From: an uncultured Desulfobacterales bacterium
GTDB lineage: Bacteria > Desulfobacterota > DSM-4660 > Desulfatiglandales > HGW-15
DNA: 64,000 nt
Reading direction: 5' to 3'
Assembly (NCBI GenBank): GCA_964647905.1
Contig: CAZYJR010000019.1
Coordinates: forward strand, 928-64,927
In this document: piece after piece, positions 1-64,000 of the stretch
Position numbering within the stretch: position 1 is the first letter of the stretch
How the letters are laid out: each line of letters starts with the position of its first letter
The notes under the pieces: model-generated
What the model saw: only the letters and a program-made list of their open reading frames with translations
Told to the model about the DNA's origin: nothing
Database searches by the model: none
Position numbers and translations under genes: made by a program

Positions 1-1
1 A

Positions 2-619
2 TACTTCCGAATAATCAAGGCCGCCACCAGGGTGTTCGCGCGACGGGGGTTCTACCAGGCCAAGGTCTCTGAGATCGCGCGCGAGGCCGGGGTGGCTGAC
101 GGGACCATCTACCTCTACTTCGAGAACAAGGACGACATCCTCATCTCCCTCTTTGAGGAGCAGATGAAGGTGGTGCTGGAAAACATGAGGGCCCGGATAG
201 CGGCGGATCCCGACCCGGTGGGAAAGCTGGAGGAGTTCGCCCGCACTCACCTCAGGCTCATAGAGCAGAACAAGGACATGGCTGAAATCATCCAAGTGGA
301 GCTGAGGCAGAGCAGCAAGTTCATGAAGAGCTACAAGAACGAGCACTTTGCCAGCTACCTGAACCTTATTGCCGAGATCGTCCGGCAGGGGCAAGAGGAC
401 GGGGTCTTTCGGAGGGAGATCATCCCGGACCTTGCCAAGAGGGTGATTTTCGGTGCACTGGATGAGCTTTCCAGATTCTGGGTATTGTCAAGCCACAGGA
501 AATATGATATTGAAACCGCTGCTAAACAGATAAGCGACTACTTCTTGTACGGGCTGGTCGAAGAATCCAGGAGACCGCTCGGCCGGCGCCATGGAATCCA
601 GAAAAGGAGGTTGAGGTGA
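2..619 (+). CDS. TetR/AcrR-family transcriptional regulator (5' end lies upstream of the window)
   Basis: The frame is open from base 2 (..YFRIIKAATRVFARRGFYQAKVSEIAREAGVADGTIYLYFENKDDIL..), which is a typical TetR N-terminal HTH. The stop overlaps the etfB GTG start (GTGA at 616-619). Confidence 0.85.
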   Translation, partial: YFRIIKAATRVFARRGFYQAKVSEIAREAGVADGTIYLYFENKDDILISLFEEQMKVVLENMRARIAADPDPVGKLEEFARTHLRLIEQNKDMAEIIQVELRQSSKFMKSYKNEHFASYLNLIAEIVRQGQEDGVFRREIIPDLAKRVIFGALDELSRFWVLSSHRKYDIETAAKQISDYFLYGLVEESRRPLGRRHGIQKRRLR

Positions 620-1410
620 AGACAATAGCCTGCATAAAGCAAGTTCCTGACACTGAAGCACAGATCAAGATCGCCCCTGACGGCAAATCCATTGCCAAAG
701 AGGACATCAAGTGGGTGATGAATCCTTACGACGAGTTCGGCGTCGAGGAGGCGCTTCGGCTCAAGGAAAAGTTCGGGGGCGAGGTCACGGTGGTGGGACT
801 GGGCCCGAAGAGGGTGACCGAGTCCATCAGGACCGCCCTGGCAATGGGAGCGGACAAGGGCGTCCTTATAACAGGCGACGGCCTGGAGGAAAGCGACGCC
901 CTGGGTACGGCCAAGGCCCTTGCGGCAGTCATAACGGATATGGAATTCGATCTGATATTCACCGGCCAGAGAGGCGTGGACGATGACCAGGGCCTGGTGG
1001 GGGCCTCCCTTGCCGAGTTCCTGGGCCTTCCCCACGTGGCCGTAGTCACCAAGCTCGAGGTCTCTGAGGACGGCAAATCCCTCAAGGCGAACCGGCCTGT
1101 GGAGGGTCAAACCGTAACCATGGAGACCCCGCTTCCGGCGCTTATAACCGCCCAAAAGGGACTGAACGAGCCCCGGTATGCAAGCCTGCCCGGAATCATG
1201 AAGGCCAAGAAAAAGCCCCTTGACGAGAAATCGCCCGGAGACCTGGGACTGGACGCCTCGGAACTCGGTGAAGGCGCACGCAAGCTCAAGGTCATCCAGC
1301 TGACCCCGCCGCCTGAACGAAAGGCGGGCCGAATCGTGGAGGGGGAAACCCCGGAAGAGAAGGCCGGTGCACTTGCCAAGCTCCTCCACGAGGAAGCCAA
1401 AGTCATCTAG
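616..1410 (+). CDS. etfB: electron transfer flavoprotein, beta subunit
   Basis: 264 aa with N-terminus MKTIACIKQVPDTEAQIKI.., characteristic of EtfB. GTG start preceded by AAAAGGAGG. It is followed by etfA. Confidence 0.9.
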   Translation: MKTIACIKQVPDTEAQIKIAPDGKSIAKEDIKWVMNPYDEFGVEEALRLKEKFGGEVTVVGLGPKRVTESIRTALAMGADKGVLITGDGLEESDALGTAKALAAVITDMEFDLIFTGQRGVDDDQGLVGASLAEFLGLPHVAVVTKLEVSEDGKSLKANRPVEGQTVTMETPLPALITAQKGLNEPRYASLPGIMKAKKKPLDEKSPGDLGLDASELGEGARKLKVIQLTPPPERKAGRIVEGETPEEKAGALAKLLHEEAKVI

Positions 1411-1495
1411 ACCCGGGCCGGCGCAGAACCAAATCGATATTACCGCCGGTGAGACGCACCCAGGCAAATCAGAGGACATAAAGGAGACTTGAGAT

Positions 1496-2482
1496 ATGGC
1501 ACAAGGAGTCATGGTTATAGCCGAACAAAGAGACGGCGAAATGAGAAAGGTATCTTACGAGGTGGTGAGCGAAGGGCGCCGGCTCGCCGACACCCTCGGG
1601 CAGAGTCTGACCGCCGTGGTGTTGGGATCCGGGATAAAGGACAAGGCCGGGGCATTGGGCCAGTACGGCGCGGACAAGGTGGTGGTCGCAGAGAACGACG
1701 CGCTGGCGGTCTACACCCCGGACGCCTATGCCCCTGTACTGGCTGATATAGTCAAGGAAAACGACCCCGCGATTCTGATTTTGGGGGCCTCCTCCCTGGG
1801 CAAGGACCTCTCTGCCAGGCTCTCGGCGCGCCTGGGCGTTGGCATGGCTCAGGACTGCGTGTCCTTCGCCATCGAGGACGGCAAGCTGGCGGCGGTCCGC
1901 CCCATATATGCGGGCAAGGCTTACGCCAAGGTCGCTTTCAGCTATGACACCCCGCAAATGGCCACTGCTCGCCCCAACGTAATGCCGACGAACGAGCCGG
2001 AGCAGGGCAAGCAGGTCGAGGTGACTGATTTCGCCGTCAACCTGGATGAAGGCGCCCTCAAGGTCAAAGTGGCCGAGGTGATCAAGGACGAGAGCGGCAA
2101 GGTGGACCTCACGGAGGCGGATAAGATCGTCTCCGGCGGGCGGGGCCTCAAGGGCCCGGAAGGCTTCCAGGTATTGGAGGAGCTGGCCCAGGCCATCGGT
2201 GCCAGCGTGGGGGCTTCACGCTCTGCGGTGGACGCCGGCTGGAGGCCTCACTCCGACCAGGTGGGACAGACCGGCAAGGTCGTCTCACCGAATCTCTATG
2301 TCGCATGCGGGATCTCCGGTGCCATCCAGCACCTGGCCGGCATGAGCACTTCCAAGGTGATAGTGGCCATCAACAAGGACCCGGACGCCCCGATCTTTCA
2401 AAAGGCTGACTATGGTGTGGTGGACGACCTGTTCAAGGTGGTCCCGCCCCTGAGCGAAGAGGTCAAGAAGATCACCGCCTAG
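1496..2482 (+). CDS. etfA: electron transfer flavoprotein, alpha subunit
   Basis: 328 aa. The C-terminal FAD-binding region reads ..[53 protein letters not shown]... RBS AAAGGAG. Confidence 0.9.
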
Positions 2483-2511
2483 GGTCGGAGGGATGCCCGG
2501 ACGGCATTGGA

Positions 2512-2548
2512 GGGCGGGCCCCTTTTGCAGGGCGCCGCCCGGTTTTTT
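2512..2548 (+). terminator. intrinsic terminator after etfA
   Basis: GC-rich imperfect hairpin GGGCGGGCCCC-TTTTGCA-GGGCGCCGCCC followed by GG and a T6 run (2543-2548). Confidence 0.65.
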
Positions 2549-2619
2549 CAGGGCTGCGGCTGATTATTTGATTGACAAGGGGCCCTGCCGGGATAGACTA
2601 AAAGGTTGTAGGCAGCTGT

Positions 2620-2696
2620 GGCGGTGTAGCTCAGTCGGTCAGAGCATACGGCTCATATCCGTAGTGTCACTGGTTCAAGTCCAGTCACCGCCACCA
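2620..2696 (+). tRNA. tRNA-Met (anticodon CAT); could instead be tRNA-Ile2 if the C34 is lysidinylated
   Basis: 77-nt cloverleaf folded by hand. Acceptor GGCGGTG/CACCGCC, D-arm GCTC-AGTCGGTCA-GAGC, anticodon arm TACGG-CTCATAT-CCGTA, T-arm ACTGG-TTCAAGT-CCAGT, discriminator A, encoded CCA. G1-C72 pairs, so it is not an initiator. Confidence 0.9.
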
Positions 2697-2715
2697 TACC
2701 CGATTAACAGGGGTG

Positions 2716-2745
2716 TTGACAATCGCGCCCCGCGCCTTATTGTAT
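2716..2745 (+). promoter_or_regulatory. candidate sigma70-type promoter (TTGACA ... TTGTAT/TGTATA)
   Basis: Perfect -35 TTGACA at 2716-2721. An AT-rich -10-like ATTGTATAT lies 17-19 nt downstream, just upstream of the 2781 CDS. Confidence 0.35.
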
Positions 2746-2780
2746 ATCGGCCCCCTTTCCTTTCCCGGGAGTCGTGGACC

Positions 2781-3317
2781 ATGGGTGCTAGGGCTTGCTT
2801 CGAATCCAAAGAGATTGAAACGGTCAGCGAGGCACTGGATATAGCCGAGGACCGCATAGCAGGCCACTACAAGTTCTCATTCGGACAGTGGAAGCGTCAC
2901 AGGTACGGGGTAAAGACGCTGAGCCAGTTGATCGCCGAGGAGATAGCCCCCGAGCCCGCATTCGCGCTCCTGCACAAGTACTCCGCGGAGGACCGGGCCC
3001 TTGAGCCGGGGCGAGCGAAGAAAGACTTCTACGCCATCTGCCTTCAGGACCACCGCATTCTGGGGGCCCTGGCGAGGGATCAGCGCCTTAGACTTCTGCC
3101 CTTGATGGTGTATGTCTTCGGACATGAGTTGATACATATAGTTCGTTTTTGCAACTTTTATCAGCGTTTCGAGGTAAGGGGCGAGGGCAGAAGGCAGGAA
3201 GAGGAAATAGTCCACACAATCACCCTGGAGGCCTTGAAGGGGCTCCAGATGGCGAACATGGAGTACATCCTGGCTTCATACAGGGCGCACGCACTCTGCG
3301 ACCTGGTTGAATCATAA
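2781..3317 (+). CDS. hypothetical protein with HExxH motif (possible metallopeptidase-like)
   Basis: The track ORF 2493-3317 overlaps the tRNA. The first ATG downstream of the tRNA is 2781 (MGARACFESKEIE..). It contains ..VFGHELIHIVRF... No family recognised. Confidence 0.5.
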   Translation: MGARACFESKEIETVSEALDIAEDRIAGHYKFSFGQWKRHRYGVKTLSQLIAEEIAPEPAFALLHKYSAEDRALEPGRAKKDFYAICLQDHRILGALARDQRLRLLPLMVYVFGHELIHIVRFCNFYQRFEVRGEGRRQEEEIVHTITLEALKGLQMANMEYILASYRAHALCDLVES

Positions 3318-3351
3318 AGCTCAAAAAATTTGAAAGGGGAGGTGATCGTCC

Positions 3352-3663
3352 ATGCCCATTTACGAATATGAATGCACGGAATGCGGTCATCATGAAGAGC
3401 TGTTACAGAAGTTTTCCGACCCTCCTGTCGATCTCTGCCCGGTTTGCAAGGGGGGCATGAAGAAGTTGATGTCAATGAACACCTTTCATCTCAAGGGATC
3501 GGGCTGGTATGTGACCGATTACGCGGGCAAGACCGGCCGCGGGGAATCAAAGCCAGCCTCGAATTCCGGGGCCGGCAACGAAGACGGCAAGTCCAAGGAG
3601 GCGGGCACGACTGCGGCCGGGGCCTCCCAAACCGGGGACGGCAAGGCCGGCTCAGAGGGCTAG
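3352..3663 (+). CDS. FmdB-family zinc-ribbon protein
   Basis: MPIYEYECTECGHHEELLQKFSDPPVDLCPVCKGG.. shows the signature PxYEYxCxxCG ... CPxC of the FmdB/CxxC_CxxC_SSSS family. The tail is low-complexity and Gly/Ala/Lys-rich. Confidence 0.85.
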   Translation: MPIYEYECTECGHHEELLQKFSDPPVDLCPVCKGGMKKLMSMNTFHLKGSGWYVTDYAGKTGRGESKPASNSGAGNEDGKSKEAGTTAAGASQTGDGKAGSEG

Positions 3664-3672
3664 AACTCAAAA

Positions 3673-4221
3673 ATGAAAAGATTCGGCAGTGGCAACGTCC
3701 AAGACAAGATAATCGACAAGCTGGAGCGCAAGGAGAAGCAGGAGTCTTTCCAAAGAGACCGCTTCTTCCGATTCAAGCTACCGGAAATACACACGCGTCT
3801 CTCCCAAGTGCTCCTGATGGAGAAGGTGATCGAGACCGAGAATCCCTCCGCTGTCTCCGATCTCCTTCTCAAGGGCTTGAAACAGGCCCTCAGGAGCAAT
3901 GAGTTCGACTTCAAGTATTTCATTGCGCCGCTGCGCAGCCTGGTGCCCAGGCCGAACCTCCTGAGCCTGTACGTCACCCAGTACATACTGGAAGTCGTGC
4001 TCACCGATCCCTCGGTCATAGAGGTATACGGTACTGACCTGGACATATACAAAAAGGTCAACGAGGTGATCACCCAGATAAACACGAGCTTCGAACGGGC
4101 CGAAGAAGAGATCACCCGCCAATTGGCCCACAGTAAGTCCTTGGTGCCGGGGAGCAGGGAGTACGAGATAGCCCTGGACCAGCTCTTCAGGAAGAAGCTG
4201 GGAGAGCCCCAGCAGTTGTGA
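3673..4221 (+). CDS. hypothetical protein (182 aa)
   Basis: Clean ORF 10 nt after the FmdB gene with coding-like composition. It may belong to a DUF507-like family, but I cannot verify this. Confidence 0.5.
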   Translation: MKRFGSGNVQDKIIDKLERKEKQESFQRDRFFRFKLPEIHTRLSQVLLMEKVIETENPSAVSDLLLKGLKQALRSNEFDFKYFIAPLRSLVPRPNLLSLYVTQYILEVVLTDPSVIEVYGTDLDIYKKVNEVITQINTSFERAEEEITRQLAHSKSLVPGSREYEIALDQLFRKKLGEPQQL

Positions 4222-4732
4222 TCGCCTGCTCGCGGGCGAGGAGATAACGCTTTATATCCAGCCCGCCTGTGAACCCGCCGAGCCCCCGGCTCGACACCAC
4301 GCGGTGTCATGGAAAGATCAAGGGGAGCGGGTTTCGAGCCATTGCCGTCCCGACGGCCCTGGCGGCCCCGGGGCGGCCCAGGCGGCGGGCGATCTCCCCA
4401 TAGGTTGCAGTGCCGCCGAAAGGGATACTCTGTATCATATGCCAAGCGGCCCGCTGGAACGTTGTGGGGTTTATGTCAAGGGCCAAGTTCGGCGGCGGCC
4501 CACCCCCCATCACCGCTTCGACCGCCTCGGCCAGGGGGCGGTTGGGCCCCTCTCCGGCCAGCACCTCTGCCCCGCTGAATTCAGCCTCCCAAGGGTAGTC
4601 GCGGTCCCAGGGATCCGGGTGCATACATAACTTCAAGGCCCTGGCCCCGGTACTCGAGGAGATCATGTGTACCACCAGATCCCCCACCCTGAGCCCCCAC
4701 TTGTAGAGCACCCCGACTTCTTTCCCTGCCAT
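4187..4732 (-). CDS. ogt: methylated-DNA--protein-cysteine methyltransferase (Ogt/MGMT family) with in-frame TGA at the active-site Cys position (candidate Sec codon, or a Cys-to-stop pseudogene)
   Basis: ORF 4307-4795 ends ..TYGEIARRLGRPGAARAVGTAMARNPLPLIFP then TGA (4307-4309). The same frame continues HRVVSSRGLGGFTGGLDIKRYLLAREQ.. to a TGA at 4187-4189, so the canonical PCHRV motif reads P-TGA-HRV. The start is ambiguous: ATG 4732 (MAGKEV..), or ATG 4666 in an ATGA overlap with the upstream gene's stop. Confidence 0.6.
4277..4295 (-). promoter_or_regulatory. hairpin 3' of the in-frame TGA (candidate bacterial SECIS apical stem-loop)
   Basis: The mRNA reads UGA-CACCGCGUGGU-GUCGAGCC-GGG-GGCUCGGC. 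This gives an 8-bp stem (one G.U pair) and a G-rich 3-nt loop starting ~20 nt after the UGA. Confidence 0.35.
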
Positions 4733-5622
4733 GCGTCCAGTTCCTCCATGCGCTTGTTGATCAGCCTCAATGTCTCGGCTTTGCCGTAAGCCCAACCAGG
4801 GCCGATTATCTCCACTCCCCGGGGCGGGTCGCCGGTCAGCCGTTGGATCACCACCCCGGGCGGGAGGATTTCCAGAAAGCCCGCCACCAGGTCCGCGTAT
4901 TCATCCCTCTCCAGGCAGCGGTAACCGCCCCGGCGGTGGAGTTCGCCCAAGGGACTTTCAGCCACCACATACAGGAGATGGAGCTTGACCCCGCTGACCG
5001 GCAGCCCCGCCAGGAAGCGGGCCGTGTCCAGCATCATCTCCCGGGTTTCCCCGGGCAGACCCAGAATCACATGAGCGCAGACATCCAGACCGCGGCCGGC
5101 GGTCCTCAAGACCGCATCCTCGAAGCAAGCGGCGTCGTGACCCCGCCCGATCGCGGCCAGCGTACGGTCGTGAGCGCTCTGCAGGCCGTACTCCACCCAC
5201 ACCAGGTAATCATAGGCAAAGCAGGAGAGGATATCCAGCACATCATCGCCTGCGCAGTCAGGCCGTGTCCCCACTGAGAGGCCGACCATGCCGGGCGCGG
5301 ATAAGGCTCGCTCGTACAGGCTTCGGAGAGTCTCCAACGGACCGTAGGTGTTTGTGAATGACTGGAAGTAGGCTATGAAGAGCCTGGCTCCGTAGCGGGC
5401 TGAGGCAAAGACCTGACCCCTTCGGACCTGTTCCTCTATTGAAAGCCCCCGCTCCACGAAGGCCCCGTTTCCGCTCCCCCCCCCATCGCAGTAAATGCAC
5501 CCTCCCCGCCCTGATGTTCCGTCCCTGTTGGGGCAACCAAGACCGGCGTCAAGCGGTATCTTCTGGACCCTTTCCCCGAAAAGATCCCGAAGGTAGCCGC
5601 TGTAGTCATTATACCTCTTCAT
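4663..5622 (-). CDS. TIGR01212-family radical SAM protein (YhcC-like)
   Basis: MKRYNDYSGYLRDLFGERVQKIPLDAGLGCPNRDG..GGCIYCD.. matches the N-terminal signature of this family. 319 aa. Confidence 0.8.
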   Translation of the reverse strand: MKRYNDYSGYLRDLFGERVQKIPLDAGLGCPNRDGTSGRGGCIYCDGGGSGNGAFVERGLSIEEQVRRGQVFASARYGARLFIAYFQSFTNTYGPLETLRSLYERALSAPGMVGLSVGTRPDCAGDDVLDILSCFAYDYLVWVEYGLQSAHDRTLAAIGRGHDAACFEDAVLRTAGRGLDVCAHVILGLPGETREMMLDTARFLAGLPVSGVKLHLLYVVAESPLGELHRRGGYRCLERDEYADLVAGFLEILPPGVVIQRLTGDPPRGVEIIGPGWAYGKAETLRLINKRMEELDAWQGKKSGCSTSGGSGWGIWWYT

Positions 5623-5882
5623 CTTCGCTCACCTCTTGTTGCATCGAGGCCGCCCCGGCCGGGCCTGACCGTTGCCGGCAGGAAGTATAACAGCCCGGCG
5701 CCCCGCCGGCAATCTCGCCCGCTCATGAGAACCGGTCCAATTCAGGGAGCGGTATGCCAATTCGGCCTACCAGCGCCCGGGAGCCGGCCCGAGCCACGGG
5801 CCTTTCCCCGGTCGCTCCGCTGAGTGCAAAAGCGTTCTAAGTTCAAAATGTTATGAATGGATAACGTTTGATTCCGTTTCTT

Positions 5883-5898
5883 TGGCACACCCCGTGCT
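5883..5898 (+). promoter_or_regulatory. sigma54 (-24/-12) promoter upstream of the chemoreceptor gene
   Basis: TGGCAC-ACCCCG-TGCT has GG (5884-5885) and GC (5896-5897) at the canonical 12-nt register. It lies ~55 nt upstream of ATG 5953, with RBS AAAGGGAGGGGAAGG in between. Confidence 0.55.
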
Positions 5899-5952
5899 TT
5901 TGGTCTCCGCGACCGATTAATCAAAACACTCTGAAAGGGAGGGGAAGGAATC

Positions 5953-7595
5953 ATGATGCGGAATCTGAATCTGAGCATAAGGCTATGGGTCTTCACTGGA
6001 ATCCTGCTCCTGGCCCTGGGGGTAGTGGCCGCGGTTTCCATCCTTTCAATCGGGGGCATCCTCGATGCCAACGGCCGCTATGCGAAGACCTCGGAGCTTG
6101 CCGGGTTCATGGTGGAAAAGGAGGTGGACCACCTCTCCTGGGTGAACCGGGTCCAGTCCCTGTTCATCCACAACCGCAAGGAGCTGGATGTGGAGCTGGA
6201 TCCCACAAGATGCAGCCTGGGGCGATTTCTCCACGGAGAGGAAGGCCGGCGCGTGGCCGAGTTGGACCCGGATCTCGGGCGCCTCCTGGGGACAATGAAA
6301 GAGCCTCACAGCCGACTCCATGATTCTGCAATGGAAATCAACCAAGCGGTGGCCCGGTCCGGGCACAAGGAGGCCTACAGGATCTTTGAGAGCGAGACTC
6401 TACCCGCCCTCCGTGAGACCCAAGAGGTAATGGGAAGCGTTGAGGAGCGCCTGGCGGAGCTGCTGGATTCGGCCGAGGCGTCCATGCTCTCCACAGGCGC
6501 CGCTTCCCGCAGGATCGTCGGTGTGGTGACCTTGGTCACCATAATCTCCGGAGCCCTGCTCAGCTATCTGTTGGTGAGGTCCATAACCGGGCCTGTTAGA
6601 GAAATCATCCACGGACTCCGCAACGGGGCCGGAGAGGTCAACAGCGCCTCTGCGCAGCTCTCATCAGCAAGCCACTCAATAGCTGAAGGGGCTTCGGAAC
6701 AGGCCGCCTCCCTGGAGGAGACATCGTCCTCCCTGGAAGAGATCTCATCCATGACCGCCCGAAACGCGGAGAATGCGCAAACGCTGACGGCCTGATGAAG
6801 GAGACCAACCAGGTCGCCGAAGAGGCCAACCGAGCCGTCGAGGGGCTGGCCGCGTCCATGGGGGAGATATCAGACGCCAGCGAGTCAACCTCCAAGATCA
6901 TCAAGACAATAGACGAGATAGCCTTTCAGACCAACCTCCTGGCCCTGAACGCGGCGGTCGAGGCAGCCAGGGCGGGCGAGGCCAGAGCGGGTTTCGCCGT
7001 GGTGGCGGACGAAGTAAGGAGCTTGGCGCTGAGGGCGGCCGATGCCGCAAGGAGCACCGCTGATCTCATACAGGGTTCGGTTGACAAAATCCAGGGAGGC
7101 TCCCGACAGGTGGAGGCCACTCGAGAGGCCTTTTCAAAGGTGTCCGAAAGGGCTTACAAGGTGGGCGAGCTGCTGGCTGAGATTGCATCCGCCTCCGAGG
7201 AACAGGCCGACGGGATCGAACAGTTGAACCGGGCCGTTGCGGAAATGGACAAAGTGGTGCAGCAAAACGCGGCCAACGCCGAAGAGAACGCCGGTGCATC
7301 GGAGGAAATGAACGCCCAGTCCGAGCAGATGATGCGGTTCGCAAAAGCCCTTGCGGCCATGGCCGGAGAAGCCGCAAACGGAAGTCTCCTCCGGGGGGAA
7401 GAACCAGCCCGCCAAGATTCTCGAGAGTCTTTCCCCGTCTCCGGCCCTAACAGGGCTCACAGCAGGGGCCGGGGAAACAATGGCGTGAACGGAAAGGGAT
7501 CGGCCCCGGCGGCCTCGGAGCACGAGGTCGGTCCGGAGCGATTGATCCCCTTGGGAGGAGATGACCGGGACTTCCGGGACTTCCGGGACTTCTGA
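5953..7595 (+). pseudogene. methyl-accepting chemotaxis protein, reading frame broken by a 1-nt frameshift at 6779-6781
   Basis: ORF 5953-6795 carries TM1, sensor, TM2, HAMP and the start of the signalling domain. ORF 6795-7595 carries the rest (..[40 protein letters not shown]..). Frame A ends ..[12 protein letters not shown], and frame B reads ..[12 protein letters not shown]... One extra A in the run CAAAC would restore [14 protein letters not shown]. Confidence 0.8.
7565..7591 (+). repeat. 3 x 9-bp perfect tandem repeat (CCGGGACTT) encoding the C-terminal DFRDFRDF of the chemoreceptor
   Basis: Read directly from the sequence: ccgggactt ccgggactt ccgggactt, followed by ctga. Confidence 0.9.
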
Positions 7596-7602
7596 ATGGG
7601 TT

Positions 7603-7626
7603 GCCGGGGGCTCTCTTGCCCCCGGC
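7603..7626. terminator. GC hairpin between the convergent MCP and prmC genes (no clear U-tract)
   Basis: GCCGGGGGC-tctctt-GCCCCCGGC forms a 9-bp perfect stem. No T-run follows on either strand. Confidence 0.4.
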
Positions 7627-7630
7627 CCCC

Positions 7631-8515
7631 TCATCGCCCCCGCTTGGCCAAGAGGGCTCGATCCAGGCGGCTGTAATCCTTTCGGATGTGCCAAGTCTCA
7701 TAAGAGCCTGAGCGGCTTACCAGTTCAGTCGCGGCACTGAGCTGGCCCGGGGACATCTCCACCAGGAGCCACCCGCCTGGGGCGAGAAAGTCGGGGGCCT
7801 CTCGAATGATCCGCTCCACCAGGGCCATACCTCCGTCCCCCCCGTCCAGGGCCGCCCCGGGTTCATAGAGACCCACCTGCGGTGGGAGCGATCCCATCTC
7901 ATCGGAAGACACATAGGGGGGGTTGGAGATGACGGCGTGAAACTCCTCCCCACCGACCGCCTCGAAAAGGTCTCCCGAGCGAAAGGCCACCCGGTCCAGG
8001 AATCCGTGTCGTTCCGCATTGACCCGCGCAAGGTCCAGGGCCTCATCCGAGATATCCGTCGCCCAAACCCTTGCCTCGGGAATCTCCTTGCACAGAGAGA
8101 GTGCTATTGCACCGCACCCTGTGCCCAGATCCAGGAGGCGCACTTCCGACTCGCCCGAGGGCATTCGGCCCTGCCGCCAAAGGGCCAGTGTCTGCTCCAC
8201 CAGGAGCTCGGTCTCCGGCCTCGGGATGAGCACACCGGGTCCGACCTCGAAGTCAACGGACCAGAACTCCTGCCGCCCGGTGATGTATTGGACCGGCTCC
8301 CTGTTTGCGCGCCTCCTTACCAAATCCCTGTAACCGGTGACCTCCTTGGAAGTCAGGGGCTGATCCAGGCGCAGATAGAGATCGATTCGTTCAACATCCA
8401 AGGCGTGGGCCAGCAGGATCTCCGAGGAGAGCTTGGGGCTTTCTACGCCCTTGCCCTCCAGGTATTCCATCGTGACCCGGAGGATCTCCTTGATGGTCCA
8501 TGAACGTTCAGGCAT
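7631..8515 (-). CDS. prmC: release-factor glutamine N5-methyltransferase
   Basis: 294 aa with SAM motif LDLGTGCGAIAL and catalytic NPPY (ISNPPYVS). It sits immediately downstream of prfA. Confidence 0.9.
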   Translation of the reverse strand: MPERSWTIKEILRVTMEYLEGKGVESPKLSSEILLAHALDVERIDLYLRLDQPLTSKEVTGYRDLVRRRANREPVQYITGRQEFWSVDFEVGPGVLIPRPETELLVEQTLALWRQGRMPSGESEVRLLDLGTGCGAIALSLCKEIPEARVWATDISDEALDLARVNAERHGFLDRVAFRSGDLFEAVGGEEFHAVISNPPYVSSDEMGSLPPQVGLYEPGAALDGGDGGMALVERIIREAPDFLAPGGWLLVEMSPGQLSAATELVSRSGSYETWHIRKDYSRLDRALLAKRGR

Positions 8516-8549
8516 TTTTCAGTGACAGGGATTTCGTGGCCGCCGGGGG

Positions 8550-9611
<1,062 letters not shown>

Positions 9612-9697
9612 GGAAAGGCTCCGTGGTGCTCTTATCACGCCTTCTCAGGGGGGCCGCCGTGATCCGCGACGGTCTCGGCAAGCCCGGCCGGCGGCTC

Positions 9698-9925
9698 TCA
9701 GCCCTTCTGAGCACCGTCCTTTCCGGGGTATCGGGCGTACTTCTTCTTGAACCGCTCCACACGGCCCGCAGAGTCCACGAGCTTCTGCTTCCCGGTAAAA
9801 AACGGGTGGCACTGGGAGCAGATCTCCACCTTGATCTGCTTGGCCGTGGATCCTGTCTCGAACTCATTGCCGCAGGCGCAGTGAACAATGGTCTTGTGAT
9901 ATTCGGGATGAATCCCTTCCTTCAT
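9698..9925 (-). CDS. rpmE: 50S ribosomal protein L31
   Basis: [40 protein letters not shown]. The start at 9925 has GAGGAGGA ~8 nt upstream, whereas the track start 9934 has no spacing to that RBS. Confidence 0.9.
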
Positions 9926-9940
9926 GCAGTCCATCCTCCT

Positions 9941-11188
9941 CTATTCGCTCATAGATGCCAAAAAGTCTTTATTATTGCGGGTTCCCTTCATCTTGTCCAG
10001 CAAAAACTCCATGCTGTCCACAGGGGTAAGCGGGGCCAGCAACTTCCGGAGAATCCAGATCCGGTTGAGATCCGCGGGATCCACCAGGAGTTCCTCTTTC
10101 CGGGTACCTGAGCGATTGATGTCTATGGAGGGAAAGACCCGCCGATCGCTCAGCTTGCGATCCAGGTGAATCTCCATGTTGCCGGTCCCCTTGAATTCCT
10201 CGAATATCACCTCATCCATGCGGCTCCCGGTATCGATCAACGCGGTGGCTATGATGGTGAGGCTGCCGCCTTCCTCTACGTTCCGGGCCGCCCCGAAGAA
10301 CCTCTTGGGCTTGTGAAGGGCGTTCGAGTCAAGACCCCCTGAGAGGATCTTGCCGCTGGGGGGGACCGTGGCATTGTAGGCCCTCGCCAGGCGCGTGATG
10401 CTGTCCAGCAGAATAAGCACGTCCCGCTTGTGCTCCACCAATCGCTTAGCCTTCTCTATCACCATCTCGGCCACCTGTACGTGGCGGTGCTGGGGTTCGT
10501 CGAAAGTGGAGCTTATCACCTCCGCCTTGACCGAGCGCTGCATGTCGGTCACCTCTTCCGGCCTCTCGTCTATCAGGAGCACGATCTTGTGTATGTCCGG
10601 GTGATTCGCCGTGACACTGTTGGCGATATTCTGGAGGAGCATGGTCTTGCCGGTCCTGGGCGGGGCCACGATGAGCCCGCGCTGACCTTTACCGATCGGG
10701 GTCATGAGGTCCATGATCCGAGTGGAGTAGTTGTCGGCCGCGGTCTCCAGTCGAACCCCCTCTTCGGGATATAGGGGTATGAGGTTATCGAAAAGGATCT
10801 TTTCCCTGGAGACCTCGGGGTTCTCATGGTTGACCTGCTCCACCTTGAGGAGGGCGAAGTATCTCTCCGAGTCCTTGGGAGGCCTTATCTGGCCGGAGAC
10901 CGTATCCCCGGTCCTCAGATTGAATCGCCTGATCTGTGAAGGCGAGATATAGATGTCATCCGGGCCCGGCAGGTAATTCGAGTCCGGGGCCCTGAGGAAG
11001 CCGAACCCGTCGGGGAGGATCTCGAGGACCCCCTCGCCGTAGATCAGGCCGTTCCTCTCGGATTGGGCCTGGAGGAGGGAGAATATCAGCTCCTGTTTGG
11101 GCATGCCCGACGCGCCTTCTATGTTGGCCGTCTTGGCCATCTCGGTAAGCTCATTGATCTTCATTTGCTTCAATTCAACAATGTTCAT
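9941..11188 (-). CDS. rho: transcription termination factor Rho
   Basis: [19 protein letters not shown].. gives the Rho N-terminal domain, followed by the RNA-binding domain, Walker [13 protein letters not shown] and the C-terminal ATPase. ATG 11188 has a GGAG RBS, while the longer track ORF (11284) has none. Confidence 0.9.
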
Positions 11189-11585
11189 CTTCTTTTCTCC
11201 AATTTCTTTTGTGAAATTATCATTCCTCCCTCTGTTCCGATTATTTCTTTTTTTGTTGTCGCGTGCCGCATCTCGGTGTTTCATGAGAATACCTGTTTAG
11301 GGTGTTCAGACTGGCACGGCCTTCCCGGGCGTCCCGTATGGAACATGCTCCTCGCCGGACACGGAGGGGCTAACCGCCTTGATTCCGGTAATGGTTCGGC
11401 CACTACCCGGGATTTCATCCCCCGCCTGGGGGTGCTGCAAGTCCACCTGAAGCCCATTTATGTCGTTGAATAATTATGGTGCAGCAGAGTACCCGTGAAG
11501 TCCTAATGATGTACGGTGAAGCTGATTCCTCTTATCAGGGAGGGAAACTCAGTTATATGAACTTATAAGCATATTTTACCCCATG

Positions 11586-12572
11586 TCAAGGTATTTCGCC
11601 CGGAGCAGTCATTCCTTTCAGCCCGTCCATTACCGCCTTCATGTCGGCGGGGAGAGGGGCTCGATACTCGCAGTAGGATCCGGTATCCGGATGCAGGAAC
11701 CCCAGCAGTTCGGCATGCAGCATTTGTCGGGCGGCGGCCGGTCCGGATCGCCCTTTTCGCCCGTAGATCTTGTCCCCCAAGACCGGGTGCCCCAAATGGG
11801 CCAGGTGGACCCGGATCTGGTGGGTCCGGCCGGTCTTCAAGGAGACCCGGAGGCGGGCGAACCCGGCAGGATAGCGCTCCTCGACCCTCCAGTGCGTCAG
11901 GGCCCTCTTCCCGGTCCCCGGAACAACGGCCATCTCCTTGCGCCTCCGCGGATTGCGGCCTATGGGAAGATCGATCTCCCCGGTCTCCCCGGCCGGGAGG
12001 CCGTGCACCAAGACCGAATACTGCTTGTTGACTCCTCCTTCCTTGAACTGGCGCGCCAGCGCCTCGTGAGACATATCGTTCTTGGCCACCACCATCAGGC
12101 CTGAAGTATCTCTGTCCAGGCGGTGCACGATGCCCGGCCGAACAACCCCCCCAATGCCCGAGAGGCCTTCACACCTGGCCAGGAGCCCATGCACCAAGGT
12201 CCCGGTGGCGTGGCCGGCTGCAGGATGGACCACCACCCCGGGGGGTTTGTCCAGGACGATAATGGACTGGTCTTCATGGACCACAGTGAACTCTACTGAC
12301 TCGGGCTCCAACCCGCAGGATCGGGGTGGGGGGACCGCTACTGTGATTCGGTCCCCTGGCCTCAGGTGGTAGCTGGGCTTGGGAATGCGGCCTTCGGCCC
12401 TGACGTGGCCTCTCCTGATAAGATCCTGGAGTCTGGAGCGCGTCAGCTCCGGTATGCGGGAGGCCAAAAAAGAGTCAATACGTTCACCGGCATGCTCTTG
12501 AGAGACAAGGTAGCAGAATGTTCTGCCCGATTCCCGGTCCACTGAATGAGCGCCGTTCTCCTCGGCCGTCAC
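11586..12572 (-). CDS. rluD: RluA-family 23S rRNA pseudouridine synthase (RluD-like)
   Basis: S4 domain followed by the catalytic HRLDRDTSGLMVVAK motif. The start is uncertain: I take GTG 12572, 4 nt after the carD stop. The track ORF start 12692 would overlap carD by 116 nt. Confidence 0.8.
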   Translation of the reverse strand: MTAEENGAHSVDRESGRTFCYLVSQEHAGERIDSFLASRIPELTRSRLQDLIRRGHVRAEGRIPKPSYHLRPGDRITVAVPPPRSCGLEPESVEFTVVHEDQSIIVLDKPPGVVVHPAAGHATGTLVHGLLARCEGLSGIGGVVRPGIVHRLDRDTSGLMVVAKNDMSHEALARQFKEGGVNKQYSVLVHGLPAGETGEIDLPIGRNPRRRKEMAVVPGTGKRALTHWRVEERYPAGFARLRVSLKTGRTHQIRVHLAHLGHPVLGDKIYGRKGRSGPAAARQMLHAELLGFLHPDTGSYCEYRAPLPADMKAVMDGLKGMTAPGEIP

Positions 12573-12576
12573 CTGT

Positions 12577-13056
12577 TCAGGCGAATATCCTGTCCAGGTC
12601 CTTCTCGATCTGCTTTTCTTCAACCTTTTTGGCCAGGGATATCTCTTTGACCAATAGGGTCCTGGCTGTATCCAGCATCTTTCGTTCCCCAAACGAGAGC
12701 TCTTTTTCTGTCTTCAGCATTAACAAATCTCGATATACTTCAGCCACCTCATAAACCGAGCCGGTCTTTATTTTATCCATGTACTCGCGATAACGCCTGT
12801 TCCAAGTCTGATTATCTACGGTAACATCACGTTTCTTTAAAATATTATACAATTTAGGCACTTCGTTCTTCTCAATTATCTCCCTCAGCCCCACATTATT
12901 TACGTTCTTAGTGGGTATCATAATCTTCATACCGTTATCCAGAATTCTCATGACATAAAAATCCTGGGAAAAGCCGGAAATTTCCTGGCTCTCGATCTTC
13001 TCTATCACCCCGACCCCGTGTGCAGGATAAACCGCCAAATCCCCTACGCTGAACAT
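12577..13056 (-). CDS. carD: CarD/CdnL-family RNA-polymerase-binding regulator
   Basis: MFSVGDLAVYPAHGVGVIEKIESQEISG..DFYVMRIL.. is the CarD_CdnL_TRCF N-terminal signature. 159 aa. Confidence 0.85.
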   Translation of the reverse strand: MFSVGDLAVYPAHGVGVIEKIESQEISGFSQDFYVMRILDNGMKIMIPTKNVNNVGLREIIEKNEVPKLYNILKKRDVTVDNQTWNRRYREYMDKIKTGSVYEVAEVYRDLLMLKTEKELSFGERKMLDTARTLLVKEISLAKKVEEKQIEKDLDRIFA

Positions 13057-13212
13057 CTACCCAACCCCCGTTTTCCACAGGGCGTAAGGCCCTTTGCCAT
13101 GGGCGATCCCGGGTGTGGGAACGCGCCGGTGGCTGTGAAGAGGTGAATAATGAACAGGCCGGAGCGGCCCCTGGAAAAAGCGCACAGCAGGCCGCCCCGC
13201 ACCCTCCCTTAC

Positions 13213-15264
13213 CTAGAACAGGCCTCCCCATGCCCCCAAGATCGGAGCTATCACCAGGGAGACGACCGACATGAGCTTGATCAGGATATTCATGGCGGGC
13301 CCGGAGGTGTCCTTGAAGGGATCTCCCACGGTGTCGCCCACCACGGCGGCCTTGTGATTGTCACTGCCTTTGCCGCCCAGATTGCCCTCTTCAATGTACT
13401 TCTTGGCATTGTCCCAGGCGCCGCCGCTGTTGGCCATGAACAAGGCCAGGAACGCGCCCATGGCGGTCGCGCCCAGCAGCATGCCCCCGAGGGTCTCCGG
13501 CCCCAGGATGAAGCCCACTGCGACAGGGGTCAGGACCGCTACCAGGCCGGGGACGACCATCTCCTTGAGGGCCGCGGTGGTTGCGATGTCCACGCACGTC
13601 GCCGGATCAGGCTTGGCGCCTTCCTTGCCTTCCAGCAGGCCGGGGATTTCGCGGAACTGCCGCCTGATCTCCTCCACGATGCTGAACGCCGCCTTGCCCA
13701 CCGAGGTCATGGTCAGCGCCGCGCAGATCATCGGGACCATGCCGCCGATGAAGACCCCGATGACCACCATGGGGTTCTTGATATCAATGGCCTCCAGCCC
13801 TACGGCCTGGGTGTAGGCCACAAAGAGGGCCAGCGCGGTCAAAGCGGCTGATCCGATGGCGAAGCCCTTTCCTATGGCCGCCGTGGTGTTGCCCAGGGCG
13901 TCCAGGCTGTCCGTGATCTTGCGGGTCTCGGGGCCCAGCTCGCTCATCTCGGATATCCCGCCCGCGTTGTCCGCGATAGGACCGTAGGCGTCCACGGTCA
14001 TGGTCGCGCCCACCGTAGCCAGCATGCCTACTGCTGAAAGCCCGATCCCGTAAATCCCGGCGGCCTTGAAGCCTATGAACGTAGCCACACAGATGCCGAG
14101 CATGGGGAGATAAGTGGAGATCATCCCCACCGCCAGGCCGGCTATAATGACCGTGGCGGCTCCGGTCTCAGATTGGCCCGCTATCCTGCGGATCGGGGGG
14201 CCGGAGGTGTAGTATTCCGCCAGCAGTCCTATGGCTATTCCGCAAAGGAGTCCGCTGAAGACCGCCCAGAAGCAGCCCCAGGGCATCCCCAGCGAGCTGG
14301 TGACGATAATGGTCAAGACCACGAAGATCACCGCAGCCACAAAGGTGGTGTAACGCAGGGCGGCCGCGGGGTTGCCTCTTGCAAAGGCCTTGATGGAGAA
14401 TACGCCGGCGAACGAACTCAAGAGACCCGCCATGACCACCAGTATGGGCATGGCCATGTACTTCAGCTTTATGGCTTCTTCGGACAAGCCCTTGAGCACG
14501 GCAAAGCGATCCACAAACTCCGGAGTAATGGTAAGCGTGGCGCCGATGGCTATGGTGGCGATGACCGAGCCTACAAAAGACTCGAAGATGTCCGCGCCCA
14601 TACCGGCTATGTCGCCTACATTGTCGCCCACATTGTCCGCGATGACGCCCGGGTTTCTGGGGTCGTCCTCGGGGATCCCCGCCTCCACCTTGCCCACCAG
14701 GTCCGCGCCCACGTCAGCGGCCTTGGTGTAAACGCCGCCGCCGACACGCGCGAACAGGGCGATGGAGCTCGCACCCATGGCGAAGCCATTGATGTACTGT
14801 GCGGTTTCAGGAGATCCACCCCATACCCAGAACCAGAAGCCCAGCCCCAGCATGCCGAGACCGGCCACGGCCAGGCCCATGACCGCGCCGGAAAAATACG
14901 ATACGTTCAGGGCCTTGGCCTGACCCGACTTGTTGGCCGCCTCGGCCGTTCGGGAGTTGCCGCGTGTCGCCGCGGTCATTCCGGAATAACCGGCGGCCAT
15001 TGAGCAGAAGGCCCCTGTCAGGAACGCCAGGGCCGTCCTCCAAGCGATTCCTACCCCCAACAGTACGAACACCACCCCGATGAAGATTATCAGGATGGAG
15101 TACTCCCGCCTGAGGAAGGTCATGGCGCCTATGTGAATCTGGTCTTCCAGCTCCCGCATCAGCGGTGAACCATTCGGCTGCTTCTTTACGTAGCCGAAAA
15201 TCAGCCACGCGATCACCAAGCTCAGTATCCCCAAGAACGGGGCGTAAACAGTTAATCCCTGCAT
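13213..15264 (-). CDS. hppA: membrane-integral cation-pumping pyrophosphatase (K+-dependent type)
   Basis: 683 aa and polytopic. Motifs present: [58 protein letters not shown]. Ala rather than Lys in GNTT(A/K)A marks the K+-dependent subfamily (established rule). Confidence 0.9.
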
Positions 15265-15270
15265 CAGCTT

Positions 15271-15858
15271 CTACCCTCCTTGCTTTGAGATGAGATTTTG
15301 GCCGTTGACGGCGTTCATCGCCGCGTCAACACCCTCCCCAACGAAGAGCTCACATGCCCGAATTCCCAGCTCTATGACCTTCGTTACTACCCCCTCCTCA
15401 TCCTCCCTGAAGGGGCTTAACACGAACTCTTGCACCTCCTCGCCCTCTGCAGGCCTGCCGATCCCGATCCTCACCCTCGGGAAGTCCTTTGTCCGGAGGT
15501 GCTCGATGCAGGAACCCACGCCCTTGTGGCCTCCTGCTCCTCCTCCCTTGGCCACTCGCACCCTGCCCAGAGGCAGATCCAGATCATCGTGGATCACCAG
15601 GACGGCGCCCGGATCCGTCCGGTAATACCGGACCCAGGCCCCCACGGCCTCGCCGCTTCGGTTCATGAACGTCATCGGACAGACTATGAGCACGGCTCGC
15701 CCCGCCACCAGAGCCCTGCCGTATCTGGACCGGAAACGGCCGGCCGAGAGTCCGATCCCCAGGCTCCGGGCGAATGCCTCCGCCACTGCGAAACCCATGT
15801 TATGCCTGGTCCGACTGTACTTGGATCCGGGATTTCCGAGCCCCGCAATCAGATACAC
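15271..15858 (-). CDS. pth: peptidyl-tRNA hydrolase
   Basis: MYLIAGLGNPGSKYSRTRHNMGF.. is the canonical Pth N-terminus. 195 aa. Confidence 0.9.
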   Translation of the reverse strand: MYLIAGLGNPGSKYSRTRHNMGFAVAEAFARSLGIGLSAGRFRSRYGRALVAGRAVLIVCPMTFMNRSGEAVGAWVRYYRTDPGAVLVIHDDLDLPLGRVRVAKGGGAGGHKGVGSCIEHLRTKDFPRVRIGIGRPAEGEEVQEFVLSPFREDEEGVVTKVIELGIRACELFVGEGVDAAMNAVNGQNLISKQGG

Positions 15859-15909
15859 TTCTTAAGGAACTCCCTTCACCCCCTTTCCATGATGATCTCT
15901 GTATCCCCT

Positions 15910-16578
15910 TCACTCCGCAGGCTCTTCGCCTTCGGTTTCTTCCTCTTCACCCCCGGGCCCCAGGCCCTCCTCTTCCTCGAGAGCACCCTCGACCGGCATC
16001 TCCTCGGATATGGATGGAGCGGCTACCACGGCCACGGTCAGATGACCATCCTGGGCGGTTGTCACTCCTTCGGGCAGTGAAATATCCTCAATGTGCACCG
16101 CGTCACCCATGTCCAGATGCGACACATCCACGTCCAATTGATCCATCAGCTTACCCGGGAGGCAGGAAACCGTGATCTCCCGCCTGATATACTGGAGGAT
16201 ACCGCCCTTGGTGACCCCGACGGGCTCTCCCACCAGATTCACCGGGATATCCACGGTGATCTCCTCGTCCATGGAGATCTCGTAGAAGTCCGCATGGAGG
16301 TATTCGCCCTTGATGGGGTCCACCTGAAGCTCCTTGAGCATGGCCGTTGCCTTGCGAACCCTTCCCTCCCCGGAGGCTATGTTGAGTCCTATGATGACGC
16401 TCTCCGCGCTTGCCTTCTTGAGAATGCTCTGCATGTCCCCGGAATTCACGGCCAGGTTGACCGTTCCGGTCTTGGGGCCATAAAACACAGCCGGTATTTG
16501 CTTGTTTTGTCGTATCTTTCTCGCCACTTCCTTACCTGTTTGAGACCTTACGGTAGCGGCCAGCTCGAACTGTGCCAT
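15910..16578 (-). CDS. rplY: 50S ribosomal protein L25 / general stress protein Ctc
   Basis: ..RSQTGKEVARKIRQNKQIPAVFYG.. with an acidic C-terminal tail. It is positioned between prs and pth as in many bacteria. Confidence 0.85.
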   Translation of the reverse strand: MAQFELAATVRSQTGKEVARKIRQNKQIPAVFYGPKTGTVNLAVNSGDMQSILKKASAESVIIGLNIASGEGRVRKATAMLKELQVDPIKGEYLHADFYEISMDEEITVDIPVNLVGEPVGVTKGGILQYIRREITVSCLPGKLMDQLDVDVSHLDMGDAVHIEDISLPEGVTTAQDGHLTVAVVAAPSISEEMPVEGALEEEEGLGPGGEEEETEGEEPAE

Positions 16579-16679
16579 TTATTCGTCCTCCCGAGTCCCC
16601 GCCGCCAGCGGGGGTTAATAATAAAAATTTTCACAAGATGCCCCAAAATGAAGCCCCCGCGCGAGGGGGCTTTTCCCGA

Positions 16680-17609
16680 TCAGACAAACAAAGTGCTCAC
16701 CGAGTGAGAGCTGTAGATCCGCTTGATGGTCTCGCCCAGCAGCTCGGCCACGGAAAGGACCGTGATCTTCGGGTTCTCCGAGGCCTCCTTTCCCAGCGGA
16801 ATGGTATCGGTCACGATCAGGTGATCCATTGGGGATCGGCTTATCCGCTCGACGGCCGGGCCCGAGAGCACCGGATGGGTGCAACAGGCATAGACCCGGG
16901 CGGCTCCATGATTCACCAGGGCGCTTGCAGCCTGGGTGAGGGTTCCGGCCGTATCCACCATGTCGTCCAGGACTATGGCCGTCTTCCCGGCCACCTCGCC
17001 TATTATGTTCATGGCCTCCGCGATGTTGGGAGCATCCCGCCTCTTATCTATGATGGCCAGGGAGGCATCCAATCTCTTGGCAAAGGCCCTTGCCCGTTCC
17101 ACCCCGCCGGCATCCGGGGAGACCATTACGAGATCATTCCCGAAATGGGCTTGAATATACTTCAAAAGGACCGGAGCTGCGAATAGATTGTCCACCGGTA
17201 TGTCAAAATACCCCTGTATCTGGCCCGCATGCAGATCCACTGCGACCACCCTGTGCGCCCCTGCCACGGTGATCAGATCCGCCACCAGTTTGGCGCTTAT
17301 CGGCACCCGGGGCTTTACCTTGCGATCCTGCCTGCCGTACCCGTAATACGGTATTACCGCGGTGATCCGCTTGGCGGACGCCCTCTTCAGGGCGTCGATG
17401 ATTATCAGGAGCTGCATCAGATTGTCATTGACAGGCGTACAGGTCGATTGCAGAACAAATACGTCGCGGCCCCTGATATTCTCGTGGATCTCCACCTGGG
17501 TCTCACCGTCGCTGAAGGTCTTCGCGCTGATCCCCCCGGGCTCTATGCCCAGGTAACCGCAGACCTTCCGAGTAAGCTCGGGATTTGACCTTCCCCCAAA
17601 AAGCTTCAT
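16680..17609 (-). CDS. prs: ribose-phosphate pyrophosphokinase
   Basis: [23 protein letters not shown].., ..[10 protein letters not shown].., and the PRPP loop ..[12 protein letters not shown]... 309 aa. Confidence 0.9.
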
Positions 17610-18504
17610 TCCTATTCAATCCGGCGTCCGAAGGACTCAACCCCCGGCGCCCCCCCAACCAGTTGGTAACAACGAAGACATCCCCCATTTTCCGTGACAG
17701 GAGCTCTTCACCCGCGCCCCGCGCATGCTCCGGGGAAGTGAATGCGCCAAAGACCGTCGGGCCGCTCCCCGTCATCAAGGCCCCTGCGGCCCCCGCCTCT
17801 CTCAGCGCCTCCTTGATGGTGCCTATGATCGGATAAGCCGTCTCTGTCACCCGTTCCAGATCGTTTTCCAGCAGATCCGCCACAGAGAACCGACCGTTTT
17901 TTAAGAGTGTGAATATATAGTCATATTCGCCTGTTGTCAACTCGATTTTGACCCGGTTGTAGACCCAAGCGGTGGAAACCGCGATCGGCGGCTTCACCAG
18001 GACGTACCATACCTCGGGCCACCACCCCAGGGGCTCCAAGAGCTCCCCCGCCCCCCGGGCGAGTGAAGGCACTGCTTGAAGGAAAAACGGTACATCCGCA
18101 CCGAGTCTTGCCGCCTCCTCGGCCAGGTCGTCCGGGGAAAAAGCCCCCGGCCACATGTGGTCCATGGCGCGGAGAACGGCGCCGGCATCGCTGCTCCCGC
18201 CGCCGAGCCCGGCGGCCAACGGAATGCGTTTATCCAGGTAGAGGGAGATCCCCCTTCCCGGATCCGCCTTGGCAAGAAACGCCCTTGCCGCACGAACCGC
18301 CAGGTTGTCCTCGCCCCTGGGGACGGGCAGGCCCGTGGTGCGGAGGCTTACACCAGGGCTGTCCTTTTTTTCCACCTCCACCCTGTCGGTCAGGTCCACC
18401 GGCACCATGACGCTCACCAGCTCATGGTAACCGTCAGGCCTCCGGCCGGTGACCTTGAGGCGCAGGTTTAGCTTGGCCGGCGCCTCCAGGGTGATGCCAT
18501 CCAC
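17503..18504 (-). CDS. ispE: 4-diphosphocytidyl-2-C-methyl-D-erythritol kinase
   Basis: GHMP kinase with [10 protein letters not shown].., ..[18 protein letters not shown].., ..[10 protein letters not shown]... The recognisable domain ends near ..VFVVTNW. A further 51-aa Arg-rich tail overlaps the prs start by 107 nt. Confidence 0.85.
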
Positions 18505-18516
18505 GGGCCGGGCCTT

Positions 18517-19944
18517 TTAGCCCCTGAGCTTCAGGGTCAAAAACAGGGTATTGCCGCCCCGCCTGACCAGGAAGAGAACGGTATCGCCCTCCTCATATTC
18601 CGAGATCTTTTCCCGGTACTCGGACAGGGTCCTCACCTCCTGCCTGTCGATTTCCAGGATCAGGTCCCCCGGCCGCAGCCCGGCCTCCTCAGCCGGAGTG
18701 TTTCTTCCCACCTCCACAACCACCAGACCCTGCCGCTCGGGGATATCATAGTGCCTTGCCAGCTCCGGGGTGAGCTCCTCCACCCTCATGCCCAGGTCCA
18801 TGCGGGGGGTGGTGGATTCCTCAGCAGTGGGTTCCTCTCCCTCCTCGAGTTTCCCTATCTTCACCTCCAGGATCTTCTTGCGGCCGTCCCTGACAACGCC
18901 CAACTCCACCACCTTTCCCACAGGTGTGGAGCCCACCATCATTGGGAGCTCGCTCATCTCCTTGACCTCCCTCCCCGCAAAGGAGACTATCACGTCCCCC
19001 CTTTGGACGCCGGCCTTGTCCGCCGGCCCGCCTGGTGTGACGTCGGCCACCAGGGCGCCCTTTTGGCTCTTCAATCCCAGCTTCTCCTGGAGCTCCGGGG
19101 TGATCGACTGGATCATCACGCCCAGCCACCCTCGAACCACCTTGCCTTCCTTGAGCTGGGGGAGCAGGTCCTTGGCCAGGTTCACCGGCACGGCGAAGCC
19201 GATTCCTATGCTGCCTCCGGTGCGGGAGTAAATGGCCGAATTGATGCCCACCACCTTCCCCTCGGTGTCTAGGAGAGGCCCCCCGCTGTTGCCCGGGTTG
19301 ATGGAGGCATCGGTCTGGATGAAATTGGCGTAGGACTCCATTCCGATGCGACGATATTTAGCGCTCACTATGCCGGCTGTTACCGTATGACCCAATCCGA
19401 ACGGATTTCCGATGGCCACCACCCAATCCCCGACCTCCAGGGAGTCGGAATCGCCGAACGGCAGAGGCTCCAGGTCCTCGTCCACGTCTATCTTGATGAG
19501 GGCCAGGTCGGTTTTGGGGTCCCTGCCCACTATCTCGGCCTCGTACTCATTGTCATCGGCCAGAATCACCTTTATCTCATCGGTCTTTTCCACAACGTGG
19601 TTGTTGGTCAGTATGAATCCCTCCTCGTCTATGATGAAGCCGCTCCCCAGGCTGCGCTGCCTGTACTCCCTGGGGATCTGGTCCCCGAAGAAGCGCTCGA
19701 AAAACTCGTTAAACGGATCGTCCTTGCCGTAGGGGCTGCTGAAGAACTGGAAGTCCCGGCCCTTGAGCACCTTGACCGTGCTGATGTTCACCACGGAATC
19801 CCTCACTTCCTTGACCAGGCCGCTGAAACTGCCCGGCGTCTCCGAGGCCCGCTTACCGGTTTGGGCGAAAACAGGCTGAGCCACGAAAAAGAAAACAAAA
19901 AGACACCAAAAAACCCCTATAATACCTCTTGATGATACCTTCAT
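18517..19944 (-). CDS. periplasmic serine endoprotease, DegP/DegQ/HtrA family (two PDZ domains)
   Basis: Signal peptide MKVSSRGIIGVFWCLFVFFFVAQPVFA. Catalytic elements ..LTNNHVV.., ..DLALIK.., ..GNSGGPLL... Two PDZ-like segments follow. ATG 19944 has RBS AAGGAAG. Confidence 0.9.
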   Translation of the reverse strand: MKVSSRGIIGVFWCLFVFFFVAQPVFAQTGKRASETPGSFSGLVKEVRDSVVNISTVKVLKGRDFQFFSSPYGKDDPFNEFFERFFGDQIPREYRQRSLGSGFIIDEEGFILTNNHVVEKTDEIKVILADDNEYEAEIVGRDPKTDLALIKIDVDEDLEPLPFGDSDSLEVGDWVVAIGNPFGLGHTVTAGIVSAKYRRIGMESYANFIQTDASINPGNSGGPLLDTEGKVVGINSAIYSRTGGSIGIGFAVPVNLAKDLLPQLKEGKVVRGWLGVMIQSITPELQEKLGLKSQKGALVADVTPGGPADKAGVQRGDVIVSFAGREVKEMSELPMMVGSTPVGKVVELGVVRDGRKKILEVKIGKLEEGEEPTAEESTTPRMDLGMRVEELTPELARHYDIPERQGLVVVEVGRNTPAEEAGLRPGDLILEIDRQEVRTLSEYREKISEYEEGDTVLFLVRRGGNTLFLTLKLRG

Positions 19945-20031
19945 TATGATACTTCCTTTCTTGGTGAAATCGGGCCCTTTGTTCCGGGATCCCGACAATC
20001 AAATGGATCCGCCTGATCAATTGGGGGCGGC

Positions 20032-20439
20032 CTAACCCGTCGCCTTGACAAAACGCATCCTCAGGTCGGCCAACATGCTGTCCACGAACTTTTGCTCTTC
20101 CTCTGTCAAATTGCCCTCTGTCTTTTCCCTCAACATGCCTATAGTGTCTATTGTATGCTTGGCCAAGGGCAGACCTTTTGTCTTTTTTCCGGTTTGGGGA
20201 TCCGGGATCTCGCCCAGATGGAAAAGGGCCGAGGAGCTCAGGCTCATGATCAGCGTGCTGAAGCTCACCTCGGGCAGCGGGGGCGTTTCATCCCGGCGCT
20301 GCTCCGAGGCCCCGGCCTCCCCGGCGGGCCGCCCCTGCTGCTCCTGCCCCCCCCTTTCAGCCTCTTCCTTCCTCGGCTCGCCAGTATCGTCAAAAGATCG
20401 CCTGTCCCTTACCACAAAGCCCTTTCCTTCAGTCTCCAT
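20032..20439 (-). CDS. DUF1844 domain-containing protein
   Basis: 135 aa. The segment ..VSFSTLIMSLSSSALFHLGEIPDPQTGKK..L.LAKHTIDTIGMLREKTEGNL..EE is typical of DUF1844. Confidence 0.7.
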   Translation of the reverse strand: METEGKGFVVRDRRSFDDTGEPRKEEAERGGQEQQGRPAGEAGASEQRRDETPPLPEVSFSTLIMSLSSSALFHLGEIPDPQTGKKTKGLPLAKHTIDTIGMLREKTEGNLTEEEQKFVDSMLADLRMRFVKATG

Positions 20440-20484
20440 GGCATCACTCCTTGCTTTCTTTGCGATATTCTTCCCTTATAGGGC

Positions 20485-22065
20485 TCAGAGCTCGATGCGC
20501 CGGGCGGAGTGTACATCCTCGATCCCGCGCAGCCCGGCCAGCACCTCTTCTCCGACCTGCACATGGGTGTAGAGAACACTCACGTTGCGGCCCTTGGCTT
20601 GGTCCTCGCCTACATGCATCCGGTTGATGTTGATACCGTTGTTCCCCAAGGCGGTGCAGATCCGTCCTATCACCCCGGGCCTGTCCTGATTGTATATCAG
20701 CAGCATGTGACCCTCGGGCACCGCTTCCAAATAGAAATCGTTGATGCGCAGGATCCTGGGCAGAGTCCGGCCGAATATGGTCCCTGAAATCACCGACTCC
20801 CCGCCCGCCGAGCGGACCCTCACCATCACCAGGCTGCCGAAATCCTCGGATTCCCTGGAGCGGGTCTCCAAAACCTTGATACCTCGTTCCGAGGCCATCA
20901 AACGGGCATTCACGAAGTTAACGTCGTCCTTCATCACCGGGGTGAGAAAGCCCTTCAGGACTGCGGTGGTCACCGCGCTCAGGTCATGCTCAGTGACCTT
21001 TCCCAAGTACCTGACCTCCACTTCCTCGGCCCCCCCACTGACCACTTGGCCTTGAAAAAGGCCCAGCTTCTCCCCCAGCACAGCGTAAGGGCCCAAAACC
21101 GCCATCAACTCAGGGCTCATGCTGGGGACGTTCACTGCATTCTTCACCCTCCCGTGCAAGAGGTATCCCACCACTTGCTCCGCCACCTCTCTGGCCACAT
21201 TGTCCTGGGCCTCCCTGGTGGAGGCCCCCAGATGGGGCGTACATATGAAGTTGTCGAGCTCCATCAACCGGATGGATCCGGGCGGCTCCGCCGAGAACAC
21301 GTCCAGGGCTGCTCCGCCCAAGTGACCGCCGGCCAGGGCCTCATAGAGCGCATCCTCGTCCACTATGCCGCCGCGAGCACAGTTCACGATCATGGCACCG
21401 GAGTTCATCTTGGAAAAGGCCTCGGCGCCCAATAGCCCGGTCGTCTCATCGGTCCTTGGCACATGAACCGTAACGTAGTCCGCTCTCGCCAGGAGCTCAT
21501 CAAAGGTCACGGGCTCGCAGTCCAAACCTTCTATGATATCCGCCTTCAGGTACGGGTCATAGACCACCACCTTCATCTTCAAGCCTTTGGCCCGATCGGC
21601 GACCACCCGGCCGATCTTGCCCAAGCCCACCAGGCCCAGGACCTTGCCGTACACTTCCCTGCCCTGGTACTTCTTCTTTTCCCATTTCCCGTTCTTGAGA
21701 CTGGCCGTGGCTTGGGGGATGTTGCGGGTCAGAGACATCAACAACGCGACGGCGTGCTCCGCCGTGGTGATTACGTTCCCTTCGGGGGTGTTCATAACCA
21801 CTATACCGCGCCGGCTCGCCGCATCTATATCCACGTTGTCCAGGCCTATACCGGCCCTCCCTATGACCTTGAGCCTATCGGCGGCCTCGATGATCCTGGC
21901 GGTCACCTTGGTCGCGCTCCTGATCACCAGTGCGTCGAACCCACTGATCTCCCGGACCAGATCATCCTCTCCCAGCCCCGTGTTCACCACCGCCTCTACA
22001 CCGGGTGTCTCCTCGAGGACCCTGAGCCCTACATCGGACAACGCATCACTAACAAGAACCTTCAT
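20485..22065 (-). CDS. serA: D-3-phosphoglycerate dehydrogenase (long form with ASB and ACT domains)
   Basis: MKVLVSDALSDVGLRVL.., NAD motif GLVGLGKIGRVVA, and a C-terminal ACT region. ATG 22065 is preceded by AAGGAGG. Confidence 0.9.
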   Translation of the reverse strand: MKVLVSDALSDVGLRVLEETPGVEAVVNTGLGEDDLVREISGFDALVIRSATKVTARIIEAADRLKVIGRAGIGLDNVDIDAASRRGIVVMNTPEGNVITTAEHAVALLMSLTRNIPQATASLKNGKWEKKKYQGREVYGKVLGLVGLGKIGRVVADRAKGLKMKVVVYDPYLKADIIEGLDCEPVTFDELLARADYVTVHVPRTDETTGLLGAEAFSKMNSGAMIVNCARGGIVDEDALYEALAGGHLGGAALDVFSAEPPGSIRLMELDNFICTPHLGASTREAQDNVAREVAEQVVGYLLHGRVKNAVNVPSMSPELMAVLGPYAVLGEKLGLFQGQVVSGGAEEVEVRYLGKVTEHDLSAVTTAVLKGFLTPVMKDDVNFVNARLMASERGIKVLETRSRESEDFGSLVMVRVRSAGGESVISGTIFGRTLPRILRINDFYLEAVPEGHMLLIYNQDRPGVIGRICTALGNNGININRMHVGEDQAKGRNVSVLYTHVQVGEEVLAGLRGIEDVHSARRIEL

Positions 22066-22232
22066 CCCCGCCTCCTTCCTTTGGAACACTACCGCACCAC
22101 CCGCAAAGATCGCTTTCACGGCTCCGAAGCGGCATCCGCCTTAAACTCCCGATTCTACCACCCGAGCCCTCGATGTCAAGATACTCCAGTGGCTCAATAA
22201 CCTGAAACAGCCTGAAATACCTGTATCTTCTC

Positions 22233-26885
<4,653 letters not shown>

Positions 26886-26917
26886 ATCGAGCCTCCTTCT
26901 CTTCCTCCCGGACCGGT

Positions 26918-28471
26918 TCAGCCCCGCGCCGTGGCCCTAAGGGAGAAATAGTCCGACACGGCTTCGGTCAGGCCCTCTATTGTATACACGGGCGCGGTCA
27001 CCGTCACCTCGAACCCATGCTCCACGGCTGTCTTCGCGGTAATCGGTCCGATGCAGGCGACCGCCACCCCTTGCATCCACTCCCCCGGCCCGCCCGGGTC
27101 TCCAGCGAACATACGAGCGAAGTTGCTCACCGTGGACGAGCTGGTGAAAGTCACCATGTCTATCCGGCCCTGCTCCAGCATGGACCGGACTCCCCGCGCA
27201 TCAGCCTCCGGGAGTATGGTCCTGTAGGCCGGCACCACCTCCACCCCGGCCCCCATGCGCTCCAGCTCTACAGGGAGTATCTCCCTGGCGGTCTCCGCCC
27301 TCGGGATCAGGATCCTCGCTCCGTCCAGGGAGTCCTGTCCCAGGGCCTCCACTACGGCCTCTGCACGGTACTCCCCCGGGACCAGATCGGGAATGATTCC
27401 CCGCATCCGAAGGGCTTCGGCCGTTGCCGGGCCGATGGCGCCTATCCGGGCGCCTCCCAGGGCCCTCGCGTCCAATCCCTTGCCGGCCATTCGTTCGAAG
27501 AAAGACCGCACGCCGTTGGCACTGGTGAACAGGACCCAAGTGTATCGGCTCAAGGATTCCACGGCCGCGTCCAGCGGCTCCCAGGTCTCCGGAGGGACCA
27601 CCTCGATGGTGGGGAACTGGATGCATTCGGCACCCAGTTCGGCCAGCCTCTCCACCAGCACGCCGGCCTGGGCCCTGGCCCTGGTGACCAAAATGCGCCT
27701 GCCGAAAAGCGGGCGCTTCTCGAACCAGGCCAGCTCCTCCCTGAGTGATACGACCTCGCCCACCACGATCACCGCCGGAGGTTTGATGCCCTGCTCCAGG
27801 ACCACACCGGCTATCTCTCCCAGAGGGGCGGTGACCGTCCGCTGCTCGGCCACGGTGCCCCGGCGTATCACAGCCACCGGAGTCTCGGCCGGGCGGCCGT
27901 GCTCCATAAGCCTCTGCGCGATTGCGGGCAGGTTTCCAACCCCCATCAGGAAGACCAGCGTCCCGGCCCCTGTGCTGAGGCGATCCCACGCGATGCTCGA
28001 ACCCTCCTTGGACGGGTCCTCGTGGCCGGTCACAAAGGCGGCGGTGGCCGTAATGTCCCTGTGGGTGAGGGGGATGCCCGCGTACGCGGGGACCCCCACC
28101 GCGGAAGTGACTCCGGGGACCACCTCAAAGCGGATCCCGCACCGGGCCAACTCCCGGGCCTCCTCCCCGCCCCGGCCGAAAACGAAGGGATCGCCCCCTT
28201 TGAGGCGCACCACGACCCTTCCCATCAGGGCGAGTTCCACCATGAGGGCGTTTATCTCCTCCTGGCCGCGCGAATGGTCGCCGGCCTTTTTCCCCACATA
28301 GATGAGCTCAGCGTCCGGCCGGGCGTACTCCAGGAGGGCCGGGCTTGCGAGGTAATCATAGACGACCGCGTCCGCCTTGGCCATGCACTCCCGCCCTCTG
28401 ATCGTCAGCAGCCCCGGGTCTCCGGGCCCCGCTCCCACCAGATATACCATCCCTCTCTCAATCGGTCTCAT
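26918..28471 (-). CDS. cobA: bifunctional uroporphyrinogen-III C-methyltransferase / uroporphyrinogen-III synthase
   Basis: The N-terminal SUMT domain has VYLVGAGPGDPGLLT... The C-terminal ~250 aa are HemD-like. GGAGGGGG RBS before ATG 28471. It lies in a hemC-linked siroheme/tetrapyrrole cluster. Confidence 0.85.
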   Translation of the reverse strand: MRPIERGMVYLVGAGPGDPGLLTIRGRECMAKADAVVYDYLASPALLEYARPDAELIYVGKKAGDHSRGQEEINALMVELALMGRVVVRLKGGDPFVFGRGGEEARELARCGIRFEVVPGVTSAVGVPAYAGIPLTHRDITATAAFVTGHEDPSKEGSSIAWDRLSTGAGTLVFLMGVGNLPAIAQRLMEHGRPAETPVAVIRRGTVAEQRTVTAPLGEIAGVVLEQGIKPPAVIVVGEVVSLREELAWFEKRPLFGRRILVTRARAQAGVLVERLAELGAECIQFPTIEVVPPETWEPLDAAVESLSRYTWVLFTSANGVRSFFERMAGKGLDARALGGARIGAIGPATAEALRMRGIIPDLVPGEYRAEAVVEALGQDSLDGARILIPRAETAREILPVELERMGAGVEVVPAYRTILPEADARGVRSMLEQGRIDMVTFTSSSTVSNFARMFAGDPGGPGEWMQGVAVACIGPITAKTAVEHGFEVTVTAPVYTIEGLTEAVSDYFSLRATARG

Positions 28472-29447
28472 CCGCGCCCCCTCCGGTTGCCGGGGCGGCT
28501 TTCCCGGCCAGGCAGCCGTCGCCCGAACCCCGGTAGATGCGATCCAATATGTGCCCCCCTCCGGAGGAAAGAATCCGCGCGGCCAGAGCTCTCCCCAGAT
28601 CCTCGGGCCGCATCTTGTCTCCTGAGACCCGGTCCGCTATCACCCTGCTCCCGTCCAGCTCCGCCACCAAACCACTCAGGACCACCCTGTCCCCTTCCAG
28701 GACCGCGTGTCCGGCTATCGGCACCTGGCATCCGCCCTCGAGGTCCCGGAGAAAGGCCCGCTCGGCCCTCACCCTCAGCTCGGTCTCCTGATGATTGATG
28801 AATGCGAGCAATTCCCGGGTTCGGGTGTCGTCCTCGCGCATCTCCAACCCCAGAGCGCCCTGGCCCACGGCCGGGAGGACCAGGCTCACCGGGAGCGCCT
28901 GGGTGATCCCGGCCCCCAATCCGAGACGATTGAGACCGGCGGCGGCCAGGACCACGGCGTCAAGATCGCCCGAGCCCAGCTTGGCCAGGCGCGTGTCCAC
29001 GTTCCCGCGCAAAGAAAGAATTCTCAGATCGGGGCGCATGCTCAGGAGCTGCGCTGAGCGCCTGAGACTGCTGGTTCCCACCCTGGCTCCCCGCGCCAGG
29101 TCCTGGAACCCCGCGCATCCCGAGGTTGCTATCAGGGCGTCCCTGGGGTCCTCCCTGCGGGGAAAGGCCGCTAGGCAGAGCCCCTCGGGCAGCTCCGCAG
29201 GGACGTCCTTCATGCTGTGGACAGCCACGTCCACCCGGCCTTGGAGGAGCGCTTCCTCGATCTCCTTTACGAAGAGGCCTTTCCCGCCAACCAAGCTCAG
29301 GGGCGAGTCCAGGATCTTGTCGCCCTTGGTCTTTATGCGCACCAGCTCCACACGCACCCCAGGGTCATGCTCCCGGATCCTGCTCCTCACCCACTCGCTC
29401 TGCGCCAGAGCCAGGCGGCTCCCCCGCGTCCCGATTCGAACCATCAT
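28458..29447 (-). CDS. hemC: hydroxymethylbilane synthase (porphobilinogen deaminase)
   Basis: MVRIGTRGSRLALAQSEWV.., ..HSMKDVP.., and the C-terminal cofactor Cys region ..LEGGCQVPIAG... Confidence 0.9.
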   Translation of the reverse strand: MMVRIGTRGSRLALAQSEWVRSRIREHDPGVRVELVRIKTKGDKILDSPLSLVGGKGLFVKEIEEALLQGRVDVAVHSMKDVPAELPEGLCLAAFPRREDPRDALIATSGCAGFQDLARGARVGTSSLRRSAQLLSMRPDLRILSLRGNVDTRLAKLGSGDLDAVVLAAAGLNRLGLGAGITQALPVSLVLPAVGQGALGLEMREDDTRTRELLAFINHQETELRVRAERAFLRDLEGGCQVPIAGHAVLEGDRVVLSGLVAELDGSRVIADRVSGDKMRPEDLGRALAARILSSGGGHILDRIYRGSGDGCLAGKAAPATGGGADETD

Positions 29448-30220
29448 CGACCTATGACTCCACTGTCCGGGGTGTCCGCCGCCCGCCTGTCCAACAGATA
29501 CCGGGCAAGGGCCAAGTCGCCGGGGGTGGTCACCTTGATGTTGTCCTCATCTCCGTCCATGACAGTGACCGTTATCCCGGCCCGCTCCACCAATTGAGCA
29601 TCGTCCGAGGCCTCGTCCCATGCCTCGTCTTGGGCCCTCTTGTGGACATCCCGCAGGAGCCCGGCGTGGAACGCCTGGGGGGTCTGAACCAGCCTGAGGA
29701 GGGAACGATCCAGGGTCCGAACCACCAGCCGCCCTTGCCCCGGGTCCACCTCCTTGACCGTGTCCCTGGCCGGCACTGCGGCCACCGCCGCGCCGTGTTC
29801 AATGGCCCCTGAGACGATACGCTCTATCAATGCGGGCCGAACCAGGGGGCGCACCCCGTCGTGGACCACTATGACCCGGCAGAGACCGGTGCAGGCCTCC
29901 AGGCCCATGCGAACCGAGTCCTGCCTCCTCCCCCCTCCGGCCACCACCCGGCTGACCTTTGTCAATCCGTATTGCTCCACGATACCGGCCCGGCAATAAT
30001 CCAGGGCCTCTTCCGGGGCCACCAGGACCACGCGCCCCACTATCGGGCAGGACTGAAACGCCTCCAGGGTTACGGCCAATACGGGGCGACCGCCCAGCTC
30101 CATGAACTGCTTGGGCCGCCCTGAGCCCATACGCACACCCGCACCCGCAGCAGGGACCACTGCGACCACCCCTTCGCCCTCGCGGCTCTCCCCGATTGCT
30201 CGCCCGGACCTCATCCACAC
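29444..30220 (-). CDS. ispD: 2-C-methyl-D-erythritol 4-phosphate cytidylyltransferase
   Basis: ..VVAVVPAAGAGVRMGSGRPKQFMELGGRPVL.. is the IspD signature. The stop overlaps the hemC start. Confidence 0.85.
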   Translation of the reverse strand: MWMRSGRAIGESREGEGVVAVVPAAGAGVRMGSGRPKQFMELGGRPVLAVTLEAFQSCPIVGRVVLVAPEEALDYCRAGIVEQYGLTKVSRVVAGGGRRQDSVRMGLEACTGLCRVIVVHDGVRPLVRPALIERIVSGAIEHGAAVAAVPARDTVKEVDPGQGRLVVRTLDRSLLRLVQTPQAFHAGLLRDVHKRAQDEAWDEASDDAQLVERAGITVTVMDGDEDNIKVTTPGDLALARYLLDRRAADTPDSGVIGR

Positions 30221-30308
30221 CCCTGCGGGGCCGCAAAAAAAGAGGCCTCCCTCAAGGCCTCGGCACCCCTTCTCATGGCTTGGGATTTAATGTGGACCCG
30301 TCCGCCGC

Positions 30309-30710
30309 TCAGGCCCGGGCCGCTTTCCTTGTCTGCTTCTTCAAGCGATTCATTTGGCGCCTGAGGACTTCCACCCTGGCCTTGTCATCCGCCTCCCTGG
30401 CCTCCTGCTTCTCCCGCCTTATCCGGGCGATCTTCTCCTTGAGCTCCTTTACCGTGGCCCCGGTCTTGGTGCGCTTCCTCGTCGAGGGCCCCTTTTCCTC
30501 CAGGTCCCAAGCCTCCCTTATGAGGCTCAGGAGCTCTTCCTTTTTCATCGCGTGCACGCCGCTCACGCCCGGGATCTCCATGGCCACCTCTCGGAGCTCG
30601 GTCGCCGTCATCTTCTCCAGGGGCTTTCCGATCTCCTGGTGCTTCTGCTTGGACTTGGCCATGAGGTCTTCTTGTTTCTTGTCTTGCTGTTGAGTGTTTT
30701 CCTCTTCCAT
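30309..30710 (-). CDS. small basic protein with Rho_N/SAP-like helix-extended-helix motif
   Basis: ..MTATELREVAMEIPGVSGVHAMKKEELLSLIREA.. resembles the Rho N-terminal/SAP motif. The C-terminus is Lys/Arg/Glu-rich and coiled-coil-like. The start is uncertain: ATG 30710 has GGAG upstream, while the track ORF starts at TTG 30734. Confidence 0.5.
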   Translation of the reverse strand: MEEENTQQQDKKQEDLMAKSKQKHQEIGKPLEKMTATELREVAMEIPGVSGVHAMKKEELLSLIREAWDLEEKGPSTRKRTKTGATVKELKEKIARIRREKQEAREADDKARVEVLRRQMNRLKKQTRKAARA

Positions 30711-30770
30711 GGTGCTTCTTGCTCCTTTGTTCAAATTCGAATCGGCCGGTCTCCTTCCCCGGCCTCGGGT

Positions 30771-31508
30771 TTACGACTTCTTCAAAAAGGGAGAGAGCAG
30801 ATCAATGGGAATGGGGAAAAGCGTGGTGGAGTTCCCCTGTGACGCTATCTCCCTCAGGGTCTGGAGGTACCTCAGCTGCAGGGCCTCAGGATACCTCCTG
30901 ATGATCTCCGCAGCATCGGCCAGCCGGTTGGCCGCCTGGTATTCGGCCTCCGCACCGATCACCTTGGCGCGCCGCTCCCGCTCGGCTTCCGCCTGCCGGG
31001 CCATGGAGCGCTGCATCTCGTCCGGCAGGTCGATGTGTTTCACCTCCACGGTGGTCACCTTGATTCCCCACGGGTCAGTGTGGGTGTCCAGAATCTCCTG
31101 GAGCCTGGCGTTGATCTTGTCCCGCTCCGCCAGTAGCTCGTCCAGCTCCACCTGGCCGCACACGCTCCTCAGGGTGGTCTGAGACAACTGGGAGGTGGCG
31201 AAGAGGTAATTCTCCACCTCCACCGTGGCGCTGGTGGGATTCATGACCCGGAAATAGATCACCGCGTTCACCTTCACCGAGACGTTGTCCCGGGTTATCA
31301 CATCCTGGGAGGGCACGTCCATGGCCACCAGGCGGAGGCTCACCTTGACCATCTTGTCTATCACCGGGATCAGGATGATCAGACCGGGTCCCTTGGTCTT
31401 TATCACCCGACCGAGACGAAAGATCACGCCCCTTTCATACTCCTTGAGTATCCTCAAGGCCGAGGCGAGAAACATCACCACGAGCACGAGCGCCAGGATG
31501 TAAAACAT
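30771..31508 (-). CDS. SPFH/Band 7 (stomatin-like) membrane protein
   Basis: N-terminal TM segment followed by ..[27 protein letters not shown].. and the rest of an SPFH domain. 245 aa. Confidence 0.85.
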
Positions 31509-31607
31509 GGCCTACCTCCTTCTTCTCTGGCAGAGCCCAAGACTCTTACCAGGAGCAAGTCCGCTTTGCAACCCGCAGGCGCAGCAGGGGCACAGGCAAA
31601 GGAAGAA

Positions 31608-32933
31608 TCAGAGAGCGGACCCGGATCTTTTCTGCTCGACCCGGCGCACCTCCAGGACCAGCCCTCGCATGCCCACGACCTCCACCTGCTCTCCCGGATC
31701 CAGGGCCTGATCCGACCGGGCCCGCCAAGCCTCCCCCCGGACCATTACCACACCCTCGGGGTCTATGCGTTTTTGAACCGACCCGGTGACCCCGAGCATG
31801 CCCTCGGCCCCCCCCATGGGCTTGGTTCGATAGGCCCTGAAGGCCAGCCAGGCCACGGCCACGAAAAATCCTCCCACCAATGCGATGGTCGGGGCCATAA
31901 CACGGATCGAGACTGATACCTCCTCGAAGAGCATGATAGAGCCCAGGGTCAGGGAAATCAATCCGCCCACCGATAGCAGCCCGTAGCTGGTCACCTTTAT
32001 CTCGGCGATGAAAAAGATTATGGCCAGGGCTATGAGGAGCAGGCCGGCATAATTGACCGGAAGGGTTTGAAAAGAGAAAAAGGCCAGTATCAGTGAGATG
32101 GCGCCTATCACCCCGGGCAGGAGCGCCCCGGGGTGGCTGAGCTCGAAATAGAGGCCGGCGAGCCCGATCATCATCAGGATATAGGCGATATTGGGATCGC
32201 TTATGGTCTCCAGGATCCGGTCCCTGAGATCCGGGCGGTAATGGACCCTCTCCAGCTCCGCGGTCTCCAGGACAACGGTTCGGCCGCCCGAGGCCACCTC
32301 CCGCTGGTCGAGCCGTCGGAACAGGTCGTCCATGTCCTCGGCGATCAGGTCCACCACCCCCTTTTCCAAGGCCTCTTCGGCGGTGATCGATACGCTCTCC
32401 CTGATCGCCTTCTCCACCCACTCGCCGTTCCGCCCCCTCTCCTCGGCGATCCCCCTTCCGTAGGCGGCCATGTCATTGACCACCTTCCGGGACATCTCCT
32501 GGTCTATGTCCTTGCCCCCGGCTCCCACAGGATGCGCCGCACCGATGTTGGTGCCGGGGGCCATTGCGGCGACGTGCCCGGCCACCGTCACCATAACCCC
32601 GGCGGACGCCGCTCCCGCCCCCTTGGGGCCCACATATACCACCACGGGCACCGTGGAATTCATGATGGCCTTTACCATGGTGCGCATGGAGGAAGCCAAT
32701 CCTCCCGGGGTGTCCAAGCGCAGGACCACGAGTTCGGCATCCTTCTCCGCCGCCCGTCTTATTCCCCTCGCCACATACATGGCCGTACCCGGGCTTATGG
32801 CGGCGTCCAACTCCAGGATCACGGCCTTGCCCGCGACCTCCTCCCCGTAGCATGCATCGGCCCGGAGGAATGCCGCAAATGCCGCCAAGAGCCCGTAAAG
32901 GAACAGACACGCGAGCCGGCGCGTATCACTCAT
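31608..32933 (-). CDS. NfeD-family membrane-bound ClpP-class serine protease
   Basis: Signal peptide, ClpP-like domain (..VVLRLDTPGG..), a block of TM helices and a C-terminal NfeD OB domain. It is paired with the SPFH gene, as is typical. Confidence 0.85.
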   Translation of the reverse strand: MSDTRRLACLFLYGLLAAFAAFLRADACYGEEVAGKAVILELDAAISPGTAMYVARGIRRAAEKDAELVVLRLDTPGGLASSMRTMVKAIMNSTVPVVVYVGPKGAGAASAGVMVTVAGHVAAMAPGTNIGAAHPVGAGGKDIDQEMSRKVVNDMAAYGRGIAEERGRNGEWVEKAIRESVSITAEEALEKGVVDLIAEDMDDLFRRLDQREVASGGRTVVLETAELERVHYRPDLRDRILETISDPNIAYILMMIGLAGLYFELSHPGALLPGVIGAISLILAFFSFQTLPVNYAGLLLIALAIIFFIAEIKVTSYGLLSVGGLISLTLGSIMLFEEVSVSIRVMAPTIALVGGFFVAVAWLAFRAYRTKPMGGAEGMLGVTGSVQKRIDPEGVVMVRGEAWRARSDQALDPGEQVEVVGMRGLVLEVRRVEQKRSGSAL

Positions 32934-33606
32934 CCCTTCGCCCTCCCAGTCCCAGGATCTTCATTATCTCCTGTACGTCCCTCCACACGGGCCGCTTGGC
33001 CTCCGCGTTTCTCAGAAGGTAGGCCGGATGAAAGGTGGGCATCACGGGTATCCCCATGAACCGCGACCACCGCCCCCTGTCCCTGGTCATGGAAAACCCT
33101 TCTCCCAGCAGCTCCCTGCCGGCGACCCGACCCAGGGTGCATATCACCTTGGGTGCGATGAGCTCTATCTGCCGCTCGAGAAAAGGGAAACACTCCCGGA
33201 TCTCCTCGGCCAGAGGATCCCTGTTCCTGGGGGGCCTGCACTTGACCACATTGCAGATGTACACATCCTCCCTTGTCAAGCCCATCGCGCGGATTATCCG
33301 GGTCAGAAGCCCCCCGGCCTCTCCCACGAACGGTCTCCCTGCGCGGTCCTCTTCCCGCCCCGGACCCTCGCCCACAAAGACCAGATCGGCCCTCGAGTCA
33401 CCCTCGCCGAAGACTATATGAGTCCTGCCGGTGTGGAGCGGGCAGCGGCGGCACTCCCCCAGCATCTTCCGGAGCTCCTCCAGGGATTCAGCCGCGCCCA
33501 AGGTTACACCCCGGGCATCCGGGCCCGAGAGTGGCCGGGCATCCATGTATTCAGGCACCCTGGAGGAGATCAAAGGGGGGTCCAGGCCCAGGTCCCTCCC
33601 GGCCAT
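32926..33606 (-). CDS. udg: uracil-DNA glycosylase, family 4
   Basis: ..CRRCPLHTGRTHIVFGEGDSRADLVFVGEGPGREEDRAGRPFVGEAGGLL..ICNVVKCRPP..NRDP.. are family-4 UDG motifs. The start is taken at ATG 33606. A non-ATG start further upstream is possible. The track ORF's Gly/Arg-rich 157-aa extension overlaps coaBC. Confidence 0.8.
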   Translation of the reverse strand: MAGRDLGLDPPLISSRVPEYMDARPLSGPDARGVTLGAAESLEELRKMLGECRRCPLHTGRTHIVFGEGDSRADLVFVGEGPGREEDRAGRPFVGEAGGLLTRIIRAMGLTREDVYICNVVKCRPPRNRDPLAEEIRECFPFLERQIELIAPKVICTLGRVAGRELLGEGFSMTRDRGRWSRFMGIPVMPTFHPAYLLRNAEAKRPVWRDVQEIMKILGLGGRRDE

Positions 33607-33638
33607 GAGCAGGTCCTTGAGGGCCTGAACGGCCCTTT

Positions 33639-34856
33639 TCAGCTCGCGCCGCCCGTCCGCCGGGCCGTCCAAAGGTCTCGAACCCGATCCAGTATGCAAT
33701 CGGCCACCTCGTCCTTGGTCATCATTGGCATGTCCTCCACCCGCCCGTCGCGGTGGAGGAACTTGACCAAATTGGTGTCTGTCTCGAATCCGGCGTCCTC
33801 CCTGGAGACGTCGTTCGCCACCACCATGTCCACGTTTTTCTTTTCCAGTTTTTCCCTGGCGTGACTCACCAGGGACTCGGTCTCGGCTGCAAAGCCCACG
33901 AGCAGGCATGGGGAATTTTCCCTCAGACGCCCAAGCTCCGCCAGTATGTCCGGGGTCCGCACCAACTCGATCACCTGCGTCTCCCGGGCGCCCTTCTTGA
34001 TCTTCTGATCTGCGGATTCCTTCGGCCGGTAGTCCGATACCGCAGCCGCCTTGATCACCGCATCGCACCCCTCCCACTCGGCCATGACCGCGCGCCTCAT
34101 CTCCTCGGCCGAGCGCACCCCTATGTGAGCGACTCCCAGAGGGGGATTCAAGGCGCCGGGACCGCTCACCAGGATCACTTCCGCCCCCCGCCTGCGGGCC
34201 GCCCCGGCCAGGGCGTATCCCATCTTGCCGCTGGAGCGGTTGGTGATGAACCTCACCGGGTCTATTGCCTCCATGGTTGCCCCGGCTGTCACCATCAGCC
34301 TCCTGCCTGCGAGATCCTTCGGAGACAAGAGCCAGGCGGCCCTCTCAATGATGTCCTCGACCTCGGGCAGCCTTCCGGGTCCCTCGGCCCTGCAGGCCAG
34401 CCCGCCCGTACCGGGCTCCATGAGGCTTACGCCCCGTTCGATCAGTATACGGATGTTCTCCTGTACCGCAGGGTTTTGGTACATGTGGGTGTTCATGGCC
34501 GGACAGATCAGGACCGGCGCGGTGGCTGCAACCGCCATGGTGGACAGGAAGTCGTCCGCCGTCCCCCGGGCCGCCTTGGCCAAGAAATTCGCCGTGGCCG
34601 GGGCCACCAGCACCAGGTCGGTATCCTGGCCCCATTGGATATGGTCCATGGGTCCGGTGCCCGGATCGAACATCCCGGTTATCACCCGGCGCCCGGAGAG
34701 GGCCTCGAAGGTGAGCGGGGTCACGAACCGGGCGGCGTTCCGGGTCATGGCCACCCTGGTCTCGGCCCCTTCCGTTACCAGCCGCCGGAGGATTTCCGCC
34801 GCCTTATAAGCGGCGATCCCTCCGGTCACTCCCAATGTGACGCGCTTTCCCTTCAT
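33639..34856 (-). CDS. coaBC: bifunctional phosphopantothenoylcysteine decarboxylase / phosphopantothenate-cysteine ligase
   Basis: MKGKRVTLGVTGGIAAYKAAEILRRL.. flavoprotein domain followed by a CoaB domain (..ITNRSSGKMGYALA..). 405 aa. Confidence 0.9.
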   Translation of the reverse strand: MKGKRVTLGVTGGIAAYKAAEILRRLVTEGAETRVAMTRNAARFVTPLTFEALSGRRVITGMFDPGTGPMDHIQWGQDTDLVLVAPATANFLAKAARGTADDFLSTMAVAATAPVLICPAMNTHMYQNPAVQENIRILIERGVSLMEPGTGGLACRAEGPGRLPEVEDIIERAAWLLSPKDLAGRRLMVTAGATMEAIDPVRFITNRSSGKMGYALAGAARRRGAEVILVSGPGALNPPLGVAHIGVRSAEEMRRAVMAEWEGCDAVIKAAAVSDYRPKESADQKIKKGARETQVIELVRTPDILAELGRLRENSPCLLVGFAAETESLVSHAREKLEKKNVDMVVANDVSREDAGFETDTNLVKFLHRDGRVEDMPMMTKDEVADCILDRVRDLWTARRTGGAS

Positions 34857-34895
34857 ACTTCCCCGCCGGCCTCTCTCGGCCGCCGCGCATTGCTT

Positions 34896-35693
34896 TCAGG
34901 GGAGCAGTGCGGCGTACTCCTCCTTCTCGGAGGCCCCCATACGAACCGGCCAGGAGTCTTCCAAGCCCAGCAGATCCTGGAGCTCCTTCCCGGCATCCGC
35001 CGCCTGTTCCCGGCTGTTGAAAAAACCCACCCTCAGGCGCATCCACTCCTTCCCTTCAACCGTGGCCCTGCTGATGTAGACCGGATAGCCGTTTTCTAGG
35101 AGCTTGACCGCGGGCCCCTCGATTGGATCGAGAGAGGGCGAGGAGATGACGTTCACCACCCAGTCTCCACCCGGCGCGCGCTCCCCCGTGTCCTCATCCC
35201 CGGGAGGCGAAAGGCAGAGCCTCAGCCCCGAAGGCAGGGGCCGGTGAGGGAGCCCCGCATCCATGGGTACACCCCGGAGCCTCTCCCGGTTCACCTGGAA
35301 TAAGAGCGGCCACTTCAAGGGGTCTCCGTACACTTCCTCTCTCGCGGCGATGGAAGCGAGTGTCTCCCCCTCCTCCACCTCGTATGCTCCGGGCGGAACC
35401 CGATCCTCCCCGGCATCCGCCGGCTCTCCCACCGCCACCCCGGCAAGCGGCTCCTCCCCAAGGGAGATATCAGCCTTGCCGGGCGAGCTCACACCCGCGA
35501 TCCCTTGCACCGGCGCCGCGGCCCGCTCCTTGACCGCCGGGGCCTTTTCCCCGGCCCGGCGGGGCTCGGGTATGGGCTTGACCACCCGGACCTCGGCGTC
35601 TTCTCCGCCTCTTGGCGGGGATTCCTCGCCCGAGCAACCCCAGATCCACATAAGAGACAACAACACCACTGCAGGAACAGCCCGAAGCCTCAT
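34896..35693 (-). CDS. lipoprotein with LysM and SPOR domains
   Basis: MRLRAVPAVVLLSLMWIWGC carries a lipobox. It also has a LysM-like segment YEVEEGETLASIAAREEVYGDPLKWPLLFQVN and a C-terminal SPOR-like segment ..VYISRATVEGKEWMRLRVGFFNSREQA... Confidence 0.7.
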   Translation of the reverse strand: MRLRAVPAVVLLSLMWIWGCSGEESPPRGGEDAEVRVVKPIPEPRRAGEKAPAVKERAAAPVQGIAGVSSPGKADISLGEEPLAGVAVGEPADAGEDRVPPGAYEVEEGETLASIAAREEVYGDPLKWPLLFQVNRERLRGVPMDAGLPHRPLPSGLRLCLSPPGDEDTGERAPGGDWVVNVISSPSLDPIEGPAVKLLENGYPVYISRATVEGKEWMRLRVGFFNSREQAADAGKELQDLLGLEDSWPVRMGASEKEEYAALLP

Positions 35694-35887
35694 AAATATC
35701 CCCTGAAAACGCCGGTACCATTTAATCGCAAAACCGAACGCTTGACAACATAAAACCTCCATGACGGCACCGGTTCCCGGCATGGAGCCCGGGGGGTTTG
35801 TCCTTGACACCATGGGTCGGTTTTACCACTATGCATTCATCCCGTTCCCCCGGGATGCGGGTATTCGCGGACTGTGGAGGATGAACC

Positions 35888-37174
35888 ATGAACGTCCTTA
35901 TTGTGGGAGGAGGAGGGCGGGAGCACGCCCTTGCTTGGAAGGCGGCCCGCTCGGGACACGCAGACAAGGTATTTGTCGCCCCGGGCAACGCCGGGACCGC
36001 CCGTGAACAGGGGGTGGAAAACGCCCCCATAGGTGCGTCCGGCATCAAGGACCTCATCGGCTTCGCCGCCTCTCACCAGGTGGGGCTCGCCATAGTGGGT
36101 CCGGAAGCGCCCCTTGTAGCGGGCATAGTGGACGCCTTCGAGCATGCCGGGCTTCCATGCCTGGGGCCTTCCAGGGCGGCCTCCCGGCTGGAAGGCTCAA
36201 AGGCGTTCGCCAAGGACTTCATGAGCCGCCACGGCATCCCTACGGCCTCCTACGCCACCTTCCAGGACTTGGACTCGGCGTCCAGATACATAAGGGAGCA
36301 CGGGGCGCCGCTGGTCCTCAAGGCCGACGGCCTGGCGGCCGGCAAGGGCGTGATTCCGGCCCGGAGCGTGGATCAGGCCCTGGAGACCGCCGAGGCCATG
36401 CTCTCGGGGAGGGCCTTCGGGAGCGCCGGGCGGAAGCTGGTCGTGGAGGAGCTCTTGACCGGTGAAGAAGCGAGCTTCATCGTCATGGTGGACGGCGAGC
36501 ATATCCTGCCCCTGGCCACCAGCCAGGATCACAAGGCCAGGGACGACGGAGACACCGGGCCGAACACAGGGGGCATGGGGGCATACTCCCCCGCACCGGT
36601 GGTTACCCCTGACCTCTTCGCCCGCATCATGAAAGAGGTGATCGAACCGACTGTCCGGGGAATGGCCGAAGAAGGGACCCCTTACCGGGGATTCCTGTAT
36701 GCCGGTCTCATGGTGGGCGAAGACGGGCGACCCAGGGTACTGGAGTTCAACTGCCGCTTCGGCGACCCGGAGGCGCAGCCCATCATGCTGAGGCTGCGCT
36801 CCGACTTGGTGGAGCTTTGCCTGGCCGGCCTGGAGAGCACCCTGCACCGTTGCCGGGCGGACTGGGAGGAACGGGCCTCATTGGGCGTGGTGATGGCCGC
36901 CGGCGGCTACCCGGAGTCATATCGCAAGGGAGACCCTATAACCGGACTTCTCGATCCCGAGCCCGAGGGGATCAAGGTGTTCCACGCGGGAACCGCGCTC
37001 CGCGAGGGACGGGTGGTAACGGACGGAGGCAGGGTGTTGTGCGTGACCGCCCTGGGCGATACGGTGAGAGACGCCCAGGCAAGGGCCTATGAGCAGGTGG
37101 GCCGGATCACCTGGCCCGGGGCCTATTACAGGACCGATATAGGCCACAGGGCCCTGGCCCGGGAGCGCCGGTGA
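35888..37174 (+). CDS. purD: phosphoribosylamine-glycine ligase
   Basis: MNVLIVGGGGREHALAWK.. and ATP-grasp motifs throughout. 428 aa. Confidence 0.9.
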   Translation: MNVLIVGGGGREHALAWKAARSGHADKVFVAPGNAGTAREQGVENAPIGASGIKDLIGFAASHQVGLAIVGPEAPLVAGIVDAFEHAGLPCLGPSRAASRLEGSKAFAKDFMSRHGIPTASYATFQDLDSASRYIREHGAPLVLKADGLAAGKGVIPARSVDQALETAEAMLSGRAFGSAGRKLVVEELLTGEEASFIVMVDGEHILPLATSQDHKARDDGDTGPNTGGMGAYSPAPVVTPDLFARIMKEVIEPTVRGMAEEGTPYRGFLYAGLMVGEDGRPRVLEFNCRFGDPEAQPIMLRLRSDLVELCLAGLESTLHRCRADWEERASLGVVMAAGGYPESYRKGDPITGLLDPEPEGIKVFHAGTALREGRVVTDGGRVLCVTALGDTVRDAQARAYEQVGRITWPGAYYRTDIGHRALARERR

Positions 37175-37196
37175 TAGGGAGACGGCCCCGCTCTCC

Positions 37197-38492
37197 TCAT
37201 TCTCTTACAGGCTGGTTGAAGTAGCCCAGAGTAAGGCCGGGAAAGGCCTGCTTGAGCCGTTCAGCCACCCGGTGCATACCCATACCGGGAGATCCATCCT
37301 CGGGCAGGGCCTTCAAATAGTGAACCGGATCTATGCACAGGTTCTTCAGGTGAATGAACCGGACGCCGGTTCGAGCAACCAGGTCCAGGAGCGCCTCGAA
37401 CTCGGCTTCACGGTCAGATACTCCCGGGAAAACAAGGTAGTTGAGCATGGTGTAGACCCCTATGGACCCGGCGCGCATCAGGGCCTCCACCACGTCTTCG
37501 AACCCGTATCCCGCAGGCCTGTAGTATGCCTCGTACACCTCGCGCCGCGCACTGTTGAGGCTTATCCTGACCGAGTCAAGGCCGCTTTCCATCACCTCTT
37601 CAAGGGCCCCGGGCATGCCGCCGTTGGTGTTCATGTTTATGGTCCCCCGCCCGGTCTTGCTCCTGATCCCCCGAATGCTCCGGGCTATCAGGTCGTGCTC
37701 GGTAAGCGGCTCCCCTTCGCAGCCCTGCCCGAAGCTCACTATTGATCGAGGAGCGCCCTCCAGATGACGAACCGCCGGGGAGACCACTTCTGAGAGAGAG
37801 GGGGTGAAGGCGATCCGCCGGTGCGAGGCAGGGCAGCCGTCCTCCGGTTGAAGCGAGAGGCAGCCCAGGCAGGCGGCGTTGCATGCCCGGCTGACGGGAA
37901 GAGGGGCCTCCCAGCGGCCCAGAAATAGGTTCTTCGCCGCAAAGCAGTGGTTGACTGTGGCGCAGCGCGCAAGGTGCTCGATCAGCCTCCCCGAGCCGTT
38001 TTCTGATCGGTATGCCCGAATGGCGCGCACCAGGTCCCTGTCGTCGTAATTGCGGGGATCCCAGCGGGGGTTGCTCTCCACGCGATACCCTGCCGCCCAA
38101 TAACGCCCCTCGAGGTAGCCTACGGCCGTGTAGGCCCACGAGGGAAGCACATAGTCCTTGGCCAAATAGTCCGCCGCCGGCAGATGCGTCCTCACAAAAC
38201 CTGGCTCCAGGAAGGCCGCCACCGCATGGATCGGCTCCGTTCGCCCGCCCACGGGTCCTTCCTCCAAGACCTCGTGGCGTCCGGTGGCCGGGTCCACACC
38301 CACCGGGGGGCAGTCCGGCATGTAAAACAGCTTGCTGAATGCCGGGACATGAACCAGGGAGCGGCGGGCGATCGGTGCGGGGTCCAGGCCATGGAACCCG
38401 GCCATTCGGAGGCGGGGGTGGTCATAGATCCTGCCCCGGCGGTCCGCGTAAAGCATATGCGGCAGTTCCCGTAGAGTCTCCGGCGCCTCCAT
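37197..38492 (-). CDS. radical SAM protein with a ~210-aa N-terminal domain of unknown function
   Basis: The CxxxCxxC cluster (SRACNAACLGC) is placed unusually deep in the protein. A ..GQGCEGEPL.. GGE-like motif follows. The start is uncertain: ATG 38492 or 38456. Track start 38723 would overlap the divergent kinase gene. Confidence 0.65.
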   Translation of the reverse strand: MEAPETLRELPHMLYADRRGRIYDHPRLRMAGFHGLDPAPIARRSLVHVPAFSKLFYMPDCPPVGVDPATGRHEVLEEGPVGGRTEPIHAVAAFLEPGFVRTHLPAADYLAKDYVLPSWAYTAVGYLEGRYWAAGYRVESNPRWDPRNYDDRDLVRAIRAYRSENGSGRLIEHLARCATVNHCFAAKNLFLGRWEAPLPVSRACNAACLGCLSLQPEDGCPASHRRIAFTPSLSEVVSPAVRHLEGAPRSIVSFGQGCEGEPLTEHDLIARSIRGIRSKTGRGTINMNTNGGMPGALEEVMESGLDSVRISLNSARREVYEAYYRPAGYGFEDVVEALMRAGSIGVYTMLNYLVFPGVSDREAEFEALLDLVARTGVRFIHLKNLCIDPVHYLKALPEDGSPGMGMHRVAERLKQAFPGLTLGYFNQPVRE

Positions 38493-38677
38493 CCTCTGTC
38501 TTCCGACCTCCTGCAAGGCCTCCTCCTTCAAGTGCGCCCCGGGATGGGGCAACACGGCCTGGAACTCCCATTCCCATGGTGGTATGCTTTGCGTGATTGC
38601 TGTCTCGGCCTCTGCCTGCACGGCAACGCCGACTCCACCGATAGACCGAGAGCGCCTCAGACACAGGACTATAAAGG

Positions 38678-40186
38678 ATGACAATACCCGTGTCCACATC
38701 CAGGTTATCCGAAAGCCGCCCACACCGTCCCCGGCAGCCCGGGGCCGGCCAACAGACGCGAAAGCCCGAGGCCAAGCAGTTCCGGCTGGTCAAGTTCTTC
38801 GCCTGGGCCAGCTTCATAGTCCTCCTGCTCTTCAGCTTTCCTTTCTCCCTGGCCATATCCCAGAAGGCCAAGGAAATCCTGTTGCGGAGCTACGAGAACT
38901 ACGCCCTCCTGGTGGGACAAAACCTGAACCACCAGGTCTTTCAAAACTTCGCTGTCCCGGTGATAAGGAGGTACGGCAGGATCAAGCTCCGGGAGGAAGA
39001 GCAACAGGAGCTCATGGATAAGATCGTACGCAACACCATCCACGGATTCAAGGTGGACCTGGTGAACATCTACGATATAAGCAAGGGAGTGATCGCCTAC
39101 AGCACTGACCCGCAGCTGATCGGCAGACAGGTGACCAAGACCCCGGGATATGAAAAGGCGGTTCAGGGAGAGCGCTCCTCGGGCCTGATCTCCGAGAACG
39201 ACGACCTCTGGGGCCTTGACCTTGGGATGATGGGCGGCGAGAAAAAGCTCAGGACCTACATCCCGTTTCGGGGGCCGGATCCGTACACGGGGCGCGTCAG
39301 TTACGTGGCCGGGGTCTTCGAGGTGATCCAGGACATGAGCGAGCCTTACGAGTCCATCGTAAGGTTCCAATACCTGGTCTTCGGGCTCTCCATCCTTATC
39401 ATGGGCGCCATCTTCGTGGCGCTGCTGCTCATCGTGAGAAAGGCGGAGACGGTCATAGAAGAAAGGGCCAAGGAGCAGAGGGAGCTCGAGTCCCAGCTCC
39501 ACCAGGCCGAGCGGCTGGCCGCCCTCGGGGAGATGGTGGCCGGCGTCTCCCATGAGATAAAGAACCCACTGGGGATCATTCAGAGCACGGCCGAGCTGCT
39601 TGCCGGGGCCCCTGATGCGGACGAGACCCAGAAGAGGCTCTCAGCGGTCATCAGGGAGGAATCCGCCAGGCTGAACGGTATCGTGACCGAATTCCTGGAC
39701 TTTGCAAGGCCCCAGACGCCCAACCTGCGCGAGACCATGCTGGACGATATCATCAAGAGAAATATCTCCTTCCTCCGCCCGGAGCTGGAGAAAAAGGGAA
39801 TATCCGTGGAGCACAATCTGGACGGCAGACCCCTGGCCCTCCGGGCGGACCCCGACCTGCTCTACAGGGTCTTCCTGAACATCTTCATAAACGCTCTGCA
39901 GGCCATGGAAGGGGGCGGGACCATACGCCTTACGGCCGGGGAGGATCAAGAGGCCTTCACCGTGGAAATCCGGGACACCGGGCCGGGCATTTCCGAGGAG
40001 AACCTCCCCAAGCTCTTCAACCCCTTCTTCACCACCAAGGAGAAAGGCACGGGGCTCGGCCTGTCCATAGTCAAGAAGCTCGTCGAGGCCCATAACGGCG
40101 GGATCGAGGTGGCCAGCGCCCTGGATGAGGGCACCAGGGTTATGCTATATTTGCCCAAGGACCCCGAGTCAAGAGCCAAGGGATAG
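38678..40186 (+). CDS. sensor histidine kinase (two TM segments, ~200-aa extracytoplasmic domain, HisKA + HATPase_c)
   Basis: TM1 FFAWASFIVLLLFSFPFSLAI and TM2 YLVFGLSILIMGAIFVALLLIV. H-box SHEIKNPLG, N-box NIFINALQAM, G-boxes DTGPGI and GTGLGLS. Confidence 0.85.
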   Translation: MTIPVSTSRLSESRPHRPRQPGAGQQTRKPEAKQFRLVKFFAWASFIVLLLFSFPFSLAISQKAKEILLRSYENYALLVGQNLNHQVFQNFAVPVIRRYGRIKLREEEQQELMDKIVRNTIHGFKVDLVNIYDISKGVIAYSTDPQLIGRQVTKTPGYEKAVQGERSSGLISENDDLWGLDLGMMGGEKKLRTYIPFRGPDPYTGRVSYVAGVFEVIQDMSEPYESIVRFQYLVFGLSILIMGAIFVALLLIVRKAETVIEERAKEQRELESQLHQAERLAALGEMVAGVSHEIKNPLGIIQSTAELLAGAPDADETQKRLSAVIREESARLNGIVTEFLDFARPQTPNLRETMLDDIIKRNISFLRPELEKKGISVEHNLDGRPLALRADPDLLYRVFLNIFINALQAMEGGGTIRLTAGEDQEAFTVEIRDTGPGISEENLPKLFNPFFTTKEKGTGLGLSIVKKLVEAHNGGIEVASALDEGTRVMLYLPKDPESRAKG

Positions 40187-40188
40187 TT

Positions 40189-41553
40189 ATGGATACCATA
40201 CTGATAGTGGACGATGAGAAAAATTACCTGGTGGTGCTTGAGGCCCTTCTGGGGCCGGAGGGCTATGAGATATTGACAGCCGGGACCGGGCGGGAGGCGC
40301 TGCACCACATAAGGGAATCCGACGTGGACCTGGTTATTACGGATATGAAGATGCCGGGAATAAGCGGGATGGAGCTCTTGGAAGAGGCCAAGAAGATCAA
40401 GCCGGATCTCCCGGTGATAATGATGACCGCCTACGGGACCATTGAGATGGCGGTCGAAGCCATGAAGAAACAAGCGTTTGATTACATAACAAAGCCCTTC
40501 CAAAACGAGGAGCTCAAGCTGACCGTCAGAAAGGCCCTGGAGAATTACCGCCTGATAAGGGAGAACCAGCGGTTGAGCGAGGAGCTCCTCTCCAGGTACC
40601 GCTACGGCAACATAATCGGCAAGAGCAAGCCCATGAGGCAGGTCTTTGACCTGATCTCCAAGGTCTCTCAGTCCAAGGCCTCGGTAATGATAACCGGGCC
40701 CTCGGGTACGGGCAAGGAGCTGATAGCCAAGGCCATTCACTACAACAGCCCCAGGAGCGGGTATCCCTTTGTGTCCATCAACTGCGGCGCTCTCACCGAG
40801 ACCCTCCTGGAGAGCGAGCTTTTCGGACACGAAAGAGGGGCCTTCACCGGGGCCACATCCATGAAAAAGGGACGCTTCGAGATGGCCGACGGAGGCACCT
40901 TGTTTCTGGATGAAGTCGGCGACATGCCTCAATCGCTGCAGGTCAAGCTGCTGAGGGTCCTCCAGGAGATGGAATTCGAACGGGTGGGGGGGACCCGCAC
41001 CATGAAGGTCGATGTGAGGGTCCTTTCGGCCTCCAATCGAAACATCAAGGAGGACGTGGCCAGGGAGGCCTTCCGTGAGGACCTCTTCTACAGGCTGAAC
41101 GTGATCCATATAGAGGTCCCGCCGCTGGCCGAACGCACCGACGATATAAAGCTGCTGGTGAATCACTTCATAGAGAAATACACCCGGGATGAAAACAGGC
41201 CGTCCGTGGAATTGAGCCCTGATGCCTGGAAGGCCATTTACCAATACCACTGGCCGGGGAATGTGCGTGAATTGGAAAACGTGATAGAGCGGGCGGTGGT
41301 GCTGAATACGGACGGCGTGATCAGGCCCGAGGACCTCCCCCACGAGATCACCCGGGAGCACGCGGAGCTCCCTGTGGAGCGCTTCATACCGCTGGACGCC
41401 CCCCTGCAGGGGACACTGGAGCAGGTGGAAGAGAAGCTCATCCGGAGGGCCCTGCGCCACTGCGAGAATGTACAGGCACACGCAGCGGCCATGCTGGGGA
41501 TAACCAAGAGCTTGATGCAGCACAAGATGAAGAAGTACAACATCACAGTGTGA
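40189..41553 (+). CDS. sigma54-dependent response regulator (REC-AAA+-Fis HTH; NtrC/AtoC class enhancer-binding protein)
   Basis: REC domain (ILIVDDE..DLVITDMKMPG), Walker A GPSGTGKE, the sigma54-contact GAFTGA motif (ERGAFTGA), and a C-terminal HTH ..NVQAHAAAMLGITKSLMQHKMKKY... It starts 3 nt after the kinase stop. Confidence 0.9.
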   Translation: MDTILIVDDEKNYLVVLEALLGPEGYEILTAGTGREALHHIRESDVDLVITDMKMPGISGMELLEEAKKIKPDLPVIMMTAYGTIEMAVEAMKKQAFDYITKPFQNEELKLTVRKALENYRLIRENQRLSEELLSRYRYGNIIGKSKPMRQVFDLISKVSQSKASVMITGPSGTGKELIAKAIHYNSPRSGYPFVSINCGALTETLLESELFGHERGAFTGATSMKKGRFEMADGGTLFLDEVGDMPQSLQVKLLRVLQEMEFERVGGTRTMKVDVRVLSASNRNIKEDVAREAFREDLFYRLNVIHIEVPPLAERTDDIKLLVNHFIEKYTRDENRPSVELSPDAWKAIYQYHWPGNVRELENVIERAVVLNTDGVIRPEDLPHEITREHAELPVERFIPLDAPLQGTLEQVEEKLIRRALRHCENVQAHAAAMLGITKSLMQHKMKKYNITV

Positions 41554-41634
41554 GGGGTTTAAGATTTTGAACCTGGTAGTTCCTTATGCTTATCAGCGTG
41601 TTAGGCCGGTTACCGCACCGGGGCGATCCATTGC

Positions 41635-41652
41635 GGTACAAACTATTGTACC
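41635..41652. promoter_or_regulatory. perfect 7-4-7 inverted repeat GGTACAA-ACTA-TTGTACC (candidate enhancer/UAS for the adjacent EBP)
   Basis: Read directly from the sequence. The repeat centre lies ~110 bp upstream of the -24 element at 41753, a typical EBP-to-promoter distance. Confidence 0.45.
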
Positions 41653-41751
41653 CGCCGGCTTTGGCGGGCGGGAGCCGCTTTCGGGGGCGTTTACTCAAAA
41701 AGCCAGTAAAAAAGAGGTCTTGTGATCGAACTCCGGTCGGGGTGACCGGTT

Positions 41752-41767
41752 TGGCAAAGATGTTGCA
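41752..41767 (+). promoter_or_regulatory. sigma54 (-24/-12) promoter
   Basis: TGGCA-AAGATG-TTGCA has GG at 41753-41754 and GC at 41765-41766 in the exact consensus register (TGGCACG-N4-TTGCW). No protein-coding gene lies downstream on this strand. Confidence 0.6.
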
Positions 41768-41777
41768 GCACCGGAAG

Positions 41778-41845
41778 ATCAAACGGAAACGAACTCTTTC
41801 CTCCTAAAAGGAACCGACCCCACTCCCAGGGTCGGTTCTTTTTTT
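41778..41845 (+). ncRNA. candidate sigma54-dependent small RNA (~68 nt)
   Basis: It is bounded by the predicted TSS, ~12 nt after the -12 GC, and by a strong intrinsic terminator. The 5' ~33 nt (AUCAAACGGAAACGAACUCUUUCCUCCUAAAAG) has no ATG and contains an anti-SD-like UUUCCUCCU. Not checked against Rfam. Confidence 0.45.
41811..41845 (+). terminator. intrinsic terminator (also usable from the minus strand for era)
   Basis: GAACCGACCC-cactccca-GGGTCGGTTC forms a 10-bp perfect stem followed by T7 (41839-41845). On the minus strand the same stem is followed by CUUUUA, 12 nt after the era stop. Confidence 0.8.
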
Positions 41846-41856
41846 CCGGGGGGAGT

Positions 41857-42771
41857 TCAGTATCCGAGACGCCTCATGGCCTTGGCATCGCGGGTCCAGT
41901 TCTTCTCCACCCTGACGCTCAGGTCCAGGTAGACGCGGCTCCCGAACCTCTTCTCCAGGTCCTTTCGCGCCCTCTCTCCTATCCCCCGGACCATGGCCCC
42001 GCCCCTGCCCACCAGGATCTTCTTTTGAGAAGTATTCTCCACGTGAATCCAGGCCGAGATGTAGAGAGGCCGCCCCCCCCCTCGCTCTTCGATTTCGTCC
42101 ACCGTCACCGCCGTTGTGTAGGGCAGCTCCTGGCGCACCAGGGCATAGACCTTTTCCCTTATGATCTCGGCCGCCATGAACTCCTCGGTCTGGTCGGTGT
42201 CCATGTCCTCGGGGAACAAGGGCGGCCCCGGCCGGAGGCGCACTCGGATCTCCCCGAGCAGCAGGTCCAAACCATCCCCCTGAAGAGCTGAAACGGGAAT
42301 CAAGGCCTCGAAGGGGTAGCGCGCCGCATAGGAGTCCATAACGGGCAGGAGGACCTCCTTGGGCCTGGTGTCTATCTTGTTGATTATCAGTATTGCGGGT
42401 CGGCCGCTGCGCCTCAATCGGGAAAAAAGGGTCTCCATGTCCGGATGGTCGGGCCGGCCGGCCTCGACCATGACAGCCACCAGGTCCACTTCATCGAAGG
42501 CCTCCTGAGCCGAGGCCACCATGCTGCGATGAAGTGATGTCCGGGTCCGATGGATGCCCGGTGTATCCATGAAGACCACCTGGCAGCCCTCTTCGTGAAG
42601 GACCCCCAGGATACGGTTCCGCGTGGTCTGGGGCTTTGGGGATACAATGGCCACCTTCCGGCCGAGGATCCGGTTGAGGAGGGTGGACTTGCCCACATTG
42701 GGCGGTCCCACCAGAGCCACGAATCCCGCGCGGAACTCCACCTGTTCGCTGTTCCCGAGGCTTTGTTTCAT
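41857..42771 (-). CDS. era: GTPase Era
   Basis: ..GFVALVGPPNVGKSTLLN.. G1 motif, DTPG, NKID, and a C-terminal KH domain. The start is taken at MKQSLGN (ATG 42771). The track ORF's 82-aa extension is discarded. Confidence 0.9.
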   Translation of the reverse strand: MKQSLGNSEQVEFRAGFVALVGPPNVGKSTLLNRILGRKVAIVSPKPQTTRNRILGVLHEEGCQVVFMDTPGIHRTRTSLHRSMVASAQEAFDEVDLVAVMVEAGRPDHPDMETLFSRLRRSGRPAILIINKIDTRPKEVLLPVMDSYAARYPFEALIPVSALQGDGLDLLLGEIRVRLRPGPPLFPEDMDTDQTEEFMAAEIIREKVYALVRQELPYTTAVTVDEIEERGGGRPLYISAWIHVENTSQKKILVGRGGAMVRGIGERARKDLEKRFGSRVYLDLSVRVEKNWTRDAKAMRRLGY

Positions 42772-42796
42772 GTTCCGGACTTTCTCCCTCAAAAGG

Positions 42797-43849
42797 CTAT
42801 GACCCCGACCCGGGGGTCGTCTCCACTGCCGGTTGCCCCCGCTCCCTCCCCGGGTCGGGAATAATCTCCAATCGCTCGATCCCGGCCCTGCGCCTGAGCT
42901 CGGCCAGCCCCTGGTTGCGATACCCGCGGGCCAATGGGGCGTCGGACGGATGGACCAGCACATCCACCTTGGAGGCCTCTCCCGAGCGGGGAAGGAGTGA
43001 AGACACACGGTCTCCAAAGATTCTGGAGCGTACCAGGAAGCCCAGTGCGGGATGCCAAGGCCCGGCGACCATATCCCGGGTCGGATCCTCGGTTCCCGAG
43101 ACCAGGAGGCCTATCCTCACCACCGGGATTCCCCCGGCCTCCAGGGCGGCGCAAGCAAATGCGCAGCGATCAACCGCCTCTTGGAGCGTGAGCGGTCTGT
43201 AGCGGCCTTTACGGTACCAGGCGGAGAGGCGGGTGCCCCGGAAGACCACTGTGGGATAGAGCCTTGCCAGATCGGGGCGGAGGGCCTTGACCGACTTTAT
43301 GGTCTCCTGAAATCGTTCCTCGGTTTCTCCGGGCAGCCCGGGCATGAGCTGAACCCCCACCCGGAAACCCCCTTGCTTGAGCAGCCCCGCTGCGAGGCAT
43401 ACGTCTTCGGCGCGGTATCCCCTTCGACTGTGCTCCAAGACCTCATCGTCCATTGACTGGACACCCAGTTCAACGGTCCTGACGCCGAAGGAGCGCATCA
43501 ACTCCAGACGCCGGCTGTCCAAGGCGTCCGGGCGGGTGGAGACCCTTATGGAGCTAAATGCCCCATCCCCGATAAAGGCATGGGCCGCCTCCAGGAGCTC
43601 CCGCATCTTCTCCATGGGAAGGCCGGTGAACGTCCCCCCGTAGAATGCCACCTCGGCATTCCCGTCCGTCCTGAACCGTGGTGAGCCGAGCGCCCGGCGC
43701 AGGGCGGCTGCGACCTCGGCCCCGGTCAAAGGCCTTTCCTCCCTCCCCGTAACCAAGCCCTGGCTGCAGTAAACGCAGCGCCGGGGGCACCCCTGGTTGG
43801 GCACGAACAGCGGTACGATCAGGGAGTCTCTTTGTCGCGGGTCAGACAA
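42797..43849 (-). CDS. radical SAM protein (Elp3/MiaB/NifB-type core) located between rnc and era
   Basis: CxxxCxxC motif at NQGCPRRCVYCSQ, plus ..VAFYGGTFT.. and ..VELGVQSMDDEVL... 350 aa. Confidence 0.75.
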   Translation of the reverse strand: MSDPRQRDSLIVPLFVPNQGCPRRCVYCSQGLVTGREERPLTGAEVAAALRRALGSPRFRTDGNAEVAFYGGTFTGLPMEKMRELLEAAHAFIGDGAFSSIRVSTRPDALDSRRLELMRSFGVRTVELGVQSMDDEVLEHSRRGYRAEDVCLAAGLLKQGGFRVGVQLMPGLPGETEERFQETIKSVKALRPDLARLYPTVVFRGTRLSAWYRKGRYRPLTLQEAVDRCAFACAALEAGGIPVVRIGLLVSGTEDPTRDMVAGPWHPALGFLVRSRIFGDRVSSLLPRSGEASKVDVLVHPSDAPLARGYRNQGLAELRRRAGIERLEIIPDPGRERGQPAVETTPGSGS

Positions 43850-44526
43850 AAATACGCCTCCTTGGCTACCCTGTGCTCGGCCGCCTTCTTGCTCTTCCCC
43901 CGAGCCTCGGCCACAACCCGACCCCCTAAGCGCAAGGCTATCAGAAAAGTCCGGTCATGGGGAGGGCCTGTTTCCCTGACCAGCACATACTCGGGCCGGA
44001 GCTTGAACCGCTCCTGGGTGTACTCCTGGATCAGGCTCTTATAGTCGAGATGGTCCTGCTCCAGGGCCGCCTCCCGGACCAGGGGTTCAAAAAGCTCCTG
44101 GACCATCTCCCTGGTCCGAGGGAAGCCGGCATCCAGATAAACCGCGCCTATCAGCGCCTCCAGGGCATTCGCCAAGATGGAGGGCTTCCGCCTCCCCTGG
44201 GTAAGCTCCTCTCCTCTTCCCAGGATCAGATATTCGCCCAAATCCATGTTGCGGGCTATCCTGCTCAGACTCCGTTCATTGACCACCATGGCCCTGAGCT
44301 TTGAAAGGTATCCCTCCGGGGCGTCTTCAAAGACCTCCACCAACAAGTGGCTGACTGCCAAGTCCAGCACCGCATCCCCGAGGAACTCGAGGCGCTCGTT
44401 GTCCTTTAGGGCGAGATCCGGCGCCTCATTGACATAAGAGGAATGGCGAAAGGCCTGTTCGAGGAGTGATTGGTCCTGGAAGTGATACCCCAGACGGTCG
44501 CAGAGGGAATGGAAATCGGTCGTCAT
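43819..44526 (-). CDS. rnc: ribonuclease III
   Basis: Signature ..NERLEFLGDAVLDL.. and a C-terminal dsRBD (..GPPHDRTF..A.GKSKKAAEH..AKEA). 235 aa. Confidence 0.9.
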   Translation of the reverse strand: MTTDFHSLCDRLGYHFQDQSLLEQAFRHSSYVNEAPDLALKDNERLEFLGDAVLDLAVSHLLVEVFEDAPEGYLSKLRAMVVNERSLSRIARNMDLGEYLILGRGEELTQGRRKPSILANALEALIGAVYLDAGFPRTREMVQELFEPLVREAALEQDHLDYKSLIQEYTQERFKLRPEYVLVRETGPPHDRTFLIALRLGGRVVAEARGKSKKAAEHRVAKEAYFCLTRDKETP

Positions 44527-44618
44527 TAGCCGGCAGATACCCCTTTTTCATTTGCTTTCTACTTCAGGCGGTAATAGAATACAAGTTTTTACTTCAGCCT
44601 ACATTCTCAAGGGGGCTT

Positions 44619-45167
44619 ATGAAGAAGAGAGTAATCCTCGGGCAAGAGGAAATCCAGTCAAGGATCCTGCGGATGGCCGAGGAGATCCTGCAAAGGAATC
44701 CATCCATGGACGAGGTGGTCCTGGTGGGGATCCGCACGGGCGGCGCCTATTTGGCCACCAGGCTACAGGAGGCCATACGCAGGCTGAACGGCTCGGCATC
44801 GCCTACGGGCGCGCTGGACATCACCCTTTACCGGGACGACTGGACACGGATCGCCAACACGCCGATTGTCGGAAAGACCGAGCTCCCCTGCCCCATAGAA
44901 GACAAGACGGTGATCCTGGTCGACGACGTCTTGTTCACCGGACGGACGGTGAGGGCCGCCATGGACGCGCTGATAGATTACGGCCGGCCCCGCAGGATCG
45001 AGCTGGCCATACTGGCGGACAGAGGCGATGAGGGAAGAGAACTCCCCATAACGGCCAACTATGTGGGAGGGACGTGGGAAGCCTCCCCCAGGGAGACCAT
45101 AAACGTATATCTCGAAGAAGAAGGCTTTGACGACCACGTGACCATTGAAGCCAAAGAGGCGGCCTGA
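44619..45167 (+). CDS. pyrR: bifunctional pyr operon regulator / uracil phosphoribosyltransferase
   Basis: MKKRVILGQEEIQSRILRMAEEI.., ..LVGIRTGG.., and PRPP motif VILVDDVLFTGRTVRAA. ATG 44619 has RBS AAGGGGG. The track ORF's upstream 51 aa are discarded. Confidence 0.85.
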   Translation: MKKRVILGQEEIQSRILRMAEEILQRNPSMDEVVLVGIRTGGAYLATRLQEAIRRLNGSASPTGALDITLYRDDWTRIANTPIVGKTELPCPIEDKTVILVDDVLFTGRTVRAAMDALIDYGRPRRIELAILADRGDEGRELPITANYVGGTWEASPRETINVYLEEEGFDDHVTIEAKEAA

Positions 45168-45172
45168 GAACG

Positions 45173-46411
45173 GTGGCGAAAAAGAGATCTCCGAAAAGGA
45201 AGAAGAGTAAAGACAAGACGGCGACCCTCCGGCCCGAGGAAGCGGCCCGGCTCGAAGGGCTCCTGGCTCGCGCCCATGACCTGGATCCGTCCGGGATCCG
45301 GGATGAACTAGGCGGGCCGGAAACCGCCGCGGCCTTCCTGCAGAGGCTTCCGGCGGCTGACCCCGAGCTGGTTCCCTTGCTGGGCGCGATAAGGGAGGCA
45401 TACCAGGAAAAGGAGGTCCGAAAAGCCCTTCGCAGGGCGGCCTTCAGGTTTGAGCAGAAGGGTATACCCGTCCCGGATGAAACAGAGAAAGACCCCCCGG
45501 CGCTTCGAGCGGTCCCCGGGACTCAGGAGGCGTTCGCCTATCTCACTCCTTTCGAGGCCCTCGGCGACAGGAGCGTCCTTCTGGCCGCCCCCTCACCATC
45601 CTTTCAATTGACCATGTGTGTGGGAATAGTACACGACCTTGAAGGGATAAAGACCATGACGGCCCTCCCCTTGAACAGGAAAAAGGCTAGGGAAGCCAGG
45701 AATGTATTCCTCCAAGACTTCCCTCACGCAGTGGAGGCCTCGCCGGGGCATGCCCTCGGGGTCCTGGAAAGGGCCTACCAGGCCGATCGATCATCGCCCG
45801 GGGCATCCGATTACCTGCAACTGAGGCCTTTGCTGCTCTCAGCCTTGGGGCCCGGGGAAGAGGCCCCGATTCAGGGTCTGATCCCGCCGGATTCAGGGGC
45901 CGGGCTCCCTTTCACCGAATCAATGGCCGCCCGACTTATGGACCACGAGCTCTTCAGGGACTGGATACTGGACCCGGAGGAAGTGGACCCCCTGGCCGAT
46001 GAGATCCGGGAGGCTGAAGAGAGCCCCTTGCATCTTACTCAAGAGCAGGTATCGGCCAGGGTGGAGGAACTGGAGAAGAAGGCCGTCCAGCGGATCTTCA
46101 CGGAGACGAGACGCAATGCCTACCGGTTCCGGCTGGCGGAATCCGCTTACATCCTCCACATGAGAGGGGAGGAGGAGTATGCGCGCCTGGCCCTCAGGGC
46201 CGCCCTCAGCCTGGATGAGCCCGACTCCCTTTTCCAGGTTAATCCCTTCCTGATGCTCCTCACCCAGCGGTGCCTTGCCATGGCCTACGAGGAACCGGAG
46301 ACCGAGCAAGAGCCCCTTGAACCCGCAGGCCCTCAGCAAAGCCTGACCCTGCCCGGATTGAATCCCGATCCCTCAAGCCAGTCCCGGACCGCCCCCAACA
46401 GGAGCCGGTAG
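45173..46411 (+). CDS. hypothetical protein (412 aa, Lys-rich N-terminus)
   Basis: Long clean ORF starting 3 nt after the pyrR stop, MAKKRSPKRKKSKDK... No recognisable motif. Confidence 0.5.
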   Translation: MAKKRSPKRKKSKDKTATLRPEEAARLEGLLARAHDLDPSGIRDELGGPETAAAFLQRLPAADPELVPLLGAIREAYQEKEVRKALRRAAFRFEQKGIPVPDETEKDPPALRAVPGTQEAFAYLTPFEALGDRSVLLAAPSPSFQLTMCVGIVHDLEGIKTMTALPLNRKKAREARNVFLQDFPHAVEASPGHALGVLERAYQADRSSPGASDYLQLRPLLLSALGPGEEAPIQGLIPPDSGAGLPFTESMAARLMDHELFRDWILDPEEVDPLADEIREAEESPLHLTQEQVSARVEELEKKAVQRIFTETRRNAYRFRLAESAYILHMRGEEEYARLALRAALSLDEPDSLFQVNPFLMLLTQRCLAMAYEEPETEQEPLEPAGPQQSLTLPGLNPDPSSQSRTAPNRSR

Positions 46412-47235
46412 TAGCGGTTGCCCCCGCCCAGGCCCCGGCGGCCGAAATAGTAGTTGACCTCGAGCAGGATCGGTGAAGGGTCGGGAGCCTCCAAATCGAA
46501 GACCATGTCCACGGCCGCCAGGTTGATTCCCGCACGCTCCCTCAGCTCCATCGCCTGAGCCCTGCCCTTGGCCTGAAGCCCCGGGCGCCATTCCCGGTCC
46601 ACCCGGGCCCCGCGGCTGACAGTGGCCAGTATCTCGCCCTCCCCGGCCCGTTTCCAGTAACTCAGGACCCTCTTCTCGAATATCACGGCCCTCAGGGCGT
46701 TCCCGCCCGAAGGGACCAGGCGCTGGGTCACAAAACCCCCTGAGTCCGAGCGCTCATTCACCTCCAGCATATCCATGATCCCAGCCAGGTCCTCGCGGCG
46801 ATGCACCATCCATACCCCTTCCCCTTCGTGCGTGAAGTCCGCCTTTATAAGGAACGGGGTATCATGTGGAAGGCGTTCCTCTTCCGCCAACCACGCCTTG
46901 AGACTTTGAGCCGAGGGCCAGCACCTGGTCTCCGGATGGGGGAAGCCCAGATCCGCGAACATCCGGGCCTGACCGGACTTGCCGGGATAAGCGAAGCGGG
47001 GCCCGTAGCAGGGAAAGAGCACCGCCCCGGAGGATTCGGCGGCCCGATAAAGGGCCTCGGAGCAGCTCTGGGGCAGGATTATGGCCTCGGCCCCGGCCAG
47101 CTCCCCGGACAGGACCGAGTCCACCGGCCTGGGGCCCGGAATTATCTGTTTGTCGGCCAGAATCAGGGGGTGGAGAGACAGGATCACCTTCTCGATTTCC
47201 TCCCGGGCTAGTTTGACTTGGCCAGGCACAGGCAT
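46333..47235 (-). CDS. ATP-grasp (RimK-like) family protein
   Basis: The C-terminal half reads ..FLIKADFTHEGEGVWMV..GGFVTQRLV..LRAVIF..AAVDMVFD....PILLEVNYYFG.., which resembles the ATP-grasp fold. The start is taken at MPVPGQVKL (ATG 47235). Confidence 0.6.
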   Translation of the reverse strand: MPVPGQVKLAREEIEKVILSLHPLILADKQIIPGPRPVDSVLSGELAGAEAIILPQSCSEALYRAAESSGAVLFPCYGPRFAYPGKSGQARMFADLGFPHPETRCWPSAQSLKAWLAEEERLPHDTPFLIKADFTHEGEGVWMVHRREDLAGIMDMLEVNERSDSGGFVTQRLVPSGGNALRAVIFEKRVLSYWKRAGEGEILATVSRGARVDREWRPGLQAKGRAQAMELRERAGINLAAVDMVFDLEAPDPSPILLEVNYYFGRRGLGGGNRYYRLLLGAVRDWLEGSGFNPGRVRLC

Positions 47236-47241
47236 TATAGT
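47213..47241 (+). promoter_or_regulatory. sigma70-type promoter TTGACT-N17-TATAGT
   Basis: -35 TTGACT at 47213-47218, a 17-nt spacer, and -10 TATAGT at 47236-47241. It lies ~115 nt upstream of the FmdB-like gene at 47358. Confidence 0.5.
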
Positions 47242-47357
47242 ACGTATTGCGGGATGTACAAGCGCCGCCGCCCGCGACCCGAGAGGGTGCCTCCGGGGGG
47301 CGGCCCGGCGCATCAAGGATCGGCCGTTTCGAGGGCCGGGAAAGACAAGGGATTGAG

Positions 47358-47603
47358 ATGCCTATATACGAGTTCAGATGTGTTCAATGCGGCCGGGTCT
47401 TCGAGAAGATCCTCATGGGCGGAGACGACCAGGTGAATATGGCCTGTCCGGAGTGCTCGGCAACAGAAGTGGAAAGGGTGGTGAGCGTCGCCAACTATGC
47501 CATGGGATCGGTCAATGCGAACAAACAGCCCAAGATAAGCACCAAGTCCTGCAGTCCGGGGAATTCATGCACCACACTGGAGCTCCCCGGTCACAGCAGG
47601 TGA
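47358..47603 (+). CDS. FmdB-family zinc-ribbon protein (second copy in window)
   Basis: MPIYEFRCVQCGRVFEKIL..MACPECSATEVERVVS... The track ORF's 37-aa upstream extension is discarded. Confidence 0.8.
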   Translation: MPIYEFRCVQCGRVFEKILMGGDDQVNMACPECSATEVERVVSVANYAMGSVNANKQPKISTKSCSPGNSCTTLELPGHSR

Positions 47604-47638
47604 CGCGCCGAGCTCGATCTGAAACGGAGCGCCCCTCT

Positions 47639-47884
47639 GTGATAACAAAGCCTGCACAAGTCCCCGAACTGAGCGATGAGGACCGGCTCTTCATCCGGGA
47701 GGTCTTCGAGGAGCGTGTAGTCCCCCGGCTGCGCTCATACCATGCGAGGACGGGATCCTTGGGCTGCGGCTTCGCAGGCCCGGGATACGCCGACTGGGTC
47801 GCCTGCTTCCGTTCTTCCGGCGACGGCTATGAGATCACCGATCTCGAGTATGACCCCGACGCCCGGGGGCTGGATCTGGGATGA
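47639..47884 (+). CDS. hypothetical small acidic protein (81 aa)
   Basis: GTG 47639 is the first plausible start after the FmdB stop, in the frame of track ORF 47378-47884. Its stop overlaps the next start (ATGA at 47881-47884). The sequence ..LSDEDRLFIREVFEERVVPRLRSY.. has coding-like composition. Confidence 0.4.
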   Translation: MITKPAQVPELSDEDRLFIREVFEERVVPRLRSYHARTGSLGCGFAGPGYADWVACFRSSGDGYEITDLEYDPDARGLDLG

Positions 47885-49011
47885 AGGTCAACATGGATTC
47901 CTTTTTCGACCGTAAATTCCTCGGGCGGGAGGTGATCAAACGCCCCGCCTGCCCCTTCTGTGGTCTGATCATAGGCCCGCCGGTGGAGCTTTCCACACGC
48001 AGGGGAGGGGAGCTCCCAGTAGGGTCATGCACCTGCGGGGCGGTCTATGCCTGTGACGAGACCGGCAGAAACGCGGGATCCGCCCAGGTCGAGGCCCTGG
48101 TGTTCGCGTGCGACATGGATTGGGACCTGGCCTGGGACCTCCTCCCGGACGAGGACTACCGCCAGGAGATGGTGGAGCACTATGATTACATGAACCACCT
48201 GGTGATCCCCGGGGGATTCTTCGAGAGCAGGCGTATCTCGGGCGTGCTCTTTTTTGTGAGGCTTCATGACGATGTCCTGGAGGTCACGGCCGGCGGGGTT
48301 AGAAAGCGCCTGGGCCGGGCCGGGCCGGCCAAGGCCCCACCGAGCCGAGAGGCGGGCAAGGGGCCCAAGGCTTCACGCCCTCTCACCAAGCAGGAAGTTG
48401 AGAATTACGTGCGGGAGTACCGCATGGAGCCCTTGATCGAGGCCGCGCCCACGGACCGCAAGCTGATAAGGACAATACAGAGGCTCCTCTACACCGGGGA
48501 CGAACTCATGCGGCGGAGGGCCGCCGACGCCCTCGGCCGGGTGAGCGCCGTCTTGGGCGAGACGAACCCTGGGGCGGTATCCAGGCTGCTCCAGGGATTC
48601 TTCTACTCCATAACCGACACCGCTGCATCCAGTTGGGGGGCGTTCGAGGCCATCGGGGAGATCGTCTGGCGCCGACCCGAATTCTACGGCGGCTACCTCC
48701 CCCAGCTCTTCCAGTTCCTCGGTGATCCCACCCGCCGCTCCCCCAGCCTGGAGGCCATCGCCTCGGTCGCCCAGGTCCGGCCCGACCTCCTGCGCAAGTA
48801 CACCTTCCACTTCCAGGTCTACTTGGGGGACGAAAACCCTTCGGTCAGGGGCCATGCCGCCCGGTTGATGGGCAGCCTGGGCGCGCGGGAGATGAAAGAG
48901 GACATCGAGAGGCTCCTCCCGGACACCCACGGGATCAGCATTTATCACGAAGGGGAGTTCCAAGAGCGGACAGTGGGTCAACTCGCCCGCGAGGCATTGG
49001 CCAATCTATGA
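47881..49011 (+). CDS. hypothetical protein: N-terminal Cys-cluster (zinc-ribbon-like) domain + C-terminal HEAT/ARM-like helical repeats
   Basis: ..RPACPFCGLIIGPP..GSCTCGAVYACDE.. followed by repeated ..RRRAADALGRV.. / ..VRGHAARLMGSLG.. helices typical of HEAT-like repeats. Both ends are ATGA-coupled to the neighbouring genes. Confidence 0.6.
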   Translation: MKVNMDSFFDRKFLGREVIKRPACPFCGLIIGPPVELSTRRGGELPVGSCTCGAVYACDETGRNAGSAQVEALVFACDMDWDLAWDLLPDEDYRQEMVEHYDYMNHLVIPGGFFESRRISGVLFFVRLHDDVLEVTAGGVRKRLGRAGPAKAPPSREAGKGPKASRPLTKQEVENYVREYRMEPLIEAAPTDRKLIRTIQRLLYTGDELMRRRAADALGRVSAVLGETNPGAVSRLLQGFFYSITDTAASSWGAFEAIGEIVWRRPEFYGGYLPQLFQFLGDPTRRSPSLEAIASVAQVRPDLLRKYTFHFQVYLGDENPSVRGHAARLMGSLGAREMKEDIERLLPDTHGISIYHEGEFQERTVGQLAREALANL

Positions 49012-50147
49012 AAGCCGCTTACTCGGCCGCCTCCCCGGAAGGAGGCATCCCCCTGGGAGACCGTGAGCTGGAGGCGTCCTTCCTCACCAAACCCGGACGG
49101 GCCCATCCCTTCCTGACCCTGGGAGACTATTTCAGGGCGCTAAACCGATTCATCTCGGACCTGGTTGATCGCAACGCAATACCGGGAGTTTCAGGGGAGC
49201 CGGAGCGGCTGGCCATAAGGAGCGAAAAGCACGGGGCGTTCGCCCACATCGCGAGCATCGAGATAGTATCAGGGGAGCGGCGGGTCAATCTCTGCACTGC
49301 CGCCGCTCTTTCCGGTGGCGGCGGAGAGGCCTTGGAGCGGGAGTACCAAACCCTGCTGAGACTGGCGAGCTCCCCTGGGTCCCCTTATCTTCCCCACCCG
49401 ATCGGCCTGGAGGAGATCTCTCTCGGCCCCGGCGGGCGGGAGAACCTCACCGTTCTCCTGACCGACTGGTTCGAAGGCTTTCACGAATGGCACCTGCACC
49501 CGGGCGCCCCGGGATCACCGCCAGGGGTCCTGGTTTGGGACCATACATCGGGCCACCGCAGGGCCGAGGCCGCCGAGATCGAGCGCCTGTTCGAGGAGGC
49601 GGCCCGGATCCTCACCCTGTGCTACGAACCGGAGACTTTCGATCAGATCACCATGTGGCACCATGCAGCAGGGGACTTCATTATCAGGAGCACCCCGGAC
49701 GCCTCTGAAGTGCGCCTGTGCACGGCCAGGGACTTCGCCCCCTTGCCCGGGATCGGCGCTGCGGAGACCACGGCCCCGGTGGCACTGGTCTACTTCCTTC
49801 TCAACACCGTCCTGAGGATGCGCCTTGACAAACGCGACGGGGTGGGGGAAGCGGTTTGGGCGGGAGAAGGGGTGGTAAGGCCGTCGGTGGCGGGCTTTTT
49901 CAAGGGAATACGATCCACAGGGGCCGCCTCCCGGGCTGGAGTGGGGAACCCCGAAGACCTGCTGGATCTCTTGCGCTCCTTCACCCCGGAAGAGCTCGAG
50001 GGGCTTCACGGCCCGCTCCTCTCCCTCTACCCGGAAGGCGATCCGATGGAGACGGATCTCATGGAAGAGAACCTCCCGGAGCACTCCTTCACTCTGTGGC
50101 GGGTGCTTCGAGAGGCTCGTGTATCAAGGCCTCCAGAGGGGTGGTAA
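49008..50147 (+). CDS. hypothetical protein (379 aa)
   Basis: Clean ORF coupled by ATGA to the preceding gene. No family recognised. ..MWHHAAGDFIIRS.. is faintly reminiscent of a kinase-like catalytic loop, which is speculative. Confidence 0.5.
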   Translation: MKAAYSAASPEGGIPLGDRELEASFLTKPGRAHPFLTLGDYFRALNRFISDLVDRNAIPGVSGEPERLAIRSEKHGAFAHIASIEIVSGERRVNLCTAAALSGGGGEALEREYQTLLRLASSPGSPYLPHPIGLEEISLGPGGRENLTVLLTDWFEGFHEWHLHPGAPGSPPGVLVWDHTSGHRRAEAAEIERLFEEAARILTLCYEPETFDQITMWHHAAGDFIIRSTPDASEVRLCTARDFAPLPGIGAAETTAPVALVYFLLNTVLRMRLDKRDGVGEAVWAGEGVVRPSVAGFFKGIRSTGAASRAGVGNPEDLLDLLRSFTPEELEGLHGPLLSLYPEGDPMETDLMEENLPEHSFTLWRVLREARVSRPPEGW

Positions 50148-50745
50148 GGGCCTTGGAGACCGATATCAACAGCCCGGACCTTGCCGGATCCGCCCCTCCG
50201 GCCTTTTCCACCAGTTCCCTGGACATGTCGAACAGATCCCGGTAGAACCCGTCCAGGTCGAACGCGGGGTAAGACCCGCCCTGCTCGAAACCGGCCAGGT
50301 GGCAGACCCTCGCCCTGCCCTCAATCTTGGCGGGTATGCCGTAGACGCGGCAGGTGATCGGCCTTTGCGCGTAGAGTAAGCATTCCCGCCCCTCGTCGAG
50401 CAGCGGGCACCGGACCCGCTCTGCGGCAAGGAGCTCGTGCCCTCCTTCGGTTGCGCCCTCGGCCTCCCTGAGCCTTCTCTGGATAGAGGCCAGCTCCCGG
50501 TCCGCCCGGTTGCATCTCAGGATCACTTGGGATTTCGCCTCGGCCGGCGCTTGTGCGAAGTGGTACTGCAGGTAGGCGGCTTCAATAAGGAAAAGCCCGA
50601 ATACGGCATGGCAGCAGTCGTCGCAGTGCAGCTCGCAGCGCACACACTCCGGGTAGTCTTCGGACACCTTGCGGAAGGCCTGATCGGCCTTTGCGGCAAG
50701 GGCCTCGTAGCCGCGGAAGAGCTGGGACAGTTCGGCTTCCTTCAC
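50089..50745 (-). CDS. YkgJ-family cysteine-cluster protein (CxxCxxCC / UPF0153)
   Basis: ..ECVRCELHCDDCCHAVFGL.. and ..RCPLLDEGRECLLYAQRPITCRVYG.. are typical of PF03692. The GTG start overlaps the stop of the TPR gene. Confidence 0.75.
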   Translation of the reverse strand: MKEAELSQLFRGYEALAAKADQAFRKVSEDYPECVRCELHCDDCCHAVFGLFLIEAAYLQYHFAQAPAEAKSQVILRCNRADRELASIQRRLREAEGATEGGHELLAAERVRCPLLDEGRECLLYAQRPITCRVYGIPAKIEGRARVCHLAGFEQGGSYPAFDLDGFYRDLFDMSRELVEKAGGADPARSGLLISVSKALTTPLEALIHEPLEAPATE

Positions 50746-51362
50746 CTGTAAGGCTCCAATTCCTTCAAGAACTCTGGGTGCACCTGGAAACCGAGCTCGG
50801 CGGCCCGGTCCGCATGCTCCACGGCCTTTTCGAACTCATCCCTGGTAAAGTAGGCCACCGCCAGGTTGTTGTGCCCCAGGCCGAAGTCCGGGGCCATCTC
50901 CACCAGCCTTAAGCCTATCTCCACGGCCTTGTCCACCTCTTCCTTCTGGAGGTGGGCATTGACCAGGTTGCTCCAGGCCTGGACGATCTTGGGATTGAGC
51001 TCGATCGCCTTGTTCAGGGCCTCAATCGCCTCGCCTGTCCTCTCCATTTGAAGAAACGCAAATCCCATGTTGGCATAGCCCCTTGCGTACCTGGGCTCGA
51101 TTTCCACCGCCCTGCGGTTGGCCTCCACCACCCGCTCCAGATCACCCTGCTTGAAGTATATGTACCCGAGATTCACATAGCCTTCGAACATTCGGGCGCT
51201 GTTGCTTATGGCCTCGTTGAAGGCGTCTATCGCCTCCTCCAGCCTGCCCTGCTGCATCAGGGTCACACCCAGGTTGTAGGCCGAGTTGGCGCACTCGGGG
51301 TTCTCGGCCAGCTGGCGCTTCTGCTCGGCTATGAATTTCTCCGCGTCCTGCGGTTGCTTCAT
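50742..51362 (-). CDS. tetratricopeptide-repeat protein
   Basis: Several canonical 34-aa TPR units (..AYNLGVTLMQQGRLEEAIDAFNEAI.., ..YVNLGYIYFKQGDLERVVEANRRAVEIEP.., and others). The start is taken at MKQPQDAEK (ATG 51362). Confidence 0.8.
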   Translation of the reverse strand: MKQPQDAEKFIAEQKRQLAENPECANSAYNLGVTLMQQGRLEEAIDAFNEAISNSARMFEGYVNLGYIYFKQGDLERVVEANRRAVEIEPRYARGYANMGFAFLQMERTGEAIEALNKAIELNPKIVQAWSNLVNAHLQKEEVDKAVEIGLRLVEMAPDFGLGHNNLAVAYFTRDEFEKAVEHADRAAELGFQVHPEFLKELEPYR

Positions 51363-51476
51363 TTGCTTCTCCCGGCTCTCCCGTATCCGCGCACAACGGC
51401 CGTGCCCGGCTGAGAGATGAAAAGAGGCCGCAGTCCGCTCCCAGGCGTCCAGTGCGACCTCCCGTCGTGGTGTTCC

Positions 51477-51515
51477 GGTCCGGGACCGGGGCATGCGCAC
51501 GCCCGGCCCCGGACC
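51477..51515 (-). terminator. GC-rich stem-loop just after dsrD (attenuator/mRNA-stabiliser; no U-tract)
   Basis: Outer stem GGTCCGGG/CCCGGACC with additional inner pairing, starting 8 nt after the dsrD stop. Confidence 0.35.
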
Positions 51516-51522
51516 TCAAAGC

Positions 51523-51753
51523 CTAGTGATCCTCTGTCTGGCCGCGGCCCTTGAGGCCGTACATGGTGCTGCTCCCCGTGGAGAAGTAAATCAGTTTCTC
51601 CTCGTTGATCAAGGCGGTGGCAGCCTTCTTGACCTCCCTGGCCTTGGCCTCCGGGATCACCTTTCTTACGGCCTTTTCCAGGTCACTGAAATAGAATTTG
51701 GTCTTCTTGCTGCTCTCAGCGAAGTCCAGAATGGCCTTTTTCATCTCTTCCAT
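51523..51753 (-). CDS. dsrD: dissimilatory sulfite reductase D (DsrD)
   Basis: MEEMKKAILDFAESSKKTKFYFSDL....REVKKAATALINEEKLIYFSTGSSTMYGLKG is near-colinear with Desulfovibrio DsrD as I remember it. RBS AAGGGAG before ATG 51753. Confidence 0.9.
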   Translation of the reverse strand: MEEMKKAILDFAESSKKTKFYFSDLEKAVRKVIPEAKAREVKKAATALINEEKLIYFSTGSSTMYGLKGRGQTEDH

Positions 51754-51801
51754 GATGACTCCCTTTCTCACCCCGGTTGGGGGCGACTGCCTTTCGGCCG
51801 G

Positions 51802-52989
51802 CTACTCGATCCCGCCGGCCGCCTTGGATACGGCCCAGGCCGAGTCGGTATACTTGAAGTGGGTCGAGGTACGATACGTATCGTATTGCAGGCGATAGTC
51901 GTCGATCAAGTGCTCCGTGAACTCCAGATCGCATTTCTCGAAGAACTTTTCCCAGCCTATGCGCTCGGCCCAGTCCCCGATCCGCTCGTACTTCCTGGCG
52001 TCCCTGGCATATGCCTCCACGATCTTCTTAACGTCCCTGCATACCTCGGGATACCTGGGGAAGTTGTTCGGCAGAAACGGCACGACCACCTTGGAGAACT
52101 TCGGGGGGGTGATCCGGTTGGAGATCTTGCCCCCGGCCAGGATCGTAACCCCGTCGCCTTCCTTGTCCGAAAGCGGCAAAGCCATACACATGGTATAGCA
52201 GTTGCCGCAGAACATGCAGCGCTCTTGTTTGATCTTGACGGTTTTCTTTCCGTCTTCGGTCTTGGACGGAGATATGGCCGCCGTGGGGCAGGCCGCTATG
52301 ACCAGCGGGATCTCGCACACCTGGTCCAGGACCTGGTTGTCCACGATCGGGGGCTTCCTGTGGTAGCCCAACAGCGCGATGTCCGAGCAATGGACCGCCC
52401 CGCACATGTTGAGGCAGCAGGCCATTGAAATACGGACCTGTGCGGGGAACGTCATGCCCTGGAACTCCTCGAAGAGATCGTCCAGGACCGCCTTCACCAT
52501 GGAGGAAGCATCGGTCGCCGGGGTATGGCAGTGGATGTAACCCTGGGTGTGGACGATATTGGTCAAGCCCGCGCCGGTCCCGCCGATGGGGAACTTGTAG
52601 CTTCCTGATACGTGCTTGCGGCTCTGGAGGTCCTTCTTGAGGGCCTCCATCTTGTCCTGGCTGTCCACCATGAACTCGATATTGTTCCGTGTGGTGAACC
52701 TGACATAACCGTTGCAGTGCTTGTCGGCTATCTCGCAGATCTCCCTCACGTGCTCCACGGTCATGAACCGGCATCCTCCGCAGCGGACCGTGAAGACCTT
52801 GTCCCCTGTCTCGGATACGTGCACCAGCACGCCCGGCTCCAGGATCTCATGGTATTTCCACTTACCGTAGTTGTTCTGGATGATCGGCGGAAAATACTGC
52901 CAGAAGTGCCGCGGACCCAGGTCCGTCAGCCTGTTCTCCATCGGTTTGTCCGGATTGTAGCGTCCAAGCCTTTCTTGAGATAATGCCAT
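51802..52989 (-). CDS. dsrB: dissimilatory sulfite reductase, beta subunit
   Basis: ..[28 protein letters not shown].., ..[18 protein letters not shown].., ..[14 protein letters not shown].., and ferredoxin insert ..[18 protein letters not shown]... 395 aa. Confidence 0.95.
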
Positions 52990-53001
52990 GATTGCTCCCT
53001 C

Positions 53002-54420
53002 CTATCTCGCATGTCTGGAACGGTACTCGTCTATGGTTCGATCCCAACCGCCCGGCACGTCTTCTTCCTTCCAGAAGATGTAAGGATTGCTCCTGGGCTC
53101 CTTGACCATTTGCGGCATGGGCGGTACGCCGAGGACTTCCAGGAATTTGGGGATGCCGTAGCGCTGAATCAGCTCGCCCAGCCGCTCCCGGTTCTTTCCT
53201 TCCTCCATCCACCAGTCCCAGACCTTTTCGATCACTTCCTTGATATTGTCGTAAGGAGGCTCCGCCTTCATGAACGGGATGGTGAGGACCGACATCTGTG
53301 CGCCTTCCAGGATGGGCGCCTTGGCCCCGAACAGCAGGCTCACGCCGGTGTCCTTACCGGGACGGAGCGCCTGGGGCATGACGTTGATGCAGTGCATGCA
53401 CCGGTTGCACTCCTTGTCGTCGATCATGAGCTTGTCGCCCTCCATCCACATGCACTGGGTCGGGCAGAGTCCGATCACTTCCTTCTCAATATCAAACTTG
53501 CCCCAGTCGCGGCCCGCATGGGCACCGGCATTGGGTGCTATTTCTCCGCCCACATATGCCTTTACCGCCTCCTGGTCGATGCGGATCTCGTCGCGCCAGG
53601 TCCCTATGAAGGACATGTCCGCCCTGGCGATGGAAGCCACGCATCCGTTGGAGCAGCCGTCGAACTTGAACTTGAACTTGTAAGGGAAGGCGGGGCGGTG
53701 CAGCTCATCCTGGTAGTGGTGGGTCAACTCATAGCACATGTCCTGGGTGTCATAGCAGGACCACTCGCAGCGGGCCCTGCCGATGCAGCAGGACGGGGTA
53801 CGAAGGTTGGATCCCGATCCGCCCAGGTCCTGCTGGAGTACGTGGCCCAGTTCGTAGAAAATGGGCTCCAGCTGCTCGGTAAAAGTACCCAGGAAGATGA
53901 TGTCCCCGGTTGACCCGTGTATGTTCATCATGCCGCTTCCGCGGTATTCCCAGAGGTCACAGATGGTACGAAGATAATCGGTATCGTAAAACTTGCTGGC
54001 AGGCTGATTGACACGGAGTGTATGAAAGTGGGCGATTGAAGGAAAAGTTTCCTGCATATCGGAGTAACGGCCAATCACGCCGCCCCCGTATCCGAACACC
54101 CCAACGATTCCGCCGTGCTTCCAATGGGTCTCGCCGTGGTCAAACGAGAGCTGGAGCTGCCCCAGCATGTCCTCTACGACCTCGGCGTTGATCATCATCC
54201 TCTCCTTGGGCAGCTTGTGCCGCCTCAAGGCCTCCCTCTTGGCGTCCGCCACAAAGCTGGGCCAGGGGCCTTTTTCCAGCTCATCGAGGTCCGGGATGTT
54301 GTGCTTACATTTGAATTCCTTGAGTTCGTCTTCGGTGTAATTATTCAACTCCTCGTCGGAGTAAATCCGAAGCTCCTCATATTTGAGTTTGGTTTGTTCT
54401 TCTTTAGGTTCAAAAGCCAT
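53002..54420 (-). CDS. dsrA: dissimilatory sulfite reductase, alpha subunit
   Basis: ..GPWPSFVADAKREA.., ..THWKHGGIVGVFGYGGGVIGRY.., ..GGSGSNLRTPSCC.., ..FKFKFDGCSNGCVASIARADMS.., ..CNRCMHCINVMP... ATG 54420 is preceded by AAGGAGG. Confidence 0.95.
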   Translation of the reverse strand: MAFEPKEEQTKLKYEELRIYSDEELNNYTEDELKEFKCKHNIPDLDELEKGPWPSFVADAKREALRRHKLPKERMMINAEVVEDMLGQLQLSFDHGETHWKHGGIVGVFGYGGGVIGRYSDMQETFPSIAHFHTLRVNQPASKFYDTDYLRTICDLWEYRGSGMMNIHGSTGDIIFLGTFTEQLEPIFYELGHVLQQDLGGSGSNLRTPSCCIGRARCEWSCYDTQDMCYELTHHYQDELHRPAFPYKFKFKFDGCSNGCVASIARADMSFIGTWRDEIRIDQEAVKAYVGGEIAPNAGAHAGRDWGKFDIEKEVIGLCPTQCMWMEGDKLMIDDKECNRCMHCINVMPQALRPGKDTGVSLLFGAKAPILEGAQMSVLTIPFMKAEPPYDNIKEVIEKVWDWWMEEGKNRERLGELIQRYGIPKFLEVLGVPPMPQMVKEPRSNPYIFWKEEDVPGGWDRTIDEYRSRHAR

Positions 54421-54640
54421 TATGCTCGCCTCCTTTAGAAAAATAAAAGGTTGGTTCCGCTCCATAGAAGGGGCAACCCCAAGAAATCCGTGTCCGAGTC
54501 TTCACCTCCTCCCCAAGCTGATGTCCAAATTCATCCCGGCACGGGCGCACATTTGCACCCGCCATCGCCGAAGTATTCGCCCTCTGGGTCTTTACCAGCA
54601 ACTAACCGAATTTACTATCCTTTTAAGCAATCAGATTGAA

Positions 54641-54670
54641 ATTTAAATCAGAATACGGCTCAGATGTCAA
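54641..54670 (-). promoter_or_regulatory. candidate sigma70 promoter for dsrABD (TTGACA-N18-TTAAAT)
   Basis: On the minus strand, -35 TTGACA is at 54670-54665 and -10 TTAAAT at 54646-54641. This implies a ~210-nt 5' UTR. The direct repeat TCTGATT occurs twice, 17 nt apart, flanking the -10. Confidence 0.35.
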
Positions 54671-54770
54671 TGAAAAAACCACCCATACGACAACAGTTGC
54701 CATGCGGTTTTCCCTGAATTGCTCGTCCTCCCGGGCCGGCTTCGAGGCGGGGAGGAGGGCGGCATTTGAA

Positions 54771-54799
54771 TTGACAAGAAAGCCTCGAGGTTTTATAGG
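54771..54799 (+). promoter_or_regulatory. candidate sigma70 promoter for dsrN (TTGACA-N17-TATAGG)
   Basis: -35 at 54771-54776, 17-nt spacer, -10 at 54794-54799. It lies ~85 nt upstream of ATG 54885. Confidence 0.45.
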
Positions 54800-54884
54800 C
54801 CAGACAGCAGCTCGAACCAGCCGACCGCCTCACCAGGCAGAGGGCCGGGAGGGGGGCGCGGATCTTGCTTATGAGGGGGATGAG

Positions 54885-56330
54885 ATGACGGCCCGCCCGC
54901 CGCGTATTCTAATCGCCGCCCTCAAGGGCGGCTCGGGAAAAACGGTCCTCAGTCTGGGCCTGGCGGCGGCATGGAGGGATATGGGCCGTACCATAGCTCC
55001 ATTCAAAAAGGGACCGGATTTCATTGACCCCGGTTGGCTGGGGCTCGCCGCAGGGATCCCTTGTCATAATCTGGATTCCTTCATGATGAATCCTGAGCAA
55101 ATCATAAATTCCTTTATCACGCATGCAGGTGATTCAGACCTGGGGCTGATAGAGGCCAACCGGGGGCTTTTCGACGGGCTGGACGTGGACGGCTCCTGCA
55201 GCTCGGCAGAGCTGGCGCGACTGCTCAAAGCCCCTGTGGTCCTGATTGTGGACGTCTCCATGGCGACCAGGACGATTGCGGCCGTGGTAAAGGGGTGCCA
55301 GGTGTTCGATCCCGGTCTCGACCTGAGGGGGGTGATACTGAACCGCGTGGGAGGCAAGAGGCAGGAGGACTTGATCCGGGGGGCGGTTGAGCGGTATTGC
55401 GGCATCCCGGTCATGGGATCGGTGAAAAGGATGAGAGCAAGCCCCTTTCCCGAGCGTCATATGGGCCTGATCCCACACCGGGAGCAGGCAAGAGGACAGG
55501 AAGCCCTGCTGTGGGCGAGGGATCTGGTCCGAGACAGCCTTGACCTGGAAGCCCTTTGGGAGATCGGCCGAACAGCGCCGCCCCTCGATCCCGGATCCCC
55601 GCGGGAGAGGCGGGCACCGGCGGTTCACGCCGGGCAGCCCCGGGGCGCCCGACCCAGGATCGGGGTGGTACGGGACAAGGCCTTCTGGTTCTACTACCCG
55701 GAGAACTTGGCGGCCCTTGAGGCCCTGGGGGCGGAGCTCGTGGAAGTCAGCGCAGTATCGGACCGGGCCCTGCCGGCGGTGGATGCCCTCTATATAGGGG
55801 GGGGCTTCCCAGAGACCCAGGCCGAGGCCTTGGCCGCGAACAGCACCTTCCGCGAGGATCTGCGAACCATGGTGGAAAAAGGCCTCCCGGTCTATGCCGA
55901 GTGCGGGGGGTTGATGTACCTCGGAGAGGCCCTGGTCGTGGGGGACGACACCTACCCCATGACCGGTGCGCTGCCGGTGCGTTTCGTGCTGGAGAAAAAA
56001 CCCCAAGGACACGGCTACACCATCCTGGAAGTGGTGGGGGATAATGCTTATTATGAAAAGGGAACCTTGCTCAGAGGCCACGAGTTCCATTATTCCAGGC
56101 CGGTCTTTACCGGGGCCTGTGATACGGTGGAGCCGGTTTTCAAGGTAAGGCGGGGCCGAGGCCTGGACGGGACACGGGACGGGCTGGCCAGGCGCAACCT
56201 GCTCGGCACCTACACCCATGTCCACGCGGACGGCACCCCTTGCTGGGCCGAGCGTCTGGTTGAAAAAGCCCTTGAATTCCTGCCAAGTAATCCGGCCCGC
56301 TCCGGGGGCCCAATAGAAAAGGGGGATTGA
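54885..56330 (+). CDS. dsrN: cobyrinic acid a,c-diamide synthase-family amidase (DsrN, siroheme amidase homologue)
   Basis: ..ILIAALKGGSGKTVLSLGL..PFKKGPDFIDP.. and a C-terminal glutamine amidotransferase domain (..PVYAECGGLMYLG..GHEFHYS..). ATG 54885 has RBS GAGGGGGA. It lies between dsrA and dsrC. The track ORF's 83-aa extension is discarded. Confidence 0.85.
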   Translation: MTARPPRILIAALKGGSGKTVLSLGLAAAWRDMGRTIAPFKKGPDFIDPGWLGLAAGIPCHNLDSFMMNPEQIINSFITHAGDSDLGLIEANRGLFDGLDVDGSCSSAELARLLKAPVVLIVDVSMATRTIAAVVKGCQVFDPGLDLRGVILNRVGGKRQEDLIRGAVERYCGIPVMGSVKRMRASPFPERHMGLIPHREQARGQEALLWARDLVRDSLDLEALWEIGRTAPPLDPGSPRERRAPAVHAGQPRGARPRIGVVRDKAFWFYYPENLAALEALGAELVEVSAVSDRALPAVDALYIGGGFPETQAEALAANSTFREDLRTMVEKGLPVYAECGGLMYLGEALVVGDDTYPMTGALPVRFVLEKKPQGHGYTILEVVGDNAYYEKGTLLRGHEFHYSRPVFTGACDTVEPVFKVRRGRGLDGTRDGLARRNLLGTYTHVHADGTPCWAERLVEKALEFLPSNPARSGGPIEKGD

Positions 56331-56356
56331 CATCGGCTATTTTATGGGTTATAGGG
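56328..56356 (+). promoter_or_regulatory. candidate sigma70 promoter for dsrC (TTGACA-N17-TATAGG)
   Basis: -35 at 56328-56333 overlaps the dsrN stop. 17-nt spacer, then -10 at 56351-56356. An AT-rich leader and RBS AAAGGAGG precede ATG 56420. Confidence 0.5.
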
Positions 56357-56419
56357 CAGTATTTGTACGAATCTAAGTGGCTAAAATAAAAGGAATATAG
56401 GAAAAGGAGGTTATTTGTT

Positions 56420-56737
56420 ATGCCCACAGTCGAATTTGAAGGCCACACCTTTAACGTGGACGAAGACGGATTCATCGACGATTTCAACAATTGGAACGAG
56501 GCGTGGGTCCAGTGGGTCAAGAAGCAGGAAGGTATTGAAGAGCTCACTGATGAGCACTGGAAGGTGATCAAAGTCCTTCAGGATTACTACAAAAAGAATG
56601 GAATCGCACCAATGGTAAGGATCCTATCCAAGGTGACCGGTTTCAAGCTGAAGAAGATCTACGAGCTCTTCCCGTCCGGCCCGGGTAAAGGCGCCTGTAA
56701 GATGGCCGGGCTACCGAAGCCCACTGGTTGTGTCTAG
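56420..56737 (+). CDS. dsrC: DsrC (TusE/DsrC/DsvC family sulfur-relay protein)
   Basis: MPTVEFEGHTFNVDEDGF.. with the C-terminal arm ..FPSGPGKGACKMAGLPKPTGCV carrying both conserved cysteines. 105 aa. Confidence 0.95.
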   Translation: MPTVEFEGHTFNVDEDGFIDDFNNWNEAWVQWVKKQEGIEELTDEHWKVIKVLQDYYKKNGIAPMVRILSKVTGFKLKKIYELFPSGPGKGACKMAGLPKPTGCV

Positions 56738-56790
56738 AAGCCTGGAAGAGAGCCGCCGGCACCACTGCGAAACACGAAGGCCCCTAGAAA

Positions 56791-56827
56791 GGCACGGCGC
56801 AGGAGGCAAAAAGCGCCGTGCCTTTTT
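56791..56827 (+). terminator. intrinsic terminator after dsrC
   Basis: GGCACGGCGC-aggaggcaaaaa-GCGCCGTGCC forms a 10-bp perfect stem followed by TTTTT. Confidence 0.8.
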
Positions 56828-56860
56828 CGTTCTTGCGACCCGGAGGCAAGACCCGGCCTG

Positions 56861-57703
56861 CTAGACCTCGGTGGAAAGAGGGCCTGGAGAGGCCAGCGGA
56901 CCGTATAGCTCCGGGCGGCGGCGGGGCAGGAAATACTTCATCCGATGGGAACGCACTTCCTGAAGGAATCCCAGGTCAAGGGAGGCCGACAGCAGGTTCT
57001 CCGCCTCCCCGCCGTAACTCGCCACCACCCGCCCGGCAGGGTCTATGATCACGGCGACTGAGGGAAAATGAAGCCCGTCTCCGGTGCGTCCGGCCTGGTT
57101 GCAGGCCGCGACATAGACCGCGTTGTCAAACGCGCGCGCGGCCAAATGCCTGAGCCAGCTCCGCAGCTTTTCCTGCGGGGTGCCGCGGGGTGAAGCATGG
57201 GGCATGAAGACCACCTCAGCTCCCTTGAGGGCCATTATGGTGGTGATCTCCGGAAAATGGCCCTCATAGCAGAGCTGGATGCCGAAGCGCACTCCCATGC
57301 CCTCGAACACGGGAAGGGCCTCCCCGGCCCTGTACCCCGCCTCTTCGGCCGGAGATAGGTGGGTCTTTCGGTAACTCCCCTGCGGCCCTTCCGGACCCGC
57401 CGCCAAGTGAGTTATATACGGCCTGCCCCCGCCGCCTTCCTCCACGAATCCGGCAAGGACGGTGAGCCCTCTCCGCCGGGCGAGCTCGGTCACGAACGAG
57501 GCCGCCTGCCCGGTCTTCTCAGCCGAGGTTACGCGCTCCGGGCGGTCCAGCACATAGCCGCTCAGTGAGAGCTCCGGGAAGCATACGATCTGCGCCCCTT
57601 GCTCTGAGGCGCGCCTCGCCCACTCGTCCATGGATTCCATGTTCCGTTCCCAGCACCCGGGCCGAGCCTGCACGCAGGCCGCTGCTACCCTTATCTTTGC
57701 CAT
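56861..57703 (-). CDS. carbon-nitrogen hydrolase (nitrilase superfamily) protein
   Basis: The Glu-Lys-Cys triad contexts are present: ..IVCFPELSLSGY.., ..YRKTHL.., ..FGIQLCYEGHFPE... ATG 57703 is preceded by GGAGGAG. Confidence 0.85.
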   Translation of the reverse strand: MAKIRVAAACVQARPGCWERNMESMDEWARRASEQGAQIVCFPELSLSGYVLDRPERVTSAEKTGQAASFVTELARRRGLTVLAGFVEEGGGGRPYITHLAAGPEGPQGSYRKTHLSPAEEAGYRAGEALPVFEGMGVRFGIQLCYEGHFPEITTIMALKGAEVVFMPHASPRGTPQEKLRSWLRHLAARAFDNAVYVAACNQAGRTGDGLHFPSVAVIIDPAGRVVASYGGEAENLLSASLDLGFLQEVRSHRMKYFLPRRRPELYGPLASPGPLSTEV

Positions 57704-58034
57704 ACCGACTCCTCCGGACACCCAACACCCCCGTTAGCCCTATAACCAAGGAGCCTAGGGCAAAACCCTCTCCAGGGCAAGCGCGCCTTACGGATTTTCG
57801 GCGGGCCCGAAGCGGCGAGCGTCTGAGACAGGACTCAAGGAAGGTTTTGCCAGGTCAAGTGTCAGGTCAGGCTGGCAGACCCTACGGGGCAGTAGAAAAA
57901 AATACACGCATTACCCCATTTCGCTCAGAAATCGAATATTCTTACCATGGGCATACATTCTCTATCCACAGGCTTTATTGGACATACGGCTCGTTATGGG
58001 CCACGTTCCGTGAACTCACCCGGGAGGCGAACAA

Positions 58035-60005
58035 ATGAACCTGGTACATCTTTCTGAATCCAACTCAATCGTAAGACACAGTATTGAGATCATGGCCTCG
58101 GCAGTGGTGGTGCTCTTGTCCCACTTGATGGCTTTTCAAGTAGCAGCCGCTGACTGGGAATGGCAGAATCCCCTCCCACAAGGCAACGAACTCCTTTCTG
58201 TTTGGGGGACAGCCGAAAACAACACCTTTGCCTGTGGGGATGCAGGAACCATAATTCACTACGACGGTGGATCATGGACAGTCATGGAATCAGGGACAAC
58301 GGTCAGCCTGCGTGACGTGTGGGGCAGTTCAACTGAGGACGTCTTCGCTTGCGGGTATGACGGCACCATTCTTCACTACGACGGTGAATCATGGTCGGCT
58401 ATGGATTCAGGTACAACGATGACTCTCAATGGTATCTGGGGAAGTGCCGAGGATAACGTATTCGCAGTTGGATATCACATGAAGATTCTCCATTACGATG
58501 GGAATAGTTGGACTGAAATGGATTCAGGAATCCAGGACTTGCGAGGTATTTGGGGCAGATCAGGCAGCGATGTCTATGCAGTTGGGGATGGTGGTGTGAT
58601 TCTTCACTATGACGGCAGTGAATGGAGCCATCATGACTCCCCATCAACAATGCACTTAAATGGTGTATGGGGGTGTGAAGACACTCCTGATGTGTATGTG
58701 GCAGGATCAAAAGGGACTATGTTACATTACAATGGTGACTCATGGTCTTCGATGTCGACCCCTGCGGAACAAGACTTAATGGAAGTATTTGGTGACTCAA
58801 ATAAGGAGGTTTTTGCTGTAGGAGATCACAGCTGGATAACAGATTCCAGTATAATTATACACTATGACGGCAACTCCTGGTCCAGGATGGAGGCGCCCAG
58901 CGGCGAACAGCTTAACGGTATTTGGGCAAACAATGGTTCATTTGCTGTTGCTGTGGGAGAAAGAGGGCAGATCTATCGATATGATGGCTCATTTTGGTCT
59001 TCAATCCGGACTGGCGCTGTAAACGAACTTAGAGGTATCTGGGGGTGTGGAAAGTCAGAGTTGTTTGCTGTTGGCTGGAGCGGAACAATACTACATCATA
59101 ACGGAACAAGTTGGTCGGAAATAAACTCTAACACTGACCAGCGATTATGGGATATATGGGGTACATCCTGTTCAGACGTTTACGCGGTTGGAGATAATGG
59201 TGTCATTCTCCATTATGATGGGCATTCTTGGGAAAGCATGGCTTCCAGCACCTCGGAGTATCTGAGAGACGTGTGGGGCAGTTCCAGGTCGAATATCTTT
59301 GCGGTTGGTTACAACGGTACAATTGTTCACTATGATGGCTCTTCTTGGTCCTCCATGGAATCCGGAACCGCTAAGGGGCTGCTAGGCATATGGGGAACTT
59401 CACCGTCCGATGTCTATGCGGTGGGATTGCAGGGAGTGATTCTCCATTACGACGGATCTACCTGGACCAGCATGAATTCCGGAACAGGAGAAGCTTTGAG
59501 AGGGGTGTGGGGGAAATCTCATGACAATGTTTTCGCAGTAGGTGCACATGGTGAAATCCTTCAATACGATGGAACTACCTGGACCAGCATGGATTCTGGA
59601 ATCAGTCAATCACTCTATGATGTATTCGGTTTTGGAGATGATGTTGTTGCAATAGGATATCTCGGAACAATTGCCTATTACAAGGGCACTAGCTGGTCTC
59701 CAATGATATCAGGGACGGAAAATATTCTGGCCGGTGTATGGGGTACCGGTCATGATGGTGTGTATATATCAGGAGAAAATGGAGCGATTCTGTATTATCA
59801 GCCCAATATGGTTATTGTTGGAGATATAAATGGTAACGACAGCATCGAACTCATAGATGTAATACTGGCACTTCAAATAGTAAGCGGTGATACTATTCCT
59901 GATACATATATGATTGAAGCCGATGTCAACGACGATTCCAGCATAGGAACAGAAGAAGTAATATATATCTTGCAGGTGTTAGCAGAGCATAGAATAACTG
60001 AATAG
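58035..60005 (+). CDS. secreted repeat protein: ~14 x ~40-aa beta-propeller-blade-like repeats + C-terminal dockerin-like module
   Basis: The repeat ..G(T/V)ILHYDG.sW..m.SGT...L.g(I/V)WG.s..dVFAVG.. recurs 13-14 times. The C-terminus GDINGNDSIELIDVILALQIV..EADVNDDSSIGTEEVIYILQ resembles a dockerin type I pair. A signal-peptide-like MASAVVVLLSHLMAFQVAAA begins at the alternative start 58092. Composition is markedly AT-richer than the flanks. Confidence 0.75.
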   Translation: MNLVHLSESNSIVRHSIEIMASAVVVLLSHLMAFQVAAADWEWQNPLPQGNELLSVWGTAENNTFACGDAGTIIHYDGGSWTVMESGTTVSLRDVWGSSTEDVFACGYDGTILHYDGESWSAMDSGTTMTLNGIWGSAEDNVFAVGYHMKILHYDGNSWTEMDSGIQDLRGIWGRSGSDVYAVGDGGVILHYDGSEWSHHDSPSTMHLNGVWGCEDTPDVYVAGSKGTMLHYNGDSWSSMSTPAEQDLMEVFGDSNKEVFAVGDHSWITDSSIIIHYDGNSWSRMEAPSGEQLNGIWANNGSFAVAVGERGQIYRYDGSFWSSIRTGAVNELRGIWGCGKSELFAVGWSGTILHHNGTSWSEINSNTDQRLWDIWGTSCSDVYAVGDNGVILHYDGHSWESMASSTSEYLRDVWGSSRSNIFAVGYNGTIVHYDGSSWSSMESGTAKGLLGIWGTSPSDVYAVGLQGVILHYDGSTWTSMNSGTGEALRGVWGKSHDNVFAVGAHGEILQYDGTTWTSMDSGISQSLYDVFGFGDDVVAIGYLGTIAYYKGTSWSPMISGTENILAGVWGTGHDGVYISGENGAILYYQPNMVIVGDINGNDSIELIDVILALQIVSGDTIPDTYMIEADVNDDSSIGTEEVIYILQVLAEHRITE

Positions 60006-60328
60006 TTGCTGTTGAATCAATGCTGTACGGCTACTCAATCTTGCTTACGAATAACATCAAACTCACAGTCCATACTTCATTCTCTCAACATAACTTTCTG
60101 TACATTCATCGGCGGCTACAAGCCGAAAATGGTTTACAAACTCATAGGCCAAAATCTTGGCGGCCTGCGCTCATATCCAAGAATTATTCCGTTCAAAACT
60201 GAACATTTCCTTTGGTGACTGGACACTTGAACAACGGGGCTTGTCAATTGAGTGAGTCACGGGTTAAGCTCCATCCGGTCTCGTGTCATGGTTCGGCGAC
60301 CGAGACGATCGACTAGGGAGGCGGTCAC

Positions 60329-61084
60329 TTGCCCGGAAAGGAATCCGGTTTTCTTCGCTGGTATGATCCTCTGCTCCTGCGGGTCGTGCCCCCGGCCGCG
60401 GCCCTGGCCATAAAGGGGCTGATGTCCTCCTGCAGGGTTGTCGCCGTCGAGGGCGCCGAGCGGGCCGAGTCCGCGGTCGGTCGGGCCGGCGGAGGGGCGG
60501 TCTACGTCACCTGGCACCAGCGGATGTCCTACCACTTTCACCACTTCGGGTCCAGGCACGTCACCATGATGATAAGCCGGAGCAGGGACGGGGAGTACGC
60601 CGCACGCACGGCCGCATGGCTGGGCTTCAGAGACGTCAGGGGCTCGTCAACGCGGGGCGGGTCCGAGGCCCTGAGGGAAATCATCAGCCGCATGCGGCGG
60701 GGTGAAATAGGAGGGATGCTGGCCGACGGTCCACGCGGACCCGCCCGGGTGGCCAAGATGGGATCCGTGATCATGGCGAGAGAGGCCGGAGTCCCTATGA
60801 TACCGGTCCTCTGGGGTGCGGACAGGTGCTGCATGTTCAACTCCTGGGACCGCTACATGGTGCCCAAGCCTTTTGCGAGGGTGGTGATACTCTACGAGGA
60901 GCCCATATGGGTCCCGCGGCAGGCCGAGGGAGAGGAGCTCGAGAGACTGCGCAGGCTCCTGGAGACGGAGCTGAACAGGGGGAGCCGTTGGTGCGATCTC
61001 AGATTCGGACCGGAGCACCCATGGCGCAGGGTCAAGCGGACCGGGGATCCTGAAATAGGCCACTTGCCCTGCGATTCGGATTGA
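60329..61084 (+). CDS. DUF374-domain (lysophospholipid acyltransferase-like) protein
   Basis: ..YVTWHQRM....F....V..MISRSRDGEY.A......G...VRGSS.RGG..AL.E......G...G.L.DGPRGPA....G....A...G.P..P.. is the DUF374 pattern. TTG start with GGGAGG 8 nt upstream. Confidence 0.7.
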   Translation: MPGKESGFLRWYDPLLLRVVPPAAALAIKGLMSSCRVVAVEGAERAESAVGRAGGGAVYVTWHQRMSYHFHHFGSRHVTMMISRSRDGEYAARTAAWLGFRDVRGSSTRGGSEALREIISRMRRGEIGGMLADGPRGPARVAKMGSVIMAREAGVPMIPVLWGADRCCMFNSWDRYMVPKPFARVVILYEEPIWVPRQAEGEELERLRRLLETELNRGSRWCDLRFGPEHPWRRVKRTGDPEIGHLPCDSD

Positions 61085-61179
61085 GGCCCTGACAAAGCCC
61101 CGGCCTTTTCCAGAGACGCCCCCTGTGCTCCCGCGCCCAGCCGGGGCAAACCCCTTGTCGTAGCTGGAAAACCGAAAAA

Positions 61180-61226
61180 AATCTATATGTGGGATTTTCC
61201 CTCTTGACGAACACCACATATTGTGA
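61180..61226. promoter_or_regulatory. two candidate NrdR boxes upstream of nrdD
   Basis: ACACCACATATTGTGA (61211-61226) matches the consensus acaCwAtATaTwGtgt, as I recall it, at 12/16 positions. AATCTATATGTGGGAT (61180-61195) matches at 10/16. The centres are 31 bp apart, the usual tandem spacing. Confidence 0.45.
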
Positions 61227-61364
61227 GAGTCTTCCTCCAAACCCCGTCGGCGTGTTCGCGCCCGGCGGATCCTTTGAGCCGGCCCTGGTGATCAGCGGGA
61301 CACCCAATCCCTGGTCAGCGGCTGTTCACTTCAAGCGAATCAAGTTCAGGTAGAGGAGCCCCCC

Positions 61365-63539
61365 ATGTTCGAGCAAATAAAGAAGAGGGACGGCAGGGTG
61401 GTGGAGTTCGACTCCACCAAGATCACCGCTGCGATCGGCAGTGCAGGCGAGGCCACCGGCGAATTCGACGAGCGGGAGGCCAGAAAGCTCACCCTCAGGG
61501 TCCTAACTCTGGCCCATGAGCTGCGCCTGGGCCCGGTGCCGGAGGTGGAGGAGATCCAGGACATAGTCGAGCGGGTGCTCCTGGACTCGCCCTATCACCG
61601 TTCGGCAAAGGCCTACATCCTCTACCGCGAGCAGCATGCTCAGATAAGGGCCATCGCCACGCGGGCCAGCGTGGACCTGGTGGAGAACTACATAAGGAAG
61701 CTGGACTGGAAGATCAATGAAAACAGCAATATGTGCTATTCGCTCCAGGGCCTGAACAACTACATCTCCGCAGATGTAACGGCGGAGTACTGGCTCAACC
61801 GCATCTATCCCCCGGAAGTGCGGGAGGCGCACAAGGGCGGGGATTTCCATATCCACGACCTGAGCCTCCTTTCCATCTACTGCGTGGGATGGGACCTCAA
61901 GGACCTGCTGATCCAGGGATTCCGCGGGGTTGAAGGAAAAGTGGAGAGCAAGCCGCCGAAGCACTTCCGCTCAGCCCTCGGGCAGTTGGTCAATTTCTTC
62001 TACACCCTTCAGGGTGAGGCTGCCGGAGCCCAAGCGGTGAGCAGCTTCGACACCCTCCTGGCCCCTTTCGTGCGCAACGACGGGCTGGGCTACAAGGAAG
62101 TCAAGCAGTGCCTCCAGGAGTTCGTGTTCAACATCAATATCCCTACGCGGGTGGGTTTTCAGACCCCCTTCACAAACATCACCCTGGACCTGACCCCGCC
62201 TTCCACCCTCAGGGACCACCCGGTGATCGTCGGGGGCCGTGTGCTGGACGAGCCCTACAGTGAATACCAGGCGGAAATGGACATGATCAACCGGGCGTTT
62301 TCAGAGGTTATGATGGAAGGCGACGCCCGGGGAAGGGTGTTCACATTTCCCATCCCCACCTACAACATCACCAGGGACTTCGACTGGGACAACGGGAACC
62401 TGGAACCCGTCTGGCGGATGACCGGGAAGTACGGGATCCCGTATTTCTCCAATTTCGTCAACTCGGACATGTCGCCGGAGGACGCGCGCTCCATGTGCTG
62501 CCGCCTGCGCCTGGACAACCGAGAGCTGCTCAAGCGCGGGGGCGGCTTGTTCGGGGCCAATCCGCTGACCGGCTCGATCGGTGTTGTGACCATCAATCTG
62601 CCCCGCATAGGCTATCTCGCCCGGGACAAGGAGGACTTCTTCGACCGGCTGGGGCGCATGACTCGGCTTGCATGCGACAGCCTGACCATCAAGCGCAAGG
62701 TCCTGGAGCAGTTCACTGACAAGAACCTATACCCTTATTCCAGGTTCTACCTGCGGGACGTAAAAGAGGGAACAGGGCTCTACTGGAAGAATCATTTCTC
62801 CACCATCGGCATCATAGGCATGAACGAGGCCTGCCTGAACTTCCTGGGGTCTGACATAGGGACCGAGCACGGCCGCGGATTCGCCCTGCAGGTCATGGAC
62901 TTTCTCCGGGAGACCCTGGCCCGGGCGCAGGAGGAGACAGGGGACATCTTCAACCTGGAAGCAACCCCGGGAGAGGGTACGTCCTACAGGCTGGCCATGC
63001 TGGACAAGCAGCGCTTCCGTGACCTCCGGTGCGCGAACGACAGGGAGATACGCGAGGGGTCGTCGCCCTTCTACACCAACTCCACCCAGTTGCCTGTGAA
63101 TTACACCGACGACGTATTCGAGACCCTCCTGCTCCAGGACGAGCTGCAGTCCAAGTACACGGGCGGGACCGTGCTCCACGTGTACCTCGGCGAGCAGGTC
63201 CAGGACATCGAGGCGATCAAGGGCTTCTTGAAAAAGATCGTATACGGGTTCAAGCTCCCCTACTTCACCCTCACACCCACATTCAGCGTCTGCCCCTCTC
63301 ACGGGTACCTGAACGGCGAGCAACACGCCTGCCCCACCTGCAGCCAGGAGACAGAGGTCTACTCCCGCGTGGTGGGCTACCTCAGGCCGGTCAAGCAGTG
63401 GAACAAGGGCAAGCAGGCCGAGTTCTCCATGAGAAGGACCTTCAAACTGGAAGAGCCAGGGCGACACGCCGATCCGGCCGCCGGAGACGACTTCCTGCCG
63501 CACGCAGCCGTGGCCGCGAAAGCCGGACCATGGTCATAG
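61365..63539 (+). CDS. nrdD: anaerobic ribonucleoside-triphosphate reductase (class III)
   Basis: N-terminal ATP-cone (..KRDGRVVEFDSTKI..), a Zn-ribbon CPSHGY..CPTC, and glycyl-radical motif ..SRVVGYLRPV... 724 aa. Confidence 0.9.
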   Translation: MFEQIKKRDGRVVEFDSTKITAAIGSAGEATGEFDEREARKLTLRVLTLAHELRLGPVPEVEEIQDIVERVLLDSPYHRSAKAYILYREQHAQIRAIATRASVDLVENYIRKLDWKINENSNMCYSLQGLNNYISADVTAEYWLNRIYPPEVREAHKGGDFHIHDLSLLSIYCVGWDLKDLLIQGFRGVEGKVESKPPKHFRSALGQLVNFFYTLQGEAAGAQAVSSFDTLLAPFVRNDGLGYKEVKQCLQEFVFNINIPTRVGFQTPFTNITLDLTPPSTLRDHPVIVGGRVLDEPYSEYQAEMDMINRAFSEVMMEGDARGRVFTFPIPTYNITRDFDWDNGNLEPVWRMTGKYGIPYFSNFVNSDMSPEDARSMCCRLRLDNRELLKRGGGLFGANPLTGSIGVVTINLPRIGYLARDKEDFFDRLGRMTRLACDSLTIKRKVLEQFTDKNLYPYSRFYLRDVKEGTGLYWKNHFSTIGIIGMNEACLNFLGSDIGTEHGRGFALQVMDFLRETLARAQEETGDIFNLEATPGEGTSYRLAMLDKQRFRDLRCANDREIREGSSPFYTNSTQLPVNYTDDVFETLLLQDELQSKYTGGTVLHVYLGEQVQDIEAIKGFLKKIVYGFKLPYFTLTPTFSVCPSHGYLNGEQHACPTCSQETEVYSRVVGYLRPVKQWNKGKQAEFSMRRTFKLEEPGRHADPAAGDDFLPHAAVAAKAGPWS

Positions 63540-64000
63540 GAGGGATACAGAAGAGCTCCCTGATCGACTACCCGGGCAAGGTGAGTTGCGTGCTCTTCCT
63601 GTACGGTTGCAACTTCAGATGTCCCTACTGCCACAACCCGGAGCTCGTCAGGGATTCCGGCGCCTCGGGCGAAGGTGCCACGCCTGACGATGCCCTCGCG
63701 TTTCTCCGAAGCCGGAGGGACTTCCTGGATGGAGTTGTGATATCCGGAGGCGAGCCCACCCTGGCGGCCGACCTGCCCTCCCTTTGTGAAGACATCCGCA
63801 GCATGGGCTATTCAGTGAAGCTGGACACAAACGGCAGCAGGCCCGAGGCCATCAGGGCGCTACTCGAGGCCGGTCTGGTGGACTACGTGGCCATGGACAT
63901 CAAGACCGCCCCCAATAAGTACGGCGAGACGCCGGGCCTCCGGTGCGCACCGGCCCAAATCCTGGAGAGCATCCGTCTGGTCATGACCTCGGCGCCGGAC
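63530..64000 (+). CDS. nrdG: anaerobic ribonucleotide reductase activating protein (radical SAM), 3' end beyond window
   Basis: Not in the ORF track because it is open at the window edge. Hand translation from ATG 63530 gives MVIGGIQKSSLIDYPGKVSCVLFLYGCNFRCPYCHNPELV...VVISGGEPTL...KLDTNG... It overlaps the nrdD stop by 10 nt. Confidence 0.85.
   Translation, partial: MVIGGIQKSSLIDYPGKVSCVLFLYGCNFRCPYCHNPELVRDSGASGEGATPDDALAFLRSRRDFLDGVVISGGEPTLAADLPSLCEDIRSMGYSVKLDTNGSRPEAIRALLEAGLVDYVAMDIKTAPNKYGETPGLRCAPAQILESIRLVMTSAPD

What the first reader, a model, noticed from the sequence alone, without database searches (positions are those of the whole stretch)
4187..4732. Ogt/MGMT DNA-repair methyltransferase with TGA in place of the active-site cysteine codon: candidate selenoprotein or fresh pseudogene
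The minus-strand ORF ends ..AVGTAMARNPLPLIFP-TGA (4307-4309). The same frame then continues HRVVSSRGLGGFTGGLDIKRYLLAREQ.. for 39 more codons. That is the conserved MGMT C-terminus (PCHRVV....G.L.G..GG...K..LL..E). The universally conserved alkyl-acceptor Cys of the PCHRV motif is therefore replaced precisely by an in-frame UGA, and everything after it is intact. In bacteria, Sec typically replaces a catalytic Cys, and the SECIS lies immediately 3' of the UGA. Here a GC hairpin GUCGAGCC-GGG-GGCUCGGC begins 12 nt after the UGA, and a second small hairpin (GACACC-GCGU-GGUGUC) includes the UGA itself. Sulfate reducers and syntrophs of this lineage are generally Sec-rich. A suicide alkyltransferase using selenocysteine would be mechanistically interesting. 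The alternative is a single third-position change, TGC or TGT to TGA, making a very recent pseudogene or a sequencing error. I cannot say from memory whether Sec forms of this family are already catalogued.
Basis: partly seen in the sequence, partly recalled or inferred. Interest (0 to 1): 0.7.

Follow-up and report, generated by a model that had tools for sequence, protein, structure and literature searches.

The report
Selenocysteine form of MGMT repair protein
This gene encodes an O6-alkylguanine-DNA repair protein whose reactive cysteine is replaced by UGA-encoded selenocysteine; relatives show it is a working gene rather than a broken one, but this kind of selenoprotein has been catalogued since 2005.

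Summary
The minus-strand frame 4732-4187 is a complete MGMT/Ogt gene, and TGA (4309-4307) sits exactly where PCHRV has its alkyl-acceptor Cys. Tests on this sequence alone were only suggestive. A full-length Cys query at first found only Cys homologues. Searching with the truncated 141-aa product settled it. Thirty cluster representatives end at exactly this column, 20 of them against 7 Cys forms in this 'MAGKE' subfamily. All five whose DNA I fetched carry TGA, an intact downstream HRVV..GLGGF..K..LL..E frame, and a bSECIS-type hairpin 19-21 nt after the UGA. Four Cys members of the subfamily lack such a hairpin. Against the closest TGA-bearing relative (61% identity, dS about 1.3), the post-TGA codons have dN/dS 0.125, so they are translated. 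The reading as a fresh pseudogene or sequencing error is rejected. selA, selB, selC and selD are not in this 64-kb window, so the decoding machinery was not shown. Sec-containing MGMT is a listed selenoprotein family (Carboxydothermus CHY0809, 2005), and an engineered human AGT with Sec145 is active. This is therefore a new member of a known kind. Two side results are modestly new. Sec seems to be the commoner state in this Desulfobacterales subfamily, and databases list the Sec forms as ordinary 141-aa proteins.

The parts
4187..4732 (-). Full-length Sec-MGMT coding sequence: 181 residues (141 + U + 39) plus the final TGA stop.
   Evidence: The start at 4732 is confirmed by the shared N-terminus MAGKE in 13 subfamily homologues.
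4307..4309 (-). In-frame UGA read as selenocysteine, in place of the alkyl-acceptor Cys of P-C-H-R-V.
   Evidence: It aligns with the catalytic Cys. The same TGA occurs in 5 of 5 relatives whose DNA was fetched. Thirty cluster representatives end at this column.
4276..4296 (-). Candidate bacterial SECIS core: 9-bp stem UGUCGAGCC/GGCUCGGCG with apical loop GGG (4287-4285), 19 nt after the UGA, -13.1 kcal/mol.
   Evidence: It meets all four constraints of the bSECIS consensus model quoted in PMC13188914 Fig. 2. Equivalent hairpins occur in all six TGA genes and in none of four Cys subfamily genes.
4263..4304 (-). Possible lower extension of the SECIS stem. These are outer pairs in the minimum-free-energy fold.
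   Evidence: Support is weak: the outer pairs are only partly kept among relatives.
4742..4747 (-). Shine-Dalgarno-like GGAGGA, 9 nt upstream of the ATG.
   Evidence: Read directly from the sequence.
4663..5622 (-). Upstream gene for a TIGR01212 MnmL/YtqA-type radical SAM protein. Its 3' end overlaps the MGMT start by 70 nt, which suggests an operon with translational coupling.
   Evidence: 332.6 bits, cut-off 180. The same overlapping pair occurs in every related locus that extends far enough, whether Sec or Cys.
4197..4213 (-). Terminator-like stem-loop at the very end of the full-length reading frame, not after the internal UGA.
   Evidence: This is a consensus match only and the T-run is poor.
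3673..4221 (+). Convergent DUF507 gene whose 3' end overlaps the last 35 nt of the full-length MGMT frame (context).
   Evidence: The same 35-nt overlap and the same ...PASS* tail occur in L092.

Best explanation
The gene encodes a full-length, 181-residue O6-alkylguanine-DNA alkyltransferase (MGMT/Ogt). In it the single-turnover alkyl acceptor is selenocysteine, encoded by UGA 4309-4307. Inferred mechanism: the stem-loop 19 nt downstream (4296-4276, loop GGG) acts as the bacterial SECIS. It recruits SelB carrying Sec-tRNA(Sec), so the ribosome inserts Sec and continues through the 39 C-terminal codons. Those codons supply His143, Glu168 and the C-terminal helix of the fold. The selenolate then takes the alkyl group from O6-alkylguanine irreversibly, as the Cys thiolate does in ordinary MGMT. 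The gene is co-transcribed with, and probably translationally coupled to, an MnmL/YtqA-type radical SAM gene. What was shown here: the TGA, its recurrence in relatives, downstream purifying selection, and the link between TGA and hairpin. What is inferred: SelB-dependent decoding in this organism and alkyl transfer to selenium.
For: 1. The TGA aligns with the catalytic Cys. All 10 invariant columns after it are kept (H143 R144 V145 G150 G152 G153 G157 K161 L164 E168).
2. A search of 1.84 billion cluster representatives with the truncated product found 30 representatives ending exactly at ...NP(L/V)P(L/I)xxP. In the MAGKE subfamily 20 are truncated and 7 have Cys. The 90%-identity clusters behind them hold up to 17 members, nearly all 141-142 aa, from many samples.
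3. DNA from five of these (L092-L096) shows TGA in every case, followed by an intact HRV(V/I)..GLGGF..K..LL..E frame.
4. All six TGA genes have a hairpin that meets the published bSECIS model: 9-10 bp stem, loop GGG/GUG/GGA/GGC/CGGGC, 19-21 nt from the UGA, -7.6 to -16.4 kcal/mol. None of 4 Cys genes of the same subfamily and 8 of 80 other Cys homologues do. Fisher p=4.8e-6.
5. L091 (Cys) and L093 (Sec) encode the same peptide, VVAAGGLGGF. Only the Sec gene uses the synonymous codons that pair.
6. Window against L092, the closest Sec relative with the same synteny: dN/dS is 0.125 for codons 143-168 after the TGA. It is 0.168 for codons 90-141 and 0.353 for all pre-TGA codons, at dS about 1.3.
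7. A random nonsense change would hit this codon about 1 time in 43.
8. The window carries dsrAB, and the nearest relatives are Desulfobacteraceae and Thermodesulfobacteriota MAGs. The literature ranks this lineage among the most selenoprotein-rich (PMC13188914).
9. An engineered human AGT with Sec145 protects E. coli from MNNG, so Sec works in this active site (PMC4150793).
Against: No selA, selB, selD or tRNA-Sec lies in the 64-kb window or the few kb of flanking contig seen, and no second selenoprotein gene was found there. The Sec-decoding trait of this organism is therefore inferred, not shown. On its own the window's hairpin is only moderately unusual. Its z-score is -1.18 against dinucleotide shuffles. 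Between 2.4% and 3.1% of synonymous recodings fold as stably over the first 42-48 nt (12% over 60 nt). 2.8% of Cys homologues fold as stably. No Rfam SECIS family matches, although Rfam's bacterial SECIS models are family-specific. There is no protein-level evidence.
Confidence: 0.9

Rival explanations
1. Recent pseudogene: a single TGC/TGT to TGA change inactivated the gene, and the downstream codons look intact only because there has been no time for decay.
For: In the first homologue search the closest full-length homologues (45-50% identity) all had Cys. Eighty GTDB representative loci all had TGC or TGT. No Sec machinery is visible in the window.
Against: The same stop is shared by about 30 mutually diverged (50% identity or less) cluster representatives and is TGA in 5 of 5 checked. 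The post-TGA codons are under purifying selection (dN/dS 0.125) between lineages separated by dS about 1.3. SECIS-type hairpins accompany the TGA and are maintained through synonymous and even non-synonymous remodelling. The all-Cys picture arose because a full-length query ranks truncated products lower.
Confidence: 0.03
2. Sequencing or assembly error at 4307-4309.
For: None beyond it being a single-base difference from a Cys codon.
Against: The TGA is identical in three independent Logan assemblies, one of a slightly different haplotype, and in five unrelated assemblies of relatives.
Confidence: 0.005
3. The UGA is decoded, but not as Sec. One option is near-cognate read-through: Trp would give an ATL-like PWHRV motif, and Cys would restore the normal enzyme. 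The other is that the 141-residue truncated protein is itself the functional product, a damage-binding protein without transfer activity.
For: UGA followed by C is an uncommon context among true stops here (2 of 25), and from general knowledge it is a leaky one. ATL proteins with Trp at this position exist (Atl1 3gva matches at 1e-8).
Against: Simple leakiness needs no hairpin, yet a SECIS-type hairpin is tightly associated with the TGA state. The truncated product would lack His143, Glu168 and the C-terminal helix, yet those codons are under strong purifying selection. TGA is the normal stop in this genome (25 of 43 genes), so the code has not been reassigned.
Confidence: 0.05

Closest known systems
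Sec-containing methylated-DNA-protein-cysteine methyltransferase (Carboxydothermus hydrogenoformans CHY0809 / ABB14497.1; also sequences from the Olavius symbiont and GOS metagenomes)
   Same: Same Pfam family (PF01035). Sec is encoded by UGA in place of the alkyl-acceptor Cys, with a stem-loop directly downstream. The family is listed in PMC1287953, PMC1976440, PMC2398784, PMC9312934 and PMC13188914.
   Different: The lineage differs: Desulfobacterales (Thermodesulfobacteriota) rather than a Firmicute. This gene belongs to a distinct 'MAGKE' N-terminal subfamily fused in an operon to an MnmL/YtqA radical SAM gene. Here Sec is not a one-off, as the 2005 paper thought for CHY0809, but appears to be the commoner state in the subfamily. 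I could not obtain the CHY0809 sequence, so direct orthology was not tested.
Canonical Cys MGMT/Ogt/Ada-C (M. tuberculosis OGT 4bhb, E. coli Ada-C 1sfe, human AGT 1eh6)
   Same: The C-terminal DNA-binding and active-site domain matches. The Asn hinge (N134), P-x-H-R-V, the conserved Tyr111 and Arg125 columns, and Glu168 are all kept. Suicide alkyl transfer is presumed.
   Different: The nucleophile is encoded by UGA. The N-terminal domain is too diverged to match Pfam PF02870.
Engineered human AGT C145U (PMC4150793)
   Same: Sec at the same active-site position. It was shown experimentally to protect E. coli from MNNG.
   Different: It is artificial, inserted by EF-Tu at a UAG codon without a SECIS. 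The gene here is a natural UGA/SECIS gene.
Alkyltransferase-like (ATL) proteins (S. pombe Atl1 3gva, E. coli YbaZ)
   Same: Same DNA-binding fold, and the catalytic Cys is absent from the genetic text.
   Different: ATLs encode Trp or Ala at the position and lack the N-terminal domain. Here the codon is UGA with a SECIS, and the closest homologues are true transferases.

Membership tests
MGMT/Ogt O6-alkylguanine-DNA alkyltransferase (PF01035 / TIGR00589) | Match to the DNA-binding/active-site domain above the curated cut-off | tested here: met
   PF01035 109.9 bits (cut-off 27), residues 92-169 spanning the TGA. TIGR00589 101.9 bits (cut-off 46.4).
MGMT/Ogt O6-alkylguanine-DNA alkyltransferase (PF01035 / TIGR00589) | Active-site motif P-C-H-R-V with a nucleophile at the Cys position | tested here: met
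   The motif reads P-[UGA]-H-R-V. The flanking residues are invariant and the nucleophile is encoded as UGA, read as Sec. This counts as met only if the UGA is decoded as Sec or Cys.
MGMT/Ogt O6-alkylguanine-DNA alkyltransferase (PF01035 / TIGR00589) | Asn hinge, His and Glu of the active-site network, and the conserved Tyr and Arg of the DNA-binding face | tested here: met
   N134, H143, E168, Y111 and R125 are invariant columns in alignment A1. Their equivalence to human N137, H146, E172, Y114 and R128 is inferred from the family alignment.
MGMT/Ogt O6-alkylguanine-DNA alkyltransferase (PF01035 / TIGR00589) | Stoichiometric transfer of the alkyl group from O6-alkylguanine to the protein | not testable with these tools
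   This needs biochemistry. An engineered Sec145 human AGT is active in vivo (PMC4150793).
Bacterial selenoprotein (SelB/SECIS-dependent UGA recoding) | In-frame UGA aligned with Cys in homologues | tested here: met
Bacterial selenoprotein (SelB/SECIS-dependent UGA recoding) | UGA recurs at the same column in diverged orthologues, with a conserved downstream frame | tested here: met
   Thirty representatives end at the column. Five of five fetched genes have TGA and an intact downstream frame.
Bacterial selenoprotein (SelB/SECIS-dependent UGA recoding) | Purifying selection on codons after the UGA | tested here: met
   dN/dS 0.125 for codons 143-168, window against L092.
Bacterial selenoprotein (SelB/SECIS-dependent UGA recoding) | [quoted passage not shown] | tested here: met
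   Loop GGG, 9 bp, 19 nt, -13.1 kcal/mol. The model is permissive: 8% of all TGAs in the window meet it. The stronger evidence is the association of 6 of 6 Sec genes against 8 of 84 Cys genes.
Bacterial selenoprotein (SelB/SECIS-dependent UGA recoding) | selA, selB, selC (tRNA-Sec) and selD in the same genome | not testable with these tools
   None lie in the 64-kb window or flanks.
Bacterial selenoprotein (SelB/SECIS-dependent UGA recoding) | Selenium in the full-length protein | not testable with these tools
   Needs 75Se labelling or mass spectrometry.
Rfam bacterial SECIS families | Covariance-model match | tested here: not met
   No match even at E up to 10 on 4180-4340. This is not informative, because those models are built from other selenoprotein genes.
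ATL (alkyltransferase-like) proteins | Trp or Ala encoded at the catalytic position, and a single-domain protein | tested here: not met
   The codon is TGA, an N-terminal domain is present, and the best matches are true transferases.

The most novel reading that the evidence does not exclude
In this Desulfobacterales MGMT subfamily selenocysteine is the prevailing, long-maintained state, and the protein is an obligate partner of the MnmL/YtqA-type radical SAM enzyme whose gene overlaps its start. The pair would then do something other than classic stand-alone suicide DNA repair. Two possibilities are radical-SAM-assisted removal of the methyl group from Se-methyl-selenocysteine, which would make the transferase regenerable, and action on alkylated tRNA. 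Only the gene linkage and the predominance of TGA forms among cluster representatives are observed. The functional link is speculation.
Probability: 0.06. Interest if true: 0.75.

Novelty: new member of a known kind. Interest (0 to 1): 0.3.

Why it matters
The main value is corrective and comparative.

1. The gene should be annotated as a 181-residue selenoprotein. Dozens of database entries for its relatives are truncated at the Sec codon and named as ordinary 141-aa MGMT proteins or hypothetical proteins.

2. Natural Sec and Cys versions coexist in one subfamily, sometimes encoding the same peptide around the SECIS. This is a clean natural experiment on two questions. One is why a cell would spend selenocysteine on a single-turnover protein. 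The other is how a SECIS evolves inside a constrained coding region. Here it occurs in two pairing registers, one created by Ala-Ala to Ser-Ser replacements.

3. The existence of Sec-MGMT does not change what is known. It has been in the literature since 2005, and an engineered Sec-AGT has been shown to work.

Tried and rejected
1. Rfam at gathering threshold on the window, and at E up to 10 on 4180-4340, found no SECIS family. This is uninformative.

2. Single-sequence folding statistics were only suggestive. The hairpin gave z=-1.18 against dinucleotide shuffles. Between 2.4% and 3.1% of synonymous recodings were as stable over 42-48 nt (12% over 60 nt). 2.8% of 72 Cys homologues were as stable, or 6.9% after GC correction.

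3. The homologue search with the full-length U-to-C sequence listed only Cys proteins apart from the window's own product. This wrongly suggested that the TGA was unique. Truncated products simply scored below the 120 listed.

4. A search with the N-terminal 106 aa found only the window's own protein, because of the word-index limit. That search was wasted.

5. The genome-contig scan returned 80 loci, all with TGC or TGT. The organism itself is not among the species representatives.

6. My metagenome pattern scan was mis-specified. It had 17 Ns instead of 16, which put Asn-Pro out of frame, so its three hits were chance and its negative result is void. One search shows that the pattern misses even the window. 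The corrected pattern hits all 8 Sec loci and none of the other 88. The scan could not be repeated. The corrected pattern found nothing in viral contigs.

8. A search for a second selenoprotein gene or Sec machinery in the window and contig flanks found nothing.

9. A literature search for the SRR run accessions found nothing.

10. I rejected the small hairpin that contains the UGA as evidence. It follows from the CAC (His) and GUG (Val) codons and occurs in the Cys gene L088.

Full report
**Observation**

On the minus strand an ATG at 4732-4730 opens a frame of 141 codons. A GGAGGA sits 9 nt upstream of it. The frame ends ...NPLPLIFP, then TGA at 4309-4307. The same frame continues HRVVSSRGLGGFTGGLDIKRYLLAREQAITTAGALPASS to a second TGA at 4189-4187. 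With Cys written for the internal stop, Pfam PF01035 matches residues 92-169 straight across it (E=5e-32). TIGR00589 'ogt' gives 1.4e-29. The best solved structures are true alkyltransferases: M. tuberculosis OGT, Ada-C and human AGT. In all of them the TGA aligns with the Cys of PCHRV. TGA is the normal stop in this window, used by 25 of 43 annotated genes, so the genetic code has not been reassigned. The same TGA is present in three independent assemblies, SRR7048218, SRR7048219 and SRR7048227. One of them is a haplotype differing at two sites in 8.8 kb. This rules out an assembly error.

**First-pass tests were ambiguous**

The 9-bp hairpin UGUCGAGCC-GGG-GGCUCGGCG (4296-4276) begins its loop 19 nt after the UGA. 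[quoted passage not shown] That model is permissive. Of all 1947 TGA trinucleotides in the window, 8% satisfy it and 0.9% have a hairpin as good as this one.

- Against dinucleotide shuffles the local fold is unremarkable (z=-1.18).
- Against 3000 synonymous recodings, 2.4-3.1% are as stable over the first 42-48 nt, and 12% over 60 nt.
- Against the same slot in 72 Cys homologues, 2.8% are as stable.
- A homologue search with the full-length sequence returned only Cys proteins besides the window's own product.
- Eighty genome loci all had TGC or TGT.

At that stage a strain-specific nonsense mutation could not be excluded. One argument stood against it: only about 1 in 43 possible single-base nonsense changes in this gene would fall on this codon.

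**Decisive comparative evidence**

The all-Cys picture came from using a full-length query, which ranks truncated gene products lower. I searched 1.84 billion cluster representatives with the 141-residue truncated product. Thirty of the best 150 end exactly at ...NP(L/V)P(L/I)xxP, the residue before the catalytic column. Among proteins that share the window's N-terminal domain (the 'MAGKE' subfamily), 20 representatives are truncated there and 7 are full-length with Cys. One caveat applies. Clustering may treat short and long proteins differently, so this ratio is indicative only.

The clusters behind these representatives contain up to 17 members from many samples, and nearly all are 141-142 aa. 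NCBI names them as ordinary MGMT proteins or hypothetical proteins of Desulfobacteraceae, Desulfobacterales or 'Deltaproteobacteria' MAGs.

I fetched DNA for five of them, L092 to L096. Every one has TGA at the column. Every one continues in frame with HRV(V/I)..GLGGF..K..LL..E to a later stop. L092 is a Desulfobacteraceae MAG, 61% identical, with the same gene order: TetR, ETF, Zn-ribbon, DUF507, MGMT, radical SAM. Compared with it, the post-TGA codons 143-168 have 9 synonymous and 4 non-synonymous differences, giving dN/dS 0.125. The value is 0.168 for codons 90-141 and 0.353 for the whole pre-TGA part, at dS about 1.3. The sequence after the TGA has therefore been translated and selected for a long time.

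**The SECIS**

All six TGA genes carry a perfect 9-10 bp stem with a 3-5 nt loop (GGG, GUG, GGA, GGC or CGGGC). The loop starts 19-21 nt after the UGA, and the hairpins score -7.6 to -16.4 kcal/mol. None of the four Cys genes of the same subfamily has a hairpin that meets the model. With the 80 more distant Cys genes included, the association is 6 of 6 against 8 of 84, p=4.8e-6.

L091 (Cys) and L093 (Sec) encode the identical peptide VVAAGGLGGF. Only the Sec gene uses the codons GCC GCC GGG GGA CUC GGC GGU, which pair with each other.

Two pairing registers exist. L093 to L096 pair GCC-GCC (Ala-Ala) with GGC-GG. In the window and L092, Ser-Ser (UCG AGC) replaces the otherwise conserved Ala-Ala/Ser. 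These codons pair with the Gly-Leu-Gly codons, which moves the loop 2 nt upstream. These two serines are the only departures from conserved columns after the TGA. Between the window and L092 the loop changes from GGG to GUG and one G-C pair becomes G-U, while the stem is kept.

The second, small hairpin that includes the UGA follows from the His CAC and Val GUG codons. It also occurs in a Cys gene, so it is not evidence.

**Mechanism**

Shown here:
- the UGA at the catalytic column;
- its recurrence in diverged relatives;
- purifying selection on the downstream codons;
- the link between the TGA state and the hairpin.

Inferred: SelB carrying Sec-tRNA(Sec) binds the hairpin and inserts Sec. 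The full-length protein then uses the selenolate as a one-shot alkyl acceptor. The Asn hinge (N134), His143 and Glu168 are retained. An engineered human AGT with Sec145 protects E. coli from MNNG, so the chemistry is feasible (PMC4150793).

**Context**

The MGMT start overlaps the 3' end of a TIGR01212 MnmL/YtqA-type radical SAM gene by 70 nt. The same overlapping pair, with overlaps of about 22-70 nt, is found in every related locus that extends far enough, whether Sec or Cys. The last 35 nt of the full-length frame overlap the convergent DUF507 gene, as in L092. A terminator-like stem-loop sits at the end of the full-length frame.

The window also carries dsrAB, dsrN and dsrC together with housekeeping genes. 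Its DsrA is 84-90% identical to proteins of uncultured Thermodesulfobacteriota. The literature describes this group as among the most selenoprotein-rich (PMC13188914).

**What is not shown**

No selA, selB, selD or tRNA-Sec, and no second selenoprotein gene, lies in the window or in the few kb of flanking contig I could reach.

**Comparison with what is known**

Sec-containing MGMT was first reported in Carboxydothermus hydrogenoformans as CHY0809 (PMC1287953, 2005). It was then found in the Olavius symbiont and GOS metagenomes (PMC1976440, PMC2398784). It is listed in the 2022 and 2026 reviews of prokaryotic selenoproteomes (PMC9312934, PMC13188914). The present gene is a new member of that known kind.

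Two points are modestly new. Sec forms appear common, perhaps predominant, in a Desulfobacterales subfamily linked to a radical SAM gene. And those forms are systematically annotated as truncated proteins. The 2005 paper considered CHY0809 a unique, recent invention.

**Errors and dead ends**

My metagenome pattern scan contained one N too many, which put the pattern out of frame. Its negative result is void and the scan could not be repeated. The N-terminal-only search and the structure prediction yielded nothing.

**Verdict**

This is a new member of a known kind, and I score interest at about 0.3.

Noticed in passing
window 4663-5622 (-) with 4187-4732 (-); also L087, L088, L091, L092, L093, L094, L095: A TIGR01212 MnmL/YtqA-type tRNA-modification radical SAM gene always lies directly upstream of this MGMT subfamily. 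Its end overlaps the MGMT start by about 22-70 nt, in Sec and Cys forms alike. I do not know of a described functional link between the two.
   Followed up: partly
P0241-P0426, e.g. MFP3928616.1, MBW2023223.1, PKN66355.1, MDD5204682.1, MBN2374084.1, MBW1910369.1: Many public entries for 141-142-aa 'methylated-DNA--[protein]-cysteine S-methyltransferase', 'MGMT family protein' or 'hypothetical protein' from Desulfobacterales MAGs end exactly before the catalytic residue. They are probably Sec-MGMTs truncated by gene callers.
   Followed up: partly
L096:3001-3460 (Logan ERR15087780 contig, 31 kb): A TGA-containing MGMT with an intact downstream frame and a strong SECIS-type hairpin lies next to cytochrome c oxidase genes (COX3, COX4_pro, SCO1). 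It lacks the MAGKE N-terminus and the radical SAM neighbour. This suggests a separate Sec-MGMT lineage in an aerobic-type organism.
   Followed up: partly
window 4187-4221: The 3' ends of the full-length MGMT frame and the convergent DUF507 gene overlap by 35 nt. The same overlap and the same ...PASS* tail are kept in L092. All differences in the 13 tail codons between the two are non-synonymous for MGMT, as expected if the DUF507 frame dominates there.
   Followed up: partly
window 51802-56740: A dissimilatory sulfite reductase cluster: dsrA 53002-54465 (-), dsrB 51802-52989 (-), a CobB/CobQ-like dsrN 54636-56330 (+), then dsrC (seen in L090). It marks the organism as a sulfate or sulfite reducer. 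DsrA is 84-90% identical to proteins of uncultured Thermodesulfobacteriota.
   Followed up: partly
window 2493-3317 (+) and 2620-2696: The long ORF 2493-3317 contains the tRNA-Met gene within its 5' part, so its upstream part is spurious. The gene called in related contigs is about 178 aa and has no family match.
   Followed up: no
window 41779-41859 (-): A very stable 12-bp hairpin (GAACCGACCCUG-GGAG-UGGGGUCGGUUC, -19.7 kcal/mol) lies about 20 nt after the TGA stop of the Era GTPase gene. It is probably a terminator or a regulatory stem.
   Followed up: no
window 45173-50745 and 58035-60005: Several long ORFs have no Pfam or NCBIfam match (45173-46411, 49008-50147, 50089-50745, 58035-60005). 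They lie beside a DVU0298-family protein (47881-49011).
   Followed up: no

Follow-up and report, generated by a model that had tools for sequence, protein, structure and literature searches.

A predicted sigma-54-dependent small RNA gene beside a kinase/activator pair of Desulfobacterota, with a porin mRNA as its candidate target

What is encoded in the gap that follows a sensor kinase/sigma-54 activator gene pair in an uncultured Desulfobacterales bacterium? We analyzed 64,000 nt of contig CAZYJR010000019.1 (GCA_964647905.1), and refer to this whole stretch as the window. Within it, the gene pair is followed by an intergenic region (41554-41856) and then by the convergent gene era. The original prediction for this region was a small RNA gene with an anti-Shine-Dalgarno seed, marked by a palindrome, a promoter and a terminator. 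All three elements are present where they had been placed.

We found that the region contains two palindromes and an IHF-like site, then a sigma-54 promoter, and then a predicted non-coding transcript of ~68 nt with an intrinsic terminator (Table 1). Comparative analysis indicates that the gap contains a genuine small RNA gene, one that is widely conserved among sulfate-reducer relatives. The statistical support from this one window is moderate, and the main support comes from conservation of the elements across orthologous loci. Our preferred reading, with a probability of roughly 0.62, is that the gene specifies a sigma-54-dependent, trans-acting, base-pairing small RNA (sRNA) whose best candidate target would be a general outer-membrane porin mRNA.

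Table 1. Features in and around the intergenic region (window coordinates)
Feature	Position	Strand	Details
Sensor histidine kinase	38678..40186	+	Pfam HisKA + HATPase_c
Sigma-54 enhancer-binding response regulator	40189..41553	+	REC, AAA+ with GAFTGA, Fis-type HTH
UAS1, distal palindrome GGTTTAAGATTTTGAACC, degenerate, putative activator site	41556..41573	.	3 mismatches to GGTACAA-N4-TTGTACC
IHF-like site TATCAGCGTGTTA, perfect WATCARNNNNTTR	41591..41603	+	between UAS1 and UAS2
UAS2, proximal palindrome GGTACAAACTATTGTACC, perfect, putative activator site	41635..41652	.	GGTACAA-ACTA-TTGTACC
Sigma-54 promoter TGGCAAAGATGTTGCA	41752..41767	+	-24 GG at 41753-54, -12 GC at 41765-66
Predicted sRNA, ~68 nt	41778..41845	+	5' end inferred from promoter geometry; 3' end = T-tract
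Seed CUCUUUCCUCCUAA, complementary to UUAGGAGGAAAGAG	41794..41807	+	14-nt motif, conserved across 32 sequences
Intrinsic terminator, 10-11-bp stem + U7	41811..41845	+	stem 41811-41838, T7 to 41845
era	41857..42773	-	Pfam MMR_HSR1 + KH_2 (GTPase plus KH domain); convergent neighbor

Kinase, activator and promoter region

The kinase has two transmembrane helices that flank an extracytoplasmic domain, followed by HisKA and HATPase_c domains and no HAMP domain. The extracytoplasmic domain, previously put at ~200 aa, is ~170 aa long from the sequence. A Pfam search with the N-terminal half of the kinase gave no family. Modeled in AlphaFold2 as residues 31-260 (pLDDT 83.5), this part of the protein formed a long helix and a PAS-like alpha/beta fold. 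The best PDB matches of the model were to the extracellular domain of WalK/YycG (E 5e-7 to 7e-6), and the next to the PDC domain of CitA.

The activator matched Response_reg, Sigma54_activat (2.6e-72), AAA_lid_14 and HTH_8 in Pfam. It has the AAA+ domain and GAFTGA loop of an enhancer-binding protein, the loop being found in the sequence as ERGAFTGA. Kinase and activator were co-conserved in the loci for which upstream sequence was available.

We found two putative activator sites upstream of the promoter, and they are the sole two matches to the GGTACAA-N4-TTGTACC pattern in the 64 kb. The perfect palindrome, UAS2, had been noticed before, and its distance to the promoter is fixed in the orthologues (center 105-109 bp upstream of the promoter TGG). 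UAS1 lies 77-79 bp from UAS2 in the orthologues, 3-9 nt past the activator stop codon, with its center 183-188 bp upstream of the TGG. UAS1, directly after the stop codon, and the perfect IHF-consensus site had both been overlooked. An IHF-like site (at most one mismatch) was present between UAS1 and UAS2 in 16 of the 32 close loci, mostly near -160. A second one, at -41 from the TGG, was present in 24/32 close loci and is missing in the window. Against a background rate of 4.75% of 60-nt segments, IHF-like sites were enriched at fixed positions in these 32 loci.

The proposed promoter, TGGCAAAGATGTTGCA, matches the -24/-12 consensus, with GG and GC 12 nt apart. It is the sole exact TGGCA-N6-TTGCW in the 64 kb with both strands searched (0.18 expected by chance; at least one match in 13 of 100 shuffles). 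Close loci keep it as TGGCA[AG]-N5-TTGC[AT], ~197 nt past the activator stop codon. The arrangement is that of a sigma-54 unit, with the -24/-12 spacing and with upstream sites within ~80-200 bp, here palindromes centered at ~107 and ~185 bp. Units of this kind often have an IHF site in between.

Based on domain families and conserved sites, we suggest that the kinase senses an extracytoplasmic signal through its WalK/PDC-like domain and phosphorylates the activator. The activator would bind the two GGTACAA-N4-TTGTACC palindromes ~107 and ~185 bp upstream, both sites and spacing being conserved, and would open the sigma-54 promoter complex, presumably aided by DNA bending at the IHF-like sites. 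The product would be a ~68-nt transcript with an A-rich 5' end, single-stranded CUCUUUCCUCCUAA and an intrinsic terminator, a gene structure to which conservation and covariation point. The sRNA would be the local output of the adjacent two-component system, perhaps the sole one.

The predicted small RNA and its conservation

The predicted transcript contains no ATG, GTG or TTG, as expected from the earlier description of a transcript with no start codon. A covariance model built from 32 orthologues matched positions 41776-41842 (61.5 bits, E 1e-12). This was its sole full-length match in the window, and no second copy of the sRNA was found in the 64 kb with this model.

The terminator hairpin and its T7 are as originally described; a simple terminator scan overlooked the hairpin because its loop is longer than 8 nt. 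Positions 41778-41846 folded with -26.4 kcal/mol (z = -4.9). Covariation, proposed as a check, was evident in all parts of the stem: compensatory changes occurred in 11/11 terminator pairs, 96.9% of cells were paired, and 0/500 shuffles scored as high. The terminator is the sole consensus structure of the sRNA, and most members have a U5-U10 tail.

The seed CUCUUUCCUCCUAA is near-invariant across the 32 sequences, whereas the flanking sequence differs in length and letters. Nine of the seed columns show no variation and another two reach at least 90% conservation, giving an 11-nt core (C17-C27). The seed is unpaired in the consensus structure, with a mean unpaired probability of 0.52 in the window and 0.64 at the median. 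In the fold of the window sRNA, five seed nucleotides are able to pair inside a weak 5' hairpin. The sequence CUCUUUUCUCC occurs as a seed variant. The RNA has the architecture of a trans-acting base-pairing sRNA of the Hfq type: it is short and non-coding, with a covarying terminator helix, a U-tail and a conserved, accessible seed. An A-rich 5' part and a U-tail would suit an RNA that depends on Hfq or another chaperone, and are no proof of it.

These features might also suit an RNA that binds a protein (e.g., Hfq, CsrA or a ribosomal component) or mimics the 3' end of 16S rRNA. CCUCCU(A/U)A looks like the 16S rRNA anti-SD tail, and many members have ARN-like repeats in the A-rich 5' part. 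Some sigma-54-dependent sRNAs, GlmY and CrcZ among them, act by sequestering proteins. However, neither GGA nor A-rich repeats are conserved in register, and conservation of a single short single-stranded motif is the pattern of a pairing seed. In addition, lineage-specific changes keep an image of SD-spacer-AUG-Lys-Lys (see below), which fits pairing and not a protein site. We give protein binding or rRNA mimicry hardly any credence and favor an sRNA that acts by base pairing.

Comparison with Rfam, another of the proposed checks, gave no family at threshold. The best score was 25.4 bits (STnc240) against a gathering threshold of 55, with the terminator aligned alone. With E values up to 10 allowed, the region yielded terminator-level noise only and no match to Qrr or GlmY. 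For the whole window, the sole match in Rfam 15 at gathering thresholds was a tRNA elsewhere in the window.

We found the same arrangement in many related genomes. The promoter, CCUCC motif and terminator followed the orthologous kinase/activator pair in 33/33 close Desulfobacterota loci with downstream DNA available, the synteny that the original prediction had called for. Roughly a dozen of ~46 more distant loci had the same module, and ~30 loci with a 56-63% identical activator had no such sRNA within 4 kb. Two loci carried two tandem promoter-sRNA units each. Cultured Desulfatibacillum alkenivorans DSM 16219 carries the sRNA locus (L063), near 181.0 kb of NZ_FQZU01000006.1. Other carriers on long MAG contigs are L021 (CAXXXE010000003), L019, L029 and L054. 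By these comparisons the locus defines a new predicted sRNA family, which neither Rfam nor the searched literature contains and which extends across several orders of sulfate reducers, some cultured and some not.

The view that the gap has no credible ORF held up. It contains a 73-aa ORF on the plus strand and a 79-aa ORF on the minus strand, and across 42 related loci neither keeps its position or strand. A small protein encoded in the gap was rejected, no intergenic ORF being conserved in related loci. An antisense ORF was likewise rejected: the close clade has a perfect SD on the minus strand with no consistently placed start codon. The 'MKKFL' antisense ORFs of distant members are better read as an image of the target's start.

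The neighboring era is the last gene of rnc-radical SAM-era (stop codon 41857-41859; likely start ATG at 42771) and is syntenic across most of the close clade. Could the conserved sequence then belong to the 3' end of an operon, either kinase/activator or era, with a shared bidirectional terminator and a promoter-like motif that is non-functional or a by-product? The distance from the hairpin to the stop codon of era is 11 nt, and UUUU follows the hairpin on the minus strand, so it can also terminate era. The minus-strand terminator halves score with the covariance model, and most loci have no obvious terminator between the activator gene and the promoter. However, a terminator needs neither a conserved promoter, nor two palindromes at fixed distances, nor a seed, and conservation of the 14-nt motif far exceeds that of the terminator stem. 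The tandem promoter-sRNA units in two loci also argue against an operon end. Furthermore, the module is kept with no era neighbor in two close loci (L001 and L025) and in all distant loci. We rejected the sRNA as a mere era terminator because the module persists where era is absent, and we regard an operon end of either kind as very unlikely.

A dedicated sRNA gene, as originally predicted, was favored by every proposed check that was run. We regard the observation as confirmed and its reading as an sRNA gene as supported, with computational evidence throughout.

Porin ribosome-binding sites as candidate targets

We found that a site complementary to the seed is conserved in porin genes of the same phylum, which strengthened the anti-Shine-Dalgarno reading. 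We scanned metagenomes for TTAGGAGGAAAGAG-N0-4-ATG, requiring the exact 14-mer. The scan gave at least 120 loci, with 99 ORFs of at least 60 aa among the matches listed. Among these, 31/99 ORFs belonged to one family with a median pairwise identity of 33%, a proportion that is no unbiased frequency because the exact 14-mer was required and the count covers the matches listed. The other ORF clusters among the matches listed had at most five members each, most of them 75-99% identical. The spacer was TT or TA in 26/31 family members compared to 6/89 other matches (again among the matches listed), in agreement with the ...AUUA/AA usually found just 5' of the seed in the sRNA. The candidate porin ribosome-binding site (RBS) is UUAGGAGGAAAGAG-U(U/A)-AUG.

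Members of this family have a signal peptide, a 16-strand beta-barrel in the predicted structure and a C-terminal Phe, as general trimeric porins do. The AF2 model was all-beta (pLDDT 90.7), and its best Foldseek matches in the PDB were DcaP, OmpT, Omp32, PorB and OmpF (E 1e-14 to 1e-8). Pfam and NCBIfam searches with the porins gave mostly no match (one weak DESULF_POR1, one Alginate_exp), so the fold was settled by structure prediction. For several homologues a Porin_4 assignment was precomputed, and the name 'porin' is given in source records to homologues from Deltaproteobacteria or Desulfobacterales MAGs.

We also picked 12 porin homologues solely by protein similarity (40-55% identical to the query porin) and by the length of their contigs, disregarding the RBS. 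The exact 14-mer was present in 4/12, a version with one mismatch in two more, and AGGAGGAAA in 12/12. Half of these homologues had another spacer (GGAGGAAATGAAG and similar), with predicted pairing to the window sRNA of -15 to -19.5 kcal/mol. With exact-match porin sites, the window sRNA is predicted to form a 17-bp duplex of ~-27 kcal/mol. Approximately half of the scored homologue sites (5/11) were predicted to pair more strongly than any of 400 random 60-mers from the window (best, -22.7). Variants of the porin RBS include GGAGAAAAGAG.

Based on these results, the sRNA probably occludes the RBS of the cell's main outer-membrane porin and in this way stops its synthesis. The seed would pair over 14-18 nt across the region from the SD to the start codon of the target and block ribosome binding, and pairing would probably trigger decay of the target mRNA. 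With a porin RBS as the best candidate target, the circuit would lower porin synthesis on an envelope or external signal.

These results might also indicate a genuine sigma-54 base-pairing sRNA for which the porin match is incidental, and which acts on many strong RBSs or on other specific targets. Any strong SD with an A-rich spacer is able to pair with UUUCCUCCU, and an abundant porin is expected to have a strong A-rich RBS, so the match could partly reflect selection for translation. All unselected homologues share AGGAGGAAA and only four have the full 14-mer, on which the metagenome scan was conditioned. Moreover, sRNA and porin were never observed together in one genome: the one porin homologue of a UBA-type MAG was in assembly DNQB01, and sRNA locus L025 is in DIKH01. 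On the other hand, porins alone recur across divergent sequences among the matches listed (99 exact-14-mer ORFs), and the match runs 6-9 nt past the SD, through a spacer particular to the family and into the start codon. Chance cannot explain why four of the 12 unselected homologues have the exact 14-mer at a fixed position. The distant sRNAs point the same way, mirroring ATG AAG AAA followed by hydrophobic codons, the start of a secreted protein. We consider an incidental match rather unlikely and favor pairing with the porin mRNA.

The reverse complement of the distant sRNAs reads as an SD, 6-7 nt and ATG AAG AAA (MKKFL, MKKSF, MMKKML, MKIFL). Judged by these codons, the distant sRNAs mirror in antisense how a signal-peptide gene begins. 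In a stronger form of the porin reading, which we offer tentatively as a possible but doubtful extension, the sRNA would mirror the porin start region in antisense and evolve with it, tracking SD-spacer-AUG-Lys-Lys from lineage to lineage, and would serve as a dedicated single-target switch that shuts off an mRNA with an unusual double-SD leader. In the porin leader, a 16S-complementary GAAAGGAGGUGA element sits 71-106 nt ahead of the start codon, and a CUUUCU element that resembles an anti-SD abuts the true SD. If this stronger form is true, then the ribosome, the sRNA and the anti-SD element in cis would compete for one site, and the locus would provide the first assigned function for sulfate-reducer sigma-54 kinase/activator/ncRNA modules, known since 2011.

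The window itself contained no porin gene and no RBS within 3 mismatches of the seed complement. A duplex scan of 59 window ORF starts gave internal or implausible starts only. Feedback on the starts of the kinase, activator, era, radical SAM and rnc genes was rejected, as pairing in the orthologues was no better than background (medians of -7 to -11 kcal/mol versus a background 5th percentile of -12.3).

Implications and comparison with known systems

Desulfobacterota have unusually many sigma-54 activators, and several of those in D. vulgaris control only an adjacent ncRNA with no assigned function. At the locus described here the regulatory anatomy is complete, with a sensor, an activator, two predicted binding sites, a promoter, a seed and a terminator. 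The general porin is the first specific, testable candidate target for this class of module, and the prediction is directly testable since D. alkenivorans DSM 16219 is a carrier in culture. If confirmed, it would mean that Desulfobacterota independently evolved an RBS-occluding sRNA for the control of outer-membrane permeability, with sigma-54/two-component wiring in contrast to the sigma-E or OmpR control of Enterobacteria and Vibrio. It would also provide a handle on porin regulation in organisms of sulfur cycling, corrosion and hydrocarbon degradation.

The porin-repressing envelope sRNAs MicF, MicC, MicA, RybB and OmrA/B (Enterobacteria) and VrrA (Vibrio) are under EnvZ-OmpR or sigma-E. 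The window sRNA resembles the MicF/RybB type in being short, in its intrinsic terminator and in its proposed pairing across the RBS in the message for an abundant outer-membrane protein. It differs in its sigma-54 activator and shows no homology to them by Rfam, and its predicted pairing centers on the SD and is unusually long and perfect (14-18 nt).

In LuxO-Qrr and GlrK/GlrR-GlmY, a phosphorylated NtrC-class activator drives a sigma-54 sRNA, and the genes are adjacent (qrr1-luxO, glmY-glrKR). The window locus shares the NtrC-class activator, the sigma-54 promoter and the position of the sRNA gene beside the activator gene. However, neither Qrr nor GlmY is related to the window sRNA in sequence or structure, and the sensor domain and the taxa also differ. 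The Qrr sRNAs of Vibrio base-pair through a conserved single-stranded region and target quorum-sensing regulators, whereas the candidate target here is a porin. GlmY of Enterobacteria acts through protein mimicry and not by pairing.

Among 36 D. vulgaris sigma-54 activators, the DNA-binding domain closest to that of the window activator is in DVU3305 (26/42 identical), of the DVU3303-3305 'general stress' three-component system. DVU3305 has GAFSGA and binds TGTTGC-N5-GCAACA, compared to GAFTGA and GGTACAA-N4-TTGTACC for the window activator. The gene for DVU3305 sits with one for a Lon-protease response regulator and its targets are protein-coding operons, features that the window locus does not share.

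In D. vulgaris Hildenborough, DVU0679 controls Dv_sRNA2 and DVU0653 an ncRNA, each encoded just downstream of its own regulator gene (Rajeev et al. 2011, PMC3333781; Kazakov et al. 2015, PMC4641369). The sigma-54 promoters of the ncRNAs next to DVU0653 and DVU0679 are at genome positions 724743 and 750515. The function of both ncRNAs is reported as unknown, and neither paper proposes a seed or target (PMC3333781, PMC4641369). By DNA-binding domain and binding motifs, the window locus is outside both orthologous groups: the window activator is not orthologous to either regulator, both were outside the eight closest D. vulgaris DNA-binding domains, and their motifs are CGTGCG-N4-CGCACG and TGTCCGC-N4-GCGGACA as opposed to GGTACAA-N4-TTGTACC. 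The original prediction of an activator with an adjacent sRNA stands, but its layout is less novel than had been thought because D. vulgaris documents sigma-54 regulators with adjacent ncRNA targets (PMC3333781, PMC4641369). The likeness extends to a two-component sigma-54 regulator, two to three palindromic upstream sites, a sigma-54 promoter and a host that is also a sulfate reducer of the former Deltaproteobacteria.

The predicted sRNA gene and its conservation

The original prediction placed a palindrome, a sigma-54 promoter and a terminator downstream of an NtrC-class activator gene, and we found all three on reading the sequence of 41400-42100 (see table). The pattern TGGCA-N6-TTGCW occurred once on the two strands of the 64 kb, compared with 0.18 occurrences expected. 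The predicted transcript (~68 nt; the sRNA) folded into the terminator hairpin (-26.4 kcal/mol, z = -4.9) and, as had been proposed, contained no start codon. Elsewhere in the window, a tRNA gene (2620-2693) was the sole Rfam match at the gathering threshold.

Elements of the sRNA locus in the window
Feature	Position	Strand or location	Basis
Kinase, HisKA/HATPase_c	38678-40186	upstream of sRNA	Pfam
Sigma-54 activator, REC-AAA+-HTH_8	40189-41553	upstream of sRNA	Pfam
Activator stop codon TGA	41551-41553	+	sequence read over 41400-42100
UAS1, second palindrome, degenerate, GGTTTAAGATTTTGAACC	41556-41573		promoter-anchored alignment of intergenic regions
IHF site, perfect match to consensus	41591-41603		consensus search
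UAS2, proximal palindrome, GGTACAAACTATTGTACC	41635-41652		sequence read
Sigma-54 promoter, TGGCAAAGATGTTGCA	41752-41767		GG and GC in exact sigma-54 register
Terminator hairpin, GGAACCGACC...GGTCGGTTCT	starts 41811, then T7 to 41845		sequence read
era, last gene of rnc-radical SAM-era operon		convergent, downstream of sRNA	Pfam

Using the activator protein as query and scanning one genome per species, we obtained 80 loci (83-56% identity). All were from Desulfobacterota: MAGs of Desulfobacterales, Desulfatiglandales and Desulfobaccales, and Desulfatibacillum alkenivorans DSM 16219. Where the activator was at least 64% identical, TGGCA[AG]-N5-TTGC[AT] was present ~197 nt past its stop codon in nearly every locus, followed by 12-40 variable nt, ACTCTTTCCTCCTAA, and a hairpin with a T-tract. 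The terminator stem varied in sequence from locus to locus, with hairpin and T-tract retained. Nine positions were invariant and two nearly invariant in an alignment of 32 copies, forming the block C-T-C-T-T-T-(C/T)-C-T-C-C. RNAalifold gave the terminator as the single consensus helix of these copies and left the conserved motif unpaired. Covariation, suggested earlier as a check, was evident in this helix: 96.9% of cells were paired, both-sided changes occurred in 11/11 pairs, the observed score was reached by 0/500 shuffles, and all slid controls collapsed.

A covariance model from the sRNA alignment, run over the window and the 80 loci, gave one full-length match in the window (41776-41842, 61.5 bits) and one match in each of the close loci with downstream sequence (33/33). 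Promoter, motif and terminator follow the orthologous activator, in line with the synteny that the original prediction had proposed to look for. Nine more distant loci had weaker matches, and a version was recognisable by eye in four further distant loci. In ~30 loci whose activator was 56-63% identical, the model found no sRNA within 4 kb; these probably represent a different orthologous group. We put at roughly 0.9 the probability that this is a genuine, conserved gene whose control region is of the sigma-54/activator type.

Two loci carried two promoter-sRNA units in tandem after one activator gene (L044, 5750-5857 and 5951-6092; L047, 5768-5874 and 5969-6112). The second copy was longer (~116 nt), with a different 5' part. 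In D. alkenivorans (L063), a complement of the seed, GGGAGGAAAGAGTAAG, lay just upstream of the sRNA promoter (plus strand, ~5650-5668) and gave a weak reverse-strand match to the model (17 bits; 5630-5679, minus strand). An inverted copy may have left it behind, or it may serve as a cis decoy.

The longest intergenic ORFs (median 48 aa) shared neither strand nor position among loci. This agrees with the earlier statement that the gap has no credible ORF and argues against a small protein. On the minus strand, the close clade had a perfect SD (AGGAGG) with no start codon at a usable distance.

Gene order in the close clade was purD, radical SAM, kinase, activator, sRNA, era, radical SAM, rnc. 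Loci without era (L001, L025 and all distant loci) kept the module intact, and for this reason we reject the sRNA as an appendage of era. The sRNA terminator was 11 nt from the convergent era stop (region 41807-41859) and plausibly serves both transcripts; on the minus strand, UUUU follows the hairpin. Because of this arrangement, the era 3' UTR and the 3' half of the sRNA must be complementary, which would allow antisense interaction or transcriptional interference.

Sensor kinase and predicted promoter control

The kinase had been described with an extracytoplasmic domain of ~200 aa. We found such a domain between two transmembrane helices, with a length of ~170 aa. A Pfam search detected no HAMP domain and no family for the extracytoplasmic domain. 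An AlphaFold2 model of this domain built from 32 homologues (pLDDT 83.5) had a long helix and then a PAS-like alpha/beta fold. In the PDB it was best matched by the extracellular WalK/YycG domain (E 5e-7 to 7e-6; TM 0.64-0.71 on target), followed by CitA. The model points to a PDC/Cache-like fold class; the structure matches do not give the ligand.

Aligning the intergenic regions on the sigma-54 promoter showed that the palindrome of the original prediction was indeed conserved at a fixed distance, its centre 105-109 bp upstream of the promoter TGG. It was not a single site. A distal palindrome lay 183-188 bp upstream of the promoter, 3-9 nt past the activator stop codon and 77-79 bp from the proximal one. 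This spacing is ~7.4 helical turns, with an IHF-like site in between. Three loci (L010, L011 and L071) had a third palindrome, upstream by the same ~77 bp step. Searching the 64-kb window for the palindrome motif with up to 3 mismatches gave no match beyond the two sites at the sRNA locus, so no other gene here belongs to the regulon.

The IHF consensus, with at most one mismatch, was present at -41 from TGG in 24/32 close loci; 16/32 had it in the stretch separating the palindromes, mostly near -160 (background 4.75%). A consensus search found no IHF-like site at -41 in this window. GC-rich inverted repeats between UAS2 and the promoter (CCCGCC...GGCGGG and GCCGC...GGGGC; 41651-41695) occupy the region where other loci carry that site. 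They are not followed by a T-tract and show no conservation in the AT-rich orthologous spacers.

The activator contained GAFTGA. In a subset of loci, half-sites were altered together at both palindromes (GTTACA, GTTAAA), which fits recognition of both by a single protein. These changes (L027, L030, L031 and L032) suggest that the activator recognition helix and its sites co-evolve.

A porin as candidate target

No RBS complementary to the motif was found anywhere in the 64-kb window, and neighbouring genes in orthologous loci paired with the sRNA no better than background. A metagenome scan for the exact motif complement and a start codon (TTAGGAGGAAAGAG-N0-4-ATG) gave at least 120 loci; among the matches listed, 99 had a downstream ORF 60 aa or more in length. 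One family accounted for 31 of these 99 (median pairwise identity 33%, range 21-74%). Other clusters among the matches listed had at most five members each, most of them 75-99% identical, and mostly reflect the same species seen repeatedly. Members of the 31-member family start with MKKL..., bear a signal peptide and have Phe as their last residue. The spacer from 14-mer to ATG was TT or TA in 26/31 members versus 6/89 other matches listed. The sRNA motif is immediately preceded by a consensus AAUUA (AA in this window) that complements this spacer; pairing would therefore span 16-18 bp and run as far as the start codon.

A homologue search gave 408 relatives. Some, from Deltaproteobacteria, Desulfobacteraceae or Desulfobacterales MAGs, bore the name 'porin', and Porin_4 was precomputed for several relatives. 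The AlphaFold2 model was an all-beta barrel (pLDDT 90.7) with general porins as best PDB matches (DcaP, V. cholerae OmpT, Omp32, PorB and OmpF; E 1e-14 to 1e-8). Judged by its predicted fold, the family is a porin.

To control for bias, we picked 12 homologues by protein similarity and contig size only. All 12 had AGGAGGAAA; the exact 14-mer was present in 4/12, and with one mismatch in 2 more. Half carried another spacer. An abundant porin is expected to have a strong RBS anyway, without need of sRNA pairing. The window sRNA and the exact porin sites, which were never observed together in one genome, gave a continuous 17-bp duplex (~-27 kcal/mol), and 5/11 scored homologue sites paired more strongly than any of 400 random 60-mers from the window (best -22.7).

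Distant sRNA versions (L048, L049, L060, L059, L071, L078, L072, L063, L054, L044 and L047) had a motif and flanks unlike those of this window. Their reverse complements read SD, 6-7 nt, ATG, AAG, AAA and then hydrophobic codons, encoding the starts MKKFL, MKKSF, MMKKML, MKIFL and MKYFF. They mirror the start of a secreted-protein gene, a resemblance that is difficult to account for unless pairing with a site of this kind has been under selection. Based on these sequence comparisons, we suggest that the sRNA probably acts by RBS occlusion through its conserved motif and, with somewhat less confidence, that a general porin is its main target.

The porin loci had further features. A second SD-like element, GAAAGGAGGTGA, which exactly complements the 3' end of 16S rRNA, was found 71-106 nt upstream of the ATG (L081-L214; e.g., L214, 1417-1428) in 27/32 leaders with enough sequence versus 0.6% of control segments. 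Its role may be that of a 5' stabiliser or of a ribosome standby site. Most leaders (L081-L200) had (A)CTTTCT directly 5' of TTAGGAGGAAAGAG, in the 6 nt that adjoin the SD. Since CUUUCU, which resembles the sRNA seed, can pair with GGAAAG of its own RBS, porin mRNA may carry a cis anti-SD. An FG-GAP/VCBS-repeat protein (PF13517, ~550 aa) adjoined the porin gene, on either strand, in 7/12 unselected loci (L201, L202, L206-L208, L210 and L212) and may be a conserved functional partner. Very many porin-bearing metagenome contigs were only 1.1-1.4 kb long, no more than the gene itself. Assembly seems to stop at either end of it, perhaps because leader and terminator are common to paralogues or strains.

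Comparison with known systems

For DVU0679 of D. vulgaris Hildenborough, DAP-chip and EMSA showed binding to three palindromes upstream of 'Dv_sRNA2', which lies just downstream of the DVU0679 gene and whose function was stated as unknown (PMC3333781). Of the four ncRNAs in a reconstruction of the D. vulgaris sigma-54 regulome, two lie downstream of DVU0653 and DVU0679 (PMC4641369). The proposed layout of a sigma-54 activator with an adjacent sRNA holds here and was already documented in D. vulgaris (PMC3333781, PMC4641369). The DNA-binding domain of the window activator was closest to that of DVU3305 (26/42 identical), and neither DVU0653 nor DVU0679 was among the eight closest. In addition, the three published D. 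vulgaris binding motifs all differ from GGTACAA-N4-TTGTACC. These comparisons indicate that the window activator is not orthologous to DVU0653 or DVU0679.

In the literature searched, on sigma-54 sRNAs in Desulfovibrio or Deltaproteobacteria and on RpoN-dependent sRNAs and porins, we found a description neither of this sRNA nor of any sigma-54-controlled porin-repressing sRNA. LuxO-Qrr is functionally the closest analogue for the wiring; MicF, MicA, RybB, OmrAB and VrrA are closest for the proposed task. By Rfam search, the sRNA has no sequence relationship to any of these, in line with the original prediction, which did not recognise it as a described family. The sRNA is a new family of a kind already known. 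We rate it as moderately to considerably interesting, since a concrete function is now on offer for modules of a class that has lacked an assigned one since 2011, and since the prediction can be tested in a cultured carrier.
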